Below, piece by piece: positions 1 to 64,000 of a stretch of DNA of 64,000 nucleotides. The DNA lies in the NCBI GenBank assembly GCA_964012805.1, contig CAXGUD010000001.1, positions 1 to 64,000 on the forward strand, given 5' to 3'. Within the stretch, counting starts at the first letter, position 1; every line of letters begins with the position of its first letter. The translations under genes and the position numbers were made by a program. Under the pieces are notes generated by a model. That model saw nothing but the letters and a program-made list of their open reading frames with translations, had not been told where the DNA came from and made no database searches. The DNA is from an uncultured Bacteriovoracaceae bacterium (GTDB taxonomy: Bacteria; Bdellovibrionota; Bacteriovoracia; Bacteriovoracales; Bacteriovoracaceae).

Positions 1-258
1 TTTTTTGAATGTGGAATAAAAAGCTTGCTGCTTTGAATAAAATACATTCAAATCCATGAGAAAAGACTACGACTTATAAGGCAGGCCTTAGATGCTATGC
101 GTTATCTTAAGATACGATTCTGGTATCCACCTCAAACATTGTCTTTTAATTTATAATCGAGGGGATCGCCTATTAAAGATAGTCCATTGAAAGTCATTCA
201 TTAGAAAAGTTGTGGCGAGCTCATCCCCATATATAGTGAGTATAAAGTTTGTTATTAA

Positions 259-813
259 TTAAAAAGCGAGGCCAAACCTAAACTCAAAAGAGTTACTCGT
301 ACCAGAATAAGAACCAATGTCTTGATTTAATGTGGCCCCATTTGATGCCGTAAGAGTTAGGGTTGGATCTGTATCATATCTGGACTGGCCAAATTTTAAC
401 TGAATATTAAAATTATCCCACATCCATTGATAACCGAAATAGCCATAAATAATGCTGACCTCTGGTTCGGCCATATAGGCAACCCCACCAGAAGTGTAAG
501 TAAATTTGAATTTTCCTTTTAAGTACTTTCCAGTTATCATCCAACCGTCAGAGTCGGCACCATCAAAATGAAAGCTGGCCTGCCCCCCCACCATGTTGGC
601 CTCATATTTCCAGGCCAATAGCTCTAAATCAAGGGCATAATATGCTGGACCAGCAGAAATTTTCCCTAGATAAAAATCGACCTCAACGTCTGTGGCCCCG
701 ACTAACATTGAAATAGTTTCAAATTTTAAGTTCATAAACTTGGAATGAGCGGGACTTATTAATGAAAAAAATAAAAGAAAGCCTAACAAGTTTTTGATCA
801 ATAATTTTTTCAC
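259..813 (-). CDS. Secreted outer-membrane beta-barrel protein (DUF3575-like)
   Basis: 184 aa; signal peptide (…ISPAHS), alternating aromatic beta-strands (GYFGYQWMW), C-terminal FRFGLAF BAM-type signal; GGGAGG RBS before GTG. Confidence 0.6.
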   Translation of the reverse strand: MKKLLIKNLLGFLLFFSLISPAHSKFMNLKFETISMLVGATDVEVDFYLGKISAGPAYYALDLELLAWKYEANMVGGQASFHFDGADSDGWMITGKYLKGKFKFTYTSGGVAYMAEPEVSIIYGYFGYQWMWDNFNIQLKFGQSRYDTDPTLTLTASNGATLNQDIGSYSGTSNSFEFRFGLAF

Positions 814-1102
814 AAAGCCTCCCTACTAAAAGTCATCTTTAAAAATTTAAAGTAAATTCAAACTTTATTTCGACACTTCATTTAAAACCTTTATTTGTTT
901 ATAAATGATCATTTAACTTGTCTTTTAACATAAAAAAATATGGAGTAAGGTTAAAAGATAAGATGTCAATAAGTTCATTTTTTTAAACAAAACTAATAAA
1001 GTACTTTAATGCCTTTAGACTCATTTAAAAATAAAATATAAAATCGATAAATATAAACTGCTATTAACATTTAAGTAATGTACTTTAAAAGGTGGTCTAT
1101 CC

Positions 1103-2245
1103 TTGAGAAAGTTTTCCTTTATTTTTTTTCTTTTATTTTCTTTTTCATCTATTGGAAAAACTCCCGGTAAAGTTTTTAAAGATTATATAAAATCTCTCCA
1201 AAGCCAAAAAGCTTTAAAGGAAACAGTCAAAATAGGAGACGGTATTTTTCTTAATCTTTCTAACCCTTCTGAAAAGTTCATTCTCCAACAAATGGATGTA
1301 AAAGTCTTAAAAGAAGTTGTTGTAGAAAATAGAGCTGAAGTTTTTTTTCTTATAACCTGGCCGGTTAAACCTCTAGCGATAGAAAATTTTTTAAAAAAAG
1401 AAGAAAACAATAATCTTAAAAATGAAATTCCCAATGAATATATTGAATTAAAGAAGATAGGTAAAAAACGAGTTATTAATATTGGAACGATTTCCGTCCT
1501 TAAGGGGAAGGCCATCTTTTATAAAAATGAAGGAAAATGGTCTCAATTTATTAAAACGAAGAATAAACAAAACACTGTGATTAAGAGCTATTGCATTACA
1601 CATCATATTCATGAGGCGATGGAGCTTAATGAAAAGAGAAAGAAATTTTACTCTGCTTTAACAAATGGTAGAAGTAGAATCCTTTCTAACTTCTTAATCG
1701 CATCAGAAAAAATGTCTCTTTTTGCAGTAAAAATGATGGAGCTGCAGGCCCTTCCCTTTAATAAACTAGGAGTAGATATCCTTTGCAAAGAAATGATTTC
1801 TATGAAAAAAGCTCCCGCCTTTCAAAGTAAAAAACCTCTTAAAAAATTTCCTAAGATGAAAAGATTTAAAAAGTGGAATAGTAAAAATCTTGTTAAAGAC
1901 CTTTATAAAAACTACAAAAAAAGAGATTTTAAAGAGCTTTCAACCGTTCTAAGAAAAGAATTGGAAAAGCTTAAAAGGTTCCCTGGAATGTATTGTATGC
2001 ATAGGCATATAGTTGAATCAATTCTAAGGACTGCTAATTATGGCCCTATCCATAAAGAAAAAGCGAAAAGCCTAGGGCTTAACACTAAAAATGTAGAAAA
2101 ATTAGGCGAGATTTCATGGAACTTTATATTGTCGCAGATCATAACATTTCCCCTGGCCCATCAGATTGATAAGATGGCCTACCCTTTTCAGCAAGAAGGA
2201 ATTCCTATCATTTGTCAGGATGTCCCGCATATTCCTGAATATTGA
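1103..2245 (+). CDS. Secreted hypothetical protein with duplicated Cys/His helical module
   Basis: 380 aa, N-terminal signal peptide, AAGGTGG RBS; the C-terminal half has two similar segments. Confidence 0.6.
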   Translation: MRKFSFIFFLLFSFSSIGKTPGKVFKDYIKSLQSQKALKETVKIGDGIFLNLSNPSEKFILQQMDVKVLKEVVVENRAEVFFLITWPVKPLAIENFLKKEENNNLKNEIPNEYIELKKIGKKRVINIGTISVLKGKAIFYKNEGKWSQFIKTKNKQNTVIKSYCITHHIHEAMELNEKRKKFYSALTNGRSRILSNFLIASEKMSLFAVKMMELQALPFNKLGVDILCKEMISMKKAPAFQSKKPLKKFPKMKRFKKWNSKNLVKDLYKNYKKRDFKELSTVLRKELEKLKRFPGMYCMHRHIVESILRTANYGPIHKEKAKSLGLNTKNVEKLGEISWNFILSQIITFPLAHQIDKMAYPFQQEGIPIICQDVPHIPEY

Positions 2246-2249
2246 ATCT

Positions 2250-4064
2250 CTAAAAATAATATATATGGGAAAATTCAAAACTAACTTCCTGCATGTTTTG
2301 TTCTAATTCTTTAAGAGAATCTATTTTCAAAGAAAGAGTATGACTAGGATTTAGGTGAAAAGATTGCTCAAAGCTTAAAGTAAGGATTTTAGACTTATCA
2401 TTCAAAAAATTATTATCTAAGCGGACATTAAATAAAGATTTCATGTCGAAAACTTCTCGTATGACCATTCCAAAAGTTGGAAACATATAGAGATAATAAA
2501 AGTCTTTACTAATAGCTGTACCTAATCCTAGCATGGCATAAAGGTCTATATCTTTGGCCAATCTAAAATTTAGCCCTGAGGCCAACTCAACATCAAAACT
2601 GAGATTAGGTCTTAGGTTACTGTTATAATGTTTATGAATGCCTGTTTTTACATTAAAGGATAAACCTTTAGTTAAAGGGTCGTAAGGCACGAGGGATAGA
2701 GCTTCAAAAAAAGTAAGGGTGTCAAGCTCAATTTTTTTATCTTTAAAATTATAAAGCAGTTTAAAATCGGCGAGTTTAAGCTGCCTCTCTGATAAGAACT
2801 GGCGGTTATCATCTCGAAGCTTTGTGCTTGCATATAAAAAGTTTATACCTAATTTATTATCTTTACCTCCAATGAAACTCATCGAAAATTGAGTATCCTG
2901 AGGCGTTTTATAGGGGTTTGTAAACTTTGAAAGGTTTAAAATTAAAGGCCGTTTTTTTTCATAATTTATAAGCTCTTTTCCAAATTTTTCGTAGTCGATT
3001 TGGGATATTTTCTTTTCATTGTAGCGGATATTATTTAGACCTTGGAGTATTTTCAAGGCCATTAATTTCTCTTTTTCACTAAAATGTTTGGAAGAATAAA
3101 TATATTTAAAAGTTCTTTTATCGAAGGCCTTTTTTATATCTTCAAGCTTAACTTCTTTTATTTCAGGGAAAAAGTTTTTTACAAGCCAGTGATCTGAAGC
3201 GATGAGGTCAGTGTAATTAATCATTCCAAATGCATACGCATCTTTTATGACGTCTCCAGGGGTTATCCACCAGTGACCGTTTTCAATTTTTTTTGAATGA
3301 CCTAAGGCCAATAAAAAATGAGTAAATGTTGCACAATTATATCCAATAAAAAAATAATCCGTTTTTGTATTCTTTAATTCCCATATATGGTAATGGATAA
3401 GTGTTCTTTTAAATGGTTCCAGATTTAAATCAATCTCCCAGACATTACGCTTTTCTTCAATTCGATATCTGTCTATAATTTTTTGATAAGGTTTAAAGAA
3501 AACAACTCCCTCCATTCCCAGGAATAAACTTGTGCTAACTAACCAAAGAGGGTTATGTGTCTTTATTCTTGCAAAATAATTAACTGAATGAGACACCTCA
3601 TCGCCTATATCGTTCTTTCCAGACAACTTTAAAAAAGAATGGCCCATCATGCTTGTTGAGGAAAGGATATTTTGAGCAGCATAAACTAATTGAATATTTC
3701 GGGCAGGAGCTTTCTTTAAATAAGTACTAAAGCCTTTGCACTCTTTAAACGACCCCCCCGCATTTTGTAGTTTTCTTTCTTTTAAATGTCTTTGTAAAAA
3801 AATATACCGCGCGGGAAACCTGCATTTTGCCAAGGGATCTTTAACAAATAAATTTATTGTAAGATTCAGTTCCTCCAAAAGATCTGGCGATCCATAAGAC
3901 AATAAGAAGTTTTTATCCTTATGAAAGAATTTTTTATTTTTATAATGCAATAAAGCCTTCCAAGTAGGCGAAGCATGAATAGATTTTTTTTCCAAATTTT
4001 GAAAATCTGCGAAGCAAACGCTAATTAGGGTATTTAGCATTAAAACTAAAATTAATATGATCAT
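2250..4064 (-). CDS. DUF4105 / Lnb-type periplasmic domain protein with C-terminal beta-barrel
   Basis: W..LLHY, CRFPARY, MGHSFL, YFFIGYNCAT motifs typical of DUF4105; beta-strand-rich C-terminus ending in YYF. Confidence 0.75.
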   Translation of the reverse strand: MIILILVLMLNTLISVCFADFQNLEKKSIHASPTWKALLHYKNKKFFHKDKNFLLSYGSPDLLEELNLTINLFVKDPLAKCRFPARYIFLQRHLKERKLQNAGGSFKECKGFSTYLKKAPARNIQLVYAAQNILSSTSMMGHSFLKLSGKNDIGDEVSHSVNYFARIKTHNPLWLVSTSLFLGMEGVVFFKPYQKIIDRYRIEEKRNVWEIDLNLEPFKRTLIHYHIWELKNTKTDYFFIGYNCATFTHFLLALGHSKKIENGHWWITPGDVIKDAYAFGMINYTDLIASDHWLVKNFFPEIKEVKLEDIKKAFDKRTFKYIYSSKHFSEKEKLMALKILQGLNNIRYNEKKISQIDYEKFGKELINYEKKRPLILNLSKFTNPYKTPQDTQFSMSFIGGKDNKLGINFLYASTKLRDDNRQFLSERQLKLADFKLLYNFKDKKIELDTLTFFEALSLVPYDPLTKGLSFNVKTGIHKHYNSNLRPNLSFDVELASGLNFRLAKDIDLYAMLGLGTAISKDFYYLYMFPTFGMVIREVFDMKSLFNVRLDNNFLNDKSKILTLSFEQSFHLNPSHTLSLKIDSLKELEQNMQEVSFEFSHIYYF

Positions 4065-4099
4065 TACCTATCTTTAGATTTTTTAAATATATAATTTAA

Positions 4100-4132
4100 G
4101 AAAAACAAAAAGAGGAGCCCTTGGGACTCCTC
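4100..4132 (-). terminator. Intrinsic terminator after the small lipoprotein gene
   Basis: GAGGAG-ccc-tt-ggg-a-CTCCTC hairpin (4112-4132) followed on the minus strand by TTTTTGTTTTT. Confidence 0.7.
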
Positions 4133-4159
4133 CTATCCGAATCTATTTTTGTCGCTCTT

Positions 4160-4525
4160 TTATTGTTTTTTACATTTAATGACTATTTTTTTAGAGTAAT
4201 CCCACATGTTACTTGAAGCAAAGTCAGTTGTAGACCCAAGACCTCCACCGGCTATGATATTAAGAAAAAATACTGGCGATAATTCTGGCTCCACCTTTGT
4301 CTTTTCATCACAGTTTTTATTTTTTGAGAGAATTTCCAAATTTTCTCGGCTTCTCTTTAGCTTAACTTTTGAAGGTATAGAGTATGTCATGCCACCAATT
4401 ACAACATCAGCTTTTTCACCTGTGGAAGTTTCAAGACTTACCTGAGTTGTATCTTAGTTAATTATTGAAGCGCAACTTGAAAGAAGAAAAAAGATCAGTA
4501 AAAGTGGAATTAATTTAAAATTCAT
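4160..4525 (-). pseudogene. Small lipoprotein gene interrupted by an in-frame TAA at codon 24
   Basis: ATG at 4525 with GGAG RBS gives MNFKLIPLLLIFFLLSSCASIIN*DTTQVSLETSTGEKA…, which continues in frame into ORF 4160..4390; lipobox LSSC; TAA at 4454-4456. Confidence 0.8.
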
Positions 4526-4866
4526 AGAATTTCTCCAATTTGGGTTATAAAGTTCTTAGTATAATACCATTTAATCTTAGTAAAAAATTTACAATTCGTA
4601 AGAACAAAAAAAAATTAAACTTTTAAAGTGTAAAAATTTATTGAACCTTTAACAATTTACATAATTTCATAGTTCCAAAACCCGACTTTTTTTATTTCTT
4701 CAATAAAAAAACGGGACTTTTGTGCGAACCATGGCCTCTATTTCATGAATCATTACTTTTCTTATTAAGTTAAATCGGGCTTATTTAAAATACCTTCGGA
4801 ACTTCGACTCTATTTTTATCAATAATTTAAACAGAGAGATTCAATAGATAGAAATAATTTTGAAAT

Positions 4867-5553
4867 TTACCTTCTTCTTAAGACAGCGATCCATCTCATA
4901 ACGTTTAAAAGGTCAGAAAGAGAGGATGCTAGATATGTATAAGCGCAGGCCTTAAGAATTTGATGGGCACCTTCATGCTCCAACTCTGAAAAGTCCGGTC
5001 TTTTTCTTAAAAGAGGAAGCGCTCTTTTAAAACTTGCATCTATTTCAACTGGAAGAGTCACAAAGTTAATAATTGTGTTGGATAAGAGTCCTGCAACTCC
5101 AACTATAAGAGAAAGAAGACCAATTCGGGGTGAGCGGGTCACAAGAGTTAAAATGGGAGTGATCATCATAAAGGCCCCTCCCCATTTTTGAACAATCATC
5201 CCCAAGGTCGCTAAACTTGTCCGAAGACCTAAAAGACTATACTTCGTATGATCTTGAATAGCATGCCCAACCTCATGGGCGGCCACCACCAAAGAAGTCA
5301 GATCATTTCCATGAGCGTTCTCTTTACTTAGTCTAACGGCTTTAGCAATAGGGTCATAATGGTCAGGGCCATCAATCGTTTCAACTTGAACATTATGAAT
5401 TCCATTTTGAAAAAGAAGCTCCTGGGCCAAGGCATGACCATTTTGAGAAAATGTTTTTGGATGGTTCCTATATTGGTTCAAAACCTTTTTGACATAAAAT
5501 TGGGGGTAAAGGATCACTAGAAAAAAAACGACCGCTAAAAGAATGTAGAGCAT
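4867..5553 (-). CDS. Neutral zinc metallopeptidase (YugP / Zn_peptidase_2 family)
   Basis: DHYDP, AAHEVGHAIQD (HEXXH), TLPVE.DAS.RA, A.TY motifs. Confidence 0.9.
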   Translation of the reverse strand: MLYILLAVVFFLVILYPQFYVKKVLNQYRNHPKTFSQNGHALAQELLFQNGIHNVQVETIDGPDHYDPIAKAVRLSKENAHGNDLTSLVVAAHEVGHAIQDHTKYSLLGLRTSLATLGMIVQKWGGAFMMITPILTLVTRSPRIGLLSLIVGVAGLLSNTIINFVTLPVEIDASFKRALPLLRKRPDFSELEHEGAHQILKACAYTYLASSLSDLLNVMRWIAVLRRR

Positions 5554-5575
5554 CCCTTACCTCCCTCTCCCTATT

Positions 5576-5863
5576 TTAACCCCAAAATAAAAGAAAAAAA
5601 GCAAAAATCAGACACACGACTCCTCCATTCAAAGGAGTTAAAGTTGTCCCGCCTAAAACCGCCATCATAATAAAGGCACTTCCCAAAAGGGAGATAAAAA
5701 ACCTCTCACCTCTTGTCGTTTTCATGGGTAAAAAGCCCTTTGTCTTTTTAGTCGGGATCCTGACTTCCAAAACAGTAAGGCAGATGAGCGAAAGAAATAT
5801 AAGACCAAAAAAGATGGCAGTTGGAGTCGTCCAGGCCATCCACTCTAAGTTAATCCCTTCCAT
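5576..5863 (-). CDS. DUF2160 small membrane protein of glycerol-type ABC operon (GlpU-like)
   Basis: WMAWT.PTAIFF and GFL...TTRGERFFISLLGSAFI motifs; operon context. Confidence 0.85.
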   Translation of the reverse strand: MEGINLEWMAWTTPTAIFFGLIFLSLICLTVLEVRIPTKKTKGFLPMKTTRGERFFISLLGSAFIMMAVLGGTTLTPLNGGVVCLIFAFFLLFWG

Positions 5864-5866
5864 TGA

Positions 5867-6664
5867 TTAAACCCTCCCCAAAGAAAGACCTTTGGCCATA
5901 TGATGACGGACGGCCCAAATGACAAAAAGACCTGGAACAATCGTTAAAACCCCAGCCGCGGCCAAGAGCCCCCAGTCCTGTCCAGCAGCACCTCTCGTCC
6001 TTGTCATAACGGCGACAATGGGCTTGGCGTGTACCGAAGTTAAGGTTCTCGCTAAAAGAAGTTCTACCCAACTAAACATAAAGCAGAAAAAGGCAGCAAC
6101 GCCAATTCCCGAACGAATAAGGGGGAGGAATAGCTTAATAAAAAATGACGGAAAAGAATGCCCCTCTAAATAGCTCATCTCGTCTATTTCTTTAGGGATA
6201 CCGGACATAAAGCCCTCTAGAATCCAAACACAAAGTGGGATATTAAAAAGTGTGTGGGCCAAGGCCACTCCCCATAAAGTGTCAAAGAGACCAAAGGTTG
6301 AGTAAAGTTGAAAAAAGGGAACAAGAAAGACCGCTGGCGGTGACATTCTATTTGTTAGTAACCAAAAAAAGAGGTGCTTATCCCCCATAAAGCGGTATCT
6401 CGAAAAGGCGTATGCAGCCGGTAAAGATACCAACAAACAAAGAATTGTATTGAATAAAACGTATATAAGGGAGTTAAAATAACTCCCGTACCAACTCACA
6501 TCCTGAAAAATGACCTTATAATTCTTTAGCGTAAAGTTTTGGGGGAAAAAACTTAACTCCCCCAAGATTTCTGCATTAGATTTAAAACTCATATTGATAA
6601 GCCAATAAAGGGGAATCAATATAAAAAGAAAGTAGAGGATTAAAAGCCCCGATCTTTTTTTCAT
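5867..6664 (-). CDS. Carbohydrate ABC permease (glycerol transporter GlpQ-like)
   Basis: PAAYAFSRYRF.GDKHLFFWLLTNRM, EGFMSGIP.EIDE (EAA loop), FSWVELLLARTLT. Confidence 0.9.
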   Translation of the reverse strand: MKKRSGLLILYFLFILIPLYWLINMSFKSNAEILGELSFFPQNFTLKNYKVIFQDVSWYGSYFNSLIYVLFNTILCLLVSLPAAYAFSRYRFMGDKHLFFWLLTNRMSPPAVFLVPFFQLYSTFGLFDTLWGVALAHTLFNIPLCVWILEGFMSGIPKEIDEMSYLEGHSFPSFFIKLFLPLIRSGIGVAAFFCFMFSWVELLLARTLTSVHAKPIVAVMTRTRGAAGQDWGLLAAAGVLTIVPGLFVIWAVRHHMAKGLSLGRV

Positions 6665-8478
6665 TGAACACTCTTTTTAGGTTGAATCTTTTTTGCTTTC
6701 GCCACCTTTTTTGCCCTTTTTAAAGACCACTCTCTTAAAAGGGTTTTATAGGCAACAGTTTTCCCTTTGGGCTTTTCAACACTCATAAGAGCTTTAGGAG
6801 AACCGGGTTGCGATAACCAAAAGTCTCTTCCCTTAGGCGACTTGGCCATTTTTGGAGCACATTTTTTCATACCTATGCGCTCCAACCTTCCCATAATACG
6901 ATCCATCTGATTGGCCAAACGGTCTAAGGCTTGTTGAGGCGTTTTTTCACCATTAATAGCAAGAGAAATATTTTGCCACCAAAGTTGGGCCAATCTCGGG
7001 TAATCTGGAACATTCGTACCGGTCGGTGTCCACCTTACTCTGTCAGGAGAACGGTAAAACTCAACGAGACCACCAAGCTTTGGCGCCATCTTGGTAACAA
7101 CCGGTGAGTTCAAATCAGATTCACGAATAGGTGTAAGTCCTTTAATAAACTTTGTTAAAGAAACCGTTTTTGAAACACTAAACTGGGCATAAAGCCAAGC
7201 CGCTTTTCTCCTTATTAAAGGCGTGCTTTTAAGCATCGTCCAAGAACCTGCATCTTGATAACCAAGTTTCATCCCCTCTTCCCAATAAGGGCCATGAGGT
7301 GAAGGCGCCATCCTCCACTTAGGGGTTCCATCTTTATTAACAACTGGAAGACCTTTTTTGAGGCTTGCCTTTGTAAAAGCTGTGTACCAAAAAATCTGCT
7401 GGGCCACTTGGCCTTGAGAAGGCACAGGTCCTGCTTCTGAAAAAGTCATTCCAACGGCCTGTGGTGGAGCGTACTTTTTCAACCAGTCAATGTATTTCGT
7501 AAGTGCATAAACAGAAGCCGGTGCATTCGTCGCTCCCCCTCTTTCAACGCTTGCTCCTACAGGGCGGCAGTTTTCAACACGAATCCCCCACTCATCCACC
7601 GGAAGACCATTAGGAATTCCTTTACTTCCTGTTCCCGCCATAGAAAGCCAAGCGTCCGTAAAGCGCCAACCAAGGGAAGGGTCTTTTTTTCCATAATCCA
7701 TATGGCCATAAACCCTCTTTCCATCAATAGTTTTAACATCATTAGTGAAAAAATTAGCTATATCTTCATAGGCAGACCAGTTTTTCGGAACACCTAACTC
7801 ATAACCGTATTTTGCCTTAAACTTCTTTTTAAGATCTGGTCTTTGAAACCAATCATGACGGAACCAATAAAGATTCGCAAATTGTTGATCCGGAAGTTGA
7901 TAAAGCTTTCCATCCGGTCCTGTCGTAAAACTCTTTCCTATAAAGTCATCGATATCGAGAGTTGGAAGCGTGACATCTTTACCTTCTCCACCCATAAAGT
8001 CACTTAAGGGAACTATATAATCCAACCGGGAGTGAGTTCCGATCAAGTCACTATCATTTACATACATATCATAAATGTTTCTACCAGTATGCATTTGAGT
8101 TTGAAGCTTTTCAATGACATCACCTTCGCCAATAAGATCATGAGTTAACTCAATCCCCGTAAGCTCAGTAAAGGCCTTTGCTAAAGTTTTGGATTCATAA
8201 GAATGGGTATCAATACTTTCACTAACAACTTGAATTTTCATTCCTCTAAACGGTTTCGAAGCCTTGATAAACCATTCCAACTCTTTTAGTTGATCATCTT
8301 TAGAAAGAGTTGAATCCTTAAACTCTTTTTTAATGAGATCTTTCGCCTTTTTTAAGGCCATTTTTTCAAAGTCAGTTTGGACATCAGTCGAAGCTCCCAA
8401 TCCAATAGAGAAAAGACTCACAAACCCAATGAGTGAAAAAGTTTTTCGAAAAGACTTTAATAAATGAAAAGCTTTCAT
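6661..8478 (-). CDS. ABC substrate-binding protein (glycerol transporter GlpV-like)
   Basis: Signal peptide; NDSDLIGTH, LPDQQFANLYWFR, GHMDYGKKDPSLGWRFTDAW, WTPTGTNVPDYP motifs. Confidence 0.9.
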   Translation of the reverse strand: MKAFHLLKSFRKTFSLIGFVSLFSIGLGASTDVQTDFEKMALKKAKDLIKKEFKDSTLSKDDQLKELEWFIKASKPFRGMKIQVVSESIDTHSYESKTLAKAFTELTGIELTHDLIGEGDVIEKLQTQMHTGRNIYDMYVNDSDLIGTHSRLDYIVPLSDFMGGEGKDVTLPTLDIDDFIGKSFTTGPDGKLYQLPDQQFANLYWFRHDWFQRPDLKKKFKAKYGYELGVPKNWSAYEDIANFFTNDVKTIDGKRVYGHMDYGKKDPSLGWRFTDAWLSMAGTGSKGIPNGLPVDEWGIRVENCRPVGASVERGGATNAPASVYALTKYIDWLKKYAPPQAVGMTFSEAGPVPSQGQVAQQIFWYTAFTKASLKKGLPVVNKDGTPKWRMAPSPHGPYWEEGMKLGYQDAGSWTMLKSTPLIRRKAAWLYAQFSVSKTVSLTKFIKGLTPIRESDLNSPVVTKMAPKLGGLVEFYRSPDRVRWTPTGTNVPDYPRLAQLWWQNISLAINGEKTPQQALDRLANQMDRIMGRLERIGMKKCAPKMAKSPKGRDFWLSQPGSPKALMSVEKPKGKTVAYKTLLREWSLKRAKKVAKAKKIQPKKSVQ

Positions 8479-9344
8479 TCATTCTCCTTATTTAAAATCC
8501 AATTATAAAAAACAAAACTAAACAAAAGAATAAAAAGGAAGTAGATGAGAGAGAAGGCGCTAGCAATGCCTAAATCAAATTGGCCAACAGCGAGTTTCGT
8601 TAAAAACTGACTCAAAAAAGTCGTTGAATTCCCAGGCCCTCCTCCTGTTAGAACAAAAGGCTCTGTGTAAATCATAAAGCTGTCCATAAAGCGAAGCATG
8701 ACAGCGATCATCAAAACATTTTTTAATTTAGGAAGCTCAATATGACGGAAAACGGCCCAACGGTTGGCACCATCAATAGCAGCGGCCTGGTAATAGGCTT
8801 CCGGTATTGCTTTTAAACCAGAATAGGCCAACAGTACAACAAGAGGAAGCCAGTGCCAAACATCCATAACAAGAACCGTCCACCAGGCATGACTTGGATT
8901 ATTAGCGTAATTGTAAGTTAAACCCAATTGCTTTAGAGTGTGCCCTAAAAGACCTATGTCCGATCTTCCTAATATTTGCCAAATCATACCCACAACATTG
9001 TGAGGAATTAAAAGAGGCATGGCCAGAATAACCAAGCAGAAGGAAACTCTTTTTCCCTTTTTAGGCAACAGAAGAGCGACACCAACACCCAGAGGAATTT
9101 GAACAAATAAGACTAAAAAAGAAAAAAGCATTTGCCTTAGAAAAGCCTGGTGAAGCTCTCTATTTTGGAGGACTTCCCGAAACCACTCCCATCCGACAAA
9201 AACTCTTTGGTTAGGCCCCATTATATCTTGAAATGAATAATTGACGACGGTCATTAGAGGAATAACTGCACTAAAGGCAACCATTAAAAAAACAGGAAGG
9301 ACAAAAAGCCAAGCCTTTTCATTTTTTATCTTGCCATCTTTCAA
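8475..9344 (-). CDS. Carbohydrate ABC permease (GlpP-like)
   Basis: AFSAVIPLMTVVNYS, MDVWHW, AYYQAA.IDGA, LRFMDSFMIYTEP..LTGGGPG. Confidence 0.9.
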   Translation of the reverse strand: MKDGKIKNEKAWLFVLPVFLMVAFSAVIPLMTVVNYSFQDIMGPNQRVFVGWEWFREVLQNRELHQAFLRQMLFSFLVLFVQIPLGVGVALLLPKKGKRVSFCLVILAMPLLIPHNVVGMIWQILGRSDIGLLGHTLKQLGLTYNYANNPSHAWWTVLVMDVWHWLPLVVLLAYSGLKAIPEAYYQAAAIDGANRWAVFRHIELPKLKNVLMIAVMLRFMDSFMIYTEPFVLTGGGPGNSTTFLSQFLTKLAVGQFDLGIASAFSLIYFLFILLFSFVFYNWILNKENE

Positions 9345-10420
9345 AGAGACTCTCCAGGAAAAAGGGACACTTTACTCAAGGGAAACTCAACACCAACCCT
9401 GTCTCCATGGTGGATTGAATGGCGACCTTCCAAGACAGCTTTAATTGAAAAAGACTCTTGCTCCAAAGTGAGCAATTGACTTGCACCAAGATAATCCACC
9501 TTTTTCACCTTCCAAACCCAATCATTTAAGAGACAGGGGTTTAAATTTAGACCAACATGCTGTGGCCTTATTCCTAAAGCCCCCACTCCGTCGGATTGCC
9601 TATCTAAGGTTTCAAGGTTTTTAAAATAGGATTCAATATGGGGAGTGACTTCCATAGGAGAAACTTTTCCCTTATGAACTTTGTAATTTAAAAAATTCAT
9701 ACCGGGAGTTCCAATAAAATGACCAACAAAACTAGTTTTAGGGTTTTCAAAAAGGTCTCTTGGACAACCCTGCTGTAATATGCTCCCCTCCTCCATAACC
9801 ACAACTTCTTCAGCAAAAGTAAGTGCCTCAGTCTGGTCGTGGGTAACATATAAAAAGCTCAATTCAAGCTCTGCATGAATCTCCTTTAACTTCTTACGGA
9901 GAAACCTTTTGAGGCGGGGGCTTACAGCGGTTAGAGGTTCATCAAAAAGTACCGCTGAGACATCTTTTCTAACAAGCCCTCTTCCAAGCGAAACGAGTTG
10001 CTTTAAATGAGGTGACAGTTCTTTTGCCCCATCCTTAAAGTGATCGGTAAGCTCCAACAATTCTCCTATTTCTTCAACTCTTTTTCTAATCTCGACAGAA
10101 CCCATTCCGTAATTAAGAAGAGGAAAGGCCAAGTTTTGAAAAACAGTCATCGTATCGTAGACAACAGGGAACTGAAACACTTGCGCAATTTTCCGCTTTT
10201 GTGGTCCGAGGTTTGTCACGTCTTCTCCATCAAAAAGAACCTTACCCTCTGACGGAGTTAAAAGGCCTGACAAAATTTTAAGAAGGGTCGTTTTTCCACA
10301 GCCAGAAGGCCCTAAAAGAGCTATTCTTTTATGCTTTTCAAACATGCATTCAAGAGGTCCTAAAACCCATTTTTTCTGATCGTAGGAGTGCCTTACTCCT
10401 TGGAGTTCAATTTTTGCCAT
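9341..10420 (-). CDS. ABC ATPase (GlpT-like)
   Basis: Walker A GPSGCGKT, AQVFQFPVVYDTMTV, Walker B VLFDEP, YVTHDQ; degenerate signature LSPHLKQ. Confidence 0.9.
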   Translation of the reverse strand: MAKIELQGVRHSYDQKKWVLGPLECMFEKHKRIALLGPSGCGKTTLLKILSGLLTPSEGKVLFDGEDVTNLGPQKRKIAQVFQFPVVYDTMTVFQNLAFPLLNYGMGSVEIRKRVEEIGELLELTDHFKDGAKELSPHLKQLVSLGRGLVRKDVSAVLFDEPLTAVSPRLKRFLRKKLKEIHAELELSFLYVTHDQTEALTFAEEVVVMEEGSILQQGCPRDLFENPKTSFVGHFIGTPGMNFLNYKVHKGKVSPMEVTPHIESYFKNLETLDRQSDGVGALGIRPQHVGLNLNPCLLNDWVWKVKKVDYLGASQLLTLEQESFSIKAVLEGRHSIHHGDRVGVEFPLSKVSLFPGESL

Positions 10421-10452
10421 ATACTGTGCCCTAGAAAATTAACCCTACTGTT

Positions 10453-11535
10453 TTAAGAAACACCACAAGGTGATTTTAGTAGTGGCCCTCCTAATTCAAA
10501 AACATAGGTCTCGCCCCAATTAGGCTTTAAATAATACACTTCACCTGGGATAAGATTTTCTATACCTCGTTTTTGTACCTGTAATTCAAGGCCATCCTCT
10601 TGCTTAAAGAAAGAAAAAGTTTCCAAACCATCAAATTCCTGATCTACCAACAGTGCCTCTAAGCAATGGTCGTCCTTTTTATTTACTATTTCTATATTTC
10701 CAGGCCTTATGCCTAAAAAGTATTCGCCTAAGCCTACCCCTTTCAAATGAGTGGGAACAGGAAACGAAGACGCTTGCCCTAAAACAAGCTGAGACTCTTG
10801 TACACGACCTCTTAAAAGATTCATGGGAGGCTCACTCATCATCTGAGCGGTCTTAATATTGAGCGGCTTTTCAAATACATTCCGGGCCTTATCGTGCTGA
10901 AGAATCTGACCATCTTGTAAAACAATCGTATCGCCACCCAGACTTAGGGCCTCCCTTGGATCAGCAGTTGCGTAGACAACCGTTGAAGAGCCTTTCTTCA
11001 AAATATCCTTTAATTCTTCACGGAGTTGCTCCCTCAACTTGTAATCGAGGTTGACAAGAGGATCGTCCAAAAGAAGGAGGTCTGCATCCTTCGCCAGGGC
11101 CCTGGCAAAAGCACACCTCTGCTGCTGTCCACCTGATAACTCCGTCGGTAGACGCTTTAAAAAGTCATGTAGCCCAAATAGCTTGGCCAGCTCTTCAACT
11201 TTTTGATTGATTACGCCCTTAGCGCAACCCCTTCTTCTAAGGGGCGATGCAATATTTTCAAAAACTGTTAAGTTTGGGTAGTTAATAAACTCTTGGTATA
11301 CAACAGCTATATTTCTTTTCCTTGGACTCAACCCTGATATATTCACTCCTTTTTGAAGAAGTCTTCCACCACACGGCTTCACAAGACCTGCCAAAACACG
11401 AAGTAACGTCGTTCTTTCTCGGCTTGCAGTCGAAAGAAGACCATGAAGAGTTCCCTCTTCAATTCTGAGGTTTATTCCTGCCAGGATATCTTTTCCTTCA
11501 TCACGTACAGCAATATTTTCCATCACCAAGGCCAT
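10453..11535 (-). CDS. ABC ATPase subunit (GlpS-like) with degenerate Walker motifs
   Basis: VYQEFINYP, LSGGQQQR, PLVNLDYKLRE; Walker A reads STASRERT and Walker B reads LLLLDD. Confidence 0.85.
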   Translation of the reverse strand: MALVMENIAVRDEGKDILAGINLRIEEGTLHGLLSTASRERTTLLRVLAGLVKPCGGRLLQKGVNISGLSPRKRNIAVVYQEFINYPNLTVFENIASPLRRRGCAKGVINQKVEELAKLFGLHDFLKRLPTELSGGQQQRCAFARALAKDADLLLLDDPLVNLDYKLREQLREELKDILKKGSSTVVYATADPREALSLGGDTIVLQDGQILQHDKARNVFEKPLNIKTAQMMSEPPMNLLRGRVQESQLVLGQASSFPVPTHLKGVGLGEYFLGIRPGNIEIVNKKDDHCLEALLVDQEFDGLETFSFFKQEDGLELQVQKRGIENLIPGEVYYLKPNWGETYVFELGGPLLKSPCGVS

Positions 11536-11718
11536 GATTGGAATTTCCTTTACTAGAATTAAGGACCTTTAGTCCCTAAAACAATTTCATTAACTTGAGT
11601 TAAATTGAGTAAGGGCGAGTTTAGAACAAGAGTCTTATCATTTCAAGAAATCCTATCAGGAATAATAAATCCTTGATCAAGAAAAGTTAAACGCGCTGTC
11701 TCCTAAGCAGTGGGGACC

Positions 11719-12093
11719 TCAGAGAGAGTCCAAAAGCTCATAGAGTTCTTCGAGAATTAAAGGCTTTTGAAGAAAGAAACTTAAAGACAAAGAAGATGCC
11801 AAAGCTTTTACTTCTTTAATATTTCCTGAGATAAAGACAATGATAGTATTTTGATTCGGCCCATCAGAGTTCCTGATATCCACGGCCAAATTTGCACCTT
11901 TAATCACAGGCATCCTGTGGTCTAAAAAAATAACATCAAAAGCTTCATTATCAAGAAGATCTTTATATTGGTCTTTTTCACTAGCGATAGAAACTTCATA
12001 TGAAGATCTGAGTTCAAGACCTTGCTTAAGCATTTCAAGAATTTCTTCTTCGTCGTCAATAATAAGTATCTTTTTTTTGCCCATAAAACCCAC
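11719..12093 (-). CDS. Single-domain response regulator
   Basis: ILIIDDE, FLDHRMP (phosphoacceptor Asp), FISG, LQKP. Confidence 0.85.
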   Translation of the reverse strand: MGFMGKKKILIIDDEEEILEMLKQGLELRSSYEVSIASEKDQYKDLLDNEAFDVIFLDHRMPVIKGANLAVDIRNSDGPNQNTIIVFISGNIKEVKALASSLSLSFFLQKPLILEELYELLDSL

Positions 12094-12263
12094 CTGGCTT
12101 ACCTGACTACACCGTTTAAGTAATAAACCGATTTCTTTTTCAATTTTACCTGAAATCCAAAAAGATTGAAGGCGTTATCTTTCCATTGTGATAGAAAAGA
12201 TCACAGAACTCATTTAGAAAACTGTTTTAGTCTCTTTCTTTCTATGGCCACCAAATAAAAACC

Positions 12264-12290
12264 TTTAATAATTTTATTTAAAGTCGACAA
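12264..12290 (+). promoter_or_regulatory. Candidate sigma28 (FliA)-type promoter of the motor operon
   Basis: TTTA(AT)-N15-GTCGACAA ending 54 bp before the 12344 start; resembles TAAA-N15-GCCGATAA and similar motifs elsewhere in the window. Confidence 0.4.
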
Positions 12291-12343
12291 GAACTAACAA
12301 TAAGGAATTGTTTTTTAGAAGTTTTAATTTCTAAAACCGGAGT

Positions 12344-13408
12344 TTGAAGGAAAATAAAAAAAAAATGCATAGAACAATTAAATCATTCACCCTTATTGTA
12401 TTTCTTATCCTGATCATACTACAAGACAGATCAAAAGCCGCATCTGAGAAGACCGCTTCCCCCGTTTATAATACTTTTGAATACTTGCTAGGAGAATTCA
12501 AAGCAGATATTGATGGTCTTGCAAAAAAAGTTAGTAATTCGATCCTTCTTAAAGTTTCAGTTGAAGGAGATATAGATAAAACCTTTAATAGGCATGTTAG
12601 GCGGTCTTTAGAGTCTTTTCGCATTAAAGGAAAAAAGTTTCGCTTCCGCCAATGTAAGGCCTGTACTTCTTTAAGGGCCGAAACGATAGGCAATCAAATA
12701 TACCTTAAAAAGGGAATTACAGAATTTAAGGATATTCAGGAAATCACTCAAAAACTTGGAACAATGTCTTACGCGGAAGCAAGTGTCGAGGATACCGGAA
12801 CAAGGCTCATTTTTAAGGTTTCTTTTTTTAGCTCGCTCAATGCAGAACTTCTTTGGAGTAAAACCTATCAAATGAGGCTCGTCAGCTTTGGTGACCTCAG
12901 TTTTACAGCAGCGCTTGAAGTTAAACAGGCCTTTGGAAGAAATAGCCCTCTTCTTTTTAATGCCTCTTTTGGTGAAAAAATCTATGGTATAGGCCTTATT
13001 GACCTCAATGTCACACTAGGCTTAGCATCAGGGAAAGATAACCCCGAGCAAAAAAAAGGTAGTAGTATCGTCCTTAACCCCAATGAAGATTATGTGAACA
13101 GTTACTTTGCTATAGGGCCAAGGTTAACAGTTAACATTAACGAATTTTTTCAAATGTATTCAAACTGGGGAAGTCAGTTTATCTATGCAGGAACCGGTTT
13201 TTGCCAATACACTCGATTGAAAACAAGCAACGATACAGAAGCACCTACTGGAAAATGGGGCCTTCATATTGAAGCGGGGTATGGAGTTCATCTGGGTAGA
13301 ACTTTTCTCATCACAGCAGGTTTAAACAAAGGTCTTTTTCTCAGTTCAGATGACAAAGATCAGGATTATCCTCTTCTCTTTAATATAGGATTTGGATTTA
13401 GGTTTTAA
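12344..13408 (+). CDS. Exported protein with periplasmic CxxC alpha/beta domain and C-terminal outer-membrane barrel
   Basis: Hydrophobic leader; CKAC; LIFKVSFF…ELLWSKTY (CsgG/TolB-N-like ending); beta-strands ending FNIGFGFRF; true start may be the ATG at 12365. Confidence 0.55.
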   Translation: MKENKKKMHRTIKSFTLIVFLILIILQDRSKAASEKTASPVYNTFEYLLGEFKADIDGLAKKVSNSILLKVSVEGDIDKTFNRHVRRSLESFRIKGKKFRFRQCKACTSLRAETIGNQIYLKKGITEFKDIQEITQKLGTMSYAEASVEDTGTRLIFKVSFFSSLNAELLWSKTYQMRLVSFGDLSFTAALEVKQAFGRNSPLLFNASFGEKIYGIGLIDLNVTLGLASGKDNPEQKKGSSIVLNPNEDYVNSYFAIGPRLTVNINEFFQMYSNWGSQFIYAGTGFCQYTRLKTSNDTEAPTGKWGLHIEAGYGVHLGRTFLITAGLNKGLFLSSDDKDQDYPLLFNIGFGFRF

Positions 13409-13427
13409 TTTAAGCAAGCATTTTTGA

Positions 13428-14123
13428 ATGAGTGTTATCCCCAAAAAGAGAAAAACCATGATGAAAAAATTATTAATTTCTTTTTTTATCCTTGGACCGT
13501 TAACTCAATTGAGTTTCTCTCAAACATCAATCAAAGAAAAAGACGGCTATATCATCATAAAAGAAGGAAAAAGCCGGGTTCAACTCAACCTTCCGGAAGA
13601 AATGAAAGGAGCTGATTCCTACATTATAAAGGTGAACAAACTTACAGACTCCAAATCTATTAACGCCGACATTTTAAACCGATCGAAAAACCTAGGTCTT
13701 TTTAAAAAAACAAAGGATGATCTTAAAAAAGGAGCCGTTAACGAAGCCCTTAAAATTGAATTAATCAAAAAAAGCAATGAAGGAACTTTGAGTAAAAAAG
13801 AATTAAAGCTTCTCAATGACTTAAAGGATCAAGAAAAAGATATTAACAAGAAAAAGAATTTAGATGTTATCACAAACCTTGCCATTGAGAGTTATCTTAA
13901 AAAGGCTAATGACGCCTACAATGCGAAAAATTATAAAAAGGCCCTTCATTACTCGGAAATGGCCGATCAATTAGACTCTAAAAATTATCGAATCAAGGCC
14001 ATGATAGGTTCACTTCACTACCGATTAGGAAATGACCAACTCGCCAAAAAGTATTGGACGGATTCGCTAAAGTTCAACCCCAACCAACCGAATATTAAGC
14101 TGTACATGAGAAAAATAAGGTAA
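13428..14123 (+). CDS. Exported TPR-domain protein
   Basis: Signal-like N-terminus; TPR helices ANDAYNAKNYKKALHY and GSLHYRLGNDQLAKKYW..SLKFNP. Confidence 0.75.
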   Translation: MSVIPKKRKTMMKKLLISFFILGPLTQLSFSQTSIKEKDGYIIIKEGKSRVQLNLPEEMKGADSYIIKVNKLTDSKSINADILNRSKNLGLFKKTKDDLKKGAVNEALKIELIKKSNEGTLSKKELKLLNDLKDQEKDINKKKNLDVITNLAIESYLKKANDAYNAKNYKKALHYSEMADQLDSKNYRIKAMIGSLHYRLGNDQLAKKYWTDSLKFNPNQPNIKLYMRKIR

Positions 14124-14198
14124 TTTTTTTAAAAGTGACAAACGTTTCAATCTTAAATGACTTACCTTTTAAGACTGTTCGTTTATGAAGAGATGTAA

Positions 14199-16007
14199 AT
14201 GAGGCTTAATTTAAAATTAAAATATTTATGGATCTTCTTAATTTTTCTTCTCTTCAGCGGGCCTAAAGGTGCTTTTACACAAGAAGCATCTCTTATGAGG
14301 AACCAACTTCAGCTCGAAAGTGAACTTAATTCACAAGTAAGAAAAGAGCTCCTCCAAGTTTTCAAAAAAGAGGAATTTATTATCTCTTCCTCTATAAAAT
14401 TAAAAAGTTACAGAGTTACAAAAGTTCTGGAACAAGAAAGCCAAATAAACAAACAACCTAAAAAAAAGGGAAGTGAGCAAGAAATACTGCCAGGTTTTTA
14501 CGATTCTGCCCCCTCAATAACAAACGAAATGGCCAATGAACAAGTAAGAAAAGTATATGGCCACGAAACAAAAACTGAATTAGAAAAGGCCCAATTGAAG
14601 ATTTTAGTCGATGAAAGCGTAACAGATACCAGGCTTGACGCAGCAAAAAAATTACTCACTCAAAGGTTAACAAATAGCTTTGGAGGAAAAATTGACATCC
14701 AATTCCTCCCAGCTGTCCTCAAATCAAAATTAGCACCAGTTCCTTTTTACCAAGAGTTTACTGGATACCTAAAGGATAATATGGGACTGCTTCTCCTGTT
14801 TTTTTGTTCACTTATCTTTCTTTTTGTCCTTGCTTCTTTAATCAACCGTATAAGGCCAAAAGATCAAATGCCTCCGGTTTGGTCATATAACCCACCTATG
14901 ACACCCCCAATAGATTCAATGGGAGGCTTTGGTGGCCCCCCTCCTCTTCCTGGAGGAGGTCAAAGACCTCATATAGAATTAGGCCCCAACACTCTTCCCC
15001 TACCAGGAAGTCATGAAAAAGAACTTGATGAATTAGAAATAGACAAAAAAATAAACAAATTTGTTAGCGTTATATGCAAAGAACCTTTTGTCACAAGAAA
15101 GTTTTTTCAGACCCTTGATAGAGATAATCAAAAAAGCTTTATGGCGCTTTTTACAAGTAAGAGTTCAAAAGTGGCGCTTGGAGAATTTTTTGGAGAAACA
15201 CTTTTAGGACCAGAAGCAGGCGATATTGCCAGTCTGGACAATGAGATGGACCTTGAGGAAAAAGCCGAATTTTTAGAGTTTATCTCTCTAGAACATGATA
15301 GATTTAAAAACCTTATGGCCATCAAAAATGGCCAGCGTTTTTCTATTTTATCTCTTATGAATGATAAGGAACTTCAATACGTCTTTTCGAATGAGTCCCC
15401 CAGAGATATTGCTTTTCTCCTTCACTTTCTTCCAAGAGACTCCATTTCTGGTGTTTTAAGCAGGATGGATAGCGAACAGAAAACTGAAATTATTTTAAAC
15501 TTGAAAAAGTCCTCTCAATTATCAGGAGAAGATGAAAGAGAAATTGAAGAAAGGCTTAATAAAAAAATTAATACTTTTGCCTCAAGCGCTTTTTCAACTT
15601 TCATGAGTGAAGACTCCTTAGTTGGAAGTATCTTAGATGAGTCCGATAATGCCCAAGAAATTTTAGATAGAATATCAAGTAAAGATAAAAACCTTGCTAA
15701 AAGCTTCAAATCCCACTCATTAAACTTTGATTATTTTATAGAAAATGAATTGGACTCTCTTGCAAGAATTTTTGAAACAATACCAAATGAAATGTTGGCC
15801 TTAAGCCTTATCGAATATGGTAAAGATGAAAGATCAACAATTTTAGAAGCACTTTCCCCCACAAGGAGAAAAGTCATCGCTTCTTCAATGCTCATGAACT
15901 CAAAAGCATCACACGAAGAAATAAGAAAAGCCAAATTAGAGTCATCTAAGATTGCTCGGAAAACCTATCAATTATTACAAAGAAATAAAATGGGTAAGGC
16001 ATCATGA
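14199..16007 (+). CDS. FliF-like ring domain + TM + FliG (middle and C-terminal) fusion protein
   Basis: Signal peptide; periplasmic LESELNSQVRKEL…ILPGF…LKILVD…IDIQF (FliF RBM3-like); TM GLLLLFFCSLIFLFVLA; Pro/Gly linker; FliG-M-like FSILSLMNDKEL…NESPRDIAFLLHFLP; FliG-C-like LNFDYF…LALSL…ALSPTRR…EEIRKA. Confidence 0.75.
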   Translation: MRLNLKLKYLWIFLIFLLFSGPKGAFTQEASLMRNQLQLESELNSQVRKELLQVFKKEEFIISSSIKLKSYRVTKVLEQESQINKQPKKKGSEQEILPGFYDSAPSITNEMANEQVRKVYGHETKTELEKAQLKILVDESVTDTRLDAAKKLLTQRLTNSFGGKIDIQFLPAVLKSKLAPVPFYQEFTGYLKDNMGLLLLFFCSLIFLFVLASLINRIRPKDQMPPVWSYNPPMTPPIDSMGGFGGPPPLPGGGQRPHIELGPNTLPLPGSHEKELDELEIDKKINKFVSVICKEPFVTRKFFQTLDRDNQKSFMALFTSKSSKVALGEFFGETLLGPEAGDIASLDNEMDLEEKAEFLEFISLEHDRFKNLMAIKNGQRFSILSLMNDKELQYVFSNESPRDIAFLLHFLPRDSISGVLSRMDSEQKTEIILNLKKSSQLSGEDEREIEERLNKKINTFASSAFSTFMSEDSLVGSILDESDNAQEILDRISSKDKNLAKSFKSHSLNFDYFIENELDSLARIFETIPNEMLALSLIEYGKDERSTILEALSPTRRKVIASSMLMNSKASHEEIRKAKLESSKIARKTYQLLQRNKMGKAS

Positions 16008-16061
16008 ATGAAGATAAGGAAAAAAATAGTTTTATAAAACCAAACAAAATAAAGGTCTAAA

Positions 16062-16811
16062 ATGCTAGCGAGATTACTACAACTCCCCTTCAGAATTTTG
16101 GGAATAGCCTTGATTTTGGCCGGGACCTATATTTGTGTTAAGTATGATGTGAAGCCTTCTTATTACGGTATTTACCATCCACCATCTCTTGCCCTTGTTG
16201 GTTTAGTTTTGGCCGGTGTGGCGATGTTCAGCTATAAAATTCAAACACTCTTTAGTATTTTCTTAGGTTGCTTAGGTGAATCACCCAGTTCATGCCGCTC
16301 CTATTTTCAAATCATGGAAAAAAAACTACCGGAACTTATTGACGTTTACTTTAGTGAAGGGCCCTCGGCACTAACCTCTCGCCTCCCTAACGGGTCAGAA
16401 AAAGAGCTTTGGCTTCAGGTCTTTACTAAGTTAGAAGCACAAATTTCACCAAGTGATTTGATTCAGGTTATGAATAAATATGCTTCTGACTATAAATCAA
16501 GAATCAATAGAGAAGTTTTAGTCGCCGGAACGGTAGGAAGTTTGGCCCCAACAATAGGTGTTTTAGGTACAGTTTTGGGCCTTATAAAACTTTTAGGGAA
16601 CCTTCAGGACTTTTCAAGCTTGGGTTCTAATATGGCCTTGGCACTGATAACAACTCTTTATGGAATTGTTTTCAATGCGCTTCTCATAACTCCCGTTGTA
16701 GGTCGGTTAGAGGAATATAGGACCTTTAGGCTTCAAATTTTTAGACAGATAATTTATTGGCTTGAATGCCTGGAACAAAAAAGAGCAGGCAGTGTTATAG
16801 AGCATAAATAG
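16062..16811 (+). CDS. motA: MotA/PomA-family stator subunit
   Basis: APTIGVLGTVLGLI.LL.NL.D.SSLG..MALALITTLYG..N….P TM3-TM4 signature. Confidence 0.9.
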   Translation: MLARLLQLPFRILGIALILAGTYICVKYDVKPSYYGIYHPPSLALVGLVLAGVAMFSYKIQTLFSIFLGCLGESPSSCRSYFQIMEKKLPELIDVYFSEGPSALTSRLPNGSEKELWLQVFTKLEAQISPSDLIQVMNKYASDYKSRINREVLVAGTVGSLAPTIGVLGTVLGLIKLLGNLQDFSSLGSNMALALITTLYGIVFNALLITPVVGRLEEYRTFRLQIFRQIIYWLECLEQKRAGSVIEHK

Positions 16812-16841
16812 TCTATAAAAAATAAGGAGTCACAACTCCAG

Positions 16842-17534
16842 ATGACCAAAAAACGTCATAAGGAAAAAGCTTCCTCTTTCGATGATGACCAAGAAAGCGG
16901 AGCTGAGAGCATTTCTAAATCTAGCTGGGCCGCATCCTATGGTGATGTTGTTAGTGTTCTTTTGTGTTTTTTTATCATCCTTTCAACAACAAGTAATATG
17001 AATTCAAAAAATGTTGAAAAAATGAAAGAGGCCATGAGTGATGAAACACCTCAAGGTAAAAAGAAAAAGCTCAAATCAAAAGACGTCATGAAAAAACTCA
17101 AAGAGATAATTAAAATAAAAAATCTTCAGAAGGATATCACTCTTGTAGAGGAACTTGACGGAACAAAGCTCATTATTAATGATCGTCTTCTTTTTTCTTC
17201 AGGAGGCGCAAAAATCATGCCTGAAAACATCGGAGAAATAAGAGAAATTATAAGAAGCTTTATCGACCTACCACCTCACTACCGGTTTAAAGTCGAAGGC
17301 CATACAGATGATGTTCCCATCAAAAGTAGAAAATTTCCTACAAATTGGCACCTCTCAGTTTCAAGGGCCCTTTCTCTTTTACAAGTTTTTCTTCAAGAAG
17401 GTATTTATGAAAAAAGACTAAGCTTCCATGGCTTTGCTTCATTCCAACCTCTTGCAAAAACTGAGGGGCTTCAGGGTGAAGACCTTAGAAAGGCCAGAAA
17501 AAAGAACAGAAGAGTTGTCATTAAGGTTTACTGA
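16842..17534 (+). CDS. motB: MotB/PomB-family stator subunit with OmpA-like peptidoglycan-binding domain
   Basis: W..SYGDVVSVLLCFF (essential Asp), LFSSGGA, VEGHTDDVP, NWHLS..RA, NRRVVI. Confidence 0.92.
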   Translation: MTKKRHKEKASSFDDDQESGAESISKSSWAASYGDVVSVLLCFFIILSTTSNMNSKNVEKMKEAMSDETPQGKKKKLKSKDVMKKLKEIIKIKNLQKDITLVEELDGTKLIINDRLLFSSGGAKIMPENIGEIREIIRSFIDLPPHYRFKVEGHTDDVPIKSRKFPTNWHLSVSRALSLLQVFLQEGIYEKRLSFHGFASFQPLAKTEGLQGEDLRKARKKNRRVVIKVY

Positions 17535-17587
17535 CTCAACAATCATCCATTAAAATAACTTATCAACAAAGAAGATGAATTTATTTT

Positions 17588-18676
17588 ATGAAAAAGAAAC
17601 ACCCATTTTTTTTGGGACTTTGTATTAAGGTCCTTCTTTTTACCATAATTTCTCCTTTCGGGGAAGCTGCAACGAACTTTTTTAAAATCACAAACATTAA
17701 TTCAGGGGGTGATCCACTTGTTAACGCTGCACTTTTGGAATTTGAATCCAATGTCAATCAAAATCTTCCTTCAATAGAAAGTACTGACCTGACAACAGAT
17801 ACAGTCAACTCCAATATCATCTCTAATAAGGGACTTGGAGTTGACTATACAAACTCCATGAAACGTTTTTTGGTAGGCTGGTCTCAAAGTGCTTCAGTTA
17901 ATGTCGGAAGCAGTGAAAATATCCTAAGTGGGGCCAAAACCGTAAAAGGTTTTGGAATGGCAACCCAATTTAACTTAGGGTTTAACCTTCAACCTTTAAA
18001 GAAACGTAAATTGATCAACCTACCTTCATTTTGGGGTCTCGACCTTAATAACTCAAAAATTTTTATGGGCCTAATGACCGGACGAACAAGCCAAAAAGTA
18101 AGTGGTTATACACTCGGCTTCGAAATTTTTACCGCCAACCTCCGTATTATGACGAAGCTCAAAAAAGCTGAAGACTTCAAAAGCTACTTTTTTAAGTGGG
18201 GTGGTATTGACTTAAGCACAGGGCTCGAAACTAATAAAACAGCCCTCTCAGTCAGTGTGCCAAGAAATGAGTCAATTACGGCTTCCAATTCATACAAAAC
18301 AACTTTTGACGGCATAGTTGGCTTTAAGGTCGATTCCTCAAGTTTTAGTATTCCTCTTGAAGTCTCAGCCAGTGCAACCTTCTTTTCTTTTATCGATTTG
18401 TTTTGGGGCCTTGGTACTGATTTAAACTTTGGGTATGGAAGGGGCTCGAGTTTTTCAGACTCTAATGTCTTGATCTTTGATAACTTAAATAACCAAGTTG
18501 GAACTGCTGACGCCGAGTTCAATGTAGGCTCAACAGGGTCCCCCTCAATCTTGAATGCTCGGTGGTTTGCTGGGACCCAAGTTAACCTATGGAAAATGAA
18601 AGTTTCACTTCAAGCACAACATTCTATGATCCACGGGATTTGGGGCTTTGGAGGTAATTTTAACTTCATTTTTTAA
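17588..18676 (+). CDS. Outer-membrane beta-barrel / surface protein (possibly Lsa36-like)
   Basis: Signal peptide; SNKGLGVDY; many amphipathic beta-strands; C-terminal GGNFNFIF. Confidence 0.55.
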   Translation: MKKKHPFFLGLCIKVLLFTIISPFGEAATNFFKITNINSGGDPLVNAALLEFESNVNQNLPSIESTDLTTDTVNSNIISNKGLGVDYTNSMKRFLVGWSQSASVNVGSSENILSGAKTVKGFGMATQFNLGFNLQPLKKRKLINLPSFWGLDLNNSKIFMGLMTGRTSQKVSGYTLGFEIFTANLRIMTKLKKAEDFKSYFFKWGGIDLSTGLETNKTALSVSVPRNESITASNSYKTTFDGIVGFKVDSSSFSIPLEVSASATFFSFIDLFWGLGTDLNFGYGRGSSFSDSNVLIFDNLNNQVGTADAEFNVGSTGSPSILNARWFAGTQVNLWKMKVSLQAQHSMIHGIWGFGGNFNFIF

Positions 18677-18693
18677 GTATTCGGATTCTTTCT

Positions 18694-21288
18694 TTAGATA
18701 CTTGGAATAATTAAAGAAAAGGTTGTCCCCTCTCCTTCCTTCGTATCAATTTCGATTCTGCCGCCTAGACTTTCAATATTTTTAAGGACGACATCCATTC
18801 CCACTCCCCTACCGGATATCTCAGTTACATTACTCGCCGTCGAAAAGCCTGGTTTAAAAATGAGTTCTGTCTTTTCTTTTTCATTTAAAAAGTCTTTCGT
18901 GGAATCTATGAGACCTTTTTCTATGGCCTTATTATAAACATCTTCACCATTGATTCCCCGGCCATCATCTTTCAAAGTTAGAATAATATCAGGTCTTTTA
19001 CGGGTTAGACTAACTTCTATATTTCCACTTTTTTCAATTCCATGAGCTATACTATTATTGATAAGATGGATAACAGATTCCCTTATAATTTTTGCATTTT
19101 TTCTGTCAAAAAGGGCCTCTACTCCACTTACTTTAAAAGATACATTTTTTTCAAGTTTTCTTGCTTCTCTAAAAACTGTTGGCTTTAACTTCAACAATTC
19201 TCCTTTTAATTCACTCATCATGAGGTTTGCAAAAATTCTTAAAACGGCTTTTGCAGAAGTCATCTCTTTAGCTGAATGAAGAGCTACTTCAAATTTATTT
19301 TTTGGGACCTCGATAAACTCCTCAGACCCATCACTTTCAGAGGAAAGAAACTCTTCCCCAAAAACTTCTTGCGCGCTCTCTTTATAAAAAGTAAGGAGTT
19401 CCGTGAGCATTTCTTTAGTCCGTTCTATCCCATTTTTTTCATAATCAGTTTCAAATCCATGAACTTTATTACTTAATGACTCCAAATTAAAGAACCTTGA
19501 ACTTCCTTTAATTGTGTGCAGACTTCTTTTGACCCCTTCCTCATCACCCCACTCTTCCAATGTTTCAAAAACCTCTTTAATAAAAACTCTAAATTCACTT
19601 TTAGTATTGGAAACAATTTCCTGGAGGACTTGAATCCTGTATTCAGCTTTTTCCTGAGAAACTCTAACAGCTTCTTTTAACTTTTCCTCCTCAGTTATGT
19701 CCTCAATAATAAACATAATTCTTCTTACGATTTCTTGATCATCAATAATAGGACTTAATTGAATTTTTACAATCTTCTCATCTCCGTTTTCCATTTTTAA
19801 ATTAGTCATCTTGGGAATAACATCTTGCATACTATCAAATTGGAAAATATCCATGTTGATAGAAATACTAAAGACAAAGGCCATTTTTTCTCTAAATTCT
19901 TGATTAAAAAGCTCCGCACATACATTTTTCCCTACAATATCTACACCAAATATTTCCGCAGAGTATTTTGAGACAGGAAAAATTACTTTATAAGATTCAT
20001 CCACAGAAAAAACAGCTTGGCGCATATTATTCAATATATCTTTTGTCTCATTCAATGAGGAAAAGAGTTCATTTGTCCTTGCTTTAACTTTATTTTCCAA
20101 ACCCAAATTTGTTTTTTCAATTTTACGATAGAGCAATTTAAGTTTATGGTTAGCATCATTTAACTCTTCCGCCCTAATTGCGATGTCATCCCTTTGTAAT
20201 TTTATATACTCTGCAAAACCAAAGGACAGAACAATAAGCTTGAGAGAAGTACCTAATAAAAGAGAGTTATCAATGAAGAGGTAAGGTCCAAGAACTTTAA
20301 ATTTAAATAATATCTGGACAATAACAAACAGAACAAAAATATTAAGCGATATGAAAAAATATTTAGCAGTAACACTACCCTTCCTTAATTCATCGTAGGA
20401 AAACCAGAATGAAAAAATTATGATGGTTGAAAAATAAAAATAAGAAAAGCCTAGGCCGGCCGTAATGGGAGTAAAGAGGCAAACAAAGGTCAGGACGAGT
20501 CCTCCCTTTATAAAATTGTTGCAAAAGTGCAGTAGTTTTTCTCTATCCAGATTTATATAACTTTTTCCAAAAATCAATAAAGTGACGCCAGTTAGGGCAA
20601 CTAAGCTATTTTGGCCTTGACCAGATAACCAGGAACCTTTAAGAAAAGAAACAAATACCATAAGCGTTAATGATAAAACAAAGGCATAAAGAGAAAAAAG
20701 AATATAGTTAATATAATTGGAGGTTAAATAATTGAAAATATTATAAATTATTAATAAAATAATAACTCCATAAAAAAATGAATATAAAGTTTTTTCTTCA
20801 AATTGTTTTTCATAGAAAGAATCAATCTTTAAAATAGAGATGGGCAACTTTACTTTTTCTTTAAACCTATTACTTTTAAGAACTTGGATAAGCACTTCAC
20901 TTGTATTTGATTTAATTTTAAAACTAGGATGTCTATTTTTTAGCCTGAAAAGCATAGAATTATCAGGAGACCAAACCTCAGTTCCTCCTGAAGCTGACTT
21001 ATAGTAGAATTTAAAGTTCTGAAAATAGCTATTGTTTATAGTAATAACCTTTTCGAAAGGCCGCTTGGAAATTTTAACCTTTATGTATAGGTCTTTTTTA
21101 AAATCATTTAAGATATAGGAGTCTTCGATGGATTTAACTTTTTGAATATTATTTGGTTTAATAAGTCCTTTGACACCTTCTTCTAACGAACCCAAATATT
21201 GAAAAGCCTCGACTTCATATCCAGAACCAGAAAAACTATTTCCCATGAATAAAGAAATAAAAAATAGAAATGTTATTACTGTTCTCAA
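18694..21288 (-). CDS. 7TM-DISM sensor with PAS-like, Hpt and CheA-type HATPase domains
   Basis: Extracellular domain, about 7 TM helices, coiled coil LENKVKART.EL, Hpt SLHTIKG, HLINNSIAHG, DDGRG, GFST…SGRGVGMDVV; no CheW domain. Confidence 0.85.
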   Translation of the reverse strand: MRTVITFLFFISLFMGNSFSGSGYEVEAFQYLGSLEEGVKGLIKPNNIQKVKSIEDSYILNDFKKDLYIKVKISKRPFEKVITINNSYFQNFKFYYKSASGGTEVWSPDNSMLFRLKNRHPSFKIKSNTSEVLIQVLKSNRFKEKVKLPISILKIDSFYEKQFEEKTLYSFFYGVIILLIIYNIFNYLTSNYINYILFSLYAFVLSLTLMVFVSFLKGSWLSGQGQNSLVALTGVTLLIFGKSYINLDREKLLHFCNNFIKGGLVLTFVCLFTPITAGLGFSYFYFSTIIIFSFWFSYDELRKGSVTAKYFFISLNIFVLFVIVQILFKFKVLGPYLFIDNSLLLGTSLKLIVLSFGFAEYIKLQRDDIAIRAEELNDANHKLKLLYRKIEKTNLGLENKVKARTNELFSSLNETKDILNNMRQAVFSVDESYKVIFPVSKYSAEIFGVDIVGKNVCAELFNQEFREKMAFVFSISINMDIFQFDSMQDVIPKMTNLKMENGDEKIVKIQLSPIIDDQEIVRRIMFIIEDITEEEKLKEAVRVSQEKAEYRIQVLQEIVSNTKSEFRVFIKEVFETLEEWGDEEGVKRSLHTIKGSSRFFNLESLSNKVHGFETDYEKNGIERTKEMLTELLTFYKESAQEVFGEEFLSSESDGSEEFIEVPKNKFEVALHSAKEMTSAKAVLRIFANLMMSELKGELLKLKPTVFREARKLEKNVSFKVSGVEALFDRKNAKIIRESVIHLINNSIAHGIEKSGNIEVSLTRKRPDIILTLKDDGRGINGEDVYNKAIEKGLIDSTKDFLNEKEKTELIFKPGFSTASNVTEISGRGVGMDVVLKNIESLGGRIEIDTKEGEGTTFSLIIPSI

Positions 21289-21335
21289 TTTTTTTTCAAC
21301 TTTTTCACTTTTAAATTAGTACTTGCTGATAATAC

Positions 21336-21362
21336 TTGTCGGCTAAAATAGAAAGAACCTAA
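21336..21362 (-). promoter_or_regulatory. Candidate sigma28-type promoter
   Basis: TTAG-N15-GCCGACAA on the minus strand, about 48 bp upstream of 21288. Confidence 0.5.
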
Positions 21363-21447
21363 ACCATTGAAATAAATAATTAGATGCTCTTAAAACGCCA
21401 AAATTTAAACTTAGTGAGAGTAGAAAAAATCAGCAAAGAAAGGTAGT

Positions 21448-21876
21448 TTAAAGGACCTTATTGAAACCATTAGTGGTTAAAATATCAATCGCAGCATCGA
21501 CCTCAAATCTATAAAAAACATTGAAGTCTTGTGGGAAATAAGATGTAGCATTATCTAAACATGAACTAATTTTTCTTACAGAAATCTTATTAGAAAACTT
21601 TGAACAACCTATATAATCCATAAATCTGTCCCCGAACTCGACTCTTTTTAAAAGGTAGAGCGCTAGTCCCCTATTTTTGTTATCGATTATCAAGTATTTG
21701 GAAATGACGTTCTTTACGATTAAAATTCTAAAAAGGTCATAAGGACTTTTTTCACTTAAGTTTTCTTTTTCAAAGATATAGGACCTTTTAGGAAAATGAA
21801 TACCACCAAAGGCCCCATGAGAAGTAAACAAAATAACTATAAATAATACTTTTAATATTCCATTCATTGTTTTCAC
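21448..21876 (-). CDS. Secreted hypothetical protein
   Basis: 142 aa, signal-peptide-like N-terminus, one Cys pair. Confidence 0.5.
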   Translation of the reverse strand: MKTMNGILKVLFIVILFTSHGAFGGIHFPKRSYIFEKENLSEKSPYDLFRILIVKNVISKYLIIDNKNRGLALYLLKRVEFGDRFMDYIGCSKFSNKISVRKISSCLDNATSYFPQDFNVFYRFEVDAAIDILTTNGFNKVL

Positions 21877-22121
21877 GGCTTTTCCCTACTTCAATAAAAC
21901 GTGCACTAACTTTAATCTATTGTAGAAGAATTTTTATTTATAAAGAAACTTTTCCTTCGGGTAGTCCTGTGAGTAGAGGTTGCGTTGAAAAAACAGTGTT
22001 TTATTTGGCCAGACTTAAGAGGGGATACCAGCGGCCTTCATCGGTTAAAATAAAATTTGTTTAAATGTCTTGTTTTCTTGGCATTTTCTTAATTTTTTAA
22101 AAGAAATTTTATTTTGGAAAC

Positions 22122-22148
22122 TAGGCCTCTTCCCGGAGGAAGGGCCTA
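22122..22148 (-). terminator. Stem-loop downstream of the lipoprotein gene
   Basis: TAGGCC(T)CTTCC-cgga-GGAAGGGCCTA inverted repeat 12 bp past the stop codon. Confidence 0.65.
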
Positions 22149-22159
22149 AACTTAAGGAA

Positions 22160-22912
22160 TTATTTCATCAATGTTGAAGAAAGAATATCTTTCATATGCT
22201 CTGGAGTTGTATCATTAGTTTCAGCAGCTCTAACTATAAGAGCGTCTAAATCTTTTGAGTCACCTTCCATTGACTTTTTGAAAGCTTTAAGTCCTTCACT
22301 CGCATCAAAACCAAGAACTTCTTTAAAGAAAACTTTTGAGTCTTCTGCCGTCATTTGACGAGACTTAGAAGCTTTTTTCCAACCTTGAGCAAGCTTAGCA
22401 ACGGCAAAAGCCCTGTCCTCACTCAAGCCAAATTCGCTTACTAAATGCTCTTCAACTTTCTTAAGGTTCATTTTTTCAACTTTTTGTCCTAACTTTTCCA
22501 AATCTTTTGAAGAAGGTTTTGTTAGTTCGAAAAGATAACCATAGTCATCCATGTAGACTGTATTTCCATAATCATCAAGTCCCCATGGCTCTACATATCT
22601 AGAGTTATAGTAATAATGGTCATCTGCAAACGTTGTGTTCTCATTAAAATCCCAAACATTCACAGCACGGTATTGATCATTATCGTAATCATAGACTACT
22701 ATCCAACCATCATACTGCTCAGTATTGTACTTTTGGAGATAATACTGATCTGGGTTAGAAACACCAGCATCATAATTTAGAGTATCAACAAACCAATCTG
22801 CCTCAGCGTAGCCAATACTTGCAGGGGGGTTATAACCACCTCCGCCTCCACCAGAGCAAGAAACTAGTACAAGAGAAAGTGCCATAAGAAGAATTGAAAT
22901 AGATTTTTTCAT
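22160..22912 (-). CDS. Lipoprotein, hypothetical
   Basis: Lipobox LVSC followed by SGGGGGG; acidic Tyr/Asp-rich domain, then helical SKDLEK… domain; AAGGA RBS. Confidence 0.75.
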   Translation of the reverse strand: MKKSISILLMALSLVLVSCSGGGGGGYNPPASIGYAEADWFVDTLNYDAGVSNPDQYYLQKYNTEQYDGWIVVYDYDNDQYRAVNVWDFNENTTFADDHYYYNSRYVEPWGLDDYGNTVYMDDYGYLFELTKPSSKDLEKLGQKVEKMNLKKVEEHLVSEFGLSEDRAFAVAKLAQGWKKASKSRQMTAEDSKVFFKEVLGFDASEGLKAFKKSMEGDSKDLDALIVRAAETNDTTPEHMKDILSSTLMK

Positions 22913-23156
22913 AAGCTTTAAGTCCTTTTGTATAAAGATCGTCTTAAGTTATTTACACTTTTATCTCCCTTTAGATACAGATAAGGACCCACTTTTTCAA
23001 ATAAGTTTAGATAAAACCTCTTTGAAAGAAGAGTATGTATGATTTTCTGGGAAAATGTCAGAAAAAAAGTCCCAAGTTGATACCAAAATAATGAAATTCT
23101 TAGCTAAGTCACGTCTTTTTAATGATGAAAAGAGAAGTAGATCGCTATGCGCAATG

Positions 23157-24050
23157 CTAATTTTTTGTATACTCTTCAGGATTTTCCAACACATCTATAA
23201 ACTTTTGAAGACCAAACTTTGCCACAAGCCCCCCCTCGATTCTTTCATCAAATGAGATCCTGATGGGTAAAACCCTTTCAATTTCAACCTTCCCCTCTTT
23301 CGAAATAACTTCATCTTGAACTTTCCCTACCATAGCGAAGATCGGACAATTACCCCACTCATAAAGATGATGGAAACCAGGTCTCATTTTCAAGCTTCCT
23401 AAGTTGGTTATAATAAGGGAAGTAAAAAGACCGTCTTCTTTGTAAAACCAAAAAGGAAGTAAGTTATAGTGATCCAAAAATGCAGCGAGTTTGTATATGG
23501 GACCAAAAATAAAGTTGGGTAAGGAGGAAAATAAAGAATGCTCTTTATCTGAATAAGTCTCTTTATCACTTCTCTCTTCTTTAACTCCACCTTTTATCCG
23601 CTCGCATAAATCATCAAAATTTTTAAACTTAGAAAGATTCAATTTTAGAAAAGAGGTTTTTGATCCCATTTCTTTCAAGTCTTTTTTCACGGTAAAAGAA
23701 ATATGAACACCATTTCTTAAATACAGTCTATTACCAGAGCAAAACCGGTTCATTTCCGGACAATTTTCCAAAGCAACCTTTCCCGCCCAAACCAAAATAT
23801 TCATAATACTGAACCGGTCGTTATGCTTTTTAACAAAAGTTTCTAAGTTTTTGGCCCTAATCGATACATCAAAATAAACTGTTGAGGACTGCCTGTCGGG
23901 GCAAGCAAAAAGGAGCATAGTCCTAAAGGGATGGAGGTTTTTAACAAGTTTTCCATCACTTCTTCCACGCTTTAAATTTAAAAGAACCCAAATCAAAACG
24001 ACAAAAAAAATAAGACCACCTATTAATTTAAAATCTAAAACAATAGTCAT
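23157..24050 (-). CDS. Membrane-anchored stand-alone 2-oxoacid dehydrogenase E2-like acyltransferase domain
   Basis: N-terminal TM; PEMNRF, ITNLGSL, HHLYEWG, SFDERIEGG; no lipoyl domain. Confidence 0.75.
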   Translation of the reverse strand: MTIVLDFKLIGGLIFFVVLIWVLLNLKRGRSDGKLVKNLHPFRTMLLFACPDRQSSTVYFDVSIRAKNLETFVKKHNDRFSIMNILVWAGKVALENCPEMNRFCSGNRLYLRNGVHISFTVKKDLKEMGSKTSFLKLNLSKFKNFDDLCERIKGGVKEERSDKETYSDKEHSLFSSLPNFIFGPIYKLAAFLDHYNLLPFWFYKEDGLFTSLIITNLGSLKMRPGFHHLYEWGNCPIFAMVGKVQDEVISKEGKVEIERVLPIRISFDERIEGGLVAKFGLQKFIDVLENPEEYTKN

Positions 24051-24209
24051 TTTCTCTTGACCCCTCTTAAATAAAGCTTACTTATATTGTAACAATTTAA
24101 GGTTTTTCTGCCTTCCCCTCTCATATTTTCCTAACTGAACCTTTGTTTCAAAGGAAAACATTTGTATAATAAGTGGGCCCATTACTTATAAATTCGGCTG
24201 GGAAACTCT

Positions 24210-25223
24210 ATGAATAAAGATATTTCATCTTCCTGGATTAATTTGGCACATCACCGTCTCGGTACTAAAGTCCTGTACGCTACTGACGACTTTTTTGGAG
24301 AAAAAGAAAACCTGATAAAACCTGGACGAGGAATCTATGTTCCTGATAAATACACGGACCGAGGAAAATGGATGGATGGATGGGAAAGCAGGAGGAAAAG
24401 AGTTGAAGGCCATGATTATTGTGACATCAAACTTGGGTTACCTGGAATCATCGAAGGCCTAGATATTGACACAAACCATTTTCTCGGCAATCACCCCCCC
24501 TTTGCTTCTGTTGAAGCGACCTATGACAACAATATTGTAGAGAATACTAAATGGACTGAAATACTAACTCAATCTCCTTTAAAAGCAGGCTCTCAAAATA
24601 TCTTTGAAATCTCCAATGGGCAAAAATGGAAATACGTAAGGCTCCATATATATCCAGATGGAGGAGTCGCCCGCTTTAGGGTTTACGGAACTCCAGCAAT
24701 TGACTGGGACCAGAAAAAAAACGTGGAGAAAATAGATTTGGCCTCTATTTTAAACGGTGGACGGGTGGTTCTCTGTAATGACATGTTTTTTAGCGATAAA
24801 AATAACCTTATTATGCCTGGCCCTGGTATCAATATGGGGGATGGATGGGAAACGAGGAGGAAAAGGGCCAAAAAATTAGGAGATCCACTCGACCCTGATT
24901 GGGCGATCCTTTCCTTGGGTAAACCAGGTATAATTTCAGAAGCGGAAATTGATACGTCTCATTTTGTAGGTAATTTTCCCGACTGTGCTTCTTTAGAAGG
25001 CTTATTTCTTGGGGAATCTGACAATAACATAATAAAATCCTTACCTGATCTAACTGATAAAGATTGGAGACCCTTACTTCCAAAGACGAAACTCAACCCA
25101 GATTACAAGCATTTATTTGAAAAGGAAATTCAATCAATTGGGAAGATTTCCCATGTGCGCATTAGGATTTATCCGGATGGTGGTGTCAGTAGACTTCGAC
25201 TTTGGGGTAAGCCAACGTTTTAA
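24210..25223 (+). CDS. alc: Allantoicase
   Basis: Two allantoicase repeats: GKWMDGWESRRKR…IDTNHF.GN…IYPDGGVARFRVYG and MGDGWETRRKR…IDTSHF.GN…IYPDGGVSRLRLWG. Confidence 0.95.
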   Translation: MNKDISSSWINLAHHRLGTKVLYATDDFFGEKENLIKPGRGIYVPDKYTDRGKWMDGWESRRKRVEGHDYCDIKLGLPGIIEGLDIDTNHFLGNHPPFASVEATYDNNIVENTKWTEILTQSPLKAGSQNIFEISNGQKWKYVRLHIYPDGGVARFRVYGTPAIDWDQKKNVEKIDLASILNGGRVVLCNDMFFSDKNNLIMPGPGINMGDGWETRRKRAKKLGDPLDPDWAILSLGKPGIISEAEIDTSHFVGNFPDCASLEGLFLGESDNNIIKSLPDLTDKDWRPLLPKTKLNPDYKHLFEKEIQSIGKISHVRIRIYPDGGVSRLRLWGKPTF

Positions 25224-25330
25224 TAATTCCCAAGCCTTAAAAGCGCATTAAATAAATTATCCCACTATAAAAATAAGCTTTTATTCCGATATATCCTTCA
25301 TAAAAACAGGAACAGATAAGGTATTCTGAA

Positions 25331-26749
25331 TTGAGAATATTATTTTATTTTTTTCTCTTAATTTTCATTTTGATTCCAAAAACATATGCCATTCAGTCTC
25401 ATTATGTTTGGGTCAAACATCCCTCCAAACTTAAGGGTGATTGCTATGAGGTAGACACAGAAACAGGTGGAAAAAAATACTCTAATAAGGTCAATAAAAA
25501 AATCTGTAGACCGGCCAACACCATTCATTTTTGGATTGGAGAAAAAGAGAAACTGAGAGGTCATTGTTATGAGTCCGACCCAGAAACAAGAGGAGAAAAA
25601 TATATTAGTAAGGTACAAGCTCTTAAATGTCTTCCTAAAAGAACTGAAAAGGTATGGCTCGAAACAGAAATAAAAAGGGGCTGCTACCTCGTTGATTCCT
25701 TAACTAAAGGTGAACACTTTTTAATGAAAGTTGGAGTAGATGAATGTCAAAAGAAGCAATCTACTTACTTTCACTTTCAAGCCTTACCAAAGAAAATGAG
25801 TGGTATCTGCTTAGAGCTTGATAGCAAAACAAACGGAAAGTTTTTTAAAAATAAAGTAAAAACTGAAAATTGCAGACCACCAAATACTAAGATCCTTTGG
25901 ATTAAGAAAAAGTTAAGGCCAAATGAAGGACAATGTTACGAAGTAGATCGGGATAAGGGAGCTAATGGTTTTATCTTAAAACTACCAAGAAAATATTGTT
26001 TTAAAATGAAGAGCCATTTCGCATGGGTTTACAAAAAAGAATTTGTTGGAAACTGCTATGAATTTTCTAAAGGACCTTCAAACGAAGATATCAGTCAAAA
26101 AGTTGGAAAAGAAAAATGCAAACCAGACCAAACTATTTTTTTGTGGGCCGGTGAGGGTTACTTGAAAGGGAAATGTTATGAAGTAGATTCGAATTTAAAA
26201 GCAAAAGGATATTCAAAAAGCGTCAATAAAAAAAAGTGCAGACCTTCTTCTTTTTTAACAAAGTGGATAAAGAAAAGGCCTAAAGAAAAGGGTTCTTGCT
26301 ACGAATTGGATAATGAAACGAAAGGCTTTCAATATTCAAGAAAAGTTAATAAAAAAGAGTGCTCATCAGATACGATCTCAACTGTATGGAAACCCAATCG
26401 CGATGGCTGGGGAGGTAATTGTTCTGACTTGGTAAAGATGGAAAATGGCCAAATGATGAAGATATCAACAAAAACGGAAAAGTGTCGCCCTTTGAGGATA
26501 AAATATATTTGGAAACCAAAAAGTAGATTTGAGGGTAAGTGCTATGAAGTTGACTTTGATAAGGGGAATTTTGCCTATTCTAAGACTGTCAAAAAGGAAT
26601 CGTGCAAGCCAGGTTTTAATGATCTAAGAAACGTTTTCGTTCCAAATAGAAAAGGAAGAGGCGGAAACTGTATTCAGATTGATAAACAAACTAACGGTTA
26701 TCGATATTCAAAAAAAATAAATATTGAATTTTGTCGTTTAACTAATTAA
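25331..26749 (+). CDS. Secreted Cys-rich tandem-repeat protein (11 repeats of about 40 aa)
   Basis: Signal peptide; repeat consensus W…G.CYEVD..T.G..Y..KV.K..C(R/K)P. Confidence 0.8.
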   Translation: MRILFYFFLLIFILIPKTYAIQSHYVWVKHPSKLKGDCYEVDTETGGKKYSNKVNKKICRPANTIHFWIGEKEKLRGHCYESDPETRGEKYISKVQALKCLPKRTEKVWLETEIKRGCYLVDSLTKGEHFLMKVGVDECQKKQSTYFHFQALPKKMSGICLELDSKTNGKFFKNKVKTENCRPPNTKILWIKKKLRPNEGQCYEVDRDKGANGFILKLPRKYCFKMKSHFAWVYKKEFVGNCYEFSKGPSNEDISQKVGKEKCKPDQTIFLWAGEGYLKGKCYEVDSNLKAKGYSKSVNKKKCRPSSFLTKWIKKRPKEKGSCYELDNETKGFQYSRKVNKKECSSDTISTVWKPNRDGWGGNCSDLVKMENGQMMKISTKTEKCRPLRIKYIWKPKSRFEGKCYEVDFDKGNFAYSKTVKKESCKPGFNDLRNVFVPNRKGRGGNCIQIDKQTNGYRYSKKINIEFCRLTN

Positions 26750-26927
26750 AGGTGGTTACCTTTAATAACTAAAAACTCTCTTTAAAAAGACAAACCCTTT
26801 TTCTTTGTTTTTTACTACTAAACATTTTTATTCCCAAATTCTTTTATTATTTTCTTAGTTGATTAAAATAAGACTTAGGTCTTTAATTATATAATTTAAT
26901 ATCTTTTCCAGACTAAAAAGGTTCAAA

Positions 26928-29021
26928 ATGATAACAAATATAATAAGAACAACTTTTATCAATGCTACGTTAATTATCTTTTGCAACATCATAGTAAATA
27001 GCTCTAAAGCAAATGATAAATTATTTTTCGAATGGGATTATGAGAACCATCCTCAAAATATGGTAGACCGCTATACCACTGTTTTTGAAGAGTTACCTCT
27101 TGAAGGTGAAATTCAAAATCAACCCTGGAGTGGAGATTATTGGCCTACTCAAAAAGGAGGGATCTCTTACCGTTGGTATGTCCGTAAAGCAATCCCACAC
27201 GATAGCATTGAGAGGTTTGGTTATAAATTTCTAGACATGAAAAAATATCAAAAAGACTTAAAAAATAAAAAGCACCTTATAAACAGAAAAACAAAGCTGG
27301 AATTTATTAGAGATCACGGACCAAGAGAAGGTATTAAAAAATATGAAGATTATATAAAAACAGCACCAGAAATTGTGATTGATCCCGCAGAGCTTTCTCC
27401 TGCTGAAAAGTATGATCTTTTAATGGGAGATAAAAACTGGTCTCTTACAAGAAGAGAAAGAAAACGATCAGATATTTACGACTTAATTAAAGCCCTCAAA
27501 AAAGACCCTAAAGCCAATAGAGAGAGCTTTATTCCTAGTTGGTGGGGTCTATGCCACGCATGGGCTCCGGCCACAATTCTTTATGAAAACCCAAACCCAA
27601 TAGGATATTCCAATCCATTTTCAAGAGAGCCTGCCCCCATAAAGTTAAAGAATCCTTCTGGAATTGAAGTTCCCTTTGGAAGTGCCGATATCAAAGCACT
27701 TCTTACAGTCCATCTAGACATCGCTGAGAGCACCTCGGGTTCGACAATCTTTTTAGGAAGCCGCTGTAACCTGGAATTAGAGCAGCACTTCCAATCATTC
27801 AGCCGAGGAGAAATTAGTGAAATAGAACTCCGTGGGCTCCTTGAAAGAGAAGGCTGTAATGACACAAATGCCGGTAGTTTTCATATTACCCTAACAAACC
27901 TCATAGGCCACTATAAGACTGGTTTTATTATGGATCATGATAGAGGAAGCGAAGTCTGGAATCAAGGAATAGTATCATATAAGATTTTAGAAAATATTGA
28001 TAAGCCTGTTCCAGAAAAGTTTAAGAAAAATGTTTCAAGAATTGTGTCCGTAAAAAACGAGGTCACATGGATATCAGAAATTAATCAGAGCTGGAAAAAA
28101 GTTAATCTTGCTGGAAGAAATGGTTTTCAAAAAAGCGTTTATAATTATGAGCTTTACCTCAATCCACAAAATGAAATTATTGGAGGGACCTGGCTAGATC
28201 AAACCAACTTATCAAATAAAAATTGGAAAGATAGACCTGATTTCCTTTGGATGAGACCAAAAATAAGTTTTTCGAAAAGTATACCTGGGCTCAGTAAAAT
28301 TTATTCTAAATCAATAGGAAAAAAAGAGAAGTTAAAACCTAAAAAAGCCTGGAAGAAGGCCTTCAAAAAAATAAAATTATCTAACAAGTTTATCAGAAAT
28401 ACAAAAGAGTTTACCAAGAAGAAAAAAGAAGAAAAAAAGAAATACCTTCAATCATTAAGGAAAAAGTCAATAGATGCTTTTAAAAGAAGAGTCGATTTAA
28501 ACAAAAAATTAAAAAAGGATTTAAAAAAGAAATTTGGTAATATTCTTTCAAAGGTAAGAAGAAGTATTTTAAAGAGAGAAAGGTCTATTATAAAACGAAG
28601 AAGTCACTTAGAAGAAAAAGATGGAAAGGTTCTATGCCACGTCCTTTATCACACTAGTGAAGAGGATAATTATCAGGATTTCAAAGCCGAAGGGGAAGAT
28701 ATTCAAAGTTCCTGCAAAGCCGCCTTACAAAAGTGCGAAAATTATAAGTTTTCAAATAAAATTAAAAACGCCAAGGAGTATTGTTTAAAAGGAAAAAGTA
28801 AAGACTACCTCTATACATGTACATACACACTCTTTGCAAACCCAGACCCAATAAACTGGCTCATTAAAAAGACCAGAACTGGCAGAAAGATGGGTACTTT
28901 TAAACACAAGGCACTTATTGAAGATGTCGCCTGTTTAAGACCAAAAAAGAACTGCGAAAAAAGAAGATTTTGGAAAAGAACCTGTAAAAAAGAGGTCAAG
29001 CGCCCTCTTATCAGGCTTTAA
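26928..29021 (+). CDS. Transglutaminase-elicitor (GP42-like) family protein with basic coiled coil and Cys-rich C-terminus
   Basis: PWSGDYWP, LSPAEKYD, WWGLCHAWAPA (catalytic Cys), DIKALL, N.GSFH, EVWNQ, Y.LYL…GG.W, RPDFLW. Confidence 0.85.
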   Translation: MITNIIRTTFINATLIIFCNIIVNSSKANDKLFFEWDYENHPQNMVDRYTTVFEELPLEGEIQNQPWSGDYWPTQKGGISYRWYVRKAIPHDSIERFGYKFLDMKKYQKDLKNKKHLINRKTKLEFIRDHGPREGIKKYEDYIKTAPEIVIDPAELSPAEKYDLLMGDKNWSLTRRERKRSDIYDLIKALKKDPKANRESFIPSWWGLCHAWAPATILYENPNPIGYSNPFSREPAPIKLKNPSGIEVPFGSADIKALLTVHLDIAESTSGSTIFLGSRCNLELEQHFQSFSRGEISEIELRGLLEREGCNDTNAGSFHITLTNLIGHYKTGFIMDHDRGSEVWNQGIVSYKILENIDKPVPEKFKKNVSRIVSVKNEVTWISEINQSWKKVNLAGRNGFQKSVYNYELYLNPQNEIIGGTWLDQTNLSNKNWKDRPDFLWMRPKISFSKSIPGLSKIYSKSIGKKEKLKPKKAWKKAFKKIKLSNKFIRNTKEFTKKKKEEKKKYLQSLRKKSIDAFKRRVDLNKKLKKDLKKKFGNILSKVRRSILKRERSIIKRRSHLEEKDGKVLCHVLYHTSEEDNYQDFKAEGEDIQSSCKAALQKCENYKFSNKIKNAKEYCLKGKSKDYLYTCTYTLFANPDPINWLIKKTRTGRKMGTFKHKALIEDVACLRPKKNCEKRRFWKRTCKKEVKRPLIRL

Positions 29022-29368
29022 GAGACCGGATTCCATTATTTCGTGCCAAAAAATAAATATTTCAATGATTTTTATTGCCTTTTAAGCTTCTAAAGGTCCC
29101 TTTAAGGGGTTAATTATACTAATCAGCAGGTTTTAGCAAAGAGTTAAATATACTTTATTGAGTTATTTAATGGAGCTGCCTAACAGGCCATTTGTATTTA
29201 ATCGAGGACAACTTTCTTTTTTGTAAGCTTTTTTCAAACTGCACCAATAATGCACTTTCTTTTCAATTTCTGCACCTTCTTTTTCCCAATTTTTTTTTTA
29301 TATAACAATTTAGAATTATCTCATAGGGTGAGTAATACGTTTAGAGCCCTTGAAGGAGGTACTTTAAA

Positions 29369-29572
29369 ATGCAATATAAACTTGAAACTATTTTGAAAAA
29401 ATACAACATTGATGACATCACACATGGTATTGCCTACAATATTTCTGATCTTTCTCAGATCAAATATTGGGATAAGTCAGGAAAAGAGATTGTTGTCTCT
29501 TTTAATACCAGTGAACTATCTCCAGGTATTTTTTGTTTTAGAATTGCTGAGGGATCAATAACGATTCTTTAA
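29369..29572 (+). CDS. Small hypothetical protein
   Basis: 67 aa, strong GAAGGAGG RBS. Confidence 0.55.
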   Translation: MQYKLETILKKYNIDDITHGIAYNISDLSQIKYWDKSGKEIVVSFNTSELSPGIFCFRIAEGSITIL

Positions 29573-29584
29573 TGTTGAGAGGTT

Positions 29585-29770
29585 TTGATGAAAGGCGAAA
29601 ATAAGTGCGAGCCTAAAAAAGTCGTTATTTATTATGAGATTGAAGGCGAGGAAGGCTCAACTAAAAAAATGACTTGTAATATTGTTGGTGAGTTAGATAT
29701 GGATTTTATTATGTTCGCCTTACGAAAGTGGAGCAACAAGTCCGTCTATAAAAGTCATGAATTCCTATAG
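29585..29770 (+). CDS. Small hypothetical protein
   Basis: 61 aa, GAGAGG RBS, 12 bp after the previous ORF. Confidence 0.5.
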   Translation: MMKGENKCEPKKVVIYYEIEGEEGSTKKMTCNIVGELDMDFIMFALRKWSNKSVYKSHEFL

Positions 29771-29848
29771 GCCTCTTAAATAAATTATATTCGAAGATAA
29801 AAAATTAAATGCCGAGCCTTTCCTACCGTTAAGGAATGGGGGTAACGT

Positions 29849-31669
29849 TTGGCGGTAGATAGAAGTAATCAAAAAAAAATTTCCTTTGAAGAACTCATAA
29901 GCAATCACGGAATGGCTTCAATTCTTGCTGTTGATGACAATCAAAAAAATATACAAGTTATTGGTCAACTTCTAAAACATGCCACTTGGTGTTCACTATC
30001 TGTTTGTTTAGAAAGTCAAAAAGCTATAAAGTTGGCTGCAAAAATCCGTCCTGACATTATTCTTTTAGACCTTCATATGCCTAAACTTAATGGTATTGAT
30101 GTCTTGAAAAAATTAAATGAGATGGAAATATTGGAAACAAGTACAGTTATATTTTTAACGGCTGACAGAGAAATTGAAAACCGTCTGGAAGGTCTATCAC
30201 TTGGCTGCGCAGACTATATTCAAAAGCCATTTAATTCCGATGAATTTATTATTAAATTGAAGTACCACATAAAGATGAGGTATTATGAAAAAGAAATACT
30301 TAATACACTAAAGAACACGAATAACCTACTGGATAATATTAATCAAGCCATTTTTTCTATTAATAAAAATGGTGAAATAATTAATCCTATCTCTAATCAT
30401 TCAAAAGAAATTTTTGGTTCGAACATTGAACCTGGCATTCATATAAATTCATTCCTCCAAGGTAAATTTCAATTTTCAGAAGAGGAAATTAGATCTTTTT
30501 TAGAGCAACTTTTAAGTTCCTTTAAACAATCAAAAATAAATTGGACCGAGATAGAAAGAAGCTTTCCCAAAAAATTTTTATTAACTAGAAGTAGAGAAAA
30601 AATAAAAATACTTAAAATAAACTACTCATCTGTTTGGAATGGTGAACAGCTTGAAAACATTATCTTTTATTTTAACGACATAACAGACAAAGAAAAGGTA
30701 GAAGATGAATCGACTAAATATAGCCTTAGTCAAATTTCATCCCTAAGCAGCATTAACTTAGAAACCCTAAGAAGCTGGACAAAGAGGTTTCATATTAAAG
30801 GCGATTTTTCTCATGAAGAAAGTAAATTTCGCTTTTCAGGGAAAGAACTCAAAAAATTTCAGCTTTATAAGGAACTAATAGAAAAAGGGGAAAATATTGG
30901 TGCATTAGTTAAATTGAGTTATAAGGAACTTATAAAAAGAAAAAATTTTTTGACTGAAGAAAAATCCAGACCAATAAAAATGAATGAAAGCTCAATTAAA
31001 AGTTATGATCTAGTTAACACCCTTCACTTTTTTATGACACAAAAAAAATTTGATATTTTCCAAAGAGACTTTAATAAGCTTCCCACTATTTACAATCAAA
31101 GAGAGTTAGTTTTTGATATCATTCTTCCTTTTCTAAAATTAAGGAATAAGGATAGGTTTTGGAATAATTTTTCAGATGCAAAAAAAGACTTTTTAAATTT
31201 CTACCTTATAAAAAAAATAATAGAGTTTGCTGTACCTAAAAAAAGTATTCCCATAAATGAGGTTAAAAAAATATTTTTACTGGACTTTTTTCCCTCAAAC
31301 ACATCTTTAACTTGTCCCATTCTTTTACTTTTAGCTTCTTACCATAATTTTGAAACTTATTATATAAAAGAAAATATACTTAACCCTTCTTTTTTAAAAA
31401 TATTGAAAGAAGAAAAAGATTCAATAATTTTTCTTAATTTAGATAAGAAAGGATCTTTTGATGAAACAGAGTTCAATGCAATAAACAAAGACATCCTTAA
31501 CTCGTCTGCGTTAAAAAAGGCAGAAGTAATTCTCTTCAATAACCACCCCACAATCAAAATTGATAATGAAAAGAACCTTCACCTTAATGTTATTAATTCC
31601 TTTGAAGACGTTGACCAATTTTTTATAGACCTATCAAATGAAAAAGCGAAAATCAAAAGTGCAGCTTAG
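29849..31669 (+). CDS. Response regulator fused to PAS-like, MerR-HTH and degenerate B12-binding-like domains
   Basis: ILAVDDN…LLDLHMP…ADYIQKPF; LDNINQAIFSI PAS-like segment; YSLSQISSLSSINLETLRSWTKRF (MerR HTH); LVFDIILPFL helix then Rossmann-like C-terminus. Confidence 0.75.
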   Translation: MAVDRSNQKKISFEELISNHGMASILAVDDNQKNIQVIGQLLKHATWCSLSVCLESQKAIKLAAKIRPDIILLDLHMPKLNGIDVLKKLNEMEILETSTVIFLTADREIENRLEGLSLGCADYIQKPFNSDEFIIKLKYHIKMRYYEKEILNTLKNTNNLLDNINQAIFSINKNGEIINPISNHSKEIFGSNIEPGIHINSFLQGKFQFSEEEIRSFLEQLLSSFKQSKINWTEIERSFPKKFLLTRSREKIKILKINYSSVWNGEQLENIIFYFNDITDKEKVEDESTKYSLSQISSLSSINLETLRSWTKRFHIKGDFSHEESKFRFSGKELKKFQLYKELIEKGENIGALVKLSYKELIKRKNFLTEEKSRPIKMNESSIKSYDLVNTLHFFMTQKKFDIFQRDFNKLPTIYNQRELVFDIILPFLKLRNKDRFWNNFSDAKKDFLNFYLIKKIIEFAVPKKSIPINEVKKIFLLDFFPSNTSLTCPILLLLASYHNFETYYIKENILNPSFLKILKEEKDSIIFLNLDKKGSFDETEFNAINKDILNSSALKKAEVILFNNHPTIKIDNEKNLHLNVINSFEDVDQFFIDLSNEKAKIKSAA

Positions 31670-31748
31670 TCTTTTAAACAATGATAAAAATAGAAATACA
31701 ACTAAAGAGAGAAATCTCATTATATAAAAAGTACAAAAGAATCCTTAA

Positions 31749-32384
31749 TCACCTTAAAAAACCTAATCTTTTCAAAAGATTAAAAGTTAAGTGAGCAGTG
31801 ATCCCCCAAATTCTATTATCTTCGTAAAAAAACTCATATAAGGGGTATGAAATACCTTGAAATGTTCTTTCTGTTTTTAAAAAACGATCTTCATTTACAA
31901 GTTCTGATATAGGGGCCCTAAAAACTTTGTGAACTTCTCTTGGGTCTATTTTTACATTGTTCAAGTCGAAGGGACTTCTAAAGTAAGCAATTACTGGCGT
32001 TATAAAAAACCTGGAAATAAGAGAAGGGTAAAGGGGCAAGCTTCCAACAATTGTGAAGTTATTTCTTTCAATTCCCACCTCTTCATAGGTTTCTCTAAGG
32101 GCACAATCAAATGCCGACTCTCCTTCAGATTGTTTACCGCCTGGAAAGCTAATCTGTCCTTTATGAGATGGCATCTCATCAGTTCTTAATGTATAAAGGA
32201 TTTCAATATTTTCAATTTTTTCTACGACCTCAGGACAACTTAAACAAATGAGGACCGAAGCTGGCCTATGAGGGTTATTTTCAATATATGAGTCAACCGA
32301 ATCCTGGGCCTTACCTTTTTCAAAATAAGGTACTTCCTGATCTAAACCATTCTTAATAGCTTTTTCTAAAGTTGATCTATCCAA
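31749..32384 (-). CDS. Nudix CoA pyrophosphatase (NudL/PCD1 family)
   Basis: HKGQISFPGGK (NuCoA motif), ALRETYEEVG (Nudix box), IWGITA. Confidence 0.9.
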   Translation of the reverse strand: MDRSTLEKAIKNGLDQEVPYFEKGKAQDSVDSYIENNPHRPASVLICLSCPEVVEKIENIEILYTLRTDEMPSHKGQISFPGGKQSEGESAFDCALRETYEEVGIERNNFTIVGSLPLYPSLISRFFITPVIAYFRSPFDLNNVKIDPREVHKVFRAPISELVNEDRFLKTERTFQGISYPLYEFFYEDNRIWGITAHLTFNLLKRLGFLR

Positions 32385-32707
32385 AAAATATTTCCTTTAT
32401 TGTCTGTATTGTCTGTATTGTCTTGTCATTGCGGAAAAGCCCTACAGCTAATAAGGGTAAGACTGATTTATGGAATCTTTTTTAAATCCTTATCTAAAAA
32501 GCTTCGGTTAGTTTAACTTTAAAACTACCCCACCTTGTTTGAACTTACAACTCTCAAAGAAGCGCTAATTCCTTCATAGATTGTGCTTATCCATTAATTT
32601 ATTTATTAATTATTAGACAGATTCAATTTTTTTTTGGTTTAAGGAGGTTCAAATACTTTTTAACACTCAAACAAAGTTTTTATCTAAAACGGTATCGCTT
32701 TTTTTCA

Positions 32708-32920
32708 CTAATTTCTTTCTTCTTTCTTATAGGCGACGATTGTAAGGCCTGTCTTTTTTTCAAACTCTCTAATTAAGTCCAGATTATCTTCAGATAGTTG
32801 AGCTAGATCGTATTTCTTTTCAAAAGCAATCAGGCTTACACCAATTTTCTCCTCAAGATCTTTAAGCTCTGTAAACTGATTTGTATTTAATTTTGCAACT
32901 TTAAATTCGCTATCTCTCAT
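32708..32920 (-). CDS. Small protein with two copies of an approximately 30-aa repeat
   Basis: AKLNTNQFTELKDLEEKIGVSLIAF and AQLSEDNLDLIREFEKKTGLTIVAY; AGGAG RBS. Confidence 0.75.
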   Translation of the reverse strand: MRDSEFKVAKLNTNQFTELKDLEEKIGVSLIAFEKKYDLAQLSEDNLDLIREFEKKTGLTIVAYKKEERN

Positions 32921-33123
32921 TTTTTAACTCCTTTTGGCCTTCTATCGGTTATACCTATTCTTTTCCTGAGTCTTACAGTCACTTTTTTACCTTTTAGAAA
33001 TACTTATTTAATATTTTGGCCAATTCAATTATTTAACTTTAACCTTAGGATGAAAACATAAACAGTATTTTTTGTTTTAAATGCTTTTTGGGTTAAAAAA
33101 TAATCACTTAAAAGGATCCTATT

Positions 33124-33858
33124 TTGACAAAACTAAAAACTATCCCCCTGACAATCTTTCTGAGTTTAATCTGCAATACATTAAGCGCAAAAAGCTTTTT
33201 CCCTTCTATGATCCAAGTTAGTGGTACTTGTAAAAAAAAGGTGCCCACAAATAGGTCCAGGCTTCAAATATCTGTTGAAAACTATGGAAAAGAATTAAAT
33301 GATTTATACCAGAAAACAACCACCACATATAACTTATTATATAAAAGAATTAAGTCTCTCAAGCTTAAAAACTCAGAAATAGAAACGTCATCTTACCAAG
33401 TAAAAAAAGAGTTCGATTGGGTTAAAGGAAAAAAAATATTCCGTGGCTACAAAGTGGCCCTTTCAATCTCTGTATCCTCATCTGAAACTCAAAAAATGAC
33501 CACCATTATCCAAGAGGCAAACAAGCTAAAGATTTCTAACGTAAGGGGACTTCAACAGTTTGTCTCCGATGACATGATCATGAAAATTAAATCTGAGTGC
33601 CTAAAAAAAGCAGTCCTTGATGCCCAAACAAAAGCACTTTCCATGGCCAAGGCCCTAGGTAGAAAACTTGGCCAAAATTTTCGCCTTACTGAAGGAATAA
33701 AAGGCCCTAACTCTCCAGGACCTATGGCGAAGAGGTATGAGAAGCTTGAGATGTTTTCCATGCAGTCAATTTCAGGGAGGCAAGGTCAACCACCTGCCAT
33801 TGCTCAAGGACATAGAACATTTCACTTTTATGTAACAGGAGAGTTTGGAGTTCAATAA
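33124..33858 (+). CDS. SIMPL (DUF541) periplasmic protein
   Basis: Signal peptide; IQVSG, IETSSYQV, GYKV, LKKAVLDAQTKA..MAKALG. Confidence 0.85.
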   Translation: MTKLKTIPLTIFLSLICNTLSAKSFFPSMIQVSGTCKKKVPTNRSRLQISVENYGKELNDLYQKTTTTYNLLYKRIKSLKLKNSEIETSSYQVKKEFDWVKGKKIFRGYKVALSISVSSSETQKMTTIIQEANKLKISNVRGLQQFVSDDMIMKIKSECLKKAVLDAQTKALSMAKALGRKLGQNFRLTEGIKGPNSPGPMAKRYEKLEMFSMQSISGRQGQPPAIAQGHRTFHFYVTGEFGVQ

Positions 33859-33863
33859 GAAGG

Positions 33864-35666
33864 CTAACTCTGAATTTTATAGAGCTCCTCTACCTCTTTA
33901 GCAAACTTCATTAAAATAAATTTTCTTTTCAATTTCATTGTTGGAGTGAGCTCTCCTGTTGCGACGTCAAAGGGTTTTGCCAGAATAGTAAACTTTTTAA
34001 CTGTTTGTACCCTTGCCAAGCTTTTATTAACTCTTTCAATTTCCTCTTCAATGTACTTAACAAGCGTTGAATCCTTCGCATATTCATTGACATCACCTTT
34101 AGGTTCAATTCCCAATTTCTTAAGATGTTCATCTAAAGTTTCAGGGTTAAGAGTTACAAGCGCCGCCAGGAATTTTTTCTTATCCCCTACAACAACAGAG
34201 TGGCCTAAAATTTGGATTTGATTAATTTTCCCTTCTATCATTTGAGGTGCTATATTCTCACCACCCGCCGTAATTATGATGTCTTTTTTTCTATCTGTAA
34301 TAAAAAGAAACCCCTCTTCATCAATATGTCCAACATCCCCAGTATGAAGCCATCCTTTATTATCTAAGGCTCCATTCGTCGCTTTTTCATCTTTAAAATA
34401 ACCCAAAAATACATTGGCCCCTCGAATCAAGATTTCTCCATCTTTTGCAACATCAAGCTCAACGTGAGGAAGTCTAACACCAGCAGATCCTATTTTTGAC
34501 CTTTGAGGGGTCGAAAAAGTTGCCGTCCCTGCACACTCACTCATTCCAAATACCTCGTAGAGTGGAAGGCCTAAGCTAAGAAAAAACTCTAATGTCTCTT
34601 TGCTAATGGGTGCGGCCCCTGTTAGCTGGTATCTGCAGCGGTCAAGCCCTAAGGCCTTCCGAACCTTTTTAAAAACCAGACGGTCGGCAATATGGTAAGA
34701 GAAGGTTTTCGACAAACCTTTTTGAAAACGGTATCCATTTTTTAAGCCAACATTTTTGGCCCAAGTGACCAGTTTTTTGCGAAGCCCGCCTGAGCTGGCC
34801 CCTGCTTGGATCATCTTTTCCTGGATTTTTTCCCAAACTCTAGGCACTCCAAGAAAAAGTGTCGGCCTTACTTCTTTCAGGTTATCTGGCATTTTTTCCA
34901 TACTTTCAGCAAACCAAACACAGCCCCCCACAATAATAGAACCAATAATAGAAATCTCCTGCTCTGCCACATGACTCAAAGGCAGATAGCTTAAGATCGT
35001 CTCATTTGTATCTGTATAGAATTGGTCAATTGTTTTTCCCGTATTGTAGATAAGGTTTTTATGAGAAAGCATAACTCCTTTAGGCCTGGCCGTTGTCCCT
35101 GAAGTATAAACAAGAGTTGCTAGATCATCAGGCTTTTGAGCATCTATTCTTTTTTGGAGGTCTTCTTCTGGGAATTGTCTTCCCAAAGCCGGAAGATCTT
35201 CCCATGAGTAGACATTACTGGCCGAATCTTCACCATTCATTAAAATGATGGCCTTGAGTTGAGTAAGCTTCTTCTCAATCTTCTTAATTTTGTCTAATTG
35301 CTCCTGGTCCTCAACAACAATTATGCTCGACCCACTATGCTGGGCCAAAAAGAAACATTGGTCACTTGAGCTTGTGGTATAAATACCTACGGGGAAGCCC
35401 CCCCCAAAAATGGCCGCAAGGTCTGAGACTACCCATTGAACACAATTAAAACCAATAATTGAAACACCTTCGCCCTCTCTAAAGCCTAATTGACAGAATG
35501 CCCTTGCGACAATTTTCGTGAGTTCGTAATACTCTTTCCATGAAAGAGATTCCCAAGTACCATTTTTTTTGAAGCAAAGAGCATCGTTATGTATCCTTGT
35601 TTCAGCTGTTTTTTTCAGAAGTTCTGGTACCGTTAATTGATCAAGGATATTAAGATAATCCAGCAT
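33864..35666 (-). CDS. Long-chain fatty-acid-CoA ligase (AMP-binding)
   Basis: YTSGTTARPKG, YLPLSHVAE, FLGVPRVWEK, FGMSE, WLHTGD, DRKKD..ITAGGENI.P, ELTPTMKLKR. Confidence 0.92.
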   Translation of the reverse strand: MLDYLNILDQLTVPELLKKTAETRIHNDALCFKKNGTWESLSWKEYYELTKIVARAFCQLGFREGEGVSIIGFNCVQWVVSDLAAIFGGGFPVGIYTTSSSDQCFFLAQHSGSSIIVVEDQEQLDKIKKIEKKLTQLKAIILMNGEDSASNVYSWEDLPALGRQFPEEDLQKRIDAQKPDDLATLVYTSGTTARPKGVMLSHKNLIYNTGKTIDQFYTDTNETILSYLPLSHVAEQEISIIGSIIVGGCVWFAESMEKMPDNLKEVRPTLFLGVPRVWEKIQEKMIQAGASSGGLRKKLVTWAKNVGLKNGYRFQKGLSKTFSYHIADRLVFKKVRKALGLDRCRYQLTGAAPISKETLEFFLSLGLPLYEVFGMSECAGTATFSTPQRSKIGSAGVRLPHVELDVAKDGEILIRGANVFLGYFKDEKATNGALDNKGWLHTGDVGHIDEEGFLFITDRKKDIIITAGGENIAPQMIEGKINQIQILGHSVVVGDKKKFLAALVTLNPETLDEHLKKLGIEPKGDVNEYAKDSTLVKYIEEEIERVNKSLARVQTVKKFTILAKPFDVATGELTPTMKLKRKFILMKFAKEVEELYKIQS

Positions 35667-35750
35667 AAGTTCCCCTGGCCGTATCTATAAAGTTATTGTC
35701 CCTCTTACAAGGTTTTTTCAACTAATAGAATAATGCATTTTTAAAAAAAT

Positions 35751-36521
35751 TCACAGTCTTAGACCAAAACCTTTTTTCATTAAAGTTAAAGACGTGAACC
35801 ATAAAACGATGATTAAAACAGAAAGGAAAATAACCGCCGAAAAAACTGGGACATCAGTATAGTTTATGAACCCAAAACGGAAAGTATTAACGATATAAAG
35901 GATCGGATTGATCATAGAAAGGTTTTTCCAAAATGGAGGAAGAAAAGACAATGAATAAAAGACTCCTCCCAGGTAAGTTAATGGAATGAGTACAAAGGTT
36001 GGAACGATTGAAATATCATCAAAGCTTTTTGCATAAAGGGCATTGATAAAGCCAAGAAGCGAAAAAAGAATGGCCGTCAAAAACATGGTTCCAAAAACAA
36101 GAAAAGGTTTTTCTATGGATAAAGGTGCAAAGAATAGAGAAATCAGTGTTATTAAAATTCCTACGAGTACACCTCTTAAGACTCCTCCACTCAGGTAGCC
36201 GACTAAAATTGTTGAAGGATAAAGAGGAGATACAAGAAGCTCTTCAATACTTTTTTGAAACTTTGCTCCAAAAACACTGCCCACGACATTGGCATAAGAG
36301 TTTTGAATAATGGCCATCATAATAAGACCTGGAATAATAAAATTAATATAAGAGAAGCCCTCCATGTCCTTAATTTGCTTACCAATAAAATTGCCAAAAA
36401 TTAAAAAATAAAGTGTGATTGTTATAAGCGATGGAAGCAGAGTTTGGGTCCAAATTCTAAAAAGTCTCGAAGTTTCTTTTTTAAATATAGTTAAAAAACC
36501 AACCCATTGAGTTTTAATCAT
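35751..36521 (-). CDS. ABC-2 type permease (YadH-like)
   Basis: RIWTQTL.P, FIIPGLIMM, SIEELLVSP, PLTYLGGVFYS; start chosen at the ATG at 36521 overlapping the upstream stop. Confidence 0.9.
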   Translation of the reverse strand: MIKTQWVGFLTIFKKETSRLFRIWTQTLLPSLITITLYFLIFGNFIGKQIKDMEGFSYINFIIPGLIMMAIIQNSYANVVGSVFGAKFQKSIEELLVSPLYPSTILVGYLSGGVLRGVLVGILITLISLFFAPLSIEKPFLVFGTMFLTAILFSLLGFINALYAKSFDDISIVPTFVLIPLTYLGGVFYSLSFLPPFWKNLSMINPILYIVNTFRFGFINYTDVPVFSAVIFLSVLIIVLWFTSLTLMKKGFGLRL

Positions 36522-37446
36522 GTGTTTTTGAGCCCTCCACCAGGTTAACAAAAAGCTCCTCTAGCCTATTAACCTTGTTTTTTATCCTCTTAACCTTGAT
36601 ACCAGAAGAGGATAGAGTACTAAGAACATCACCAAGAATATCAGATTCTTTTAAATCAACCTCAATTATTTTTTGATTTATTACTCTGAAATCAAATGGA
36701 AAAGTCATTTCTTTAGGTTGAAACGCTTCACAATAGCAAACGTAAGTCTCTTTTTTCAACTTCTGAAGAAGAGATTGTGTTGTTCCATTCTCAATAATAT
36801 TCCCTTCATCAATAATCGCAATCTTTTTACATAAAGACTCTGCCTCCTCTAAATAATGAGTCGTCAGAATAATAGTAAGTCCTTCCTGATTTTGTTTGAG
36901 CATGAAATCCCACATAGATCTTCGCAAACTTATATCAACACCCGCAGTCGGCTCGTCAAGAACAAGGACTTTAGGTCCATGAACAAGCGCCCGAGCTATC
37001 ATTAAGCGCCTTTTCATTCCCCCCGAAAGCTGTCCAGAAGGTGTATGCATTTTATCTTCTAACCCTAGCAAACTCAGGAGAGTTTTAGACCTTTCTCTTG
37101 CCGGACTTTTCTCCATCCCATAAAAGCCACCTTGATTACTAACAATTTGAAAACATGTTTCAAAAATATTAAAATTAAACTCCTGAGGCACAACTCCTAT
37201 TTGCTTCCTCATTAAATAGGGATCTGTATCTAAATCAATTCCATGAACTTTGACCTCTCCACGGGTTTTATTAACAAGACCACAAATAATACCGATTAAA
37301 GTGGATTTTCCTGCACCATTTGGACCCAATAAGCCGAAAAAGTCTCCTTTCTCAATCTCTAAACTAACACTTTTAAGCGCTTCAATATCCGGCGGAAATA
37401 TTTTGTTAAGATCATTGATTCTTAATGCCATCTCTGAGTGATTCAT
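36514..37446 (-). CDS. ABC ATPase (YadG-like)
   Basis: GPNGAGKS, VPQEFNFN, LSGGMKRR, LDEPTAGVD, TTHYLEEAE. Confidence 0.92.
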   Translation of the reverse strand: MNHSEMALRINDLNKIFPPDIEALKSVSLEIEKGDFFGLLGPNGAGKSTLIGIICGLVNKTRGEVKVHGIDLDTDPYLMRKQIGVVPQEFNFNIFETCFQIVSNQGGFYGMEKSPARERSKTLLSLLGLEDKMHTPSGQLSGGMKRRLMIARALVHGPKVLVLDEPTAGVDISLRRSMWDFMLKQNQEGLTIILTTHYLEEAESLCKKIAIIDEGNIIENGTTQSLLQKLKKETYVCYCEAFQPKEMTFPFDFRVINQKIIEVDLKESDILGDVLSTLSSSGIKVKRIKNKVNRLEELFVNLVEGSKTHD

Positions 37447-37450
37447 TTGC

Positions 37451-39751
37451 CTAGTCCTTGTCTTTTAAGGAAATAAGTACGGCTGGAAGGAAAGTGAGGT
37501 CCACAATGAGCGCAATTGATAAAATAACAGCGCACATAATACCAAAGTACACATTTGGTACGAAAATCCCAAAGGCCAAAGTTCCAAATGATACAACTAG
37601 AATGATTGTTGTAATAATGAGTGCGGGAGTCGTGTAGGCCAAGACATTAACGACACTTTGATTTCGAGACTTCCCTTCTAACCTTTGCCTTTTATAATTG
37701 GAAAGAACGTGGATCGTATCATCAACAGCAATGCCTAAACAAACACTGGCCACAATGACCGTACCGACATCCATGGCCCGTCCCGAAAGGTAAAGGACCG
37801 CCCCCCCAATCATTAAAGGAATCGTGTTTGTTATTAAGGCCAAAACCCCAACTGATAAAGATTTAAAGTAAATTATAAGGAGAAGACTAATACAGACAAG
37901 GGCCACGCTAATCGATTGAACAAAAGACTCCACCACATAACCATTTAAAAATTGATAAAGCTTTGATTTGCCGGTCGTCATAACGTCAAGACCTAAATCC
38001 CGGGCCTTCGCTTCAATTTTTTTTACGGCGGCTTCAAATTCAGAAGAGGCCGACAAAGTAGACAAAACACTCATTCTCAATGAATCTTTATTTATTGTCA
38101 TTCGATCGTTTAAGCTCATTCCTTGAGGGATGCTTTGCGTGTAAAGCAAGAGCTCCTCAGCTATCATTTTTCTATCTTCTACAAGTCTATATTCACTTTG
38201 CTTTCCTCCATGCAAAACACGGTTTGTGGATTTTAGAATATCTATAATAGACAGTGCCCTCGTAACGTGAGGAAGACCTTCAACCCAGTTTTGGAAAACT
38301 TCCACTTTTTTCAAAAACTCAGGCTCTTTTATTCCTTCTGCTTTACCTGTTCGAATGACAACTTCAATCCCCCTGGAGGCCCCCACATTTTTTGTAATAA
38401 AATCCTGGGACTCTCGAAGCCAATAACCTTTTTTAAAATAGAGGTAGGGGTCACTATTCACATGATTTTTGAGGGATAAGAAAATGCTGTATCCAGATAG
38501 TAAGAGGCACCCTATAGTAAGGGGCTTTTTAATAGTTTTAAGAAAGTCGACATATATTTGAATGGATTGAATGAAGTTTCCTCTTTTCTCATCAGTCCAT
38601 TTTGGTAACTTCGCAGGGAGGCGGTACATGAGACCACCCAAAACTAAATAAGAAAAAGCCCAGGCCAAAAGAACTCCTATTCCGGCCAAAGTCCCCATGC
38701 CTGAAATTGACTTTATATTAACATTTGAAAAACTAAAAAAACCAATCGCTGTAGAAATGGTGGTAAGACCTGTAGGTACAAAGTTTTTTAGCAGTGAGTA
38801 TCGGGCGGCTTCCTTTTGCTCTACACCATCTTGGACCGCCCTGTAAAATACGGCCAATAGGTGAACACTATCGGCAATACTTATTCCTATAAGTATTTGA
38901 GGAACAGCGGCAGTGGCCGAGGTTATCTGAACACCAAAAAATGCACCAACAGCAAAGGTCGCCGCCGTTGTAAGAATAATAACAACAAAAGGGAGCACAA
39001 CCCCCCAAACGGTCTTCAAATTAATATAGAGGAGGACGATAATACTAAGCAAAAGAATAGGGATCATTTTTGATAAGTCAATCTGAGTTGCCTCTTCAAA
39101 GCCGTAAGTTATAGTAGGGCCTCCACTTAAATGAAGTTGATGGTCGCCTAACGAGTATTCTTTAATTAACTTTTTAGCAGCAACAACCGTTTTTTTAAAT
39201 TTCGCTGCCTCTTTTAGGCCTGGTTTTAGTCTGGCGAAAATAAGGGTTGTTTTAGCATCTTTACTAATTAAATAATTAGGTAAGACTTCATGATTTAAAG
39301 CGATCTTCTTACGGTCCTTTATATAACTTTCATTAAAATCTTCACCATCAGCTATCAAAGGCTCTATCAAAATATCATCGCCCTCAGCATGAACCCAATT
39401 GTAGTTACTAAGAGAATCAACTCTAATAACTTCTGGCAAAAGCCAAGCCTTTTCTGTCAACTTCTGCACAAGTTGCAATGACTCTTTATCAAAAACTCCA
39501 GAAGGGCTGTGAATTGCCATTACTATAGAGTCGTCATTACCAAATTGTTTTTCAAAGCTATTGAAGTCTTTAATCATTGGGTCATCATCATAAAAAAACC
39601 CCTTATAGCTAAAGTCGACCGTTAAAAATAAAAAGCCTGGTAAAGAAAGGATTAGAATAAGAAGACCAAAGAAAATAGCGAGTAAGCTCCTCCGCTCAAT
39701 AAAATTAACAAATGTTTCTGCCACTTTAGGAGCTTTAATCTCGTATGACAT
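37451..39751 (-). CDS. MMPL/RND family transporter
   Basis: Duplicated TM plus periplasmic architecture; GISIADSVH, TTISTAIGF, GIAVDDTIH. Confidence 0.88.
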   Translation of the reverse strand: MSYEIKAPKVAETFVNFIERRSLLAIFFGLLILILSLPGFLFLTVDFSYKGFFYDDDPMIKDFNSFEKQFGNDDSIVMAIHSPSGVFDKESLQLVQKLTEKAWLLPEVIRVDSLSNYNWVHAEGDDILIEPLIADGEDFNESYIKDRKKIALNHEVLPNYLISKDAKTTLIFARLKPGLKEAAKFKKTVVAAKKLIKEYSLGDHQLHLSGGPTITYGFEEATQIDLSKMIPILLLSIIVLLYINLKTVWGVVLPFVVIILTTAATFAVGAFFGVQITSATAAVPQILIGISIADSVHLLAVFYRAVQDGVEQKEAARYSLLKNFVPTGLTTISTAIGFFSFSNVNIKSISGMGTLAGIGVLLAWAFSYLVLGGLMYRLPAKLPKWTDEKRGNFIQSIQIYVDFLKTIKKPLTIGCLLLSGYSIFLSLKNHVNSDPYLYFKKGYWLRESQDFITKNVGASRGIEVVIRTGKAEGIKEPEFLKKVEVFQNWVEGLPHVTRALSIIDILKSTNRVLHGGKQSEYRLVEDRKMIAEELLLYTQSIPQGMSLNDRMTINKDSLRMSVLSTLSASSEFEAAVKKIEAKARDLGLDVMTTGKSKLYQFLNGYVVESFVQSISVALVCISLLLIIYFKSLSVGVLALITNTIPLMIGGAVLYLSGRAMDVGTVIVASVCLGIAVDDTIHVLSNYKRQRLEGKSRNQSVVNVLAYTTPALIITTIILVVSFGTLAFGIFVPNVYFGIMCAVILSIALIVDLTFLPAVLISLKDKD

Positions 39752-39787
39752 TGGTCGCCCTTAAAAACTAAGAAAAAAAAGATAAAA

Positions 39788-40372
39788 TTAAATAAGAATA
39801 ACTTGACCACCCTGATTAGCTTCAGAATAACTATCGAAGTTTCCCTTGGCAAACTTGGTAAAGTCTAAAACATCAGTTCTAAGATGATTAAAAACACTTC
39901 CGGCCTCTAAATTGATTTTCCAACTATCCCTCATAAGGGCCTTTTTTTCATTTTTTTGATATTTAGTGACGCTCCCCAGAAGAGTCACTTCATTACCCTT
40001 AATTTTGGAAAGTTTAGGAGTTTCAAGGTTTAGAAAATCAACATGCTCTAGAGATTTCTTGATGGTCGCGATCATCATATTAGTGTATTCATCAAAAAGA
40101 CTTATGGCCATCCCCTGGGTTGGACTAGACTCCCATGGCAGGGCCTTAGGCACCAAGGCCATCGCTAAATTACTTGAAAAAAAAATTCTGAAATCAATGG
40201 TGAAAGTACTTCCGTGTGCTTTTATAAAACATCCATAATCGATACCTCTAACAGTTGTTCCCGCTTCCTCATGAATTGTTCCCGTACAATTTGTCACGTC
40301 CTTAAGTATCCGCTCACTCGAGTCATGACAAAACATTTTGTACCTTGTTAGGATATCCTCTTCCAAAATCAC
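39788..40372 (-). CDS. CheX/CheC-like phosphatase-fold protein
   Basis: FDEYTNMMIATIKKSL…LETP resembles the CheX E-x-x-N helix and downstream Pro. Confidence 0.5.
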   Translation of the reverse strand: MILEEDILTRYKMFCHDSSERILKDVTNCTGTIHEEAGTTVRGIDYGCFIKAHGSTFTIDFRIFFSSNLAMALVPKALPWESSPTQGMAISLFDEYTNMMIATIKKSLEHVDFLNLETPKLSKIKGNEVTLLGSVTKYQKNEKKALMRDSWKINLEAGSVFNHLRTDVLDFTKFAKGNFDSYSEANQGGQVILI

Positions 40373-40498
40373 CGCCTAAATTAAGATTAAAAAAACCTTT
40401 TTGGTCCCATATGTTTTCTTACTTTAGAATTATACGTTAACAGAAAGCACGGTCAATGAATAGATTAAGGGAGAATCTTCTATCTTTTTAGAGATATC

Positions 40499-40528
40499 TG
40501 GACCTTAAAAGGTTGCTTTTAAGGTCCA
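40499..40528 (-). terminator. 13-bp perfect stem-loop just past the esterase stop codon
   Basis: TGGACCTTAAAAG-gttg-CTTTTAAGGTCCA; no clear U-tract. Confidence 0.55.
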
Positions 40529-40536
40529 AATTCACA

Positions 40537-41685
40537 CTAATTTAAATCAAAGGCTTTTTTTAGAGATTTTGAAACGAAGTTCCTCTTGGTCCTTCCACGA
40601 TAAACTCTTTTTGAAAACTTATATGGCCCAACTCCATCTATTTTTTTCCAACGAAAAGGAGAAAAGTAAAGGTATGCGTGATATATACTTTTAGAAATCC
40701 AAGAAGAGCAATTATTTGAGTTTAATGTCGCTTGGTAAAGGCCTTCATCAGAAAAGACAAGACCCTCATGATCTGAAGGTGAAATATTTCCGAAGAACCG
40801 GCTCATAATAATGTCCTGGCTTCCTTGGATAACACCAACATTCCAATGGGAGTAGCGGTAGCACACGCTCGGCATAAAGCGGGCCAAGTTTCCATTATCC
40901 AATCCACCTTTAAGGCCATGCCTCGAAAATGCATCTTTAAAATCTTCTCTAAACTCTGGGGTAAACTTACTCCAAAAAGTTGCACCAAAATGAAGACCCG
41001 CTGAGTCTACAATTAAAGTACGTTTTACATCTTTTGCGTCTTCAGGAATGACTTCATCAAAATAAGGCAAATGAACCAAAGTTCCAAAAGCACCAGCTGA
41101 TGAACCATAGACAAAGAGGTCTTTAACTTTGCTCCAATCAAGGACTCCTTTGTCAATCAAAAGAGCTATAGACTTCTCCACATTTGTCCTTCCATAGTGG
41201 TAAAGTTCCTTGTCGTCGTAAACGGCTAAGTGTGTCCCAGCGTAAACATCCGCCGTACAGTAGGGAAAAATAACCTGGCTATGGTTTGCCAGAAAATTCC
41301 TTGATAGCTTGCGCTTGGAAAAGATACTCCTCAAAAGAAGACGCTTAGGTGAGAAAAGAGGAAAGGCATGAGGGATTGCCCCAAAACAACTATCTTTATC
41401 CCAGCAAGCACCACCTGGCCTAAATTCAAAGGCCCACTTGGAAGCACCTTTTTTATCAAAGAAAACTCTGTAGGGCTGGCCGTTTCCGCAATAGGCTCCC
41501 GGAACAACCATTGACTCATAGCTTCGATACAATCCTCGGGCTGAAGCAGTACTCATGAAAGAGAAGAGAAACAGTATGTAAAAGCAAGCGGCTTTCTTTA
41601 AAAACACGACTAGATCCTTTGTCACTTTTATAATTTCATCGGCCTTCGAATTTATAATAGAATTGTTTTCTTTGGAAACATCCAT
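40537..41685 (-). CDS. Pectinacetylesterase / Notum family hydrolase
   Basis: CGNGQP, GGACWD, PYCTADVYAG, GSSAGAFG nucleophile motif. Confidence 0.85.
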   Translation of the reverse strand: MDVSKENNSIINSKADEIIKVTKDLVVFLKKAACFYILFLFSFMSTASARGLYRSYESMVVPGAYCGNGQPYRVFFDKKGASKWAFEFRPGGACWDKDSCFGAIPHAFPLFSPKRLLLRSIFSKRKLSRNFLANHSQVIFPYCTADVYAGTHLAVYDDKELYHYGRTNVEKSIALLIDKGVLDWSKVKDLFVYGSSAGAFGTLVHLPYFDEVIPEDAKDVKRTLIVDSAGLHFGATFWSKFTPEFREDFKDAFSRHGLKGGLDNGNLARFMPSVCYRYSHWNVGVIQGSQDIIMSRFFGNISPSDHEGLVFSDEGLYQATLNSNNCSSWISKSIYHAYLYFSPFRWKKIDGVGPYKFSKRVYRGRTKRNFVSKSLKKAFDLN

Positions 41686-41959
41686 CGCAGCGCTTTTTCT
41701 TAAATTTTCCTTACATTTATCATACCCAGTGTGTTACAAACCACATTTTTTCAAAAACTTGTCACTTTACTGACAAAAGAACAACACTTAAGTTGAAGAA
41801 AGAGAGTAAGTTTCCCTTATCTAAAGTTGCGAGGGGGAGACCTAGTCCACATGAAAAGAAAGCTTGTTCTACTTTTATTTCTTATAATACTTGTCCTTCA
41901 AATCGAAGGATTCCAAATTCAATCTCTCTAAGTTTAAGGTCACCCCTCCAACTTAAAAC

Positions 41960-43084
41960 CTAGCAGTCTAAAGGCCCTTTCCCGATGAGCTTAAAAGATT
42001 CAACAATAGCAGGTACAAAAAAATATTGACTCGCCACAAAGGAAGAGAGATGCCCTCCACCTATTTCTTTTAGAGAAGACTTTCCCGGAAGGCATGTTGA
42101 TGAAAGTTCATGGAAGAGTTTCTCACCGGATTTTTTTTCCACAACATAGTCATCTCTAGCATTTATTTGTACTAAGGAGCGTCTACCAATTCTTTCATTT
42201 GGAAAGGCATCTACAAGACTTTTAACGTTATATTTTTCCATTATTTTATAAAGTTCTACTTTAACTTCTCGATCCTTTAAGCCTGATTCGGAACCTAGCT
42301 TGGCCCAGTCAATCTGTTTGTGAAGGGCCCCAGAAACAAGTGGAGACGGCGAAGGCCCTGATAAGCAAGGACTCATGGCAAGATCACCCTCTGTAATGGC
42401 AGCCCCAAAAGAGCTTGTCCCTCCCCCCAATGAAATACCGGTCGTTCCAACACTCACGTGCGGATAAGTTTCTCTAACCCAGGAGATCAGTTTAGAAACT
42501 TCCAAAACTGTCACACCAAGACCAACCAAAAAGTCTGATACACTCAAAGAGAAATGCCACTTTTGCCTTTTAGGTCTTCTCTCTCCATAAAAAGGAATCA
42601 TCTTTATCAGTGAACCGATCCCATGCTCTAAAAGGGGTTCAGCCAATAATTGTCTTCTTATTTTAAAAGTTGAGTCTCCAGTAGAAGCTGTATGAATCAC
42701 AATTCCTCTTAATCGACTCGTATCTAATGGGAGTATAAGTTGAAAACAACCTAGCTGAGATTCCTCTGGTAAAAAATGAGCTAGAGGACTAATGTAGTAT
42801 ACTTTGCTGAGAGTGAAATTTTTTCCTTTAGATATTTCTCTCTCTTTCCAAAAAGGACGGAGGGGATACTCAGAATCATTTTTACCCGAGTTTTCTGCAA
42901 AAGAAACAAGCAGACTTTTTAGATCTTTGACCTTTCCTAAGTCACCAAAACCGTCTGAAAAAAACTTATACTTCTTGAAAGGCAAAAAAGTGTTATAGAA
43001 AAGAAAACTCAAATCTAAACGGCCAAGAGCACGACCGGAAATATATTTAAGACCTTTAGGATAATTTTTTAAACCAAACTTCAG
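41960..43084 (-). CDS. ABHD18 / DUF2048 alpha/beta hydrolase
   Basis: FFSDGFG, H.A.TGD, PFYGERRP, GISLGG, DDYV, GGH; the frame is open upstream of the 43012 TTG to a CTG at 43084 with a GAGG RBS. Confidence 0.8.
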   Translation of the reverse strand: MKFGLKNYPKGLKYISGRALGRLDLSFLFYNTFLPFKKYKFFSDGFGDLGKVKDLKSLLVSFAENSGKNDSEYPLRPFWKEREISKGKNFTLSKVYYISPLAHFLPEESQLGCFQLILPLDTSRLRGIVIHTASTGDSTFKIRRQLLAEPLLEHGIGSLIKMIPFYGERRPKRQKWHFSLSVSDFLVGLGVTVLEVSKLISWVRETYPHVSVGTTGISLGGGTSSFGAAITEGDLAMSPCLSGPSPSPLVSGALHKQIDWAKLGSESGLKDREVKVELYKIMEKYNVKSLVDAFPNERIGRRSLVQINARDDYVVEKKSGEKLFHELSSTCLPGKSSLKEIGGGHLSSFVASQYFFVPAIVESFKLIGKGPLDC

Positions 43085-43293
43085 ATTAACCTCTATATTT
43101 AAAGGAAAAACTCTTTTATTTGTCTCATCAAAGGATACCTTTGGTAAACTTTAGGAAACTTTTTCCCTTGGATTTTTCAAGGCTTTGGATCTCAGACAAG
43201 TTTAAAAGCGACCCCTTTTTCAACCCTAAATTTTCATTTTGTTTTATAATAAATTTATTAAGCTGGTGAGGTTCTCAACTGGAGATAAAATTT

Positions 43294-43758
43294 ATGAATC
43301 TAATTTATCTAATGAGGCATGGGGAATCGTCAAAAGACTCTGGTTCACTTGAAAGCTCTTTAACTGACAAAGGCATTGAACAAGTAAGCCAAATGGGCGA
43401 AAAACTAAAACAAGAGGGTATTGAGGTAGCGAAAGTCTACCATAGTGGACTCATGAGGGCCGAAGAAACAGCTTCTATTATTAGAGAAATAGCTTTTCCA
43501 CATATCTCTGAATTAGACCTTGAAACGGAAAAAGGAATCACACCACAGGCAGACCCTGAATTATGGAAGAAAAAATGGGATGATAAGACCTATATAAATA
43601 AGCCTTCCCTTTTTGTTTCACACCTTCCCTTCCTGCCAAAGCTTGTTGATGTTCTACTAAAAGATATTGATGATTATTCTTTTTCCCATTCTTCTGTAAT
43701 GTGCATAGGACAAGACGAACAAAGTAACTGGGAAAAAAAATGGAGTTGGTCCATTTAA
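43294..43758 (+). CDS. sixA: Phosphohistidine phosphatase SixA family
   Basis: LMRHGES, LT.KG, HS…RAEETA, VSHLPFL; GGAG RBS. Confidence 0.8.
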   Translation: MNLIYLMRHGESSKDSGSLESSLTDKGIEQVSQMGEKLKQEGIEVAKVYHSGLMRAEETASIIREIAFPHISELDLETEKGITPQADPELWKKKWDDKTYINKPSLFVSHLPFLPKLVDVLLKDIDDYSFSHSSVMCIGQDEQSNWEKKWSWSI

Positions 43759-43780
43759 TTTTTTTAAGAAGCCTTAGACT

Positions 43781-45142
43781 CTAAAGAATAATTTTATCCA
43801 GGGCATCTATAATTTTTTTAAAACGATTTGTGGGGAACCTTCGATTTAAGTAACTAAAAATGAGCTGCTTATGGATTTTTCCATCTCCCGCTTCAATAAC
43901 CTTATCAGTATAGGCTTCTGCCACCATAAAGTTGAGAGATAACGGAGAAAGGTTTGGAGAAAAATTATCAGGAAAACCCACGCCATTAAGTGCTCCATGA
44001 TGCTGCCTTATAAGTAGATCAACACCCGCCGGAGATTTAGGAAACACTCTGGCCAACTCCGAAGCTCTAAGGGCATGATGCTTTAAAGTTTCTTTAGCCT
44101 CATAGGTTAAATCTGCCTTATCAAACTCATCTTTTGTACAAATTTTGGCCTGTTCATCGGTTTTTAGAAGAATGTCATGAAAGAAGCAAGTAAACATAAG
44201 TTTTTCTTCATGCTCTTTTTTTGCCCAATCTGCATGCTTGATTAAATGAAGTGAAACATAAGAAAGAACTTGAATGTGCTTATAAAGGTAACTTGCTTTA
44301 TTTGAAAGAAGATTTTTAAGCATCGACTTTAATGTTTTATTTTTTTTAACATCTTTGGCAATATCCCTCATTGCCTTTTTAGCAGCGTTGACAGTTTCTT
44401 TTGTAATCCCCATTTCTCTAAATTTATCGTGGACAGTATTAACCTGAACCTCGCCAGCAACGGTTCTTTCGTTATCATTCAACTTATCGAAAGATAGTTC
44501 ACTTATCATTTCATTTGAAATTTGATTCACTAATTTTAATCTATCATTCTTTTGAATGAAAACTTCTTGAACACCCATTGAAATATAGTTTTTTAATTTC
44601 TCCTCAGTTATTTCATCACCAGGAGAAAATAGTGTTTGATACTCCTCTTCACTGCTACTATCTGGGTCTAAAAAAAAAGTTCTGCAAATAGGAGATTTTA
44701 TTTTTCTTAAATAATGAGATGGTATGGGAAAATAATTAGGCACGTCCAAACCTACCATTTCTGCTGCTGTAATATTTGCAACCTGAGCACAATTTCTTAT
44801 TAATGTTTTCAAATCAACCCCAACACTCATAGATAATGTTGATGAGTCTGATTCTAATTCCTCTCCTATTTTTCCAATTACTAGAAGTGGTATTTTCAAA
44901 TTTTCATTTTTCATTTTTTCATGAAGAGTTTGAGCGATCTGTTGCCCCTCAATCTCTGCCTTGGTTACAATCAATTTAATTTTTTGATTTTCTTTTAAAA
45001 TTTGATCAACTGCTGAGTCTAAGCCAGACGTAGACACGGGATCTAAACCTAAATAAACTCGAAAGTTTAAATTATATAAATTTTCAAGCTCTTTATTATT
45101 TTCTACTAAAAGAATATTGGCCATAATCCCTCCTACTTTCAA
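43781..45142 (-). CDS. Receiver-like domain plus degenerate HD-GYP domain protein
   Basis: ILLVEN N-terminus lacking a clear phosphoacceptor; FFHDI, HH, QHHG..NG.GFP; the ATG at 45124 is a likely start. Confidence 0.7.
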   Translation of the reverse strand: MKVGGIMANILLVENNKELENLYNLNFRVYLGLDPVSTSGLDSAVDQILKENQKIKLIVTKAEIEGQQIAQTLHEKMKNENLKIPLLVIGKIGEELESDSSTLSMSVGVDLKTLIRNCAQVANITAAEMVGLDVPNYFPIPSHYLRKIKSPICRTFFLDPDSSSEEEYQTLFSPGDEITEEKLKNYISMGVQEVFIQKNDRLKLVNQISNEMISELSFDKLNDNERTVAGEVQVNTVHDKFREMGITKETVNAAKKAMRDIAKDVKKNKTLKSMLKNLLSNKASYLYKHIQVLSYVSLHLIKHADWAKKEHEEKLMFTCFFHDILLKTDEQAKICTKDEFDKADLTYEAKETLKHHALRASELARVFPKSPAGVDLLIRQHHGALNGVGFPDNFSPNLSPLSLNFMVAEAYTDKVIEAGDGKIHKQLIFSYLNRRFPTNRFKKIIDALDKIIL

Positions 45143-45302
45143 TAAGATCCTTTTCGACTTTTTTTTGATTTTATAAAAAGATAAAAAAGAAAATATAACT
45201 TATTAGAAGAGTTTCACTACACATTAAAAATGTTGTGATAGTTTTTTTATTGAAGAGGCAAGTAAGAATTTTTTTTGAGTTTTATGCTTTTAGAAAGAAT
45301 TT

Positions 45303-45331
45303 AGAAAAAACAAGGGGAGATAACTCCCCTT
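45303..45331 (-). terminator. Intrinsic terminator
   Basis: AAGGGGAG-ataa-CTCCCCTT (45312-45331) followed on the minus strand by GTTTTTT. Confidence 0.8.
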
Positions 45332-45342
45332 TAATTTATGAA

Positions 45343-46329
45343 CTAATCTTTAAACATTCTAAAATTAAGTTTATATTCCCATGAATGATAACCTTGCTGA
45401 CCTTTATAAAACTTTGAAAATTCAATCAAGTCTTCATCAAGGAAAACATTTTCTAATTTTTTGGGAGTATACATAAGAGTTTCGTTAACAAGTCTATCAT
45501 CGTTATTGAGAGAAATAAGTGAATTAGACAGTTTTCCAACTTCTTTTCTTAAAGCAACAGAGCTACCTGCTGTCATCACATTTGACATATCACCTGTATA
45601 AAGACCATAAGCTGCTGCAGCGAGAGGGATGATTGATTGACTCAACTTTTGCATTTCTTTAATATCATCGCCATCAGACTCAATGATTGAGTAATCTACT
45701 ATCAAGTGCTTATATGGAGTTGCATAACCAATTCCTGCTGCTGGAAAAATGACTCTGTCTTGGGCCGTTAAGAAAAAAGTGTTTCCCTGACTAAGACCTT
45801 TGTAAACTTCAGTGATTTTACCTGTCGTTAAAGCACCATCAGTAGTATAAAAGAAAAGATAGATGTCATCTTTTAAAAACTCATCCTTTTCATCAATTAC
45901 TTCAAACTCGTAAGCGTGAAGGGCCATTCTTGGCATTTCCAATTTGTCACTCAATGATTTTTCATAAAAGCCAACAGGACCTAATTTTCTTGTTTCCTGA
46001 ATTCTAAGGAATTTATCAGTTTCGTTGTCTTCCCTTAACAGAAAATCATTTTGGTTAAGACCTTTATTGACTGGGTCCCATTTCATGAGTATTTTTTCTA
46101 AATATAATTTATTGATTTTTTGCTTTTTGAGTATTTGAACCATTTGCCCAAGTGGATTTCCCTTTGCAAATAAATGAGGTCTTTTGTCCTCAAATTGGGG
46201 GTTTAGCACAATTTTAATGGCCTCTAATGCCATTGGAAGCGCCTTTGATTGCTCTCTTTCAGCTGAATAGAGAGAGACCTGACAAAAAAGGGTCAGTAAA
46301 AAGAAAAGCTTAAAAGCAGTTTTGAACAT
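45343..46329 (-). CDS. Secreted hypothetical protein
   Basis: 328 aa, signal peptide, GGAG RBS, followed by a terminator. Confidence 0.65.
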   Translation of the reverse strand: MFKTAFKLFFLLTLFCQVSLYSAEREQSKALPMALEAIKIVLNPQFEDKRPHLFAKGNPLGQMVQILKKQKINKLYLEKILMKWDPVNKGLNQNDFLLREDNETDKFLRIQETRKLGPVGFYEKSLSDKLEMPRMALHAYEFEVIDEKDEFLKDDIYLFFYTTDGALTTGKITEVYKGLSQGNTFFLTAQDRVIFPAAGIGYATPYKHLIVDYSIIESDGDDIKEMQKLSQSIIPLAAAAYGLYTGDMSNVMTAGSSVALRKEVGKLSNSLISLNNDDRLVNETLMYTPKKLENVFLDEDLIEFSKFYKGQQGYHSWEYKLNFRMFKD

Positions 46330-46608
46330 TATTCTTCTCCGATAAAGAAACCTTAAGGCCGTAATCTATTCTAAAATGAAGCGATAGGCAAAGCCTATTC
46401 TCCAATCAGAGTATTTTTTTTAAATTATTTTCATTAAAATAAAGGGCCTGAAATTTTTAGGAAAAAGCCCACCCATGCGACACATAATTTCAATAACTTA
46501 TACGAGGCAAAGATGTATAAGTCCGAAAGGACTTAATGTTTAGAAAGTATCTAATTGGAGTGAAAAGAGGATAGGTGCTAAACTAAAAAGATCGAATAAA
46601 GGTTCAAG

Positions 46609-46911
46609 ATGAAGCCAATAGACTACAACGACCCATCTGAAAATGAGTTAACTGTCAAACTCCCTAAAAGGTACCGTGTGATTTTATACAGGGATCAAGA
46701 GACTCCACGCCACTTTATTCTTCTCCTTTTAATGAGGCATTTTCAAAAGTCCATCCATGAATCCAAAGAACTTGTCGAAGTACTTGAGAAAAAGGGCTTC
46801 GTTACAGTGGGAACTTACACGCATGAGATAGCTGAGACAAAATCAACAAAAGTAATTATATTGGCCAAGAAAAATAGCTATCCCTTAAAATGCTCTTTCG
46901 AGCCTGAGTAG
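46609..46911 (+). CDS. clpS: Divergent ClpS adaptor-like protein
   Basis: P..YRVIL..D..TP..F…L…F, G…VG.YT.EIAETK, YPLKCS.E. Confidence 0.75.
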   Translation: MKPIDYNDPSENELTVKLPKRYRVILYRDQETPRHFILLLLMRHFQKSIHESKELVEVLEKKGFVTVGTYTHEIAETKSTKVIILAKKNSYPLKCSFEPE

Positions 46912-46913
46912 AA

Positions 46914-48092
46914 TTAAAACTCAATTGCACCCTGTTTACGAAATTTATTTAATTCCTCTTCAGTATAACCAGCTTCAAGGAGTACACTTTTTGTATCATG
47001 ACCTGCCATTTTACCAATATTCTTATAATGGTTTTTAAAAGAAGAAAATTTAAATGGACTACCAATTTGTTTTTTAGACTCGCCGTCCTCTCCACAAGGA
47101 ACATCGACAATGAGGCCTCTTTCTTTTACATGAGGATCATTTAAACTTTCTTGAAAACTTAAAACAGGCTCAACACAGGCGTCGAGTTTTGAAAAAATAT
47201 CCCGCCACTCTTTAAATGTTTTACTTTTAAAGGTCTTTTTAAATTCTTCTTTTATATAGTCTTTTCCTTTATTCTCTTCTTTAAGAGTCATGTCCAATAT
47301 GTCTTTCCGATTTAGCCCCTTACATAATTCCCTAAAAAACTTAGGCTCTAAACTACCAACTGAAAAAAAACGATCATCTTTAGTTTTATAGTAACCATAA
47401 AAGCTTCCACCATTAAGGAGAGTAGACTCAAAGGAAAGGTCTTTTTTATTACTTAATGAATCGGCCCCATGGATGGAATTTAAAGAAAAAGAGCCATCCA
47501 GCATACTTATATCGATATATTGACCCTCTCCCGTTTTTTCTCTATGAATGACTGAGGCCAAAATACCGGTGATAGCATGAAAAGACCCACCCGCAATATC
47601 TGCAATTTGGGGCCCAGTTAAAATAGGGCCTTCTCCCTTAACTCCACTATAAGAACTGACTCCACAAAGTGATAAATAATTAATATCGTGGCCTGCTCTA
47701 TCTCTATAGGGCCCTGTCTGACCAAATCCAGTAATAGAGCAATAAATTAATGAAGGGTGGATAATCGAGAGTTTTTCATAGTCAAGGCCTAATCGCTTCA
47801 TCACACCTGGGCGGAACTGTTCAACGACAATATCATAATTTTTTAAAAGTCTTTTTATAATTTCCCGAGAAGAACCTTCTTTTAAGTTTAGGCCAAGGCT
47901 TTTTTTAGACCTCCCTAAATACTCTCTCATTGAAGGTGGTGTTTTTAATTTATCATTTTTGTTTTTAGAAGGAAGTCCCTCAATACATAAGACATCAGCA
48001 CCTAGATCAGATAACATCATAGTTGCAAAAGGACCTGGCAATAATGTTGAAAAATCTAATATTTTTAAAGAAGAAAGAGGTCCTTTCGTCAA
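46914..48092 (-). CDS. CaiB/BaiF family III CoA transferase (alpha-methylacyl-CoA racemase-like)
   Basis: LLPGPFAT..L.DLGA, EQFRPGVM.RLG, AGHDINY, ADIAGG. Confidence 0.92.
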   Translation of the reverse strand: MTKGPLSSLKILDFSTLLPGPFATMMLSDLGADVLCIEGLPSKNKNDKLKTPPSMREYLGRSKKSLGLNLKEGSSREIIKRLLKNYDIVVEQFRPGVMKRLGLDYEKLSIIHPSLIYCSITGFGQTGPYRDRAGHDINYLSLCGVSSYSGVKGEGPILTGPQIADIAGGSFHAITGILASVIHREKTGEGQYIDISMLDGSFSLNSIHGADSLSNKKDLSFESTLLNGGSFYGYYKTKDDRFFSVGSLEPKFFRELCKGLNRKDILDMTLKEENKGKDYIKEEFKKTFKSKTFKEWRDIFSKLDACVEPVLSFQESLNDPHVKERGLIVDVPCGEDGESKKQIGSPFKFSSFKNHYKNIGKMAGHDTKSVLLEAGYTEEELNKFRKQGAIEF

Positions 48093-48482
48093 AATAAAAC
48101 TCCATAAAAAGATTGTAATTATTAAATCTTAAACCTAATTCTTCTTTCTATGAAATTTAATTTTCCTTATACCTATAAAGTATTTAGCATTTTGCCAAAA
48201 ACTTAAAGTACTCATTAAAAACGCACCCATTTCGGAACTACCATACCAAAGTTCACTATTTTCTCTTACCTAAGACAAACTTGAATTTAAATGGATTTAT
48301 AATCGATTAGACTGAGGATAAGTATAAGAAAAAAATAAGAATGAAACCACTTTAATTACTTAGAGAAAACATCGGTCAATTCAGAAACTTTTCGTAATAA
48401 GATATTTAGAACCTATTATTGGATTAGAGGGAAGAAAAAAATAACTTAGTTTTTCACTTTTAACTAAATTCTTATAATCCCC

Positions 48483-48863
48483 TTATTTTTTCTTTCTAAA
48501 AGGATCGTAGAATATGAGGATGTTATTTTTTTCTTTAAAAACCTTATCTGCATGGCACACTAGTGTTACGTTAATGGGTCCCTTGCCTGAAAATGATTGA
48601 AGTAAGTCTCCAGAAACAATCTCTTCATTTTTTATAAATTGAGTCTCAAAGCCTAATTGGAAAAGTTTACGACCTAAATTTCCCTGTATTTTATTGACTC
48701 CATTAGCATCATCACTAAAAGAACTCGTGTTTACAATTGATTCTAAAAAAGGAAGATAAAAGAAATCACTTCTTTTTAAATCTACCGCACTACTTGAAAG
48801 GTGAAAATTTTCTTTTAAATTAGTAATGGGAACCTCCTTATTTTTTTTAAATTTTAAGTCCAA
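48483..48863 (-). pseudogene. Truncated M20 (glutamate carboxypeptidase-like) peptidase fragment
   Basis: LESIVNTSS…GVN…L..LGF…LVCHADKVF matches the M20 N-terminus, then the ORF ends before GPG..D.KGG and later metal ligands. Confidence 0.65.
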
Positions 48864-49033
48864 CTTAGCGGAAAAAAAAATAAGGAATCGATCACAATTA
48901 TGTTAAGCATTCATAAATGAAATATAATTTTATTAAATAAACATCTTATTTATTAAAAAAAAGTTAAAATCTCTGACTAAAAGTTTTTTTTTGATTAACT
49001 GGCCGAGGGAAGGGAATACATCATATGAAATTT

Positions 49034-51226
49034 TTAAAATGACCAAGGCTTAATATAAATGGTTTCAATTATTTTTCCTTCTAGCAAATTGAGTTGATCT
49101 CGACAGAACCCTCCACATTTTGAATACCTCTTAAAAGCTAATTGCCTGGAATCTTCACCCTTCTTGTAAATCTCAGCTATTATATATTCATTTAATATGT
49201 CTTCCCTTATTCTTAGACTTAAGTAACATGTGTTAATCGCCTGTCCTTCATCATCACCTAAAATAATTTCAACAATCTCACCTACATAATCAAGACATTC
49301 GAGTTTTAAAAGGGCCACTAAAGCTCCTCTTCTGGCTCCCTTATCACCATTTTTATATTGGTCTTTTAAAAATTCAATTTTGGACCAATCTTTAACCTCT
49401 CCTACGGCATAAATTCCACTTATGAGATGATTGTCATTTTGACCGTCCAACATTTGATTAAGTGTTTTCTTTACCTGAAGCCTAAAGGATTTGTACTTCC
49501 AAAGCGCAACAACCGTATTGGCCTTAATCCTAGAGATTTCGTGATTTAAAAAAGGTAAAAGAACATCAACAACTCCCGGATAATCAACGTAATTAAGTCC
49601 GTCTATTGCATTAGCAACCACCCGCTCATCTTTATCTTTAAGTGCTTGGATCACAAATTCAACTGTCTCTCTGGCAGGACTTTTTTGAATGAGAACTCTC
49701 ATAGCGATAGATCTTAAAACATTTGATTGCATTGAAGAGCAAATAAATTTTAGATTTTCAGTAAGTTTAAAGTTTAAAAATGGATCTAGCTTACTAAAAT
49801 CAACCTGATCTAAATACTTCAACATGGCCATTTGAACCGTGGGATTTTTTTCATTTATCATTAAATCTAAAATAACCGGAGCAGGAGTGTCCGTTTTCAA
49901 GTTAGAAAAAGTATTTAGTATATTAATTTTAAGAGGTATATCTTTCGTATTTTCTAAAAGGTAGATAATTTTTTTACATTCACTCCGATTTTGGACCCTA
50001 TCAAAAAGAGCGACAGCATTATTTTTTTCTTCAGGTTGATGACCTACTAAAAAATTTAAAACTTCTACATTAAAATTCTTCCTCGTTTTTAATCCAAGAA
50101 TAATCATCACAAACAAAATAAGTATTAGAATTATATTTACATATGGGGAGGGTAATAAAAATAAAAGAGCTATCATGGCGCCACCTAAGGACCTCGCCAT
50201 AATTTCGGTTAACAAACGAAGACGATCCCTGGACTGTGATCTATAGAGACTGAACTTTGTAGAAATACTCATTGTAATAAAAGACTCTTCCAAAAGCTTA
50301 AAGGCCAAAAAAGCAAGAACTCCAAAATGAAACGATTGATAAGAAATAAAAACGCCGCCAAATATAAAAAGAACCAAACTGGAAATTAAAAGCATTGTTC
50401 CGAGCTGATATTTTTTTAAAATATTCGGATAAATCCACCTTAAAAGAATTGTTGATAACAACGCAGCTATTAAATCGATGCTTCCATATAGGGCAGTCAA
50501 GTTAATCTGTGCTGACTCAAATGATTTACCGGTAAGACTTTTCATAGAAGTAAACAAGAATCCCCATAGAAAAATCCATAGGGCAAGCTTTGGAATGAGC
50601 TTGTATTGAAAAAAAGAAGACATTAAGCTTGGTTTTCTTTTACTTGATTCAGTATTTATGGAAACAATACTTTGTTTTTTTTCTCCGAAAATTAAAAATA
50701 TAGAAATTATTAAAATGAAAATTTCTACTGTAACCCAGAAAGGTATAAATATATTTTTAGAGAGGCCAAAATAAGATAACAAAGCTAAAGTAGATCCAAA
50801 AATCATTCCCCCTTGGGTAAATATACCGAGGATAGGAAATATTCTTTTTGTTTCAAAAGGACTTATAAATATGGATGATAAAGACCAGTTACTAAAATAA
50901 ATCATAAGTCCAAAACCAACCATATTTAAAAACGAAACCTTTGCTACTAAAGCTTCTTGGCCTGAAAAAAAACAAAATAAAGAGCTAAACAAAAGAATAA
51001 GATGGAGGATTATGAAGCGAATTAAACGGGAAAGCCATTTACTTAGAAAGGAAAAGATTAAAATTGAAATGATTGAAATTGTTGCAGATATTGAGAAATA
51101 GAGGCTTAACTCTTTACTCCCAATGGTTGTAATTAATTTATCTAAACTAAAACACGTGAGGGCAGTCCTCATCCCAAATGATAAGAAAAATATCAAACCA
51201 ACCAATTTTTGATAAATATTCATCAA
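49034..51226 (-). CDS. NTT/MFS-like multi-pass transporter fused to HEAT repeats
   Basis: About 12 TM segments with ETKRIFP.LG….G.IFG motif; C-terminal HEAT repeats (LKDKDERVVANA, RIKANTVVALW). Confidence 0.75.
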   Translation of the reverse strand: MMNIYQKLVGLIFFLSFGMRTALTCFSLDKLITTIGSKELSLYFSISATISIISILIFSFLSKWLSRLIRFIILHLILLFSSLFCFFSGQEALVAKVSFLNMVGFGLMIYFSNWSLSSIFISPFETKRIFPILGIFTQGGMIFGSTLALLSYFGLSKNIFIPFWVTVEIFILIISIFLIFGEKKQSIVSINTESSKRKPSLMSSFFQYKLIPKLALWIFLWGFLFTSMKSLTGKSFESAQINLTALYGSIDLIAALLSTILLRWIYPNILKKYQLGTMLLISSLVLFIFGGVFISYQSFHFGVLAFLAFKLLEESFITMSISTKFSLYRSQSRDRLRLLTEIMARSLGGAMIALLFLLPSPYVNIILILILFVMIILGLKTRKNFNVEVLNFLVGHQPEEKNNAVALFDRVQNRSECKKIIYLLENTKDIPLKINILNTFSNLKTDTPAPVILDLMINEKNPTVQMAMLKYLDQVDFSKLDPFLNFKLTENLKFICSSMQSNVLRSIAMRVLIQKSPARETVEFVIQALKDKDERVVANAIDGLNYVDYPGVVDVLLPFLNHEISRIKANTVVALWKYKSFRLQVKKTLNQMLDGQNDNHLISGIYAVGEVKDWSKIEFLKDQYKNGDKGARRGALVALLKLECLDYVGEIVEIILGDDEGQAINTCYLSLRIREDILNEYIIAEIYKKGEDSRQLAFKRYSKCGGFCRDQLNLLEGKIIETIYIKPWSF

Positions 51227-51405
51227 GCATCATTATAATGTCATTTTTTATTTTTGGACCTTGAAGGGATTTTTTAATACTTAATTAATTAAAAAAAATA
51301 TAAACTTCAATTAAAAATATTTCTCTCTTTTAAACTATTTCTATGAGTCTCAATAGGTTTATTAAACCAAACTAATTTAAATGAAACGAGATTCAATTTA
51401 ACTTA

Positions 51406-51445
51406 ATTAAATTAAATTAAATTAAATTAAATTAAATTAAATTAA
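51406..51445. repeat. (ATTAA)8 pentanucleotide microsatellite
   Basis: Eight perfect tandem ATTAA units followed by an imperfect ATGAA. Confidence 0.95.
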
Positions 51446-51457
51446 ATGAATTTAAGA

Positions 51458-52657
51458 CTAGCAACTAACTTTAAAAAAGGTTATTTCATTTGGAACACCT
51501 AGCCTATTCGGAGGCCCCCAATATCCAGTTCCTGGGTTCACATAGACATTCATTCCTTTGTGCTCATAGAGGCCTTTAGGGTAACGATAAATGATATTCA
51601 CAACAATATTCCAGGGAAAAAACTGTCCACCATGAGTATGCCCAGACATTTGTAAATCATACCCAAGGCGAGAAGCTTCCTCATAAAGCTCTGGCCTATG
51701 ATTTAAAAATATCTTGTAGTCAAATTGCTCTCCCGATACTCTAGAAGATATCTGCGCTAATTCCGCTCTAGAACGGCCAAAATGTCGGGCTGCACGGTCT
51801 TGTATACCCGTCAAAAGAATTCTTTTTCCATTCACCTCAAGGACTTTATTTTTATTATCAAGATCTTCAAAACCTAAAGTTTGAAATGCCCTACTCCATC
51901 TTTCTGCTCCCCAATAATACTCATGATTTCCAGAGACGAAGAATTTACCCAAAGGAGCATCGATCTTTTTTAGATTTCCAAGAATCCTCATCATATTGGT
52001 GTCTGGTATCGCATCAATCATATCGCCTGTTAGAAAGAGTAAATCTGGTTTTAATTTTTTTATTTCATCTGACAGTTTTTCAAGCATGGAGTCTCTAATT
52101 GTAGGACCTGCATGAAGATCTGAGATTTGAACAAAGGTAAAATCTTTTGCTTCCTTTTTTTCATTGTCAATCTTTTTGGATTTTAAAATAACCCTTTTTA
52201 TGGGGGGAACTTGAGTGGCCTTTACTGTTCCAGTCGATGCGCCCAAAAGTGCAGTGCCAAAAATACTACGTGCTCCAATCTTTTTAATAAACTCTCTTCT
52301 TTCCATTCCAGCGTCATCTTTTTCAGAGTCCTTTTTCTCATTTCTTTTATTCCGTTTAAAGATATTCCACGAAAATGTACCAAGATCGTAAAAAAGGGAA
52401 AAAACAATAATATAGCTTAAAAAAGACATGCAGCTATAACCTAAAAAGATCCAAAAGTGTCCAAAGCTTTTTTCAGCTTGTATTATTCCGAATCTATAGA
52501 GAGTTAAGGGAACGGATTGTACCAGGAGAAAAATAAGGATGAAAACTTGACTCATTTTTTTTGTTTGAAACACGTAACGAGATTTTTTGTAGAGGAAATA
52601 GTAAACTCCGACATTCAAAAGAGTAAAAATTACATAAAACATTAAAACTCTTAACAT
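51458..52657 (-). CDS. Membrane-anchored metallophosphoesterase (YkuE-like)
   Basis: DLH, GDMID, GNHE, NHRP, SGHTHGGQ, GTGYWGPP.R. Confidence 0.92.
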   Translation of the reverse strand: MLRVLMFYVIFTLLNVGVYYFLYKKSRYVFQTKKMSQVFILIFLLVQSVPLTLYRFGIIQAEKSFGHFWIFLGYSCMSFLSYIIVFSLFYDLGTFSWNIFKRNKRNEKKDSEKDDAGMERREFIKKIGARSIFGTALLGASTGTVKATQVPPIKRVILKSKKIDNEKKEAKDFTFVQISDLHAGPTIRDSMLEKLSDEIKKLKPDLLFLTGDMIDAIPDTNMMRILGNLKKIDAPLGKFFVSGNHEYYWGAERWSRAFQTLGFEDLDNKNKVLEVNGKRILLTGIQDRAARHFGRSRAELAQISSRVSGEQFDYKIFLNHRPELYEEASRLGYDLQMSGHTHGGQFFPWNIVVNIIYRYPKGLYEHKGMNVYVNPGTGYWGPPNRLGVPNEITFFKVSC

Positions 52658-52763
52658 AGGTTATGGCCTTTTTAGATTTTCAGGTTTCTTCTTAAAAAAC
52701 ACTGTTTTCAAACAGATATTATAATTTCTCTTCAATCATCTCCGCAATTAAGAGTTATTAAAT

Positions 52764-54419
52764 TTAGGAGTAGGCCTGCCCATGAATTTTTAACTGCTCA
52801 AGAGGTATAGTAATTTCTTTTTCATTACATAACTCAATAAAAATTTTATGAATTAGCCTCTCTAAAGTAAATCTATAAGGGGCCATCACCCCTTCTGCAT
52901 CGACTCTTATCCATAATTCAAAAGCATGCTCTCCCTGTGCTTTAAATTCCACCATAAGTTTTTTAATATTCCCTTTGAAAATGTCACTTGAATTTATTCC
53001 CTCATCAAAACCTTGTTTGAAAAAAGGCAAAAGTTCTAAAACTCTCTTTTGCAATTGATAATCCAATCTTAAGGTAACTTCTATAAAGTATCCATACGAT
53101 AAATTTTCTGGAAAGAGAGATAAAAACTGAGGTGTTTGGTAATAAATTTGGCTTCCACCCAACGTTTTAAGTAAAATCTGATCAGGCGTTTGAAGGATAA
53201 CTTCACCAAATGAGCCATCTTTTAAAGAAATCCAATTTCCTTTTTCTGTTGGAAACATGGACTCATTTTCTGCCATTGGTCTGGATTGATGGTTCATCAT
53301 ATCCTTGGCCCTTACCAGAATGCGGCCTCCTTCCAAAGAGTCATTTGTTAAAGAACAAAGAAAATTTAAGGAATCTACTTTCCAAGGAACGCCCTTGTAA
53401 TAAACCCTTTCTCCTTCCCTTACCGTTCCAAGATTTAAGATTAACCTCGCCTCGTCTAACAATTCTGGAGCCACTTGTTTAAGAGACCAAAGGATTCCAA
53501 AAATAAAAATACAAGCGATTGTAACCAAAAGCCAATCATTTAAAAAATAAAGGCAGAGTATTGAAGCGAATAAAGAAACTGTAAAAGCTATGCCTCCATA
53601 TAGGGCCATAAAGGTTTTTTTAAGGAATAAGAACCTGTCTGATAAATCAAATAGTTCAAATAACCTATTTCTACAAATCATGAAGGAATAAAAGAAAATA
53701 AAAAGGACGGAGATCGATAAAAAAAGGTTTTTCCCTTTTGTCCCAATAAATTCAGTCAGAACATTGCCAGCTTCATTTATAAACGATGATTTTTTACCAT
53801 CTATTTTACGAAGAGACCTTTCTGCAAGAGTCAGATCAAATTCCAAATTTCTTTTCTCGGTGAAAAGCATTTCCTTAGATAGGTTTAAAGAATTTTTAAG
53901 GTCACCATATTTATCTTTCTTAATTAGCTCCTCAATTTTGATAATAGCATTTTCTCTTATGAGTATCGCTTTTTTGTACAACTCTATTTGACTCTTATAG
54001 AGTTCTATTTTTCGAGGTCTTTCACTGATTCTTCTTAACCCCTCCAAAAGAGGCATTAAAATTTCTTTTATCTGCTTACTTAAGTCTTTCTTAGATTCAA
54101 GGTTAGGTTTCTCTCCACGTTCTATAAATACGCCTGTTGCAACTTCAATAAATTGATATTCCTCTATAGATATTTTTCTTTTAAGAACATCAACCTCTTG
54201 CTTTAAAACTTTTTCCTCCTCATTACTTAGAGCTTGGCCTTTTAATTTTTCCTTTTTTTCTTTTAAAACTTTCTTGAGCCAAATTTTGTTTAAGTCTATT
54301 TTTTGAAGGGACTCAAACTGGCGTTCTGAATTTGAAGTGAGATTTTTTGAATAGAGTGGATCTAGAACAAAAATGCTCAGAAAAATCGTAAATAAGACCT
54401 TGTAGATAACTATCTTCAT
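52764..54419 (-). CDS. MscS-like mechanosensitive channel protein with periplasmic coiled coil
   Basis: Signal peptide, coiled coil, TM hairpins, LNLG.VREGER…GVPW.V, C-terminal I.IP..Q..IH. Confidence 0.65.
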   Translation of the reverse strand: MKIVIYKVLFTIFLSIFVLDPLYSKNLTSNSERQFESLQKIDLNKIWLKKVLKEKKEKLKGQALSNEEEKVLKQEVDVLKRKISIEEYQFIEVATGVFIERGEKPNLESKKDLSKQIKEILMPLLEGLRRISERPRKIELYKSQIELYKKAILIRENAIIKIEELIKKDKYGDLKNSLNLSKEMLFTEKRNLEFDLTLAERSLRKIDGKKSSFINEAGNVLTEFIGTKGKNLFLSISVLFIFFYSFMICRNRLFELFDLSDRFLFLKKTFMALYGGIAFTVSLFASILCLYFLNDWLLVTIACIFIFGILWSLKQVAPELLDEARLILNLGTVREGERVYYKGVPWKVDSLNFLCSLTNDSLEGGRILVRAKDMMNHQSRPMAENESMFPTEKGNWISLKDGSFGEVILQTPDQILLKTLGGSQIYYQTPQFLSLFPENLSYGYFIEVTLRLDYQLQKRVLELLPFFKQGFDEGINSSDIFKGNIKKLMVEFKAQGEHAFELWIRVDAEGVMAPYRFTLERLIHKIFIELCNEKEITIPLEQLKIHGQAYS

Positions 54420-54545
54420 GACCCTATTTTTCGGTTTTTTTACATTGAGCTTAAGAATAGTACATTAAAGTCAATAAAAAATGTATGGTCGAAAGAAAAG
54501 GGTCATACATTCTCGTTAAGTCTTAGTCATAAAAGGCACAAAGGA

Positions 54546-57092
54546 CTAATCTTTATCTCTTCTCCATCGATCCCAGACCCTTTTCCGGTCCCATTTTTTG
54601 AGGTGCTTCTTATAAAGAGGTCCCCAATTTTTACCATCATGACTGAGGGATACGGTGACTGTAACCCTTGAATTCCTCAAAAATAGATGCTTTGAAATAA
54701 TACCCTCAAGGCCCTCTCCAGATGCCCCTTTTTCGAAAGATAAAATATTCTTTCCCCTTTCAATTAAGCCTTCATTATTTTTAAAAATGGATTTGAATAG
54801 GTTTTTTCTGGCCCTAAAAGGAGGATTCTTATCTATTTGGATAAAGTAGTATTTAGGTTTTTTATCAGTCTTAAAAGCGATGGCCACCTTCTCTTTACCA
54901 ACACGGCCAACCTTGAAGTTACTTAAAACTGAACCATAATCGATATTTGTTTTATAAGGTTTCTCAAAATTAACTCGGTCCTCAAGGGTATAATCAATCG
55001 GATCCTGATCCGTGAAACCTGGGTCTGTAAAGGTAAAATTGCCAAAGCTTTTTTCATTACTTCCTTTCACAGAAAGCAGATAACGTTCGTTTTTCATACT
55101 CTCTTTAAGGACCCTTATAAACTCAAAGCCGTAACTAAAGGTTTTAAAGAGCTCTCCAAAGAGCTTTGAAAGCTCTTTATTATCTTTTGCGTTACTTAGC
55201 TTCGCCCAATAAGTCTGGAAGCGCTTAGCAGCAAAAAGGTTTCCGCCCTCCCTAACATGAACGCCCATTATAACGGTCGGTCCGTATATAATTGAAGCTG
55301 GTAAAAACTTTAAAGCATACTTGGCTCTGTCTCCTTGAGTTAACCAGCTGCCTTCCTTAACTCTAAAAGCCCCTTCTAAAACCCGCCACATCTCATCTTT
55401 TGGGAAATGGATAAACGTCTTTAGTTGGTTTAAAGTGAAGGCCATTTTGTAATGAAATGATGAGTGACCATAATTTATAGACTTATTACTCCTCATGCAC
55501 AAATTTCTTAAGACGGATTTTTTACCTTCAGGAATTCTACTTAAACGCTTCATCATTTTTTTGGAACAGACTTTTCGAGGCCCATGAACCGGAAACGACG
55601 GGAACTTGTATCTGTCTCCAACAATGTTTTGCATTTTATCAACGTATCGTCTTAATTCAGTCCCTGAGGAACGGTTGTCCCAGATATGACCATTCACCCT
55701 TAAAGTTAGTGGATCTCCTAATGAACTTCCGGCTTTTTGAAAAGTTGTTATAAAAGACTGCCCTTGATCCTCACCAATTCCAAAAATAGAACGGTAACCC
55801 TTGCTATTGGAACTATAGGCCCTAAAAAACTCCGTTTTGCCGTCTGGTAAGGTTAATTCAACTCTACTGACTTTGTTTGTAGAGGAATTATAGCGACTAA
55901 ATATAGGGCCCAAATTTAATGACAAGCGGGAGTGAGAACCAGTCGTTGTAGATTTTTTAGTGAAAGTCTTTTCAACTCCCCTTTCTTGGATCATCAACTC
56001 TTCCGCCCTTTTAAAGTTACCCGTTGAAGCCTTTAAATAGGCTTCCAAAGCATCAGGCTCATTTAAGTTGAATCGGTACCCTACATCAAACTGCTTCATC
56101 CATTCTTTCTTTGCGTTAATTTGAAAGGGAACAACGCGAAGACCGAGTTTATCTAGGAGAAAAACTCCTTGAAAAGGGGTGTAATAATCGCTCATCCCAC
56201 CAACATTTGATGAGATACCTGCGGACTTTAAGCGAGTTACCTTAACCTGAACCTTTTGTTCTTTCTCCTTCATTACAGAAATTCTATAATCTCCGTAGAG
56301 AAAAGTTGTCAAAGAAGCCGCAAGGTTGACCCCACCAACATTTGGTATCTTAGGAGTTTTCCACCCTACATGACCTGAGAGGGCCAGGTGACCAGACAAG
56401 GTGTAGCTATGAATCTCACCTGGAGCCATTTCAAGAACCCTCTTTTTTGTAAAAGGCAATTTGAATGGGTGCGTTAATAGGTTCCATACCTTTGAGTAGC
56501 GCGCTTTGCTTAAGGGATTATCATCGAAAAAGTCCTTTAACTTATTTTTTCTTGCTGAGTCTTCATTTTTTACAAGGCCGGTTTTTTTTCCTTCCCTCAT
56601 TAGCTTTTTGGCATTTTTATTTAACTCAGAAATGCTTTCTATCCTGTTAATCTCACCAGAATTAACCTGACGAAAATGAGCTATCTTGGTATTTAAATTG
56701 AGATTAAGAGATATCCCATAATTACCTCCATTAAATTTGTAAGAGTGAAGAGGAATGCCTAGAGGTAAGTACATTGAATCAACGACCGTATACTTATTAT
56801 CAGGTGTCTTGTTGTTATAAACTCTTCTTTGGGCCCTAAAACTAATTCTTGCTCTTTCGGGATACAACCACTGATTGAAAAAAGTGTTGTCGTCAAGCTG
56901 GTTCCAGATAAAATTGGTGATGTCATTACGAAAACCATCCCACCTATTGTCATCTTCACCGGCAGGAATCGTGTCCCAATCCAGAACCTCTTGTCCCATT
57001 CCGCCCTGTATAGAAAAGGCAATCAGACCAAATAACAACATTTTTTTGATTTTTTTTAAGTAATATGTTCCTCGCATAGAAATCCCTTTCAT
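54546..57092 (-). CDS. Large secreted hypothetical protein
   Basis: 848 aa, signal-like N-terminus, beta-rich N-half; GGGGAG RBS. Confidence 0.65.
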   Translation of the reverse strand: MKGISMRGTYYLKKIKKMLLFGLIAFSIQGGMGQEVLDWDTIPAGEDDNRWDGFRNDITNFIWNQLDDNTFFNQWLYPERARISFRAQRRVYNNKTPDNKYTVVDSMYLPLGIPLHSYKFNGGNYGISLNLNLNTKIAHFRQVNSGEINRIESISELNKNAKKLMREGKKTGLVKNEDSARKNKLKDFFDDNPLSKARYSKVWNLLTHPFKLPFTKKRVLEMAPGEIHSYTLSGHLALSGHVGWKTPKIPNVGGVNLAASLTTFLYGDYRISVMKEKEQKVQVKVTRLKSAGISSNVGGMSDYYTPFQGVFLLDKLGLRVVPFQINAKKEWMKQFDVGYRFNLNEPDALEAYLKASTGNFKRAEELMIQERGVEKTFTKKSTTTGSHSRLSLNLGPIFSRYNSSTNKVSRVELTLPDGKTEFFRAYSSNSKGYRSIFGIGEDQGQSFITTFQKAGSSLGDPLTLRVNGHIWDNRSSGTELRRYVDKMQNIVGDRYKFPSFPVHGPRKVCSKKMMKRLSRIPEGKKSVLRNLCMRSNKSINYGHSSFHYKMAFTLNQLKTFIHFPKDEMWRVLEGAFRVKEGSWLTQGDRAKYALKFLPASIIYGPTVIMGVHVREGGNLFAAKRFQTYWAKLSNAKDNKELSKLFGELFKTFSYGFEFIRVLKESMKNERYLLSVKGSNEKSFGNFTFTDPGFTDQDPIDYTLEDRVNFEKPYKTNIDYGSVLSNFKVGRVGKEKVAIAFKTDKKPKYYFIQIDKNPPFRARKNLFKSIFKNNEGLIERGKNILSFEKGASGEGLEGIISKHLFLRNSRVTVTVSLSHDGKNWGPLYKKHLKKWDRKRVWDRWRRDKD

Positions 57093-57202
57093 CGCTCCCC
57101 TACCTTTTTGGGCAATAAAAATGCTAGAACAATATACAAGGGATATTATTTATGAGCAATTTATTATTGTAAAACTGACGAGAAAAACACAAATGATCTC
57201 TA

Positions 57203-57622
57203 TTAAGAAGGATAAAGACCACTTTTTACTAGAGTTTCTTTGACTTTTTTCTCTACTGTTTCCACCTCAAAAGGTTTTGCAATATAATTAGAAGCACCTT
57301 CCTTGAAGGCAAGACGAACCTGATCTTCAAAGACTTCACAAGTAATCATGATAAAAGGTAACTCTTGTATACCATCAATCCCAGAGCTTCTAATTTTTTT
57401 TAAAAGATCTAGGCCTGATTCCGGCATATTCCAATCACAAAGAAGAAGGCCATAGGGCTTCCCTACTAAATGGGCCTGCTCTACTTTTTCCCAACCATCA
57501 CCTCCGTTGTGACAAGTATCGATGTTGGATAGACCCATTCTAATTAGTATTTTTTTAACCAAAAGGCATATCGGCGGCATATCATCAATCATCAAAACCC
57601 TGATCTTATCATCAAAAACCAT
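57203..57622 (-). CDS. CheY-like single-domain response regulator
   Basis: LMIDD, LCDWNMP..GLDLL, FIMIT, ASNYIAKPF. Confidence 0.9.
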   Translation of the reverse strand: MVFDDKIRVLMIDDMPPICLLVKKILIRMGLSNIDTCHNGGDGWEKVEQAHLVGKPYGLLLCDWNMPESGLDLLKKIRSSGIDGIQELPFIMITCEVFEDQVRLAFKEGASNYIAKPFEVETVEKKVKETLVKSGLYPS

Positions 57623-57841
57623 TATTTATTCCTAGAAAAGTCAGTTCAAAAATCCAGCCCTATCCAATTATGCCATAAATCAGTCTTTTTTCTCCTAGCC
57701 TTCTAATAACTTCCACTAAAAACTTCTAACTTAAATAATCATTGTTGGATAAATACTTGAATTAAGGATTAATATCTCTTCAAAAATTTCCGATAATTGT
57801 TTGATATTATTGGTCATTACGGGGTCAAATTTAATAAAAAA

Positions 57842-59800
57842 ATGAAACAGTTTTTTAACTCAAAGCTTTTTTATTCTTTTTTTGCCTTAGCATTTCTTTT
57901 AACTTTGGCTTCGAAGCTTTACTCTTCAAGTTATGGAGGTCATTCATTCTCATCAATCAATTACTTAGAAGATCAAACCAGCTCTCTTGACGTTACAGAA
58001 GTTGTTAATAAAATAAACAGAGATCCATCCATTTTTAAAGCAACAAAAAACAAAAATAATTTTGGTTATTCAAAGTCAACCTTTTGGTTGAAAGCAACAT
58101 TGCACCCTAACTTAAAATCCAAAGACTCGCTTTTTCTTTCAGTTAACCCCCCTTTGCTTGATACAATAGAACTTTATTCGCTTGATGATAATCTCCAGAT
58201 CATTAAAAAAGTTATAACAGGAGACCTCCATCCTTTTAATCAAAGGGAAATCCCTTACCGAAGGTTTCTTTTCAAAATAACTCCGAAGAATACCAAATCC
58301 TTACTTATTAAATTAAAGTCGACAAGTTACATACCTATAAACCTCACCATTTTGGACCAAAAGGAGTTTATCAATAATGAAATCAGAGAGTCACTCCTCT
58401 TTGGTATTTTTATAGGTGTTTCTCTCCTTCTGATACTTATCCACCTCTCTATTTTCTTCTTTAGAAAGGAAATGGACTCTTTATATTATTCTGTTTTTAT
58501 TTTATGCTTTAATTTAATTACACTATCCACATCAGGCTTCGGCTTTCAAGTTTTATACCCAAACCTACCTGAGTTTAACCAGGCAGCGCACGTTTGGTTC
58601 GCTGCCTTAACAAACTTATCAATTGTTCCATTTCAAAATATGTTTTTCAGTGTTGATAGAACAGAAAAGTTTCACAAAATTAGAGAATTTTTCGTTATTT
58701 TGTGGGTTATACCTTTGGCCCTGACCTTTATCCAAAGATACGAAATGATGCGAATTATCAGTCAGATTCTCATTTTAAGCAATTTTACACTTTTCTGCCT
58801 CTTGATAAAAAAGTACTGGAAAATAAAAATAAAGGAATCAAGAATTTCATCTCTCGCATTCGGATGTCTCATAATAGGTGGAGTCTCGCAAATTTTATAT
58901 ATCCATGGAATAGCTCCTCAAAACTTTTTATTCTACAATAGTTATATTCTTGGCGGATTACTTCAAATGATTATTTTTTCTCTTGGACTTGCACTTAAAC
59001 TGAAAGAAGTGCAGGATGCAAGCTTAAAAAACAAATCACGTCTTATTGAGATCAATCAAAAAATTAACCAAGTCTTAAAACTTGAAGTTTCAAAGAAAGC
59101 TGAAGCGCTCGAAAAGAAAAACCAAAGACTTAAAGAATATGACTTTATTGTTGCACACGATTTAAAAAATCCTCTTGGGGCGATCCTTTCCTATACTGAG
59201 ATATTTGATTTGAAAGATACAGAAGACCCGGAAAAAACAAGAAGAATTATAAATAATATAAGAAGCATTGCTTTCAGGGCTATCGACTTGATTGATGGAC
59301 TTTTAAAAGTTGTTACTTCCGGTACTCTTGAGTTAAGAAAGCACTCTATCGAACTCTTAATTAAATGGGCAGCATCGCAGCTTACAACAAAAATAAATGA
59401 AACAAACGCAAAAATAAAACAGGACCTCGCTATTTTAAGTTTTTTTTGCGATGACGTTTCCATGGAACAAATATTTGCTAACATCATAGAAAATTCGATT
59501 AAATATAAAAGTCACGACAAAGAGCCAGAAATAATAATTAAATCATGGGAAGAGAATCAAAGAGTTTATATCTCTTTTAAAGACAATGGGATCGGCATCC
59601 CTGAACATATAAAATCAAATGTCTTTTCCAAGGACTTTAGAGGTGAAGACTTTAAAAACTCTAACATAGATGGGTATGGTTTAGGACTTTACCATGTAAA
59701 AAACCTTGTCAAAGAAAACAAAGGCGAAATTGAAATCACCGATACAAAAGAAAACCATGGGACAACTATAACTCTTTCCTTTTTAAAAGACCCATCATAG
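57842..59800 (+). CDS. 7TM-DISM sensor histidine kinase
   Basis: YLED…NFGYS..TFWL…TGD..PF.QR (DISMED2), 7 TM, AHDLKNPL, NIIENSIKY, DNGIG, GYGLGL; ATG at 57842 preferred over TTG at 57797. Confidence 0.9.
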   Translation: MKQFFNSKLFYSFFALAFLLTLASKLYSSSYGGHSFSSINYLEDQTSSLDVTEVVNKINRDPSIFKATKNKNNFGYSKSTFWLKATLHPNLKSKDSLFLSVNPPLLDTIELYSLDDNLQIIKKVITGDLHPFNQREIPYRRFLFKITPKNTKSLLIKLKSTSYIPINLTILDQKEFINNEIRESLLFGIFIGVSLLLILIHLSIFFFRKEMDSLYYSVFILCFNLITLSTSGFGFQVLYPNLPEFNQAAHVWFAALTNLSIVPFQNMFFSVDRTEKFHKIREFFVILWVIPLALTFIQRYEMMRIISQILILSNFTLFCLLIKKYWKIKIKESRISSLAFGCLIIGGVSQILYIHGIAPQNFLFYNSYILGGLLQMIIFSLGLALKLKEVQDASLKNKSRLIEINQKINQVLKLEVSKKAEALEKKNQRLKEYDFIVAHDLKNPLGAILSYTEIFDLKDTEDPEKTRRIINNIRSIAFRAIDLIDGLLKVVTSGTLELRKHSIELLIKWAASQLTTKINETNAKIKQDLAILSFFCDDVSMEQIFANIIENSIKYKSHDKEPEIIIKSWEENQRVYISFKDNGIGIPEHIKSNVFSKDFRGEDFKNSNIDGYGLGLYHVKNLVKENKGEIEITDTKENHGTTITLSFLKDPS

Positions 59801-59847
59801 TAACATTTTTTTCCACTTATTTTTTTGTAAAAAGTTTGATCAGGGAA

Positions 59848-60690
59848 TTATAATTTGAAAATTAAATCCTCGAATTCTTCACCATATTCAGCATTTTCTA
59901 ACAATTCAAAGAACGATTCCTGATCGTAAATTTCAATTGTAATTTTACACGTTATACTGAAATTCTTAAAGCAAATATCCCATGAATCCTCAATAAGCCT
60001 TATACTATCCGTTGTAGAATCAACCATTAAGAAAATACTATCTTGCGCCCTTGTTAACATGGGAAGACTTAAATTAGATAACTTATCATGGCCTTTGGCC
60101 AAAATCATTTTAATCCCACCTGCAGTAAGGTTACAAAACTCCTTCATAAAATCCACAACATCGTCAGGTGAGTTTAAAGGTTCCTCCACTTCTTCCAGTT
60201 TTTCACCTATCAAAAACTTATTGGCAATGTCGTGTGTAAAATAAGCTTGAAAATTAAAACGAAGAGAGGATGATTCTGCCATAACAAAGGTTAACTTTTT
60301 TCCGACATTTTGGTCAGCAGTTGGTTCACCAATAAAAAAGTCTCTATTTTTCAATCCTTTTATTTTGGTATATTTTCCTAAACGATCTAAACTTATTTTT
60401 CTAACACTATCTTTGAAACCTTTTATCATCTGAAGTTTTTTAATTTGCCTCTTCATGGCATCATCAAAGATTGAAAGGAATTCTTTTTTTGAGAAAGTTG
60501 AAATTCTATTTGGTATTTTTTTTAAGATTTCGATGACTTTTAAAGTTAGACCATCACTTATACCCTGATTGTGGGCCTTATCAATAATATGTTCTATTTC
60601 CAAAGCATATGAAGACAGTTCCTCTTCCTTTAGATTATCCATGTAGGAGGTCGCTTCATAAACAAATTTGTTTTTTTTCTTTACAACCAT
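59848..60690 (-). CDS. CheX-like domain protein with N-terminal helical extension
   Basis: DFMKEFCNLTAGGIK.IL…LSLP. Confidence 0.6.
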   Translation of the reverse strand: MVVKKKNKFVYEATSYMDNLKEEELSSYALEIEHIIDKAHNQGISDGLTLKVIEILKKIPNRISTFSKKEFLSIFDDAMKRQIKKLQMIKGFKDSVRKISLDRLGKYTKIKGLKNRDFFIGEPTADQNVGKKLTFVMAESSSLRFNFQAYFTHDIANKFLIGEKLEEVEEPLNSPDDVVDFMKEFCNLTAGGIKMILAKGHDKLSNLSLPMLTRAQDSIFLMVDSTTDSIRLIEDSWDICFKNFSITCKITIEIYDQESFFELLENAEYGEEFEDLIFKL

Positions 60691-60700
60691 TAAGTTTCTT

Positions 60701-61060
60701 TTAGTTTTCTGAACCCAATTTTTCTATTGTTACTCTATAAACAATTCCCTGATCAGAATAAGTTCCTCTATAAATGACCTCTGCCTTGTCTTTTTTTGTT
60801 ATACCAAAAAATAACTCATCTAAGGAAAGGTGTAAATAAGATGCAAGGGCCTTAACGTATTTCATACTTGATGTAGAAGGCTTAATACCATTCATCCAAT
60901 TATGGAGTGTGGTTACTGGTACCTTGCATTCTTTGGCCAGCGAACTTGCACTCATATTTCTTTTTTGAAGTTCTTTAACGATGACCTTGCCGAGAGAGAT
61001 TTCACCCTCATGTGTAAATTCAAAATCCTCTTCAAAGTCCTCTTCAATTTCCTTTTTCAT
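60701..61060 (-). CDS. XRE-family HTH transcriptional regulator
   Basis: MSASSLAKECKVPVTTLHNWMNGIKP…LASYLHLSLDELFFG; ATG at 61060 likely start. Confidence 0.85.
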   Translation of the reverse strand: MKKEIEEDFEEDFEFTHEGEISLGKVIVKELQKRNMSASSLAKECKVPVTTLHNWMNGIKPSTSSMKYVKALASYLHLSLDELFFGITKKDKAEVIYRGTYSDQGIVYRVTIEKLGSEN

Positions 61061-61234
61061 TAAAAACCTTTTTTCTTTGAAGAAATTAAACAAGAGTATT
61101 ACGAACACTTAGTCGGTAAGATTTAAATAATAGTTTAGGTGTTTCGTAGAAAATTATAAATAGCGTTTTAGTAAATTAAAAAATTTTAATATACAGAAAA
61201 TTAAAAGCTATTTGAATTTTGACCTCAATAAATT

Positions 61235-61678
61235 TTAAAGGCTTGGAGATTGAGTTAACTTTACTTTAAGGTTTTCTATAGATTTTTCAACTGCCTTAGT
61301 AAGTAAAATTCTGGCCCTTGAAATGGCCGTTCCTAAATCGACCCCCAAAACAAAGAAATCTAACATTTCTAAATTTTCTGGCCAATCAACGGTTGCATGA
61401 AAAACGATTGTTCTGTCTTTACTTATGAATAACTGAACAATAAAATCATCAAATTTGAAATTCCAAAATTTATCTTTAAATAAACCAACCTCGTCTAATG
61501 ACTCCATAAGGTTGAAAAGTGAAGCTTCTTTAAAAACAAACTCGCCTATTATTGAAAAGCCTACAACTTCCTGTCCTTTACCTTTTATCTCATCGACTTC
61601 ATAAAGGCTTTTTATATAAGTACCCTCAAGACCTTCCTTAAAGTTTTTAACAGCTAGCTTTTCCATAAATCGGTTCAA
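61235..61678 (-). CDS. Hypothetical protein
   Basis: 147 aa, GAGAGG RBS before TTG. Confidence 0.55.
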   Translation of the reverse strand: MNRFMEKLAVKNFKEGLEGTYIKSLYEVDEIKGKGQEVVGFSIIGEFVFKEASLFNLMESLDEVGLFKDKFWNFKFDDFIVQLFISKDRTIVFHATVDWPENLEMLDFFVLGVDLGTAISRARILLTKAVEKSIENLKVKLTQSPSL

Positions 61679-61937
61679 TTGAGCCTCTCATTTCAAATGT
61701 TTGATGGTCTGGTCCTTTGGCTTTTTCCTAAACCTTATTTTTTCGCCCAAACCAAAAACGAGACTATCTTTTTCTTCCTCTTTGGGCCTTATTAAAAGGA
61801 GCCTTGAGTAATCTTTTTACTCTTAAATAAAGCTTATTTATTTTTTATAGGATAATTTTATCTCTTAATTTAAAGATTATTTATTTATAGTGCCAAGACG
61901 CCAATAGTTTTAACTAAATATAAGTGAAGTGAGAATC

Positions 61938-62672
61938 TTAGAATGAAAGATTAAGGGCCAATCCATTTTTTATAGGAATAAGTCTCGCTTTATTCCAAAA
62001 TTTTTTTTCAGAAACCAACTCATTATAAAATATTCTCCTATAGACCGCCCTCTTTTTTGAAGCCAGTGTTGGAACAGAGGACCTTTGAGACTCAAAAATA
62101 AGTGTCCCCATTAAGAAGTGAATAATTCCACCCATAGGCCTTTCATCACCAAGCCAAACTGCTATTCCTCCAAGAGTATTGATTAAAAGTCCTGTTATTC
62201 GGCGATTCCAGCTCTTTATACTCACCTCTCTTTTGTAAGCATTCTCTAAAATTGCTTCCCCTAACTTTAACTTTTTATGACCTTCAGGGAGCTCATTGAA
62301 AAGGGCCAAATCCATTTTGGGATAGAAGCGGTTGAAAAGCATATCCCAAGCGCCAAAAGTACTTTGAATAGTGATTAAACCACTCGTAAAGCTTGTAGAC
62401 CTGTCTCCTGAAGTAAAATGAACCGCCAAACCACCAATGGCAAGACTTGAATAAATGGCCGTATAACTTCTTTCCCACCTCACTGTTTTTGATGAAATTA
62501 AAAAGCCCTTTCTTGTCGCTTGAGCAAATGTATTTTCCAAGAATTTTAATTGTCTAGAAAGCTTGGCCCCTCCCATATCATCAAATGATAAAGCAGGTTT
62601 AAAAGAAAAAGTAAGGATTAAACTTATAAAAAGTTTTAAAAAAAAAGCTGCCATTTTTCTTCTTTCAATCAC
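61938..62672 (-). CDS. Exported/membrane hypothetical protein
   Basis: Part of ORF 61938..62795; GAGGAG RBS before GTG at 62672 (ATG at 62654 is an alternative), signal peptide, Gly-rich hydrophobic hairpins, C-terminal LALNLSF. Confidence 0.55.
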   Translation of the reverse strand: MIERRKMAAFFLKLFISLILTFSFKPALSFDDMGGAKLSRQLKFLENTFAQATRKGFLISSKTVRWERSYTAIYSSLAIGGLAVHFTSGDRSTSFTSGLITIQSTFGAWDMLFNRFYPKMDLALFNELPEGHKKLKLGEAILENAYKREVSIKSWNRRITGLLINTLGGIAVWLGDERPMGGIIHFLMGTLIFESQRSSVPTLASKKRAVYRRIFYNELVSEKKFWNKARLIPIKNGLALNLSF

Positions 62673-62847
62673 AAGCCCATCTCCTCTTCCCTCGCCAAAA
62701 AATGTAAGGAAAGGCCCTAAAAGACCTTTCGGAGTTTTATTTTTAACTTTAAATAGGGTTAAGAGAAAAGGTTGAATACAATAATCGGATAACAACTTTC
62801 AAAGATTGACTGTTTCCATTGCCTAAGTCGAGTTGATTGGTGGTCTT

Positions 62848-63726
62848 TTATTTTAGAAACCACTCAAGATCAATAACCAAGGGATCATGATCTGATAAGG
62901 GTTTTTTCTTAGAGTCATAGAAGTCAAATTTATAAGGTAAAAAGAGTTCTTTTAGATCTAAGCCGACATCTGTTCCATCACGAAAAGTAAACCGATCTAA
63001 AACCCCTTGCTTCTCTTGGCTACAAACTAAATCTTTACACATATACCGCATATTATTTCTTGCTAAAAAAAGGTGGAACACAAACTGATCATCTTCATCA
63101 TCGTGAAGAAGGTTCCAGTCTCCGGCCACAATAACCGCACGCCCTTTTGACTTTTCTTCTATTGTTTGACTTAAAAACTTAAATTGCTGAAAGCGTGCCT
63201 TTTTATCACTTTTACTTCGACCAGCATCAGCGTGGACATTATAAATATCTACGAAAAGCCCTGGAGAAACTTCATGACGGGAAAAAGTAAAGCCCTTCTT
63301 GGCCAAACAGTCTGAGTCATTCCTCAAAACACCCGAACAAGTTGGCCAAGAGAAAGTTTCAAAATGATGAAACGGCTTTTTTGAAAGACGCATTAAACCA
63401 TTCCCAAGGACTCCTCTAAAATCTGACTTTTGCCAAAAAGGAAAGCTAACAGCTTCCATAAGAAGGGAATGATAACTGAAGTTTTCCTGAAGGAGAGCGA
63501 TATCAAATCTATTGATTTTTTCACCAATAGTCCGCATATTCTTTCTGTTTCTTAAGGGAGAAATGACATTGTGAATACCTGCCACGTTATAGCTAAGGAT
63601 CGTAAGGGTTCCTCTATTTTCATACTGATAAGAAAAAGATGTGCCACTAAAAAGAAAACAAAAACTGCAAAAAACAACAGAAAACTTAATAAAGCTCTTC
63701 ATAAAAATTGACATCCTTTTTAACAT
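62848..63726 (-). CDS. Secreted endonuclease/exonuclease/phosphatase (sphingomyelinase-like) enzyme
   Basis: YNVAG, LQENF, KKGF, NVHADAG, AGDWN, LDR, LSDHDP. Confidence 0.88.
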   Translation of the reverse strand: MLKRMSIFMKSFIKFSVVFCSFCFLFSGTSFSYQYENRGTLTILSYNVAGIHNVISPLRNRKNMRTIGEKINRFDIALLQENFSYHSLLMEAVSFPFWQKSDFRGVLGNGLMRLSKKPFHHFETFSWPTCSGVLRNDSDCLAKKGFTFSRHEVSPGLFVDIYNVHADAGRSKSDKKARFQQFKFLSQTIEEKSKGRAVIVAGDWNLLHDDEDDQFVFHLFLARNNMRYMCKDLVCSQEKQGVLDRFTFRDGTDVGLDLKELFLPYKFDFYDSKKKPLSDHDPLVIDLEWFLK

Positions 63727-63854
63727 GAAGGCGCATAATTAACCGCTATTTCCTATCTAACAAGACGCATAACGCCATAATTTGAAATCATGATAAAATA
63801 TATTCGCTAAGATCATTATAAACTGCAAAGTTTGACTAAAATACGAGGTACTTC

Positions 63855-64000
63855 ATGGAAAAGAAACTAACTTCCAGAAAAAACTATGTCATGGGGCTTT
63901 CACTACTCGGCTTTTTTGGGAGTTTAACAACATTTTTCCTACTCCAACATGAGCCAGAAAAGGAAAATTCAAGCCTCACTCAGAAAGAACCAAAGCGAGT
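63855..64000 (+). CDS. Partial ORF running off the window, with an N-terminal TM segment
   Basis: GAGG RBS, then MEKKLTSRKNYVMGLSLLGFFGSLTTFFLLQHEP… open to the window end. Confidence 0.55.
   Translation, partial: MEKKLTSRKNYVMGLSLLGFFGSLTTFFLLQHEPEKENSSLTQKEPKR

Follow-up and report, generated by a model that had tools for sequence, protein, structure and literature searches.

An operon that looks like a stripped-down rotary motor from a marine predatory bacterium

The window analysed here, a whole stretch of 64,000 nucleotides from an uncultured Bacteriovoracaceae bacterium, contains six co-oriented genes at 12344–18676, and these raise the question of whether the bacterium encodes a rotary motor apart from its flagellum. 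The ORF list of the window places them on the + strand, like all features given with coordinates below, at 12344–13408, 13428–14123, 14199–16007, 16062–16811, 16842–17534, and 17588–18676, with intergenic gaps of 19, 75, 54, 30, and 53 bp, respectively. In the first ORF, the ATG at 12365 is probably the start instead of the TTG at 12344, because the Atlas record begins at residue 8 and that ATG is preceded, at 13 nt, by a GAAGGA. All 51 non-nested window ORFs of at least 90 aa were scanned without a match to any other flagellar family; the genes for the export gate, rod, hook, and C-ring (FliM, FliN) are absent from the locus. Both the six-gene arrangement with its 19–75 bp gaps and the lack of other flagellar genes in the 64 kb had been described in a sequence-only reading of this DNA, and both were confirmed. 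The block is more than chance, because the gene order is the same in a congeneric genome (dN/dS 0.013–0.097) and its core is found in different families of the phylum. We find that the operon is a real variant of the flagellar rotor–stator, apparently an undescribed one, and a literature search for the family of its fusion protein returned no paper. It stands apart from flagellar genes, the ring-building part of FliF and the torque-receiving part of FliG are joined in one protein, and its own MotAB is adjacent.

The fusion protein, FUS (14199–16007; 602 aa), consists of a signal peptide, a periplasmic domain resembling the FliF RBM3 and β-collar, a TM helix, a Pro/Gly linker, a helical region, and the FliG middle and C domains. 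The ring-building motif (residues 25–175; 14271–14723) adopts an α-β-β-α-β arrangement with a long hairpin. In Foldseek, the best 18 matches of this domain are all FliF MS/S-ring chains (top E 3.4e-7), and the wide VIA search gave 8z5v_A at Z 11.7 (133 aligned, rmsd 9.2), 6scn_A at Z 10.6, and 8z4d at Z 10.1; with the full-length model, VIA matched FliF 228–437 at Z 10–11.5. These RBM3/collar matches span 131–138 aligned residues and outscore the generic RBM/KH-like matches (Z 7–9), whereas RBM1 and RBM2 of FliF are absent from FUS. The tip of the hairpin is a disordered loop, L-P-G-F (residues 97–100; 14487–14498; pLDDT below 50 in the model), whose P98, G99, and F100 hardly vary across the family. 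Together with E40, E80, and R556, these three make up the near-invariant columns of alignment A2 (32 sequences), and G99 is invariant in alignment A3. The TM helix (residues 195–217; 14781–14849) is followed by basic residues on the cytoplasmic side, and an internal hydrophobic or TM segment is present in 105 of the 111 family-length proteins. Behind it, a Pro/Gly-rich linker (residues 219–274; 14853–15020) is disordered by sequence and by a pLDDT below 50. Thus, FUS places an RBM3/β-collar-like domain in the periplasm and FliG domains in the cytoplasm, with a single TM helix between them.

The FliG middle and C-terminal domains occupy residues 379–598 (15333–15992), where Pfam assigned FliG_M (5.1e-11, 43.1 bits) and FliG_C (6e-8, 33.4 bits), both exceeding the Pfam cut-offs. 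The hhalign comparison with canonical FliG covers FliG residues 98–321 (probability 99.8, E 2.6e-28), and VIA matched this part of FUS to 8wiw_3 at Z 12.3 (213 aligned). FliG_C superposes on 8ucs_H, a FliG_C bound to MotAB, with an rmsd of 1.9 Å over 86 residues. The fused FliF–FliG-like rotor proposed from the sequence is therefore borne out by the RBM3/β-collar and hhalign matches, and the FliG domains that it called for in 14199–16007 were found by HMM. In place of FliG_N there is a helical region (residues 278–378; 15030–15332) in which no FliG_N match was detectable; hhalign covers FliG 98–321 alone and the VIA alignments begin at model residue 377–388. EHPQ, the motif that binds FliM, has not been retained: the FUS of the window reads E-S-P-R there, and the position is unconserved across the family. 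The torque helix carries the nearly invariant R556 (codon 15864–15866), one residue past the R281 column of E. coli FliG.

Compared with flagellar FliF, FliG, and MotAB of E. coli, Salmonella, and Vibrio, the operon has in common the RBM3/β-collar fold, the FliG middle and C folds including the torque helix, and a MotAB that has a plug, an OmpA anchor, and the Asp and prolines of the channel. However, FUS is one polypeptide instead of two, lacks RBM1/RBM2, FliG_N, and the conserved EHPQ, and has a cleavable signal peptide replacing TM1 of FliF; D288/D289 of FliG and R90 of MotA are replaced here, and export gate, rod, hook, FliM, and FliN are all missing from the locus. The natural FliF–FliG fusion of Chlamydiaceae, as described by Bergeron 2016 (PMC4768692), likewise carries a periplasmic RBM part of the FliF type, a TM helix, and a FliG-like part in the cytoplasm on one polypeptide, and it too occurs outside the context of a full flagellum. 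That account gives the chlamydial protein as ~330 aa with RBM2 and one more RBM, lacking the RBM3/SpoIIIAG-like domain, with a FliG_M-like region alone and no MotAB partner, whereas FUS has RBM3/collar, FliG_M and FliG_C, and its own MotAB. Engineered FliF–FliG fusions of Salmonella and Vibrio are reported to form MS-rings still as a covalent chain (PMC4768692; Vibrio papers), but these are man-made, join full-length FliF to full-length FliG, and work inside a complete flagellum.

The MotA-type stator A subunit (16062–16811; Pfam MotA_ExbB 2.6e-19) keeps the channel prolines P163 and P211 and is 98% identical to its congeneric orthologue (dN/dS 0.013). The MotB-type subunit (16842–17534) contains a TM helix with D35, a plug, and an OmpA-like peptidoglycan-binding domain (Pfam MotB_plug 4.6e-11, OmpA 3.3e-9), and the D35 column, corresponding to E. 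coli D32, is Asp in 15/15 aligned MotB sequences. Judged by these motifs, the pair adjoining FUS bears all the features of an ion-conducting, peptidoglycan-anchored, plug-gated stator, in agreement with the dedicated MotAB of the sequence-only reading. In the known interface, MotA R90 pairs with FliG D288/D289 and E98 with R281, as given in PMC12505986. The loci fall into two groups in this respect. In group 1, 10/10 MotA sequences have Tyr/Phe in the R90 column and 7/10 an acid in the E98 column; among the fusions, 9/9 place Arg at the 282-equivalent and 1/9 is acidic at 288/289. In group 2, MotA has Arg in the R90 column in 4/4 and no acid in the E98 column (0/4), and the fusion is acidic at 289 in 6/6. 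Each subgroup would thus appear to retain one of the two known charge pairs. The conserved Arg of the fusion is offset by one residue from the R281 column, and the two-group pattern amounts to at most two evolutionary events. The MotA of the window itself has F97 in the R90 column and T105, not an acid, in the E98 column, and like the two preceding points this counts against the rotor–stator module proposed below.

The two genes upstream of FUS encode candidate partners. OMP1 (12344–13408) has a signal peptide, a periplasmic domain of ~190 aa with a CxxC (C104, C107) that is invariant in 8/8 homologues, and a Gly-rich, β-barrel-like C-terminal part. The matches to PF13568 and PF13505 (OMP β-barrel) are weak and under the cut-off (E 0.0017 and 0.0055), and the Atlas leads are LpoB/CsgG-like for the N-terminal part and OMP_b-brl for the C-terminal part. 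Its homologues beyond the genus have no aromatic C-terminal residue. The secreted TPR protein (13428–14123) contains an N-terminal domain, a Lys-rich linker, and C-terminal TPR repeats (Pfam TPR_2 2e-5). By clustering, the TPR protein adjoins the fusion gene in 19/20 fetched loci, the one in the window being assigned by Pfam, and Pfam TPR matches occur in 6/6 scanned group-1 upstream neighbours and in several group-2 loci; in 9/9 group-1 loci the TPR gene is preceded by an OMP1 homologue. Both a TPR protein and a protein of outer-membrane type are conserved partners of the fusion–MotAB. OMP2 (17588–18676), a secreted β-rich protein ending in F, resembles the Lsa36 surface (lipo)protein family below the cut-off (NCBIfam NF047512, 5.5e-20, 71.6 bits against 90) and has no Pfam match. 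It may lie outside the conserved system, since its orthologue was found in the congeneric locus L017 (dN/dS 0.097) and BLAST against the 20 loci of other genera detected no counterpart. Of the six-gene system with two outer-membrane barrels that had been proposed, OMP1 thus stands, with a weak barrel call, and OMP2 was seen again in the congener but in none of the 20 other loci.

Our preferred reading, held at roughly even confidence, is that the operon encodes a self-contained rotor–stator module that descends from the flagellar motor and has its genes away from those of the flagellum. The periplasmic domains of FUS would assemble laterally into a ring in the way of FliF RBM3, holding an array of FliG_C domains beneath the membrane, where MotA5B2 units would push on the torque helix and turn the ring. 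In the subgroup of the window, Arg556/Arg557 of FUS and acids in the MotA loop may form the stator contact, replacing the R90–D289 pair. The nearly invariant PGF loop at the collar tip could carry the periplasmic load, and the TPR protein might position the stators or tie the collar to the outer-membrane protein, in the manner of TPR scaffolds in complex flagellar motors. With export gate, rod, hook, and C-ring all missing, the proposed output is motion or force inside the envelope, delivered to an outer-membrane or surface protein and not to a filament. Gliding, transport, adhesin movement, and prey contact, the functions suggested in the sequence-only reading, would be candidate outputs.

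The genome is not without a flagellum: canonical FliG (N+M+C) lies on contig C15 and canonical MotAB on contig C8, both separate from the operon, and FlhA and nine flagellin matches are present. Canonical FliF was not found in this assembly, and judged from this genome alone the fusion might serve in the strain's flagellar basal body; of the separate canonical genes that the sequence-only reading proposed to check for, fliG and motAB were located and fliF was not. Independence from the flagellum, also suggested there, is not borne out, because 52/54 carrier genomes of the phylum sample also have FlhA. This co-occurrence favours a rather unlikely alternative, namely that the fusion and MotAB sit at the flagellar pole as an extra or alternative rotor ring, or as a membrane dock for a second stator type, in a sheathed flagellum, with the TPR and outer-membrane proteins as a periplasmic scaffold like PflA/PflB, MotC/MotK, or FlcB. 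However, 84% of the sampled phylum (212/251) is flagellated anyway. The fusion occurs in 2/39 FlhA-negative genomes; one copy (G126) is broken by TGA, whereas the genome G248, which has neither FlhA nor a Pfam FliG_C match, carries an intact group-2 gene. TPR proteins are described as stator scaffolds in complex motors (PMC13023049), and those around the E-ring (PflA/PflB, MotC, MotK, FlcB) resemble the one here in being periplasmic, encoded with MotAB, presumably acting on it, and near a FliF-type collar. Yet in that account they serve filament-bearing motors, the likeness lies in the TPR repeats, and the operon has no FlgY/MotE-type gene. With Arg in the R90 column, group-2 MotA could still engage canonical FliG. 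Genus g90 has exactly three MotB_plug genes, one of them at a distance of 4 kb from its group-2 fusion gene, and a review (PMC13689555) states that Bdellovibrio bacteriovorus powers its single flagellum with three motAB pairs, although g90 may not be that genus. In contrast, the loss of R90 in group-1 MotA (10/10), with the fusion torque helix changed in step, points to a private rotor–stator pair, and the loss of EHPQ also speaks against a flagellar placement. Canonical FliF accompanies a fusion-type gene in the genomes G001, G139, and G170, and fliFG of G139 is ~500 kb from the fusion locus. No flagellar gene was found in the window; in the 20 fetched loci, Pfam scans of selected neighbours and the neighbour families that are conserved likewise showed none.

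The operon could also encode a force transducer that works without rotation. To our knowledge, the 5:2 motors other than the flagellar one (Tol, Ton, Agl, Gld) all act on few transducer copies, and Tol-Pal/YbgF gene sets combine outer-membrane and TPR-type proteins in a way reminiscent of this operon. One or a few copies of the fusion, without a large ring, might then couple MotAB to the periplasm as TolA/TonB do for TolQR/ExbBD, with FliG_C as a stator-binding handle and the periplasmic domain, TPR, and outer-membrane proteins as the load (outer-membrane tethering, transport, or remodelling). We consider this distinctly unlikely. Single RBM folds do occur in non-ring proteins, in keeping with the generic matches at Z 7–9, but the structures closest to the FUS domain are specifically those of FliF RBM3, which forms rings, together with its collar hairpin. 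TolQR, ExbBD, AglRQS, GldLM, and ZorAB share with the operon an ion-driven inner-membrane motor with periplasmic and outer-membrane partners, but we know of no FliG-like partner or MotB plug among them; NCBIfam ranks the fourth ORF far closer to MotA/PomA/MotP (1e-15 to 1e-18) than to TolQ (8e-7) or ExbB (2e-3). The plug and OmpA domain of MotB are those of stators that dock round a rotor, as described in PMC12505986.

All six genes occur in the same order in the congeneric genome, under purifying selection. Fusion, MotA, and MotB are contiguous in 9/9 group-1 loci, MotA and MotB cluster with the fusion in 16/21 loci (the window and 20 fetched), and the TPR–fusion–MotA–MotB core recurs across families of Bdellovibrionota, so the synteny that the sequence-only reading proposed to look for was found elsewhere in the phylum. 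The fusion N-domain was detected in 54/251 sampled genomes and 30/143 genera; a family search of the library gave 276 matches, and ~100 clusters at 50% identity share the fusion architecture. A decaying remnant of a second flagellar system without present function, suggested by the missing RBM1/2, FliG_N, and EHPQ, the altered canonical charges, and the interrupted G126 copy, is already disfavoured and hardly credible given dN/dS of 0.013–0.097 across all six genes, intact frames of 560–695 aa in 50+ genomes, a fixed partner set across families, and near-invariant residues gathered at two sites.

A giant fn3 protein stands alongside the fusion in group-2 loci; it recalls the adhesins moved by the gliding motor.

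The operon at 12344-18676 comprises six co-oriented ORFs on the + strand that are separated by gaps of 19, 75, 54, 30, and 53 bp, in agreement with the sequence-only reading. ORF1 (OMP1, 354 aa) gives weak outer-membrane β-barrel matches under the cut-off, and a PDB-sequence profile search with OMP1 returned no meaningful match; translation probably starts not from the TTG at 12344 but from the ATG at 12365, which a GAAGGA precedes by 13 nt. ORF2 (231 aa) is a TPR protein according to Pfam. ORF3 encodes the fusion protein (602 aa, 14199-16007), which matches FliG_M (5.1e-11), FliG_C (6e-8), and MgtE_N (1.8e-7), all exceeding the cut-offs. ORF4 (249 aa) matches MotA_ExbB (2.6e-19), ORF5 (230 aa) contains MotB_plug (4.6e-11) and OmpA (3.3e-9) domains, and the sole match of ORF6 (OMP2, 362 aa) is to the Lsa36 surface (lipo)protein family (5.5e-20, under the cut-off). 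The sequence-only reading had also noted that the 64 kb contain no fliM/fliN, export-gate, rod, hook, or filament genes, and indeed none of the remaining 45 non-nested ORFs of at least 90 aa (51 scanned) shows any flagellar family. Export-gate and rod genes are absent from the 51 scanned ORFs, and likewise from the conserved neighbor families and Pfam-scanned neighbors of the 20 loci fetched from other genomes. A sigma-28-type promoter pattern is absent upstream of the operon, the lone match elsewhere in the window being at chance level, and the sigma-70 and terminator scans of the operon gave scores no better than those of shuffled sequence. A stand-alone receiver-domain protein (11719-12093, - strand) is divergent from the operon, and an 864-aa kinase with 7TMR-DISM, PAS, Hpt, and HATPase_c domains (18694-21288, - strand) is convergent with it; a second 7TMR-DISM kinase, accompanied by a receiver pair, is located at 57203-59800.

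We modeled the fusion protein with AlphaFold2 from 32 family members (mean pLDDT 78.9). The N-terminus is a signal peptide, with classical AxA sites in the relatives. In the model, it is followed by a helix (residues 23-51), a strand (60-83), a disordered loop (84-113), a second strand (114-138), a helix (143-161), and a strand (165-172). Both sequence and model place a TM helix at residues 195-217, followed by basic residues, and a disordered Pro/Gly linker at residues 219-274, whereupon the modeled chain becomes all-helical (residues 278-601). Residues 1-223 were modeled separately (pLDDT 79.3) and compared with the PDB. The best 18 Foldseek matches are all FliF MS-ring/S-ring chains (3.4e-7 to 9.6e-3), and VIA-align, an independent comparison with 48,161 chains, places the RBM3/collar of Vibrio and Salmonella FliF in the top three positions (Z 11.7, 10.6, and 10.1), with alignments of 132-135 residues to FliF 230-452 (131-138 over both structural comparisons). 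Generic RBM-type folds score below FliF in the same comparison, with Z values of 8.9 for EscJ, 7.6 for SpoIIIAF, 7.3 for SpoIIIAH, and 7.0 for PrgK. The rmsd of the FliF matches is high, at 6-10 Å (about 9-10 Å for the 1-223 model and 6-8 Å in the second comparison), which weakens the match but is expected, because a free hairpin is compared with a ring-packed hairpin. At the sequence level, a profile search of the N-terminal domain against PDB sequences gave a faint FliF match (6scn, E 3.2). On the basis of the predicted fold, the periplasmic domain is a FliF RBM3 with its β-collar hairpin. The RBM1-RBM2 region (YscJ_FliF, PF01514) has no Pfam match in the fusion protein, the periplasmic part of which is only about 170 aa. 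Across the 32 diverse members, the only near-invariant residues are Glu40, Glu80, Pro98-Gly99-Phe100 in the loop at the hairpin tip, and Arg556 in the torque helix.

The sequence-only reading had placed FliG domains in 14199-16007, and the HMMs find FliG_M (PF14841, 43.1 bits, cut-off 25) and FliG_C (PF01706, 33.4 bits, cut-off 23.3) there. In the model, the FliG middle domain superimposes on 4fq0_C with Z 10.8 and an rmsd of 1.9 Å over 79 residues, and residues 379-598 align to Salmonella FliG 103-320 with Z 12.3. The FliG_C fold with its torque helix is also present, as residues 509-594 fit the MotAB-bound FliG_C (8ucs_H) at 1.9 Å over 86 residues and a comparable fit was obtained with 1qc7_B (2.0 Å over 87 residues). 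Accordingly, hhalign against 18 canonical FliG proteins gave a probability of 99.8 and an E of 2.6e-28, covering FliG 98-321. FliG_N, the domain that binds the FliF C-terminus, gave no hhalign match; the structural alignments start only at FliG residue 101-118, and the Pfam FliG_N match (E 0.0081, under the cut-off) falls at residues 401-496. The FliM-binding EHPQ(R) motif is lost, with Glu399-Ser-Pro-Arg in the window versus the canonical consensus EHPQTIALIL, and the position is unconserved in the family. The charged ridge formed by Lys264, Arg281, Asp288, Asp289, and Arg297 (E. coli numbering) is replaced by Ile, Thr, Ser, Ser, and Ala, with Arg556 and Arg557 in columns 282 and 283, and the NCBIfam FliG equivalog (TIGR00207) is not reached (44.4 bits, cut-off 226.7). 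The fusion protein is thus FliF(RBM3/collar)-TM-linker-FliG(M+C), without RBM1/2 and FliG_N.

Conserved synteny of the six-gene block had been named as a check, and it is borne out in part. A congener possesses all six genes in the identical order, and the fusion-MotA-MotB core is found in other genera, but ORF6 has no counterpart in the 20 loci from those genera. The loci fall into group 1 (the window and its nine closer relatives, L052-L060) and the more distant group 2. In group 1, the fusion, MotA, and MotB genes are contiguous in 9/9 loci, mostly with overlapping stop and start codons; an OMP1 homolog is also present in 9/9, with a TPR gene upstream, and the CxxC of OMP1 is kept in 8/8 homologs. 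Across the window and the 20 fetched loci, clustering recovers MotA in 16 of 21 and MotB likewise in 16 of 21. It recovers the TPR family in 19 of the 20 fetched ones, and Pfam calls the TPR protein of the window itself. A β-rich protein of about 215 aa adjoins the fusion gene in seven group-2 loci, and hhalign shows no relation between these proteins and the OMP1 family (probability 0.2). In 6/11 group-2 loci, giant fn3-domain proteins (694-2376 aa by clustering) adjoin the TPR and fusion genes, at L063:13-7143, L070:109-6909, and L061:10611-15101 and also in L062, L065, and L066; three of them, of 1496, 2266, and 2376 aa, were examined with Pfam. The giant gene in L063 is contiguous with its TPR and fusion neighbors and shares their strand, and it is possible that these giant proteins are the surface loads of the system.

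The N-domain profile detects the family in 54 of 251 Bdellovibrionota genomes and 30 of 143 genera, mostly as ORFs of 560-695 aa; within the window's own taxonomic family, it occurs in only 4/51 genomes beyond the genus. Among named records, a Halobacteriovoraceae MAG (Bdellovibrionota) comes closest; its ortholog is 87% identical, and it was the sole locus with close orthologs among the genome contigs scanned. This match displaced an early suspicion of a Leptospira origin, which several fliG paralogs, the 7TMR-DISM kinases, and the Lsa36 match had raised. Near-identical DNA is present in marine metagenome runs from several studies, and a four-sequence alignment used as a query retrieved 4 loci from metagenome contigs, three of them shorter than 3 kb. 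With the close-ortholog profile, HMMER retrieved 276 proteins at E ≤ 1e-3 from 1.84 billion representatives; among the 155 retained, 111 are 480-730 aa long, and in 105 of these 111 a hydrophobic segment begins within residues 150-310.

The stator genes retain the flagellar channel residues. The MotA (PF01618, 69.7 bits) carries Pro163 and Pro211 in the columns of E. coli Pro173 and Pro222, and the MotB contains a plug (PF13677, 42.6 bits), an OmpA-like domain (PF00691, 37.4 bits), and Asp35 in the column of E. coli Asp32, an Asp kept in 15/15 aligned MotB sequences. NCBIfam ranks MotA/PomA/MotP far over TolQ/ExbB (MotA 1.9e-18 versus TolQ 8.3e-7 and ExbB 1.7e-3), and the equivalog cut-offs are not reached (best MotA model 66.4 bits versus 340; best MotB-type model 121.7 versus 283). 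The known contacts at the torque interface are those of MotA Arg90 with FliG Asp288/Asp289 and of MotA Glu98 with FliG Arg281, according to the available part of a MotAB survey (PMC12505986). In the window, Phe97 and Thr105 replace Arg90 and Glu98. E. coli numbering was verified on NC_000913.3 sequences (the FliG ridge on the reference locus L072), and MAFFT and hhalign were concordant for the torque helix. Group-1 MotA has Tyr/Phe in the Arg90 column in 10/10 sequences and an acid in the Glu98 column in 7/10; accompanying this, the fusion protein carries an Arg at the 282-equivalent in 9/9 and an acidic 288/289 in 1/9. Group-2 MotA has the reverse, with Arg in the Arg90 column in 4/4 and an acid in the Glu98 column in 0/4, and the fusion protein is acidic at 289 in 6/6 and has Arg282 in 0/6. 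Judged from the aligned residues, each group seems to retain one of the two classical MotA-FliG pairs, in a comparison of two clades only and with the Arg one residue off the Arg281 column. This matches the prediction for a private FliG-MotA contact, and such reciprocal losses, with a different charge pair gone in each subgroup, amount to a natural experiment on the torque interface.

FliF assembles into a ring of about 33-35 subunits. We put at about even the chance that the operon is a self-contained rotor-stator module derived from the flagellar motor, and, while the architecture, folds, residues, synteny, selection, and separate flagellar genes are observed, we infer its ring, rotation, and linkage as follows. 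The periplasmic domains of the fusion protein would assemble as an S-ring-like ring, and the peptidoglycan-anchored MotAB would turn the ring of FliG_C domains inside the cell. The TPR protein may act as a stator scaffold or a link; PflA, MotC, MotK, and FlcB are TPR precedents as scaffolds in the available portion of PMC13023049. At the tip of the collar, the conserved PGF loop could hold a periplasmic or outer-membrane load, for which an outer-membrane or surface protein would be a candidate, such as ORF6 here, which is Lsa36-like, or the giant proteins with fn3 domains in group 2. Lacking a gate, rod, and C-ring, the system cannot have a filament as its output. The fuller reading, to which we hold tentatively and with somewhat less than even confidence, is a free-standing rotary motor without export apparatus, in which a ring of fused proteins (S-ring collar outside, FliG torque ring inside) is driven by its own MotAB and, without involving the flagellum, passes motion via the TPR protein to a protein of the outer membrane or the surface.

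An unlikely alternative is that the module is associated with the flagellum. FlhA is present in 52/54 fusion-carrier genomes, but this association is mild, because the base rate is 212/251 among the sampled genomes and related genomes are not independent. Genus g90 has exactly three MotB_plug genes, one of them about 4 kb away from a group-2 fusion gene (G170:C1:247538 and G145:C1:3411143; L067-L069), in the order MotA-MotB-x-TPR-small barrel-320 aa-fusion, and three motAB pairs power one flagellum in Bdellovibrio bacteriovorus, as stated in the accessible text of a review (PMC13689555). Two carriers are found among the 39 FlhA-negative genomes. G248 has an intact group-2 fusion gene without FlhA or a Pfam FliG_C match, and in G126 the gene (C22:44515-46306, L060) is broken by one TGA into ORFs of 141 and 413 aa, in a genome where neither FlhA nor canonical FliG is matched; this copy may be decaying, or the stop may be a sequencing error. 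The sequence-only reading had asked for a separate canonical flagellar set in the window's genome, and this was borne out for fliG and motAB and not for fliF. The canonical FliG (345 aa, N+M+C) is at C15:82454-83491, and the canonical MotAB is on contig C8, the only MotB_plug genes being the canonical one and that of the operon. In this assembly, fliF was not found by TIGR00206, by tblastn with a congeneric FliF, or by PF01514, which matches nothing genome-wide, the fusion gene included. Both congeners have FliF, as do the fusion carriers G139 and G170, and in G139 fliF-fliG lies about 500 kb away from the fusion locus. The fliG of the window's genome adjoins a divergent dnaJ instead of fliF, and flhA is split across two contig ends (C82:2-1357 and C16:1-666), so the assembly is interrupted in at least one flagellar region. 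The missing fliF is probably an assembly gap, or else a real rearrangement. Going by ESM Atlas labels, and as leads, the fusion may also occur in phyla mostly without flagella, e.g., Bacteroidota. Look-alike clusters of the fusion carry labels of Balneolota, Pseudomonadota, Elusimicrobiota, Bacteroidota, and Thermodesulfobacteriota, some with YscJ_FliF_C, and those of OMP1 carry labels of Myxococcota, Balneolota, and Bdellovibrionota.

To our knowledge, FliG is known only as the flagellar torque receiver, and all other 5:2 ion motors (Tol, Ton, Agl, Gld, and Zor) act on a different partner. In the Tol/Ton/Agl motors, the B subunit lacks a plug and works with a TolA/TonB-type transducer and no FliG; in contrast, the operon has a MotB_plug protein and an adjacent FliG-type partner. 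That the operon is a non-rotary transducer seems distinctly improbable. Complex prediction with four copies of the periplasmic domain (residues 24-178) gave scores of 0.16 and 0.15, the mark being 0.42, which weighs neither for nor against a ring. That it is a relic is scarcely credible, as dN/dS between the window and the congener (L017) is 0.062, 0.083, 0.037, 0.013, 0.039, and 0.097 for ORF1-ORF6, values that are approximate because dS is about 1-2.

Compared with the flagellum, the operon shares the FliG middle and C folds with the torque helix, the FliF RBM3/β-collar, and the channel prolines, Asp, plug, and OmpA domain of the stator; it lacks FliG_N, EHPQ, the charged ridge, and a FliG equivalog score, as well as RBM1-RBM2, neighboring export-gate or rod genes, and the Arg90/Glu98 of MotA. 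The nearest described relative, as far as the consulted part of PMC4768692 extends, is the Chlamydiaceae FliF-FliG fusion, which has about 330 aa, an RBM2-type domain, FliG_M only, and no stator, whereas the fusion here has 602 aa, RBM3/collar, FliG_M plus FliG_C, and an adjacent MotAB. Engineered FliF-FliG fusions in the same portion of that source indicate that such chains can form rings (PMC4768692). Full-text literature searches returned no description of the fusion family, and a FliG-type partner outside flagella is unmentioned in the available part of the MotAB survey (PMC12505986). The operon carries the rotor-stator pair of the flagellum in a new and pared-down architecture, probably with a new role. 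Of the flagellar parts, this conserved operon keeps just the collar of the S-ring, the torque domains of FliG, and a private MotAB; export gate, rod, C-ring, and filament are all missing. If it is a free-standing motor, it would be the first natural FliG-MotA torque interface outside the flagellum and would show in living cells how small a rotor of the flagellar type can get. If it works alone, the core of rotor and stator can serve as a stand-alone module, providing a very small system for studies of ring assembly and torque generation and bearing on how the flagellar motor was built from, or reduced to, simpler parts. In the predatory Bdellovibrionota, it could be a so far unrecognized machine of the envelope with a bearing on surface movement or prey contact.

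The window's genome also has an unusually large flagellin set: Flagellin_N gives nine matches, and E is below 1e-36 for eight. Two FliG_C-only ORFs were found in it, one of 142 aa (C30:18750-19178, L020:4751-5179; 6.2e-24) next to a REC-PilZ protein and one of 141 aa (C42:26418-26843, L021:5419-5844; 1.2e-11) next to a cNMP-binding protein. A similar 141-aa FliG_C match exists in another sampled genome, G007, and these short proteins could be soluble stator-binding regulators.

Follow-up and report, generated by a model that had tools for sequence, protein, structure and literature searches.

Within the window, by which we mean the whole analysed stretch of 64,000 nucleotides from an uncultured Bacteriovoracaceae bacterium, a single open reading frame encodes a protein predicted to join a FliF-like periplasmic part to a FliG-like cytoplasmic part. 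This frame belongs to a conserved operon with the order U1, U2, fused gene, MotA, MotB. The features of the locus are listed in Table 1. An earlier note, made from the sequence, had described the fused protein as a signal peptide, a periplasmic part, one transmembrane (TM) helix, a Pro/Gly linker, FliG-M and FliG-C, and every one of these elements is present in the frame. The frame is not a chance one, since full-length homologues of 64-90% identity exist.

Table 1. Genes of the module and features of the fused protein (positions in the window)
Feature	Position	Strand	Remarks
U1, first module gene, 354 aa	12344..13408	+	hydrophobic N-terminus, CxxC (C104, C107)
U2, second module gene, 231 aa	13428..14123	+	hydrophobic N-terminus, C-terminal TPR
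Fused FliF(RBM3)-FliG gene (P0001)	14199..16007	+	602 aa; exact ORF
Signal-peptide-like N-terminus, residues 1-27	14199..14279	+	predicted cleavage before Q28
Periplasmic domain, residues 28-196	14280..14786	+	alpha-beta-beta-alpha-beta, ~25-residue beta-hairpin; RBM3 + beta-collar-like
LPGF, residues 97-100	14487..14498	+	tip loop of long hairpin
Single transmembrane helix, residues 197-215	14787..14843	+	hydropathy peak 3.03
Pro/Gly-rich linker, residues 217-275	14847..15023	+	predicted disordered; pLDDT <50 in full-length model
Helical segment, residues 276-385	15024..15353	+	conserved; holds KKINKFV..ICKEPFVTRKFF; no detectable FliG_N
FliG middle domain (FliG_M), residues 391-462	15369..15584	+	PF14841; EHPQ reads ESPR
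FliG_C torque domain, residues 491-588	15669..15962	+	PF01706; same coordinates in genome search
MotA-like stator subunit, 249 aa	16062..16811	+	PF01618 69.7 bits
MotB-like stator subunit, 230 aa	16842..17534	+	MotB_plug 42.6 bits, OmpA 37.4 bits
Sixth gene, 362 aa	17588..18676	+	Lsa36-family-like surface (lipo)protein; NF047512 71.6 bits, cut-off 90

The exhaustive search with a profile of the fused family recovered 330 proteins at E<=0.001. A profile restricted to the N-terminal part matched, at E<=1e-3, 102 of the 111 family proteins of at least 480 aa and one of the 35 proteins of 300-479 aa, and the fused architecture is common to at least 102 cluster representatives. The N-terminus of the protein displays a basic start, a hydrophobic run (L10-F19) and the -3/-1 site AFT/QEAS (the slash marks the cut), which close homologues repeat as TFS/Q and TSA/Q. 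By a heuristic rule applied by eye, this short hydrophobic run reads as a cleavable signal peptide. A hydrophobic N-terminus is found in 107 of the 111 long family proteins and a hydropathy peak between residues 141 and 338 in 105 of them. The sequence RIRPK follows the TM helix, so that side of the protein is assigned to the cytoplasm (positive inside). Of the hydrophobic stretches flanking the periplasmic region, the C-terminal helix is clear and the N-terminal run is short, with its conserved -3/-1 site. In the linker, proline and glycine make up 53% of the 40 aa from residue 231, and the helical segment 276-385 is invariant among close homologues. The full-length AlphaFold2 model, built from 6 sequences, reached a pLDDT of 56.6 and served for secondary structure only.

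The periplasmic domain alone, modelled with AlphaFold2 from an alignment of 68 sequences, reached a pLDDT of 87.7. The model is composed of a helix (29-52), a strand (60-84), the LPGF loop (97-100), a strand (113-138), a helix (143-161) and a strand (165-172), these numbers being the first-row numbering plus 27. Its helices and strands match the elements LESELNSQVRKELLQ, FIISSSIKL, LKILVD and IDIQF that the earlier note had picked out in the sequence. With this model as query, FliF S-ring chains fill the Foldseek ranks 1 to 18 (E 6e-8 to 1.2e-4), with SpoIIIAG next at rank 19 (E 0.012). The independent aligner VIA-align gave FliF Z values of 12.8, 11.6 and 11.5 on 132-133 aligned residues; no other structure exceeded Z 9.1, and these aligned on ~80 residues. 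It placed residues 1-148 of the model on residues 230-438 or 258-451 of FliF. The earlier note had staked its reading on a likeness to ring-building motifs, and the FliF S-ring is indeed the best match by both methods. In its predicted structure, the domain thus has the FliF RBM3 plus beta-collar fold. The profile comparison with hhalign is co-linear with the fold match: residues 32-172 of the family align on residues 241-431 of FliF (E 0.001, prob 21%), and the LPGF of the family falls on the conserved (I/V)PGA of FliF. LPGF is the most conserved periplasmic motif; across the 68 sequences its P, G and F hardly vary (>=90%), and F100 is invariant in an N-terminal alignment of 13 sequences.

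The homology to FliF is weak at the level of the sequence, and tblastn with a FliF of the same genus gave no match. The fused protein has no match to PF08345 (YscJ_FliF_C); this profile is reached at E<=0.01 by 2 of 68 relatives (best 1.8e-4) and also by parts of the Atlas clusters of like architecture. PF01514, which represents the RBM1-RBM2/SctJ-homology region, has no match on the protein or, in the genome search, at the locus. Only a single domain fits into the periplasmic part. RBM1 and RBM2 are missing, as the earlier note had suggested, and without them the protein offers no seat for the export gate. FliF assembles into a ring of about 33-34 subunits, and the fused protein may form a ring as well; complex prediction with four copies of the periplasmic domain gave scores of 0.01 and 0.22 (mark 0.42), which weigh neither for nor against it.

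The C-terminal half is related to FliG. FliG_M scores 43.1 bits (cut-off 25) and is present in 43 of 68 relatives, and FliG_C scores 33.4 bits (cut-off 23.3) and is present in 63 of them. The family profile matches FliG of T. maritima with an E value of 1.1e-35; FliG chains as a whole are matched at E 1e-35 to 1e-15 over ~200 residues, versus 0.003-0.009 over ~55 residues for MgtE. MgtE_N (PF03448) also matches residues 341-432 with 32.0 bits (cut-off 25.9) and is found in 46 of 68 members. MgtE_N and the FliG domains are related folds, and cross-matches are therefore expected. A reading of this half as an Mg2+-sensing domain of the MgtE_N type, the alternative raised in the earlier note, can practically be discarded on the sequence evidence, since the profile favours FliG (1e-35 against 0.003, in line with the earlier assignment), FliG_C has no MgtE counterpart and MotAB adjoin the gene.

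The first FliG domain was sought in the same way. FliG_N (PF14842) gave only a sub-cut-off match on the window's protein (17.2 bits, cut-off 25), at residues 401-496, which is the M region. Among 30 relatives scanned singly it was found at E<=0.001 in one (P0027, residues 374-465), again on the FliG_M region. Six close homologues, a set too shallow to rely on, compared with E. coli FliG by hhalign gave a prob of 5.8%, the aligned part being 110-280 only. The sequence ICKEPFVTRKFF had been taken for a junction like that of FliF-C with FliG-N, an assignment that found no confirmation, as a true FliG_N domain was not detected; the segment 276-385 may hold a very divergent FliG_N.

The motifs ESPR (399-402) and SLNF (507-510) align, as had been proposed, to EHPQ and MFLF of E. 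coli FliG. In the fused protein the FliM-binding sequence EHPQR reads ESPR, plus N at the R160 column. In the alignment of 68 members, E is kept in 30 and P in 27, the R160 column contains Q, N or S, and His is not among the six commonest residues of the H column. Judged from these columns, the whole fused family has lost the EHPQR FliM site. As the earlier note proposed, the motor may lack a switch completely and may be unidirectional. One of the five classic charges of the torque helix (K264, R281, D288, D289 and R297 in E. coli) is kept, shifted by one column: R556 lies one column off R281, and Arg is found there in 65 of 68 sequences. The columns of K264, D288, D289 and R297 read I, S, S and S in the window's protein; the positions of D288 and D289 are occupied by S562 and S563, and the D288 column is Ser in 42 of 68 sequences. 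The NCBIfam model TIGR00207 scores 44.4 bits on the fused protein, versus a cut-off of 226.7.

A quick tree of the FliG_M-C region did not unite the fused proteins in one clade and required 8 changes of the fused label, at least 5 of them forced by well-supported branches. The label "canonical" was given to proteins of 310-375 aa, some of which are in truth short forms or fragments belonging to the fused family (P0007, P0041, P0045, P0097, P0140 and P0147); long branches were also met. Because of these mislabelled sequences and long branches, the tree is no evidence on a single origin.

The presence of MotA, MotB and two conserved envelope genes in the operon is the strongest evidence on the nature of the fused protein, and it was absent from the earlier note. 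The operon was called because of the short same-strand gaps and the synteny; promoter and terminator scans of positions 11500-19000 gave no excess over shuffled sequence (19 vs 18.4 and 5 vs 6.8, respectively). MotA and MotB adjoin the fused gene in 19 of the 20 loci examined (the window, L001, L015-L020, L021, L027-L033 and L036-L039). In L038 they lie on the other strand. The exception is L021, where U1 and U2 accompany the fused gene and MotAB are missing from the 12 kb examined. U1 and U2 are found upstream of the fused gene in 4 of 4 metagenome loci of sufficient contig reach and in 5 genome loci. One related-locus search used a tighter sub-clade alignment and gave 9 loci; two of these, L034 and L035, were dropped, having 30-41 matched residues only. 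The five-gene order is maintained at ~20% protein identity, and beyond these genes the neighbours vary from locus to locus. No rod, hook, export or switch gene was detected among the 14 ORFs scanned between positions 6661 and 24050, nor in the other loci. The sixth gene has a BLASTP match in L001 only; being confined to the window and this close relative, it is placed outside the conserved core.

The C-terminal half of U1 is rich in Gly and aromatic residues, ends with ...GFGFRF and resembles an outer-membrane beta-barrel; Pfam OMP_b-brl matches are weak and below the cut-off. Compared by hhalign with the first gene of distant loci, U1 is aligned over 156 columns (prob 79%, E 1.6e-5) with the CxxC in register, and in an end-to-end alignment of 11 sequences the C-x-x-C is invariant. 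Atlas leads for U1 consist of an LpoB/CsgG-like N-domain followed by an OMP barrel, and its profile found nothing below E 1 among the PDB sequences. The TPR_2/TPR_1 matches of U2 are below the cut-off in the window and above it for the orthologues at other loci. The C-terminal part of U2 is homologous between loci (BLASTP, HMM).

The stator proteins are recognised by MotA_ExbB, MotB_plug and OmpA-like domains, all over their cut-offs. Among the NCBIfam models, MotA is closest to flagellar MotA/PomA/MotP (best 66.4 bits, cut-off 340) versus 29 bits for TolQ, and MotB to MotD/MotB/MotS (121.7 bits vs a cut-off of 283). The MotB-like protein contains a plug, a TM helix with a conserved Asp and an OmpA-like peptidoglycan-binding domain. 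The equivalent of MotB Asp32 is kept in 7 of 7 sequences. Of 17 MotA sequences, all keep P173 and 16 keep P222; the remaining one, whose ORF was called short, has a gap there. Given these ion-path residues, the stator of the module looks functional. The column of MotA R90 is Tyr or Phe in the 11 type-1 cognates and N or Y in the 6 type-2 cognates. The E98 column is acidic in 9 of 11 type-1 and 2 of 6 type-2 sequences, and in the window's own MotA it reads Thr in one alignment and Ser in another. The rotor-stator interface thus seems to co-vary, the Arg of the R281 region and the acidic E98 being kept and D288 and R90 being lost on both sides. With four of five torque-helix charges and MotA R90 missing, and Thr or Ser at E98 in the window, the contact between rotor and stator is not the canonical one; the Arg of FliG_C may contact an acidic residue of MotA.

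On balance, we consider that a compact envelope machine, driven by MotAB, made up of flagellar motor parts and devoid of export gate and switch, probably has the fused protein as its single-chain rotor subunit. The domain identities, the topology signals, the conserved synteny and the conservation of the ion-path residues are established for this module, and its parts could work together as follows. The Sec system would export the N-terminal part, with the signal peptide cut before Q28. The RBM3/beta-collar domain would assemble at the inner membrane, on its periplasmic face, as a ring resembling the S-ring, with one TM helix per subunit as its anchor. The flexible Pro/Gly linker and the helical spacer would lead into FliG_M and FliG_C, which would form a torque ring beneath the membrane in a fixed 1:1 ratio with the periplasmic ring. 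Units of the MotA5B2 type, encoded just downstream, would grip the peptidoglycan by the OmpA-like domain. Ions would pass via the MotB Asp, and the stator would push the torque helix of FliG_C, the probable points of contact being the near-invariant Arg (R556) and, in the MotA loop, an acidic residue. U2 and U1, predicted to be a periplasmic TPR protein and a protein with a periplasmic domain and an outer-membrane barrel-like half, respectively, are likely to dock on the LPGF-bearing tip of the hairpin; the two would carry the output to the outer membrane. We infer the ring, its rotation, the Arg-acid contact, the contacts with U1 and U2 and the output; surface motility or an outer-membrane process are guesses at what the output is.

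The genome of the host bears on how far such a machine would stand apart from the flagellum. It contains a single FlhA, split into two pieces at contig ends, and a single FliM, both on other contigs, and these lone copies rule out that the module is part of a second flagellar system. No FliF was found in the host genome by profile searches or by tblastn with a FliF of the same genus. It is unlikely that the fused protein replaces this missing FliF, since it lacks RBM1/2 and FliF is retained in the 5 other module-bearing genomes checked. Flagellins are present in the host and in all 5 of these other genomes. As the host and the five relatives are thus flagellated, the module may have a role at the flagellum, and its independence is only presumed. 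The module occurs in 37 of 401 sampled genomes of the phylum and FliF in 15 of 21 relatives sampled, so most flagellated relatives are without the module. The taxonomic range of the fused family is drawn from this phylum census and from Atlas leads. Bacteroidota and Balneolota are among the phyla in which Atlas clusters with this architecture occur most often; these feature matches, which are leads, are the sole pointer to an occurrence in mostly non-flagellated phyla.

The flagellins of all six genomes, together with the FliF of five, would fit an accessory of the canonical motor, to which the module would add a second ring and a second set of stators, or for which it would act as a scaffold. 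TPR and outer-membrane proteins have such a part in the elaborate motors of some other bacteria, as PflA/PflB and FlgP do in Campylobacter; the module has a TPR protein and an outer-membrane-like protein of its own, and its MotA and MotB score best against the flagellar stator families. However, other flagellar genes never adjoin the module in the loci examined, the FliM-binding motif is gone, and a FliG_C torque domain and a membrane ring, both of which the module has for itself, would be superfluous in a scaffold. The absence of the module from most flagellated relatives and, as a lead, the frequency of Bacteroidota and Balneolota among the like-architecture clusters point the same way, and we regard an accessory role as unlikely.

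The loss of most canonical torque-helix charges could also be understood if no large ring turned. The FliG-like domain would then be a handle which MotAB pull or hold, and the fused protein a transducer or anchor relaying force or a signal to its periplasmic domain and its outer-membrane partners, by analogy with ExbBD-TonB and TolQR-TolA. To our knowledge, the partner driven by every other non-flagellar 5:2 motor is bitopic and extends in the direction of the outer membrane, and the fused protein is bitopic too, with partners directed to the outer membrane. Against this, the RBM3/beta-collar type builds large rings in FliF and SpoIIIAG, judging from the titles of the matched structures; the long hairpin makes sense only as the stave of a barrel; and FliG_M and FliG_C are retained together, which is how they occur in the part of FliG that forms rings. 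We give this explanation only a small chance. A decaying remnant of a duplicated flagellar gene cluster, without present function, would account for the scores far under the equivalog cut-offs, the lost canonical motifs and the patchy spread within the phylum, but it is very improbable in view of the intact full-length frames at all loci examined (with no stops among the 38 matches listed in the phylum census), of the number of cluster representatives that share the architecture, of a gene order that has outlasted most of the protein identity and of the invariant ion-path residues.

The rotor of a MotAB-driven envelope machine is thus the reading that we prefer. A broader form of it can be put forward more tentatively, as a proposal that we find quite possible and short of probable. 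The five genes would constitute an autonomous envelope-spanning rotary machine, found in several phyla, in which MotAB turn the ring and the ring holds TPR and outer-membrane partners in place of a rod. The FliG-MotA torque interface would here be at work outside the flagellum for the first time. By descent, the machine would be either a reduced branch of the flagellar motor core or its surviving sister, one that had no need of a type III export gate at any time.

Compared with the flagellar core (FliF, FliG and MotA5B2), the module has the same RBM3/beta-collar-like domain, TM helix, FliG_M and FliG_C, the same MotA P173/P222 and the same MotB plug, Asp32 and OmpA-like domain, and the chain order of the fused protein is that of the C-terminal third of FliF followed by FliG. 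It differs by one polypeptide instead of two, by a signal-peptide-like N-terminus instead of TM1, and by having no detectable FliG_N and no EHPQR. One of the five torque-helix charges is kept, MotA R90 is lost, and the operon contains U1 and U2 as new partners and no rod, hook, export or switch genes. SpoIIIAG, which forms the ring of the sporulation channel, shares a ring-building RBM fold into which a long beta stretch is inserted; it has no FliG part and no stator, and it matches the periplasmic model less well than FliF.

Single chains of FliF and FliG made in the laboratory from Salmonella and Vibrio are reported to build rings and to show that a 1:1 ratio of FliF to FliG is compatible with a motor (PMC6079021; PMC10941966/PMC11481574; Francis 1992 and Thomas 2001, both cited in PMC4768692). 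These constructs join full-length FliF to full-length FliG within a complete flagellum, whereas the family described here is natural, has its own operon and is without two thirds of the periplasmic part of FliF and without FliG_N. A natural FliF-FliG fusion of ~330 aa is documented in Chlamydiaceae (Bergeron 2016, PMC4768692). In the available text of that paper, it is composed of an SctJ-like RBM2 and one more RBM, with no SpoIIIAG-like domain and with homology to FliG_M only, and it is treated as a partner of the injectisome, MotAB being unmentioned there. By that account, the two have in common that one natural chain holds a FliF-like periplasmic part, a TM helix and a cytoplasmic part like FliG, and that the organism or the context lacks a flagellar filament. 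The family described here is the converse, with RBM3/collar only, FliG_M and FliG_C, MotAB and no PF01514. FliF-FliG fusions of Chlorobi, mentioned in the earlier note, found no support, the one paper that has FliG, FliF and Chlorobi being unrelated. Of that note's interpretation we keep the RBM3-like fold, the FliG identity and the absence of RBM1/RBM2; the FliF-C/FliG-N junction found no confirmation. No description of a fused FliF(RBM3)-FliG family was found in the literature covered, subscription journals and supplements lying outside that coverage.

ExbBD-TonB, TolQR-TolA, AglRQS-Glt, GldLM-T9SS and ZorAB are described as non-flagellar 5:2 ion-driven motors in the available parts of PMC12505986 and PMC13104615. 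On that description, the module shares with them an ion motor of the stator type whose partners, TPR and outer-membrane proteins among them, span the envelope, and, if the preferred reading holds, the use of such a motor outside the flagellum. None of the motors described there drives FliG or an RBM3 ring, and the stator of the module is nearer to flagellar MotAB than to TolQ.

If the preferred reading is true, the torque core of the flagellum (membrane ring, FliG and MotAB) would be self-contained in this module, without export apparatus, rod, hook, filament or switch. A 2025 survey detected rotor proteins in 11% of the genomes classed as non-motile and, in the part available, left their function open (PMC12199754); the module would bear on why such genomes carry them. 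With a 1:1 chain of MS-ring and FliG, a dedicated stator and few parts, it would offer a minimal system for motor biophysics, suited to structures and single-molecule work. U1 and U2 represent two uncharacterised protein families and are candidates for the output parts. Finally, the module would bear on the origin of the flagellum, namely on whether a rotor-stator pair can work, and be selected, without type III secretion.

The open reading frame proposed in the earlier note as a single-chain rotor, joining a FliF RBM3-like domain to FliG, was recovered at exactly the coordinates claimed (see the table). It carries both the middle and the C-terminal domain of FliG above the Pfam cut-offs, a FliG_N match below threshold being placed on the M region, and its closest solved structure by sequence is FliG of Thermotoga maritima (E 6e-8). 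Since it scores only 44.4 bits against the FliG equivalog model (cut-off 226.7), the protein is FliG-like in its C-terminal third without being an ordinary FliG as a whole. A profile of 68 family members matches the FliG chains of the PDB at E-values from 1.1e-35 to about 1e-15 over roughly 200 positions, and MgtE at only 0.003-0.009 over about 55 positions; an MgtE_N identity of the C-terminus, named in the earlier note as fatal to its proposal, is therefore not what the comparison indicates. FliG_C is found in 63 of the 68 members and FliG_M in 43, and automatic annotation recognises such domains too, as shown by database names like "FliG C-terminal domain-containing protein".

Features of the fused protein, its operon and the flanking genes (nucleotide positions of the window, or residues of the fused protein where stated)
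Feature	Position	Strand	Description
ABC importer cluster	6661-11535	-	ordinary; solute-binding protein, permease, two ATPases with MalK/TOBE-type C-terminal domains
CheY-like receiver	11719-12093	-	stand-alone, 124 aa; flanks operon
U1	12344-13408	+	
U2	13428-14123	+	
Fused gene	14199-16007	+	602-aa ORF
MotA	16062-16811	+	PF01618, 69.7 bits
MotB	16842-17534	+	MotB_plug, 42.6 bits; OmpA, 37.4 bits
Sixth gene	17588-18676	+	362 aa; Lsa36-family-like, 71.6 bits (cut-off 90)
Terminator-like hairpin	17614-17634		just inside the called start of the sixth gene
Kinase	18694-21288	-	864 aa; 7TMR-DISM, PAS, Hpt and CheA-type ATPase; flanks operon
Single TM helix	residues 197-215		followed by RIRPK
Pro/Gly-rich disordered stretch	residues about 217-275		after the TM helix
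Conserved helical segment	residues 276-385		after the Pro/Gly stretch
MgtE_N match	residues 341-432		Pfam, 32.0 bits; overlaps the FliG part
FliG middle domain	residues 391-462		Pfam, 43.1 bits (cut-off 25)
FliG C-terminal domain	residues 491-588		Pfam, 33.4 bits (cut-off 23.3)

The N-terminal part was studied by structure prediction. A full-length model built with six sequences was poor (pLDDT 56.6); residues 28-196 folded alone with a 68-row alignment gave a pLDDT of 87.7 and a pTM of 0.65. This model consists of a helix, a strand of ~25 residues, a loop, a return strand of ~25 residues, a helix, a short strand and a pre-membrane helix, so that the predicted fold is the alpha-beta-beta-alpha-beta ring-building motif with an inserted long hairpin. 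Foldseek against the PDB places the FliF S-ring (RBM3/collar) at all of ranks 1-18 (E 5.9e-8 to 1.2e-4, probability 1.00), represented by Salmonella and Vibrio FliF chains and one FliF-YlxF model, followed by SpoIIIAG at rank 19 (E 0.012). The TM-scores of the FliF matches are modest (0.31-0.46, rmsd about 10 A), as expected for a free long-hairpin monomer laid on a subunit taken from a ring. A second aligner, not dependent on Foldseek, ranks the same three FliF entries first among 48,161 representative chains (Z 12.8, 11.6 and 11.5), aligning 132-133 residues (model 1-148 with FliF 230-438 or 258-451); the next matches, with Z of at most 9.1, cover the generic core of about 80 residues only. 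As the AlphaFold2 weights employed are older than the ring structures of FliF, template recall would be a less likely source of the match. Together with the Pfam assignments of FliG_M and FliG_C, the predicted RBM3/collar-like fold supports the domain-level interpretation and the FliF likeness first put forward from the sequence.

At the sequence level, the link to FliF is faint but consistent. Using hhalign, a 13-row N-terminal alignment compared with three FliF sequences (E 0.001, probability 21%) superposes family positions 32-172 on FliF 241-431 and the near-invariant LPGF on the conserved (I/V)PGA of FliF. The family profile touches FliF 245-284 at E 0.12. Hits to PF08345, which represents the C-terminal part of FliF, come from 2 of 68 relatives and, in some ESM Atlas clusters of like architecture, from a minority or a majority of the members. 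A tblastn search of the window's genome with FliF of the same genus found nothing, so the similarity of the fused protein to FliF lies beyond plain sequence search.

Basic residues and a hydrophobic run of 10 residues mark the N-terminus, and small residues occupy a -3/-1 site ahead of Q28. Close homologues retain this site (AFT|Q, TFS|Q, TSA|Q); the cleavage call before Q28 is heuristic. From these features and the single TM helix followed by RIRPK, the RBM3-like domain is predicted to be periplasmic and the FliG part cytoplasmic. The helical segment between the Pro/Gly stretch and FliG_M received no family assignment in the libraries scanned. FliG_N is matched at E<=0.01 by 9 of 68 members; among 30 scanned one by one, the sole match at E<=0.001, in P0027, is located on the FliG_M region of that protein, and these hits are accordingly read as probable cross-matches between related repeats.

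A word-indexed search recovered only six proteins, 64-90% identical and equal in length to the fused protein; an exhaustive profile search recovered 330 at E<=0.001. Architecture was examined in 156 proteins, of which 111 have at least 480 aa. In this long set, 101 of 111 combine a hydrophobic N-terminus with one hydropathy peak between residues 141 and 338, and 102 of 111 match the N-terminal-only profile at E<=1e-3, compared with 1 of 35 in the 300-479 aa range to which ordinary FliG belongs. These counts indicate a family trait, extending over at least about a hundred 50%-identity clusters, rather than a local accident. Three cluster representatives of 316-330 aa (P0041, P0045 and P0097) group with the fused proteins in the tree and have their Met start right at the conserved P(L/F)(I/V)(S/T)RK(Y/F)F helix; they may be split forms, with the cytoplasmic half as a separate gene, or mis-called starts.

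The genes from U1 to the sixth gene lie on one strand with gaps of 19-75 bases, to which consensus promoter and terminator scans add nothing. A close relative (L001, a Halobacteriovoraceae MAG) shares this layout. Homologues of about 20% identity were compared from other families of the phylum (L015-L021): L015, L016, L017 and L019 repeat the five-gene set (U1, U2, the fused gene, MotA and MotB) in unchanged order, and the stop of one gene often overlaps the start of the next. L018 and L020 show a variant arrangement, shared by a more distant branch (L036-L039) and composed of U2 (TPR), a longer fused protein (614-642 aa), gene X, MotA and MotB. U1 is absent from these six loci, the MotAB pair is inverted in L038, and gene X (199-275 aa, ~200-220 aa in the distant branch) has no Pfam family. 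In an independent sub-clade from metagenome contigs (nine loci, two dropped for matches of 30-41 residues), MotA follows the fused gene in 7/7 loci, MotB does so in all 6 loci with long enough contigs, and U1 and U2 lie ahead of it in 4/4. Overall, MotA/MotB adjoin the fused gene in 19 of the 20 loci examined. Genome G207 has two fused-gene copies: the copy in L021 is accompanied by U1 and U2 only, with no MotAB within the 12 kb examined, and the other (contig C539, L007) lies on a 2.3-kb contig.

Genes outside the core vary from locus to locus. The sixth gene, resembling a family of leptospiral surface (lipo)proteins, occurs among the loci compared only in the window and L001. The flanking receiver and kinase are both kept in L001, and BLASTP found no match to either among the distant genome loci L015-L021; they may feed control signals to the motor in this clade only.

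U1 belongs to no Pfam or NCBIfam family, and its profile found nothing among PDB sequences. The window's U1 aligns with those of other loci (hhalign E 1.6e-5, probability 79%, 156 columns) and the copies share an invariant CxxC at aligned positions; the C-terminal half is rich in Gly and aromatics. The window's copy gives weak matches to OMP beta-barrels and ends in Phe, and the Atlas yields leads only, to clusters with an LpoB/CsgG-like N-domain and OMP barrels. The U2 proteins start with a hydrophobic segment, and their C-terminal TPR regions are homologous in all loci; in two variant loci U2 is lipoprotein-like with a PEGA domain.

In the stator (E. coli numbering from the annotated K-12 record), MotB Asp32 is conserved in 7/7 cognate MotBs, MotA Pro173 in 17/17 and Pro222 in 16/17; in the remaining sequence, a short ORF call, the position is a gap. 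Both subunits score best against flagellar stator families (MotA 66.4 bits, versus 29.0 for TolQ; MotB 121.7 bits for MotD), at values far below the equivalog cut-offs, and the cytoplasmic loop of MotA lacks about 18 residues relative to E. coli. On the rotor side, the loss of the FliM-binding EHPQ motif noticed in the single sequence extends to the family: in EHPQR, E is present in 30/68 and P in 27/68, R160 is replaced by Q/N/S and the rest is variable. The hinge keeps a hydrophobic-x-hydrophobic-acid-Asp pattern and not MFXF. Four of the five classic torque-helix charges, K264, D288, D289 and R297, have disappeared, with Ser in place of D288 in 42/68; for the fifth, R281, an Arg lies one alignment column away in 65/68 (R556 in the fused protein). 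In type-1 cognate MotAs, the R90 column is Tyr or Phe in 11/11 and the E98 column acidic in 9/11, the window's own MotA having Thr or Ser. As R281 pairs with E98 and D289 with R90 in the flagellar motor, according to PMC12505986, one pair looks kept and the other lost on both sides, as a co-evolving contact would show; this reading depends on alignments of a loop with little conservation.

The genome that includes the window (130 contigs without masked runs; marker completeness 100%) has nine matches to flagellin families, a single FlhA in two pieces at contig ends, one FliM and a FliG with the canonical three domains, gene content from which the host is predicted to be flagellated, or to have been so recently. 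The module was also considered as part of a second flagellar system and rejected, there being one FlhA and one FliM. No FliF was detected in this genome by three families or tblastn; it is present in 11/12 genomes of the same family. In a relative, fliF is directly upstream of fliG; here the canonical fliG (C15:82454-83491; L040:6455-7492) lies beside dnaJ with 82 kb of contig upstream, and the absence reflects either loss or unassembled DNA. Two stand-alone ORFs contain little beyond FliG_C, one of 142 aa (84.8 bits; G000:C30:18750-19178, L003:1423-1851) and one of 141 aa (45.3 bits; G000:C42:26418-26843, L004:1396-1821); one of them adjoins an NAD-dependent epimerase gene. FliF and flagellins occur in 5/5 other module-bearing genomes tested, so the fused protein does not generally take the place of FliF, and any independence of the module from the flagellum is, within the phylum, conjectural.

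The N-terminal-only profile, used as module marker, gave a match in 37 of the 401 genomes sampled from the phylum. Their distribution is uneven, with 15 of 34 genomes in one family and 6 of 100 in that of the host; a single-protein query found the marker in 8 of 301. Atlas clusters with the same length and Pfam content, which are feature matches and not alignments, occur most often in Balneolota, Bdellovibrionota, Pseudomonadota, Elusimicrobiota, Bacteroidota and Thermodesulfobacteriota. DNA near-identical to positions 12300-18700 was present in marine/seawater metagenome contigs (19 rows in 11 studies, seven with at least half of the sampled words, two of these possibly the source itself), a hint of a marine habitat.

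Full-text literature searches, with most subscription journals outside their scope, returned no description of the fused family. It is unmentioned in a MotAB evolution study (PMC12505986), a gliding review (PMC13104615), a flagellar-loss survey (PMC12199754), an LBCA preprint (PMC13277936) and a Bdellovibrio stator paper (PMC11323537); the survey reports that 11% of the genomes it classes as non-motile have rotor proteins, without settling what they do there. The FliF-FliG fusions in Chlorobi mentioned in the earlier note found no support, and that attribution is judged wrong. The natural fusion on record, as described in Bergeron 2016 (PMC4768692), is that of Chlamydiaceae: about 330 aa, with RBM2, one more RBM and FliG_M only, lacking a SpoIIIAG-like domain and discussed with the injectisome. 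On that description the present family is the reverse, and MotAB accompanies it. According to PMC6079021, PMC10941966 and PMC11481574, rings are assembled by laboratory fusions that join full-length FliF to full-length FliG, which makes a natural single-chain rotor plausible.

The simplest reading of the module as a whole, and on balance the probable one, is a rotor and stator in which ring formation, rotation and output are inferred. The RBM3/collar domain would build a ring with one FliG_M-C unit per subunit beneath the membrane, driven by the module's own peptidoglycan-anchored MotAB units. It would have no export gate, as RBM1/2 are missing, and no FliM/FliN switch, as EHPQR is lost and the module includes no such genes. 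The FliF collar surrounds the rod. The most conserved periplasmic motif sits at the corresponding hairpin tip, where U2 and U1 would be expected to dock. The stronger claim, a machine autonomous of the flagellum, is tentative and falls somewhat short of an even chance. An accessory of the flagellum is unlikely, and so, to the same degree, is a non-rotating force transducer of the TonB/TolA kind. A decaying remnant, considered against loci that keep the gene order across families, is very improbable, and an MgtE-type sensor, which the overlapping MgtE_N match might suggest, is hardly credible beside the far better FliG profile matches. On the rotor-stator reading, flagellar rotor and stator parts are combined with two uncharacterised partners in a new and self-contained set of five genes, and the fused-rotor module offers a testable case of a flagellar torque core working, or having worked, outside the flagellum.

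What the first reader, a model, noticed from the sequence alone, without database searches (positions are those of the whole stretch)
15840..16380. Reciprocal loss of canonical rotor-stator charges in both FliG-C and MotA
By-eye alignment: the E. coli FliG torque helix MSQRAADILRDDL corresponds to LSPTRRKVIASSM, so R281 becomes T with arginines shifted and D288/D289 become S/S. The PomA cytoplasmic segment ADAARKGGFLALE corresponds to IDVYFSEGPSALT, so the Arg (MotA R90-equivalent) becomes F and the Glu (E98-equivalent) becomes T. The ion-channel residues remain intact. Inference: the interface co-evolved into a private pairing insulated from the flagellar motor, which argues for a dedicated machine rather than a spare stator.
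Basis: partly seen in the sequence, partly recalled or inferred. Interest (0 to 1): 0.75.

Follow-up and report, generated by a model that had tools for sequence, protein, structure and literature searches.

The report
Rewired contact in non-flagellar rotary motor
A five-gene operon encodes a natural fusion of the flagellar ring protein FliF and the rotor protein FliG beside its own MotA/MotB ion motor; both partners have lost all four classic charged contact residues throughout this lineage, so it is likely a separate motor that probably does not mix parts with the cell's ordinary flagellum.

Summary
Profile alignments put FliG R281→T555 and D288/D289→S562/S563, and MotA R90→F97 and E98→T105; channel residues are intact, with a sodium-type threonine set. 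The FliG part belongs to a FliF-RBM3/TM/FliG fusion in a conserved barrel–TPR–fusion–MotA–MotB operon under purifying selection. The genome's flagellar FliG and MotA are canonical.

The loss is clade-wide and stepwise. The window's clade lacks both pairs (basic 281 in 1 of 48, acidic 289 in 0 of 48; MotA R90 0 of 12, acidic 98 0 of 12). Its sister clade lost only R90/D289. The interface looks rewired, not blank: Arg282, an aromatic at MotA 90 and an acid at PomA-113 are conserved.

A dedicated machine is well supported, since related operons occur in four genomes with no flagellin or FlhA found. Co-evolution for insulation is not shown: there are two clade-level events, no within-clade covariation (p=0.33), and other subtypes keep the charges beside flagella. 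I found no paper describing it. The scan reported this system before on other DNA.

The parts
12344..13408 (+). Outer-membrane protein: N-terminal hydrophobic signal (inferred), TolB-N/LpoB-like alpha/beta domain with invariant CxxC, C-terminal OmpA/OmpX-type barrel
   Evidence: AF2 model (pLDDT 68), Foldseek (OprF barrel 1.8e-6, TolB 5e-5, LpoB 1.6e-3), alignment A4; first gene of the operon in relatives
13428..14123 (+). Secreted (inferred) protein with small N-terminal domain and C-terminal TPR
   Evidence: Pfam TPR_2 2e-5, below cut-off; alignment A5; second gene in relatives
14199..16007 (+). 602-aa single-chain rotor: signal peptide (inferred), FliF RBM3/beta-collar (res 25-174), one TM, Pro/Gly linker, FliG middle and C-terminal domains (378-595)
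   Evidence: Pfam FliG_M and FliG_C above cut-off; AF2 model; VIA-align Z 12.6, rmsd 6.8, 136 aligned to Vibrio MS-ring 8z5v and Z 10.9, rmsd 2.0, 87 aligned to FliG-C 1qc7; Foldseek
15852..15890 (+). FliG torque helix LSPTRRKVIASSM: T555 = R281 position, R556 = conserved new Arg at 282, S562/S563 = D288/D289 positions
16062..16811 (+). MotA/PomA-type A subunit, sodium-type threonines T170/T197/T198
   Evidence: Pfam MotA_ExbB 2.6e-19; best PDB relatives are flagellar MotA/PomA; PMC10374538 passages
16338..16436 (+). MotA rotor-facing region: F97 = R90/PomA R88, G100 = PomA G91, T105 = E98/PomA E96, E125 = acid one residue before PomA D114
16842..17534 (+). MotB with ion-binding Asp35, plug and OmpA-like peptidoglycan-binding domain
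   Evidence: Pfam MotB_plug and OmpA above cut-off
17588..18676 (+). Lsa36-like barrel protein, co-oriented; kept in the same-genus locus L014 but not found beside the operon in the other loci examined, so probably not a core part
   Evidence: NCBIfam LIC_11975_fam 5.5e-20, below cut-off

Best explanation
The operon encodes what is likely a stand-alone, probably sodium-driven rotor-stator motor in which MotA5B2 would turn a ring of the FliF-RBM3/FliG fusion protein through a rewired contact that lacks all four classic charges. Shown here: the domain make-up, the conserved gene order, the separate MotA clade, purifying selection and the residue changes. Inferred: sodium flows past MotB D35 and MotA T170/T197/T198 and turns the MotA pentamer. 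The fusion oligomerises through RBM3/beta-collar into an MS-like ring with a FliG ring beneath. Because rotor ring and FliG are one chain and no FliM/FliN, rod or export gene is in the operon, it would turn in one direction and carry no filament. Torque would pass from the periplasmic collar through the TPR protein to the outer-membrane barrel protein. At the interface the positioning pair MotA R90-FliG D288/D289 was lost first (both sister clades) and the E98-R281 pair later (window's clade only). Contact is predicted to rest on FliG R556 (position 282) against MotA F97 (cation-pi) and E125 (salt bridge) plus hydrophobic packing. A likely consequence is that this stator engages the flagellar FliG poorly and the flagellar stator engages this rotor poorly; whether that is why the change was selected is open. 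Odds: dedicated non-flagellar machine 0.8; stator drives the fusion ring 0.65; functionally non-interchangeable with the flagellar parts 0.6.
For: Order barrel-TPR-fusion-MotA-MotB is complete in L014 and 12 of the 15 loci L045-L059; two more end at a contig edge before the barrel and one lacks MotAB at a contig end. RBM3 and FliG folds. The window MotA groups with operon MotAs, away from flagellar MotA (SH-aLRT 97-100, quick trees). dN/dS versus L014 is 0.013 for MotA, 0.041 for FliG-C and 0.04-0.09 for the other core genes. The genome's own flagellar FliG and MotA are canonical. Window clade: FliG 281 basic 1/48, 282 basic 47/48, 288 acidic 4/48, 289 acidic 0/48; MotA 90 aromatic 12/12, 98 acidic 0/12 and basic 7/12, position 113 acidic 12/12. 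Sister clade: MotA 90 Tyr 117/120 and Arg 0/120, 98 acidic 115/120; FliG 281 basic 38/67, 282 Arg 67/67, 289 acidic 1/67. Five further fusion/MotA pairs inferred from equal contig length lack all four charges. Subtypes that keep MotA R90 keep the FliG 289 acid: 8/8 with 9/9, and 5/6 with 5/5. Four genomes (89-94% complete) with related fusion operons gave no flagellin, FlhA or canonical FliG hit. Published genetics pair R90 with D289 and E98 with R281 (PMC7564593, passages); FliG A282C cross-links to PomA K89C, so 282 faces the stator (10.1101/2021.01.07.425829, passages).
Against: The concordance rests on two clade-level events, not independent changes. Among 31 paired loci, acidic MotA 98 versus basic FliG 281 gives Fisher p=0.33. 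Two small subtypes lost MotA R90 yet keep FliG acids (L150/L151/L157; L141/L153). Subtypes with canonical-like charges coexist with flagella (G091, G175, G207), and a subtype that lost them sits in genomes where no flagellum was found (G071, G055), so charge loss does not track the need for insulation. In Vibrio, neutralising or reversing these charges did not abolish motility according to 10.1101/2021.01.07.425829, although PMC10374538 calls R88, E96 and D114 indispensable. All 19 phylum genomes with this subtype's MotA have flagellar genes (canonical FliG in 17; flagellin, FlgI and FliF in the other two). No ring, rotation, ion use or MotA-fusion contact was observed.
Confidence: 0.6

Rival explanations
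1. The machine is dedicated, but the missing charges are lineage divergence at a tolerant, largely steric sodium-type interface. They were not selected as a private code, and the stator could still partly engage flagellar FliG.
For: No within-clade covariation (p=0.33). Position 281 takes 11-12 different residues in both clades. Overall identity to relatives is only 17-28%. Charges are tolerated to change in Vibrio. Loss does not follow presence of a flagellum. An earlier scan note on another lineage reached a similar view (e1-5050348, unchecked).
Against: The replacements are themselves strongly conserved: Tyr 117/120 at MotA 90, Arg 67/67 and basic 47/48 at FliG 282, Gln 56/67 at 289. Both partners change state at the same two branches, in the pairing known from genetics.
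Confidence: 0.25
2. The FliG domains no longer receive torque. The fusion is a static scaffold or gate that recruits and unplugs the MotAB channel, which pulls on the envelope in the manner of TolQR/ExbBD.
For: Both canonical pairs are gone in this clade. The first gene has a TolB-N/LpoB-like domain. No axial component that could be rotated is evident in the operon.
Against: MotB keeps plug and peptidoglycan anchor, which PMC12505986 lists as flagellar-type traits. There is no TonB/TolA-like partner in the operon. The torque helix keeps a conserved Arg at a stator-facing position and FliG-C is under strong purifying selection.
Confidence: 0.1
3. The MotAB is an auxiliary flagellar stator, and the fusion an accessory of the flagellar basal body.
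For: All 19 carriers of this subtype in the phylum sample are flagellated. Bdellovibrio's three MotAB pairs are treated as flagellar stators in the literature (PMC11323537 passages; title of Morehouse 2011 seen only as a citation).
Against: The MotA lacks R88, K89, E96, D114 and R232 equivalents. Related operons occur where no flagellar genes were found. Within the order the operon was found in 2 of 238 genomes, both of this genus, whereas 95 of 100 same-family genomes sampled gave a FliG-level hit.
Confidence: 0.05

Closest known systems
Flagellar rotor-stator interface (E. coli MotA R90/E98 with FliG D288-D289/R281; Vibrio PomA R88/K89/E96/D114/R232)
   Same: Same folds and register; Gly and hydrophobic positions of the RxxG-phi-phi-x-LE motif are kept; MotB Asp, plug and peptidoglycan-binding domain; PomA-type threonines T158/T185/T186
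   Different: All four classic charges are absent, as are the K89, D114 and R232 equivalents; new conserved Arg at 282, aromatic at 90 and acid at 113; torque helix net charge about +1.7 versus -1 in flagellar FliG
Flagellar MS ring FliF and C-ring FliG
   Same: RBM3 with long beta-collar hairpin followed by a TM helix; FliG middle and C-terminal domains
   Different: One chain; no RBM1/RBM2; N-terminal signal-like segment; the Gly-Gly linker of FliG is not kept; no FliM/FliN, rod or export genes in the operon; partnered with a TPR protein and an outer-membrane barrel
Generic ion transporters ExbBD, TolQR, AglRS and ZorAB (GIT group of PMC12505986)
   Same: MotA-family channel used outside the flagellum and linked to outer-membrane proteins
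   Different: B subunit has plug plus OmpA-like domain, the A subunit scores far better against flagellar MotA/PomA (E 1e-22 versus 0.02), and the operon has a FliG-bearing ring protein
Bdellovibrio bacteriovorus extra stators MotAB1/MotAB2 (Bd3021/Bd3020)
   Same: Extra MotAB pairs away from the flagellar clusters in the same phylum; a related subtype (MotA-MotB-barrel-TPR-barrel-fusion) occurs in families f9, f13 and f15. Recalled, not tested: a second fliG-annotated gene lies near motAB2
   Different: That subtype keeps MotA R90 and the FliG 289 acid and has proton-type alanines; the passages read treat those pairs as flagellar stators and do not mention a fused rotor

Membership tests
Flagellar-type stator (FIT, TGI4 MotA/PomA) | MotA channel helices with conserved prolines and MotB TM aspartate | tested here: met
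   P163, P211 invariant; MotB D35
Flagellar-type stator (FIT, TGI4 MotA/PomA) | B subunit with plug and OmpA-like peptidoglycan-binding domain | tested here: met
   Pfam MotB_plug 42.6 bits and OmpA 37.4 bits, above cut-offs
Flagellar-type stator (FIT, TGI4 MotA/PomA) | Rotor-binding motif RxxG-phi-phi-x-LE with Arg and Glu | tested here: not met
   F97 and T105; 0 of 12 clade members have either charge
Flagellar-type stator (FIT, TGI4 MotA/PomA) | Cytoplasmic torque interface of four or more helices, square TM fold | not tested
   No MotA model was made; only sequence profiles span the region
Flagellar-type stator (FIT, TGI4 MotA/PomA) | Powers flagellar rotation | not testable with these tools
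   Needs complementation or deletion
Sodium-driven stators (PomA type) | Threonines at PomA 158, 185, 186 | tested here: met
   T170, T197, T198; 120 of 120 in the sister clade; criterion from PMC10374538 passages
Flagellar FliG | Middle and C-terminal domains | tested here: met
   Pfam above cut-off; Z 10.7 and 10.9 at rmsd 2.0
Flagellar FliG | Torque-helix charges R281, D288, D289 | tested here: not met
   T555, S562, S563
Flagellar FliG | N-terminal domain that co-folds with the FliF tail | tested here: inconclusive
   Pfam FliG_N hit is below cut-off and lies on the middle domain; residues 278-377 are helical in the model but were not searched alone
Flagellar FliF | RBM3 with beta-collar followed by a TM helix | tested here: met
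   Residues 25-174 match 8z5v (Z 12.6, rmsd 6.8, 136 aligned) and 6scn (Z 11.4); no Pfam YscJ_FliF_C hit
Flagellar FliF | TM1-RBM1-RBM2 that house the export gate | tested here: not met
   RBM3 begins at residue 25, directly after the N-terminal hydrophobic segment
Flagellar motor as a system | Switch (FliM/FliN), rod and export genes belong to the unit | tested here: not met
   None among the operon and flanking ORFs scanned; related operons occur in four genomes with no flagellin, FlhA or canonical FliG hit
Generic ion transporters (ExbBD/TolQR/AglRS) | B subunit without plug+linker and without OmpA-like domain | tested here: not met
   Both are present; criterion from PMC12505986

The most novel reading that the evidence does not exclude
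An undescribed family of envelope-spanning rotary motors is built from a one-chain FliF/FliG rotor and a private MotAB. Its subtypes have evolved mutually orthogonal rotor-stator codes, so that several such motors and a flagellum can run in one membrane. The window's clade shows that torque can be passed with none of the four charges thought universal, through a cation-pi/salt-bridge contact on Arg282.
Probability: 0.4. Interest if true: 0.9.

Novelty: new variant of a known kind. Interest (0 to 1): 0.66.

Why it matters
How far torque transfer depends on the MotA-FliG charge pairs rather than on steric gearing is an old question. Here is a natural, conserved stator-rotor pair without those charges, with a sister clade lacking one pair and other subtypes keeping both, which gives a graded series for swap experiments. 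If the ring turns, it is a flagellar-type motor without a flagellum, relevant to how the motor arose or was re-used, and a source of orthogonal motor parts.

Tried and rejected
Pseudogene decay: rejected; all ORFs are intact and dN/dS is 0.013-0.097 versus L014. Misalignment: rejected for FliG; for MotA a single-sequence hhalign was uninformative in the loop but profile alignments agree. My first reading, that E98/R281 loss is peculiar to this one copy, was revised once nearer relatives were found. Fusion replacing the flagellar FliF in this genome: no fliF, flgB or strong fliI hit in G000, but both same-genus genomes have fliF, one of them together with the operon, so an assembly gap is the likelier cause. 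Flagellum-less carriers of this exact subtype: G106 and G155 lack canonical FliG but have flagellin, FlgI and FliF, so they do not count. Complex prediction of barrel protein + RBM3 + TPR protein gave no answer (0.22, mark 0.32). No RNA holder was listed. Promoter and terminator scans were at chance level and GC is not unusual. The careful MotA tree did not finish; quick trees were used. Literature: ten searches found no description of a natural FliF-FliG fusion with its own MotAB. Morehouse 2011 and one transposon paper were not held, subscription journals are mostly not covered, and no supplements were read; gene-neighbourhood tables there could bear on novelty.
Full report
Observation. The interval spans the end of a 602-aa ORF (14199-16007) and the start of a MotA-like ORF (16062-16811). 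phmmer against the PDB aligns T. maritima FliG NMSKRA with ALSPTR, and the family profile aligns without gaps and with top posterior across the torque helix. With E. coli numbering checked on the fetched K-12 genes, R281 falls on T555 and D288/D289 on S562/S563, while R556 and R557 occupy 282 and 283. For MotA, family profiles place F97 on R90 (PomA R88), G100 on PomA G91 and T105 on E98 (PomA E96) in solved flagellar stators. A single-sequence hhalign had no confidence in this loop, so this register rests on the profiles. MotB D35 and MotA P163, T170, T197, T198 and P211 are intact. The three threonines match the sodium signature in PMC10374538 (passages).

What the genes are. The 602-aa protein is not a plain FliG. 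An AlphaFold2 model (mean pLDDT 71, pTM 0.34) matches the FliF RBM3/beta-collar over residues 25-174 (Z 12.6, rmsd 6.8, 136 aligned, 8z5v) and FliG middle and C domains over 378-595 (FliG-C Z 10.9, rmsd 2.0), with one TM helix between. The signal peptide is inferred from the sequence. Upstream lie a barrel protein with a TolB-N/LpoB-like domain and a TPR protein; downstream are MotA and a MotB with plug and OmpA domain. The nearest locus, L014, is titled Halobacteriovoraceae by the tool. The genome also has canonical flagellar FliG and MotAB, nine flagellin-domain hits, FlgI and FlhA. Its missing fliF is probably an assembly gap, as both same-genus genomes have it.

Distribution. A MotA profile of this subtype hit 19 of 401 phylum genomes at E below 1e-80, 15 of them in family f6, and two more weakly. 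Gene order barrel-TPR-fusion-MotA-MotB is complete in L014 and 12 of the 15 loci L045-L059; the other three are cut by contig ends. Within the order it was found in 2 of 238 genomes, both of this genus, which suggests horizontal gain (inference). dN/dS against L014 is 0.013 for MotA, 0.041 for FliG-C and at most 0.085 for any core gene. A broader fusion profile finds further subtypes of 550-900 aa with their own MotAB, TPR and barrel genes across the phylum. G091, G135, G175 and G207 carry two or three fusion loci plus a flagellum. Four genomes, 89-94% complete, carry such fusions but gave no flagellin, FlhA or canonical FliG hit; they belong to other subtypes. All 19 phylum carriers of this subtype have flagellar genes.

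The interface across relatives. Controls: flagellar FliG from carrier genomes has R281, A282 and D289 in 12 of 12; flagellar MotA has Arg, acid-98 and D114 in 17 of 17. A FastTree of 68 fusion C-termini (representatives over 480 aa from ranks P0080-P0155, plus a sample of higher ranks and six loci) puts the window in a 48-row clade, local support 98. There 281 is basic in 1 of 48 and acidic in 14, 282 is basic in 47, 288 acidic in 4 and 289 acidic in 0. The 11 MotA relatives nearest the window plus the window itself have an aromatic at 90 in 12 of 12, an acid at 98 in 0 of 12 (Lys/Arg in 7) and an acid one residue before PomA D114 (E125 here) in 12 of 12. Of 23 fusions looked up, four share a contig length with one of these MotAs, and P0005/P0278 do as well; all five inferred pairs lack all four charges. 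The sister clade differs. In the best 120 of 203 MotA hits, 90 is Tyr in 117 and never Arg, and 98 is acidic in 115. In 67 fusions taken by rank (P0007-P0079 without P0073, helix present), 281 is basic in 38, 282 is Arg in 67 and 289 is Gln in 56 and acidic in 1. So R90/D289 went in both clades and E98/R281 only in the window's clade, matching the pairing R90-D289 and E98-R281 known from suppressor genetics (PMC7564593, passages). Two other subtypes keep MotA R90 (8 of 8; 5 of 6) and the FliG 289 acid (9 of 9; 5 of 5); they also have a basic 282 and an acid at 113. The Arg282/acid-113 combination may therefore be an older feature of these stand-alone motors (inference). Position 282 faces the stator, since FliG A282C cross-links to PomA K89C (10.1101/2021.01.07.425829, passages).

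Results against the co-evolution-for-insulation reading. The signal is two branch-level events. In 31 paired loci, acidic 98 versus basic 281 gives Fisher p=0.33. Subtypes L150/L151/L157 and L141/L153 lost MotA R90 yet keep FliG acids. Canonical-like subtypes live beside flagella, and the subtype in G071/G055 lost the charges where no flagellum was found. The papers disagree on how essential these charges are in sodium motors: tolerated in Vibrio, indispensable. No physical contact was shown here.

Mechanism. The best reading is a dedicated, probably sodium-driven, unswitched rotor-stator. MotA5B2 anchored to peptidoglycan would gear a ring of the fusion through R556 against F97 and E125 plus hydrophobic packing, and the periplasmic collar would transmit force through the TPR protein to the outer-membrane barrel protein. 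Composition, conservation and residue states are shown; ring formation, rotation, ion, replacement contacts, output and orthogonality are inferred. Overall confidence 0.6. The main rival, at 0.25, is a dedicated machine whose charge loss is tolerated divergence rather than a selected private code.

Comparison and novelty. It works like the flagellar motor core but fails membership of flagellar FliG (charges), FliF (no RBM1/2), flagellar MotA (motif) and the generic ExbBD/TolQR group (plug and OmpA domain present). Ten library searches found no description. Papers seen: PMC12505986 parts 1-2 of 6 and passages; passages only of PMC10374538, PMC11323537, PMC11870529, PMC7564593 and 10.1101/2021.01.07.425829; Morehouse 2011 as a citation only. 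No supplements were read. The scan has reported this system on many other genomes (100 notes hold the search words) and the charge question twice; these are unchecked notes and are not counted as support. What this report adds is the stepwise clade pattern, the candidate replacement contacts and the limits of the insulation argument.

Noticed in passing
G000 C30:18750-19178 and C42:26418-26843: Two 141-142 aa ORFs consisting of little more than FliG-C; the first keeps the torque-helix Arg, the second does not. Similar 140-200 aa FliG_C frames occur in most of the 19 carrier genomes.
   Followed up: partly
G000 whole genome: No fliF or flgB hit and only weak flgC/fliI-level hits although other flagellar genes are present; flhA is split over two contigs. 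Probably an assembly gap.
   Followed up: yes
window 18694-21288 (-) and 11719-12093 (-): The operon is flanked by a convergent 7TMR-DISM/PAS/Hpt/HATPase kinase and a divergent single-domain response regulator; the kinase is kept in L014. Any link to the motor is untested.
   Followed up: no
window 25331-26749 (+): 472-aa secreted-looking protein with many Cys-containing repeats and no Pfam hit.
   Followed up: no
window 26928-29021 (+): 697-aa protein with a transglutaminase-elicitor domain above the Pfam cut-off.
   Followed up: no
L150:7956-10328, L151:7820-10216, L157:7235-9565: A 780-800 aa fusion subtype with the same gene order, frequent in families f14/f15; FliG 281 is Asp in 3 of 3 and MotA lacks R90.
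   Followed up: partly
L146-L149, L152, L154, L158, L060: A subtype with MotA-MotB-barrel-TPR-barrel-fusion arrangement and proton-type alanines, including complete genomes of family f9; it offers a route to cultured carriers.
   Followed up: partly
L063:450-2155, L090:7516-9307, L083:5527-6162: Fusion split into two ORFs in two loci and MotA truncated in one; sequencing error or decay not distinguished.
   Followed up: no
P0123: A window-clade fusion is named by its source as from a Spirochaetota bacterium, so the clade reaches outside this phylum.
   Followed up: no
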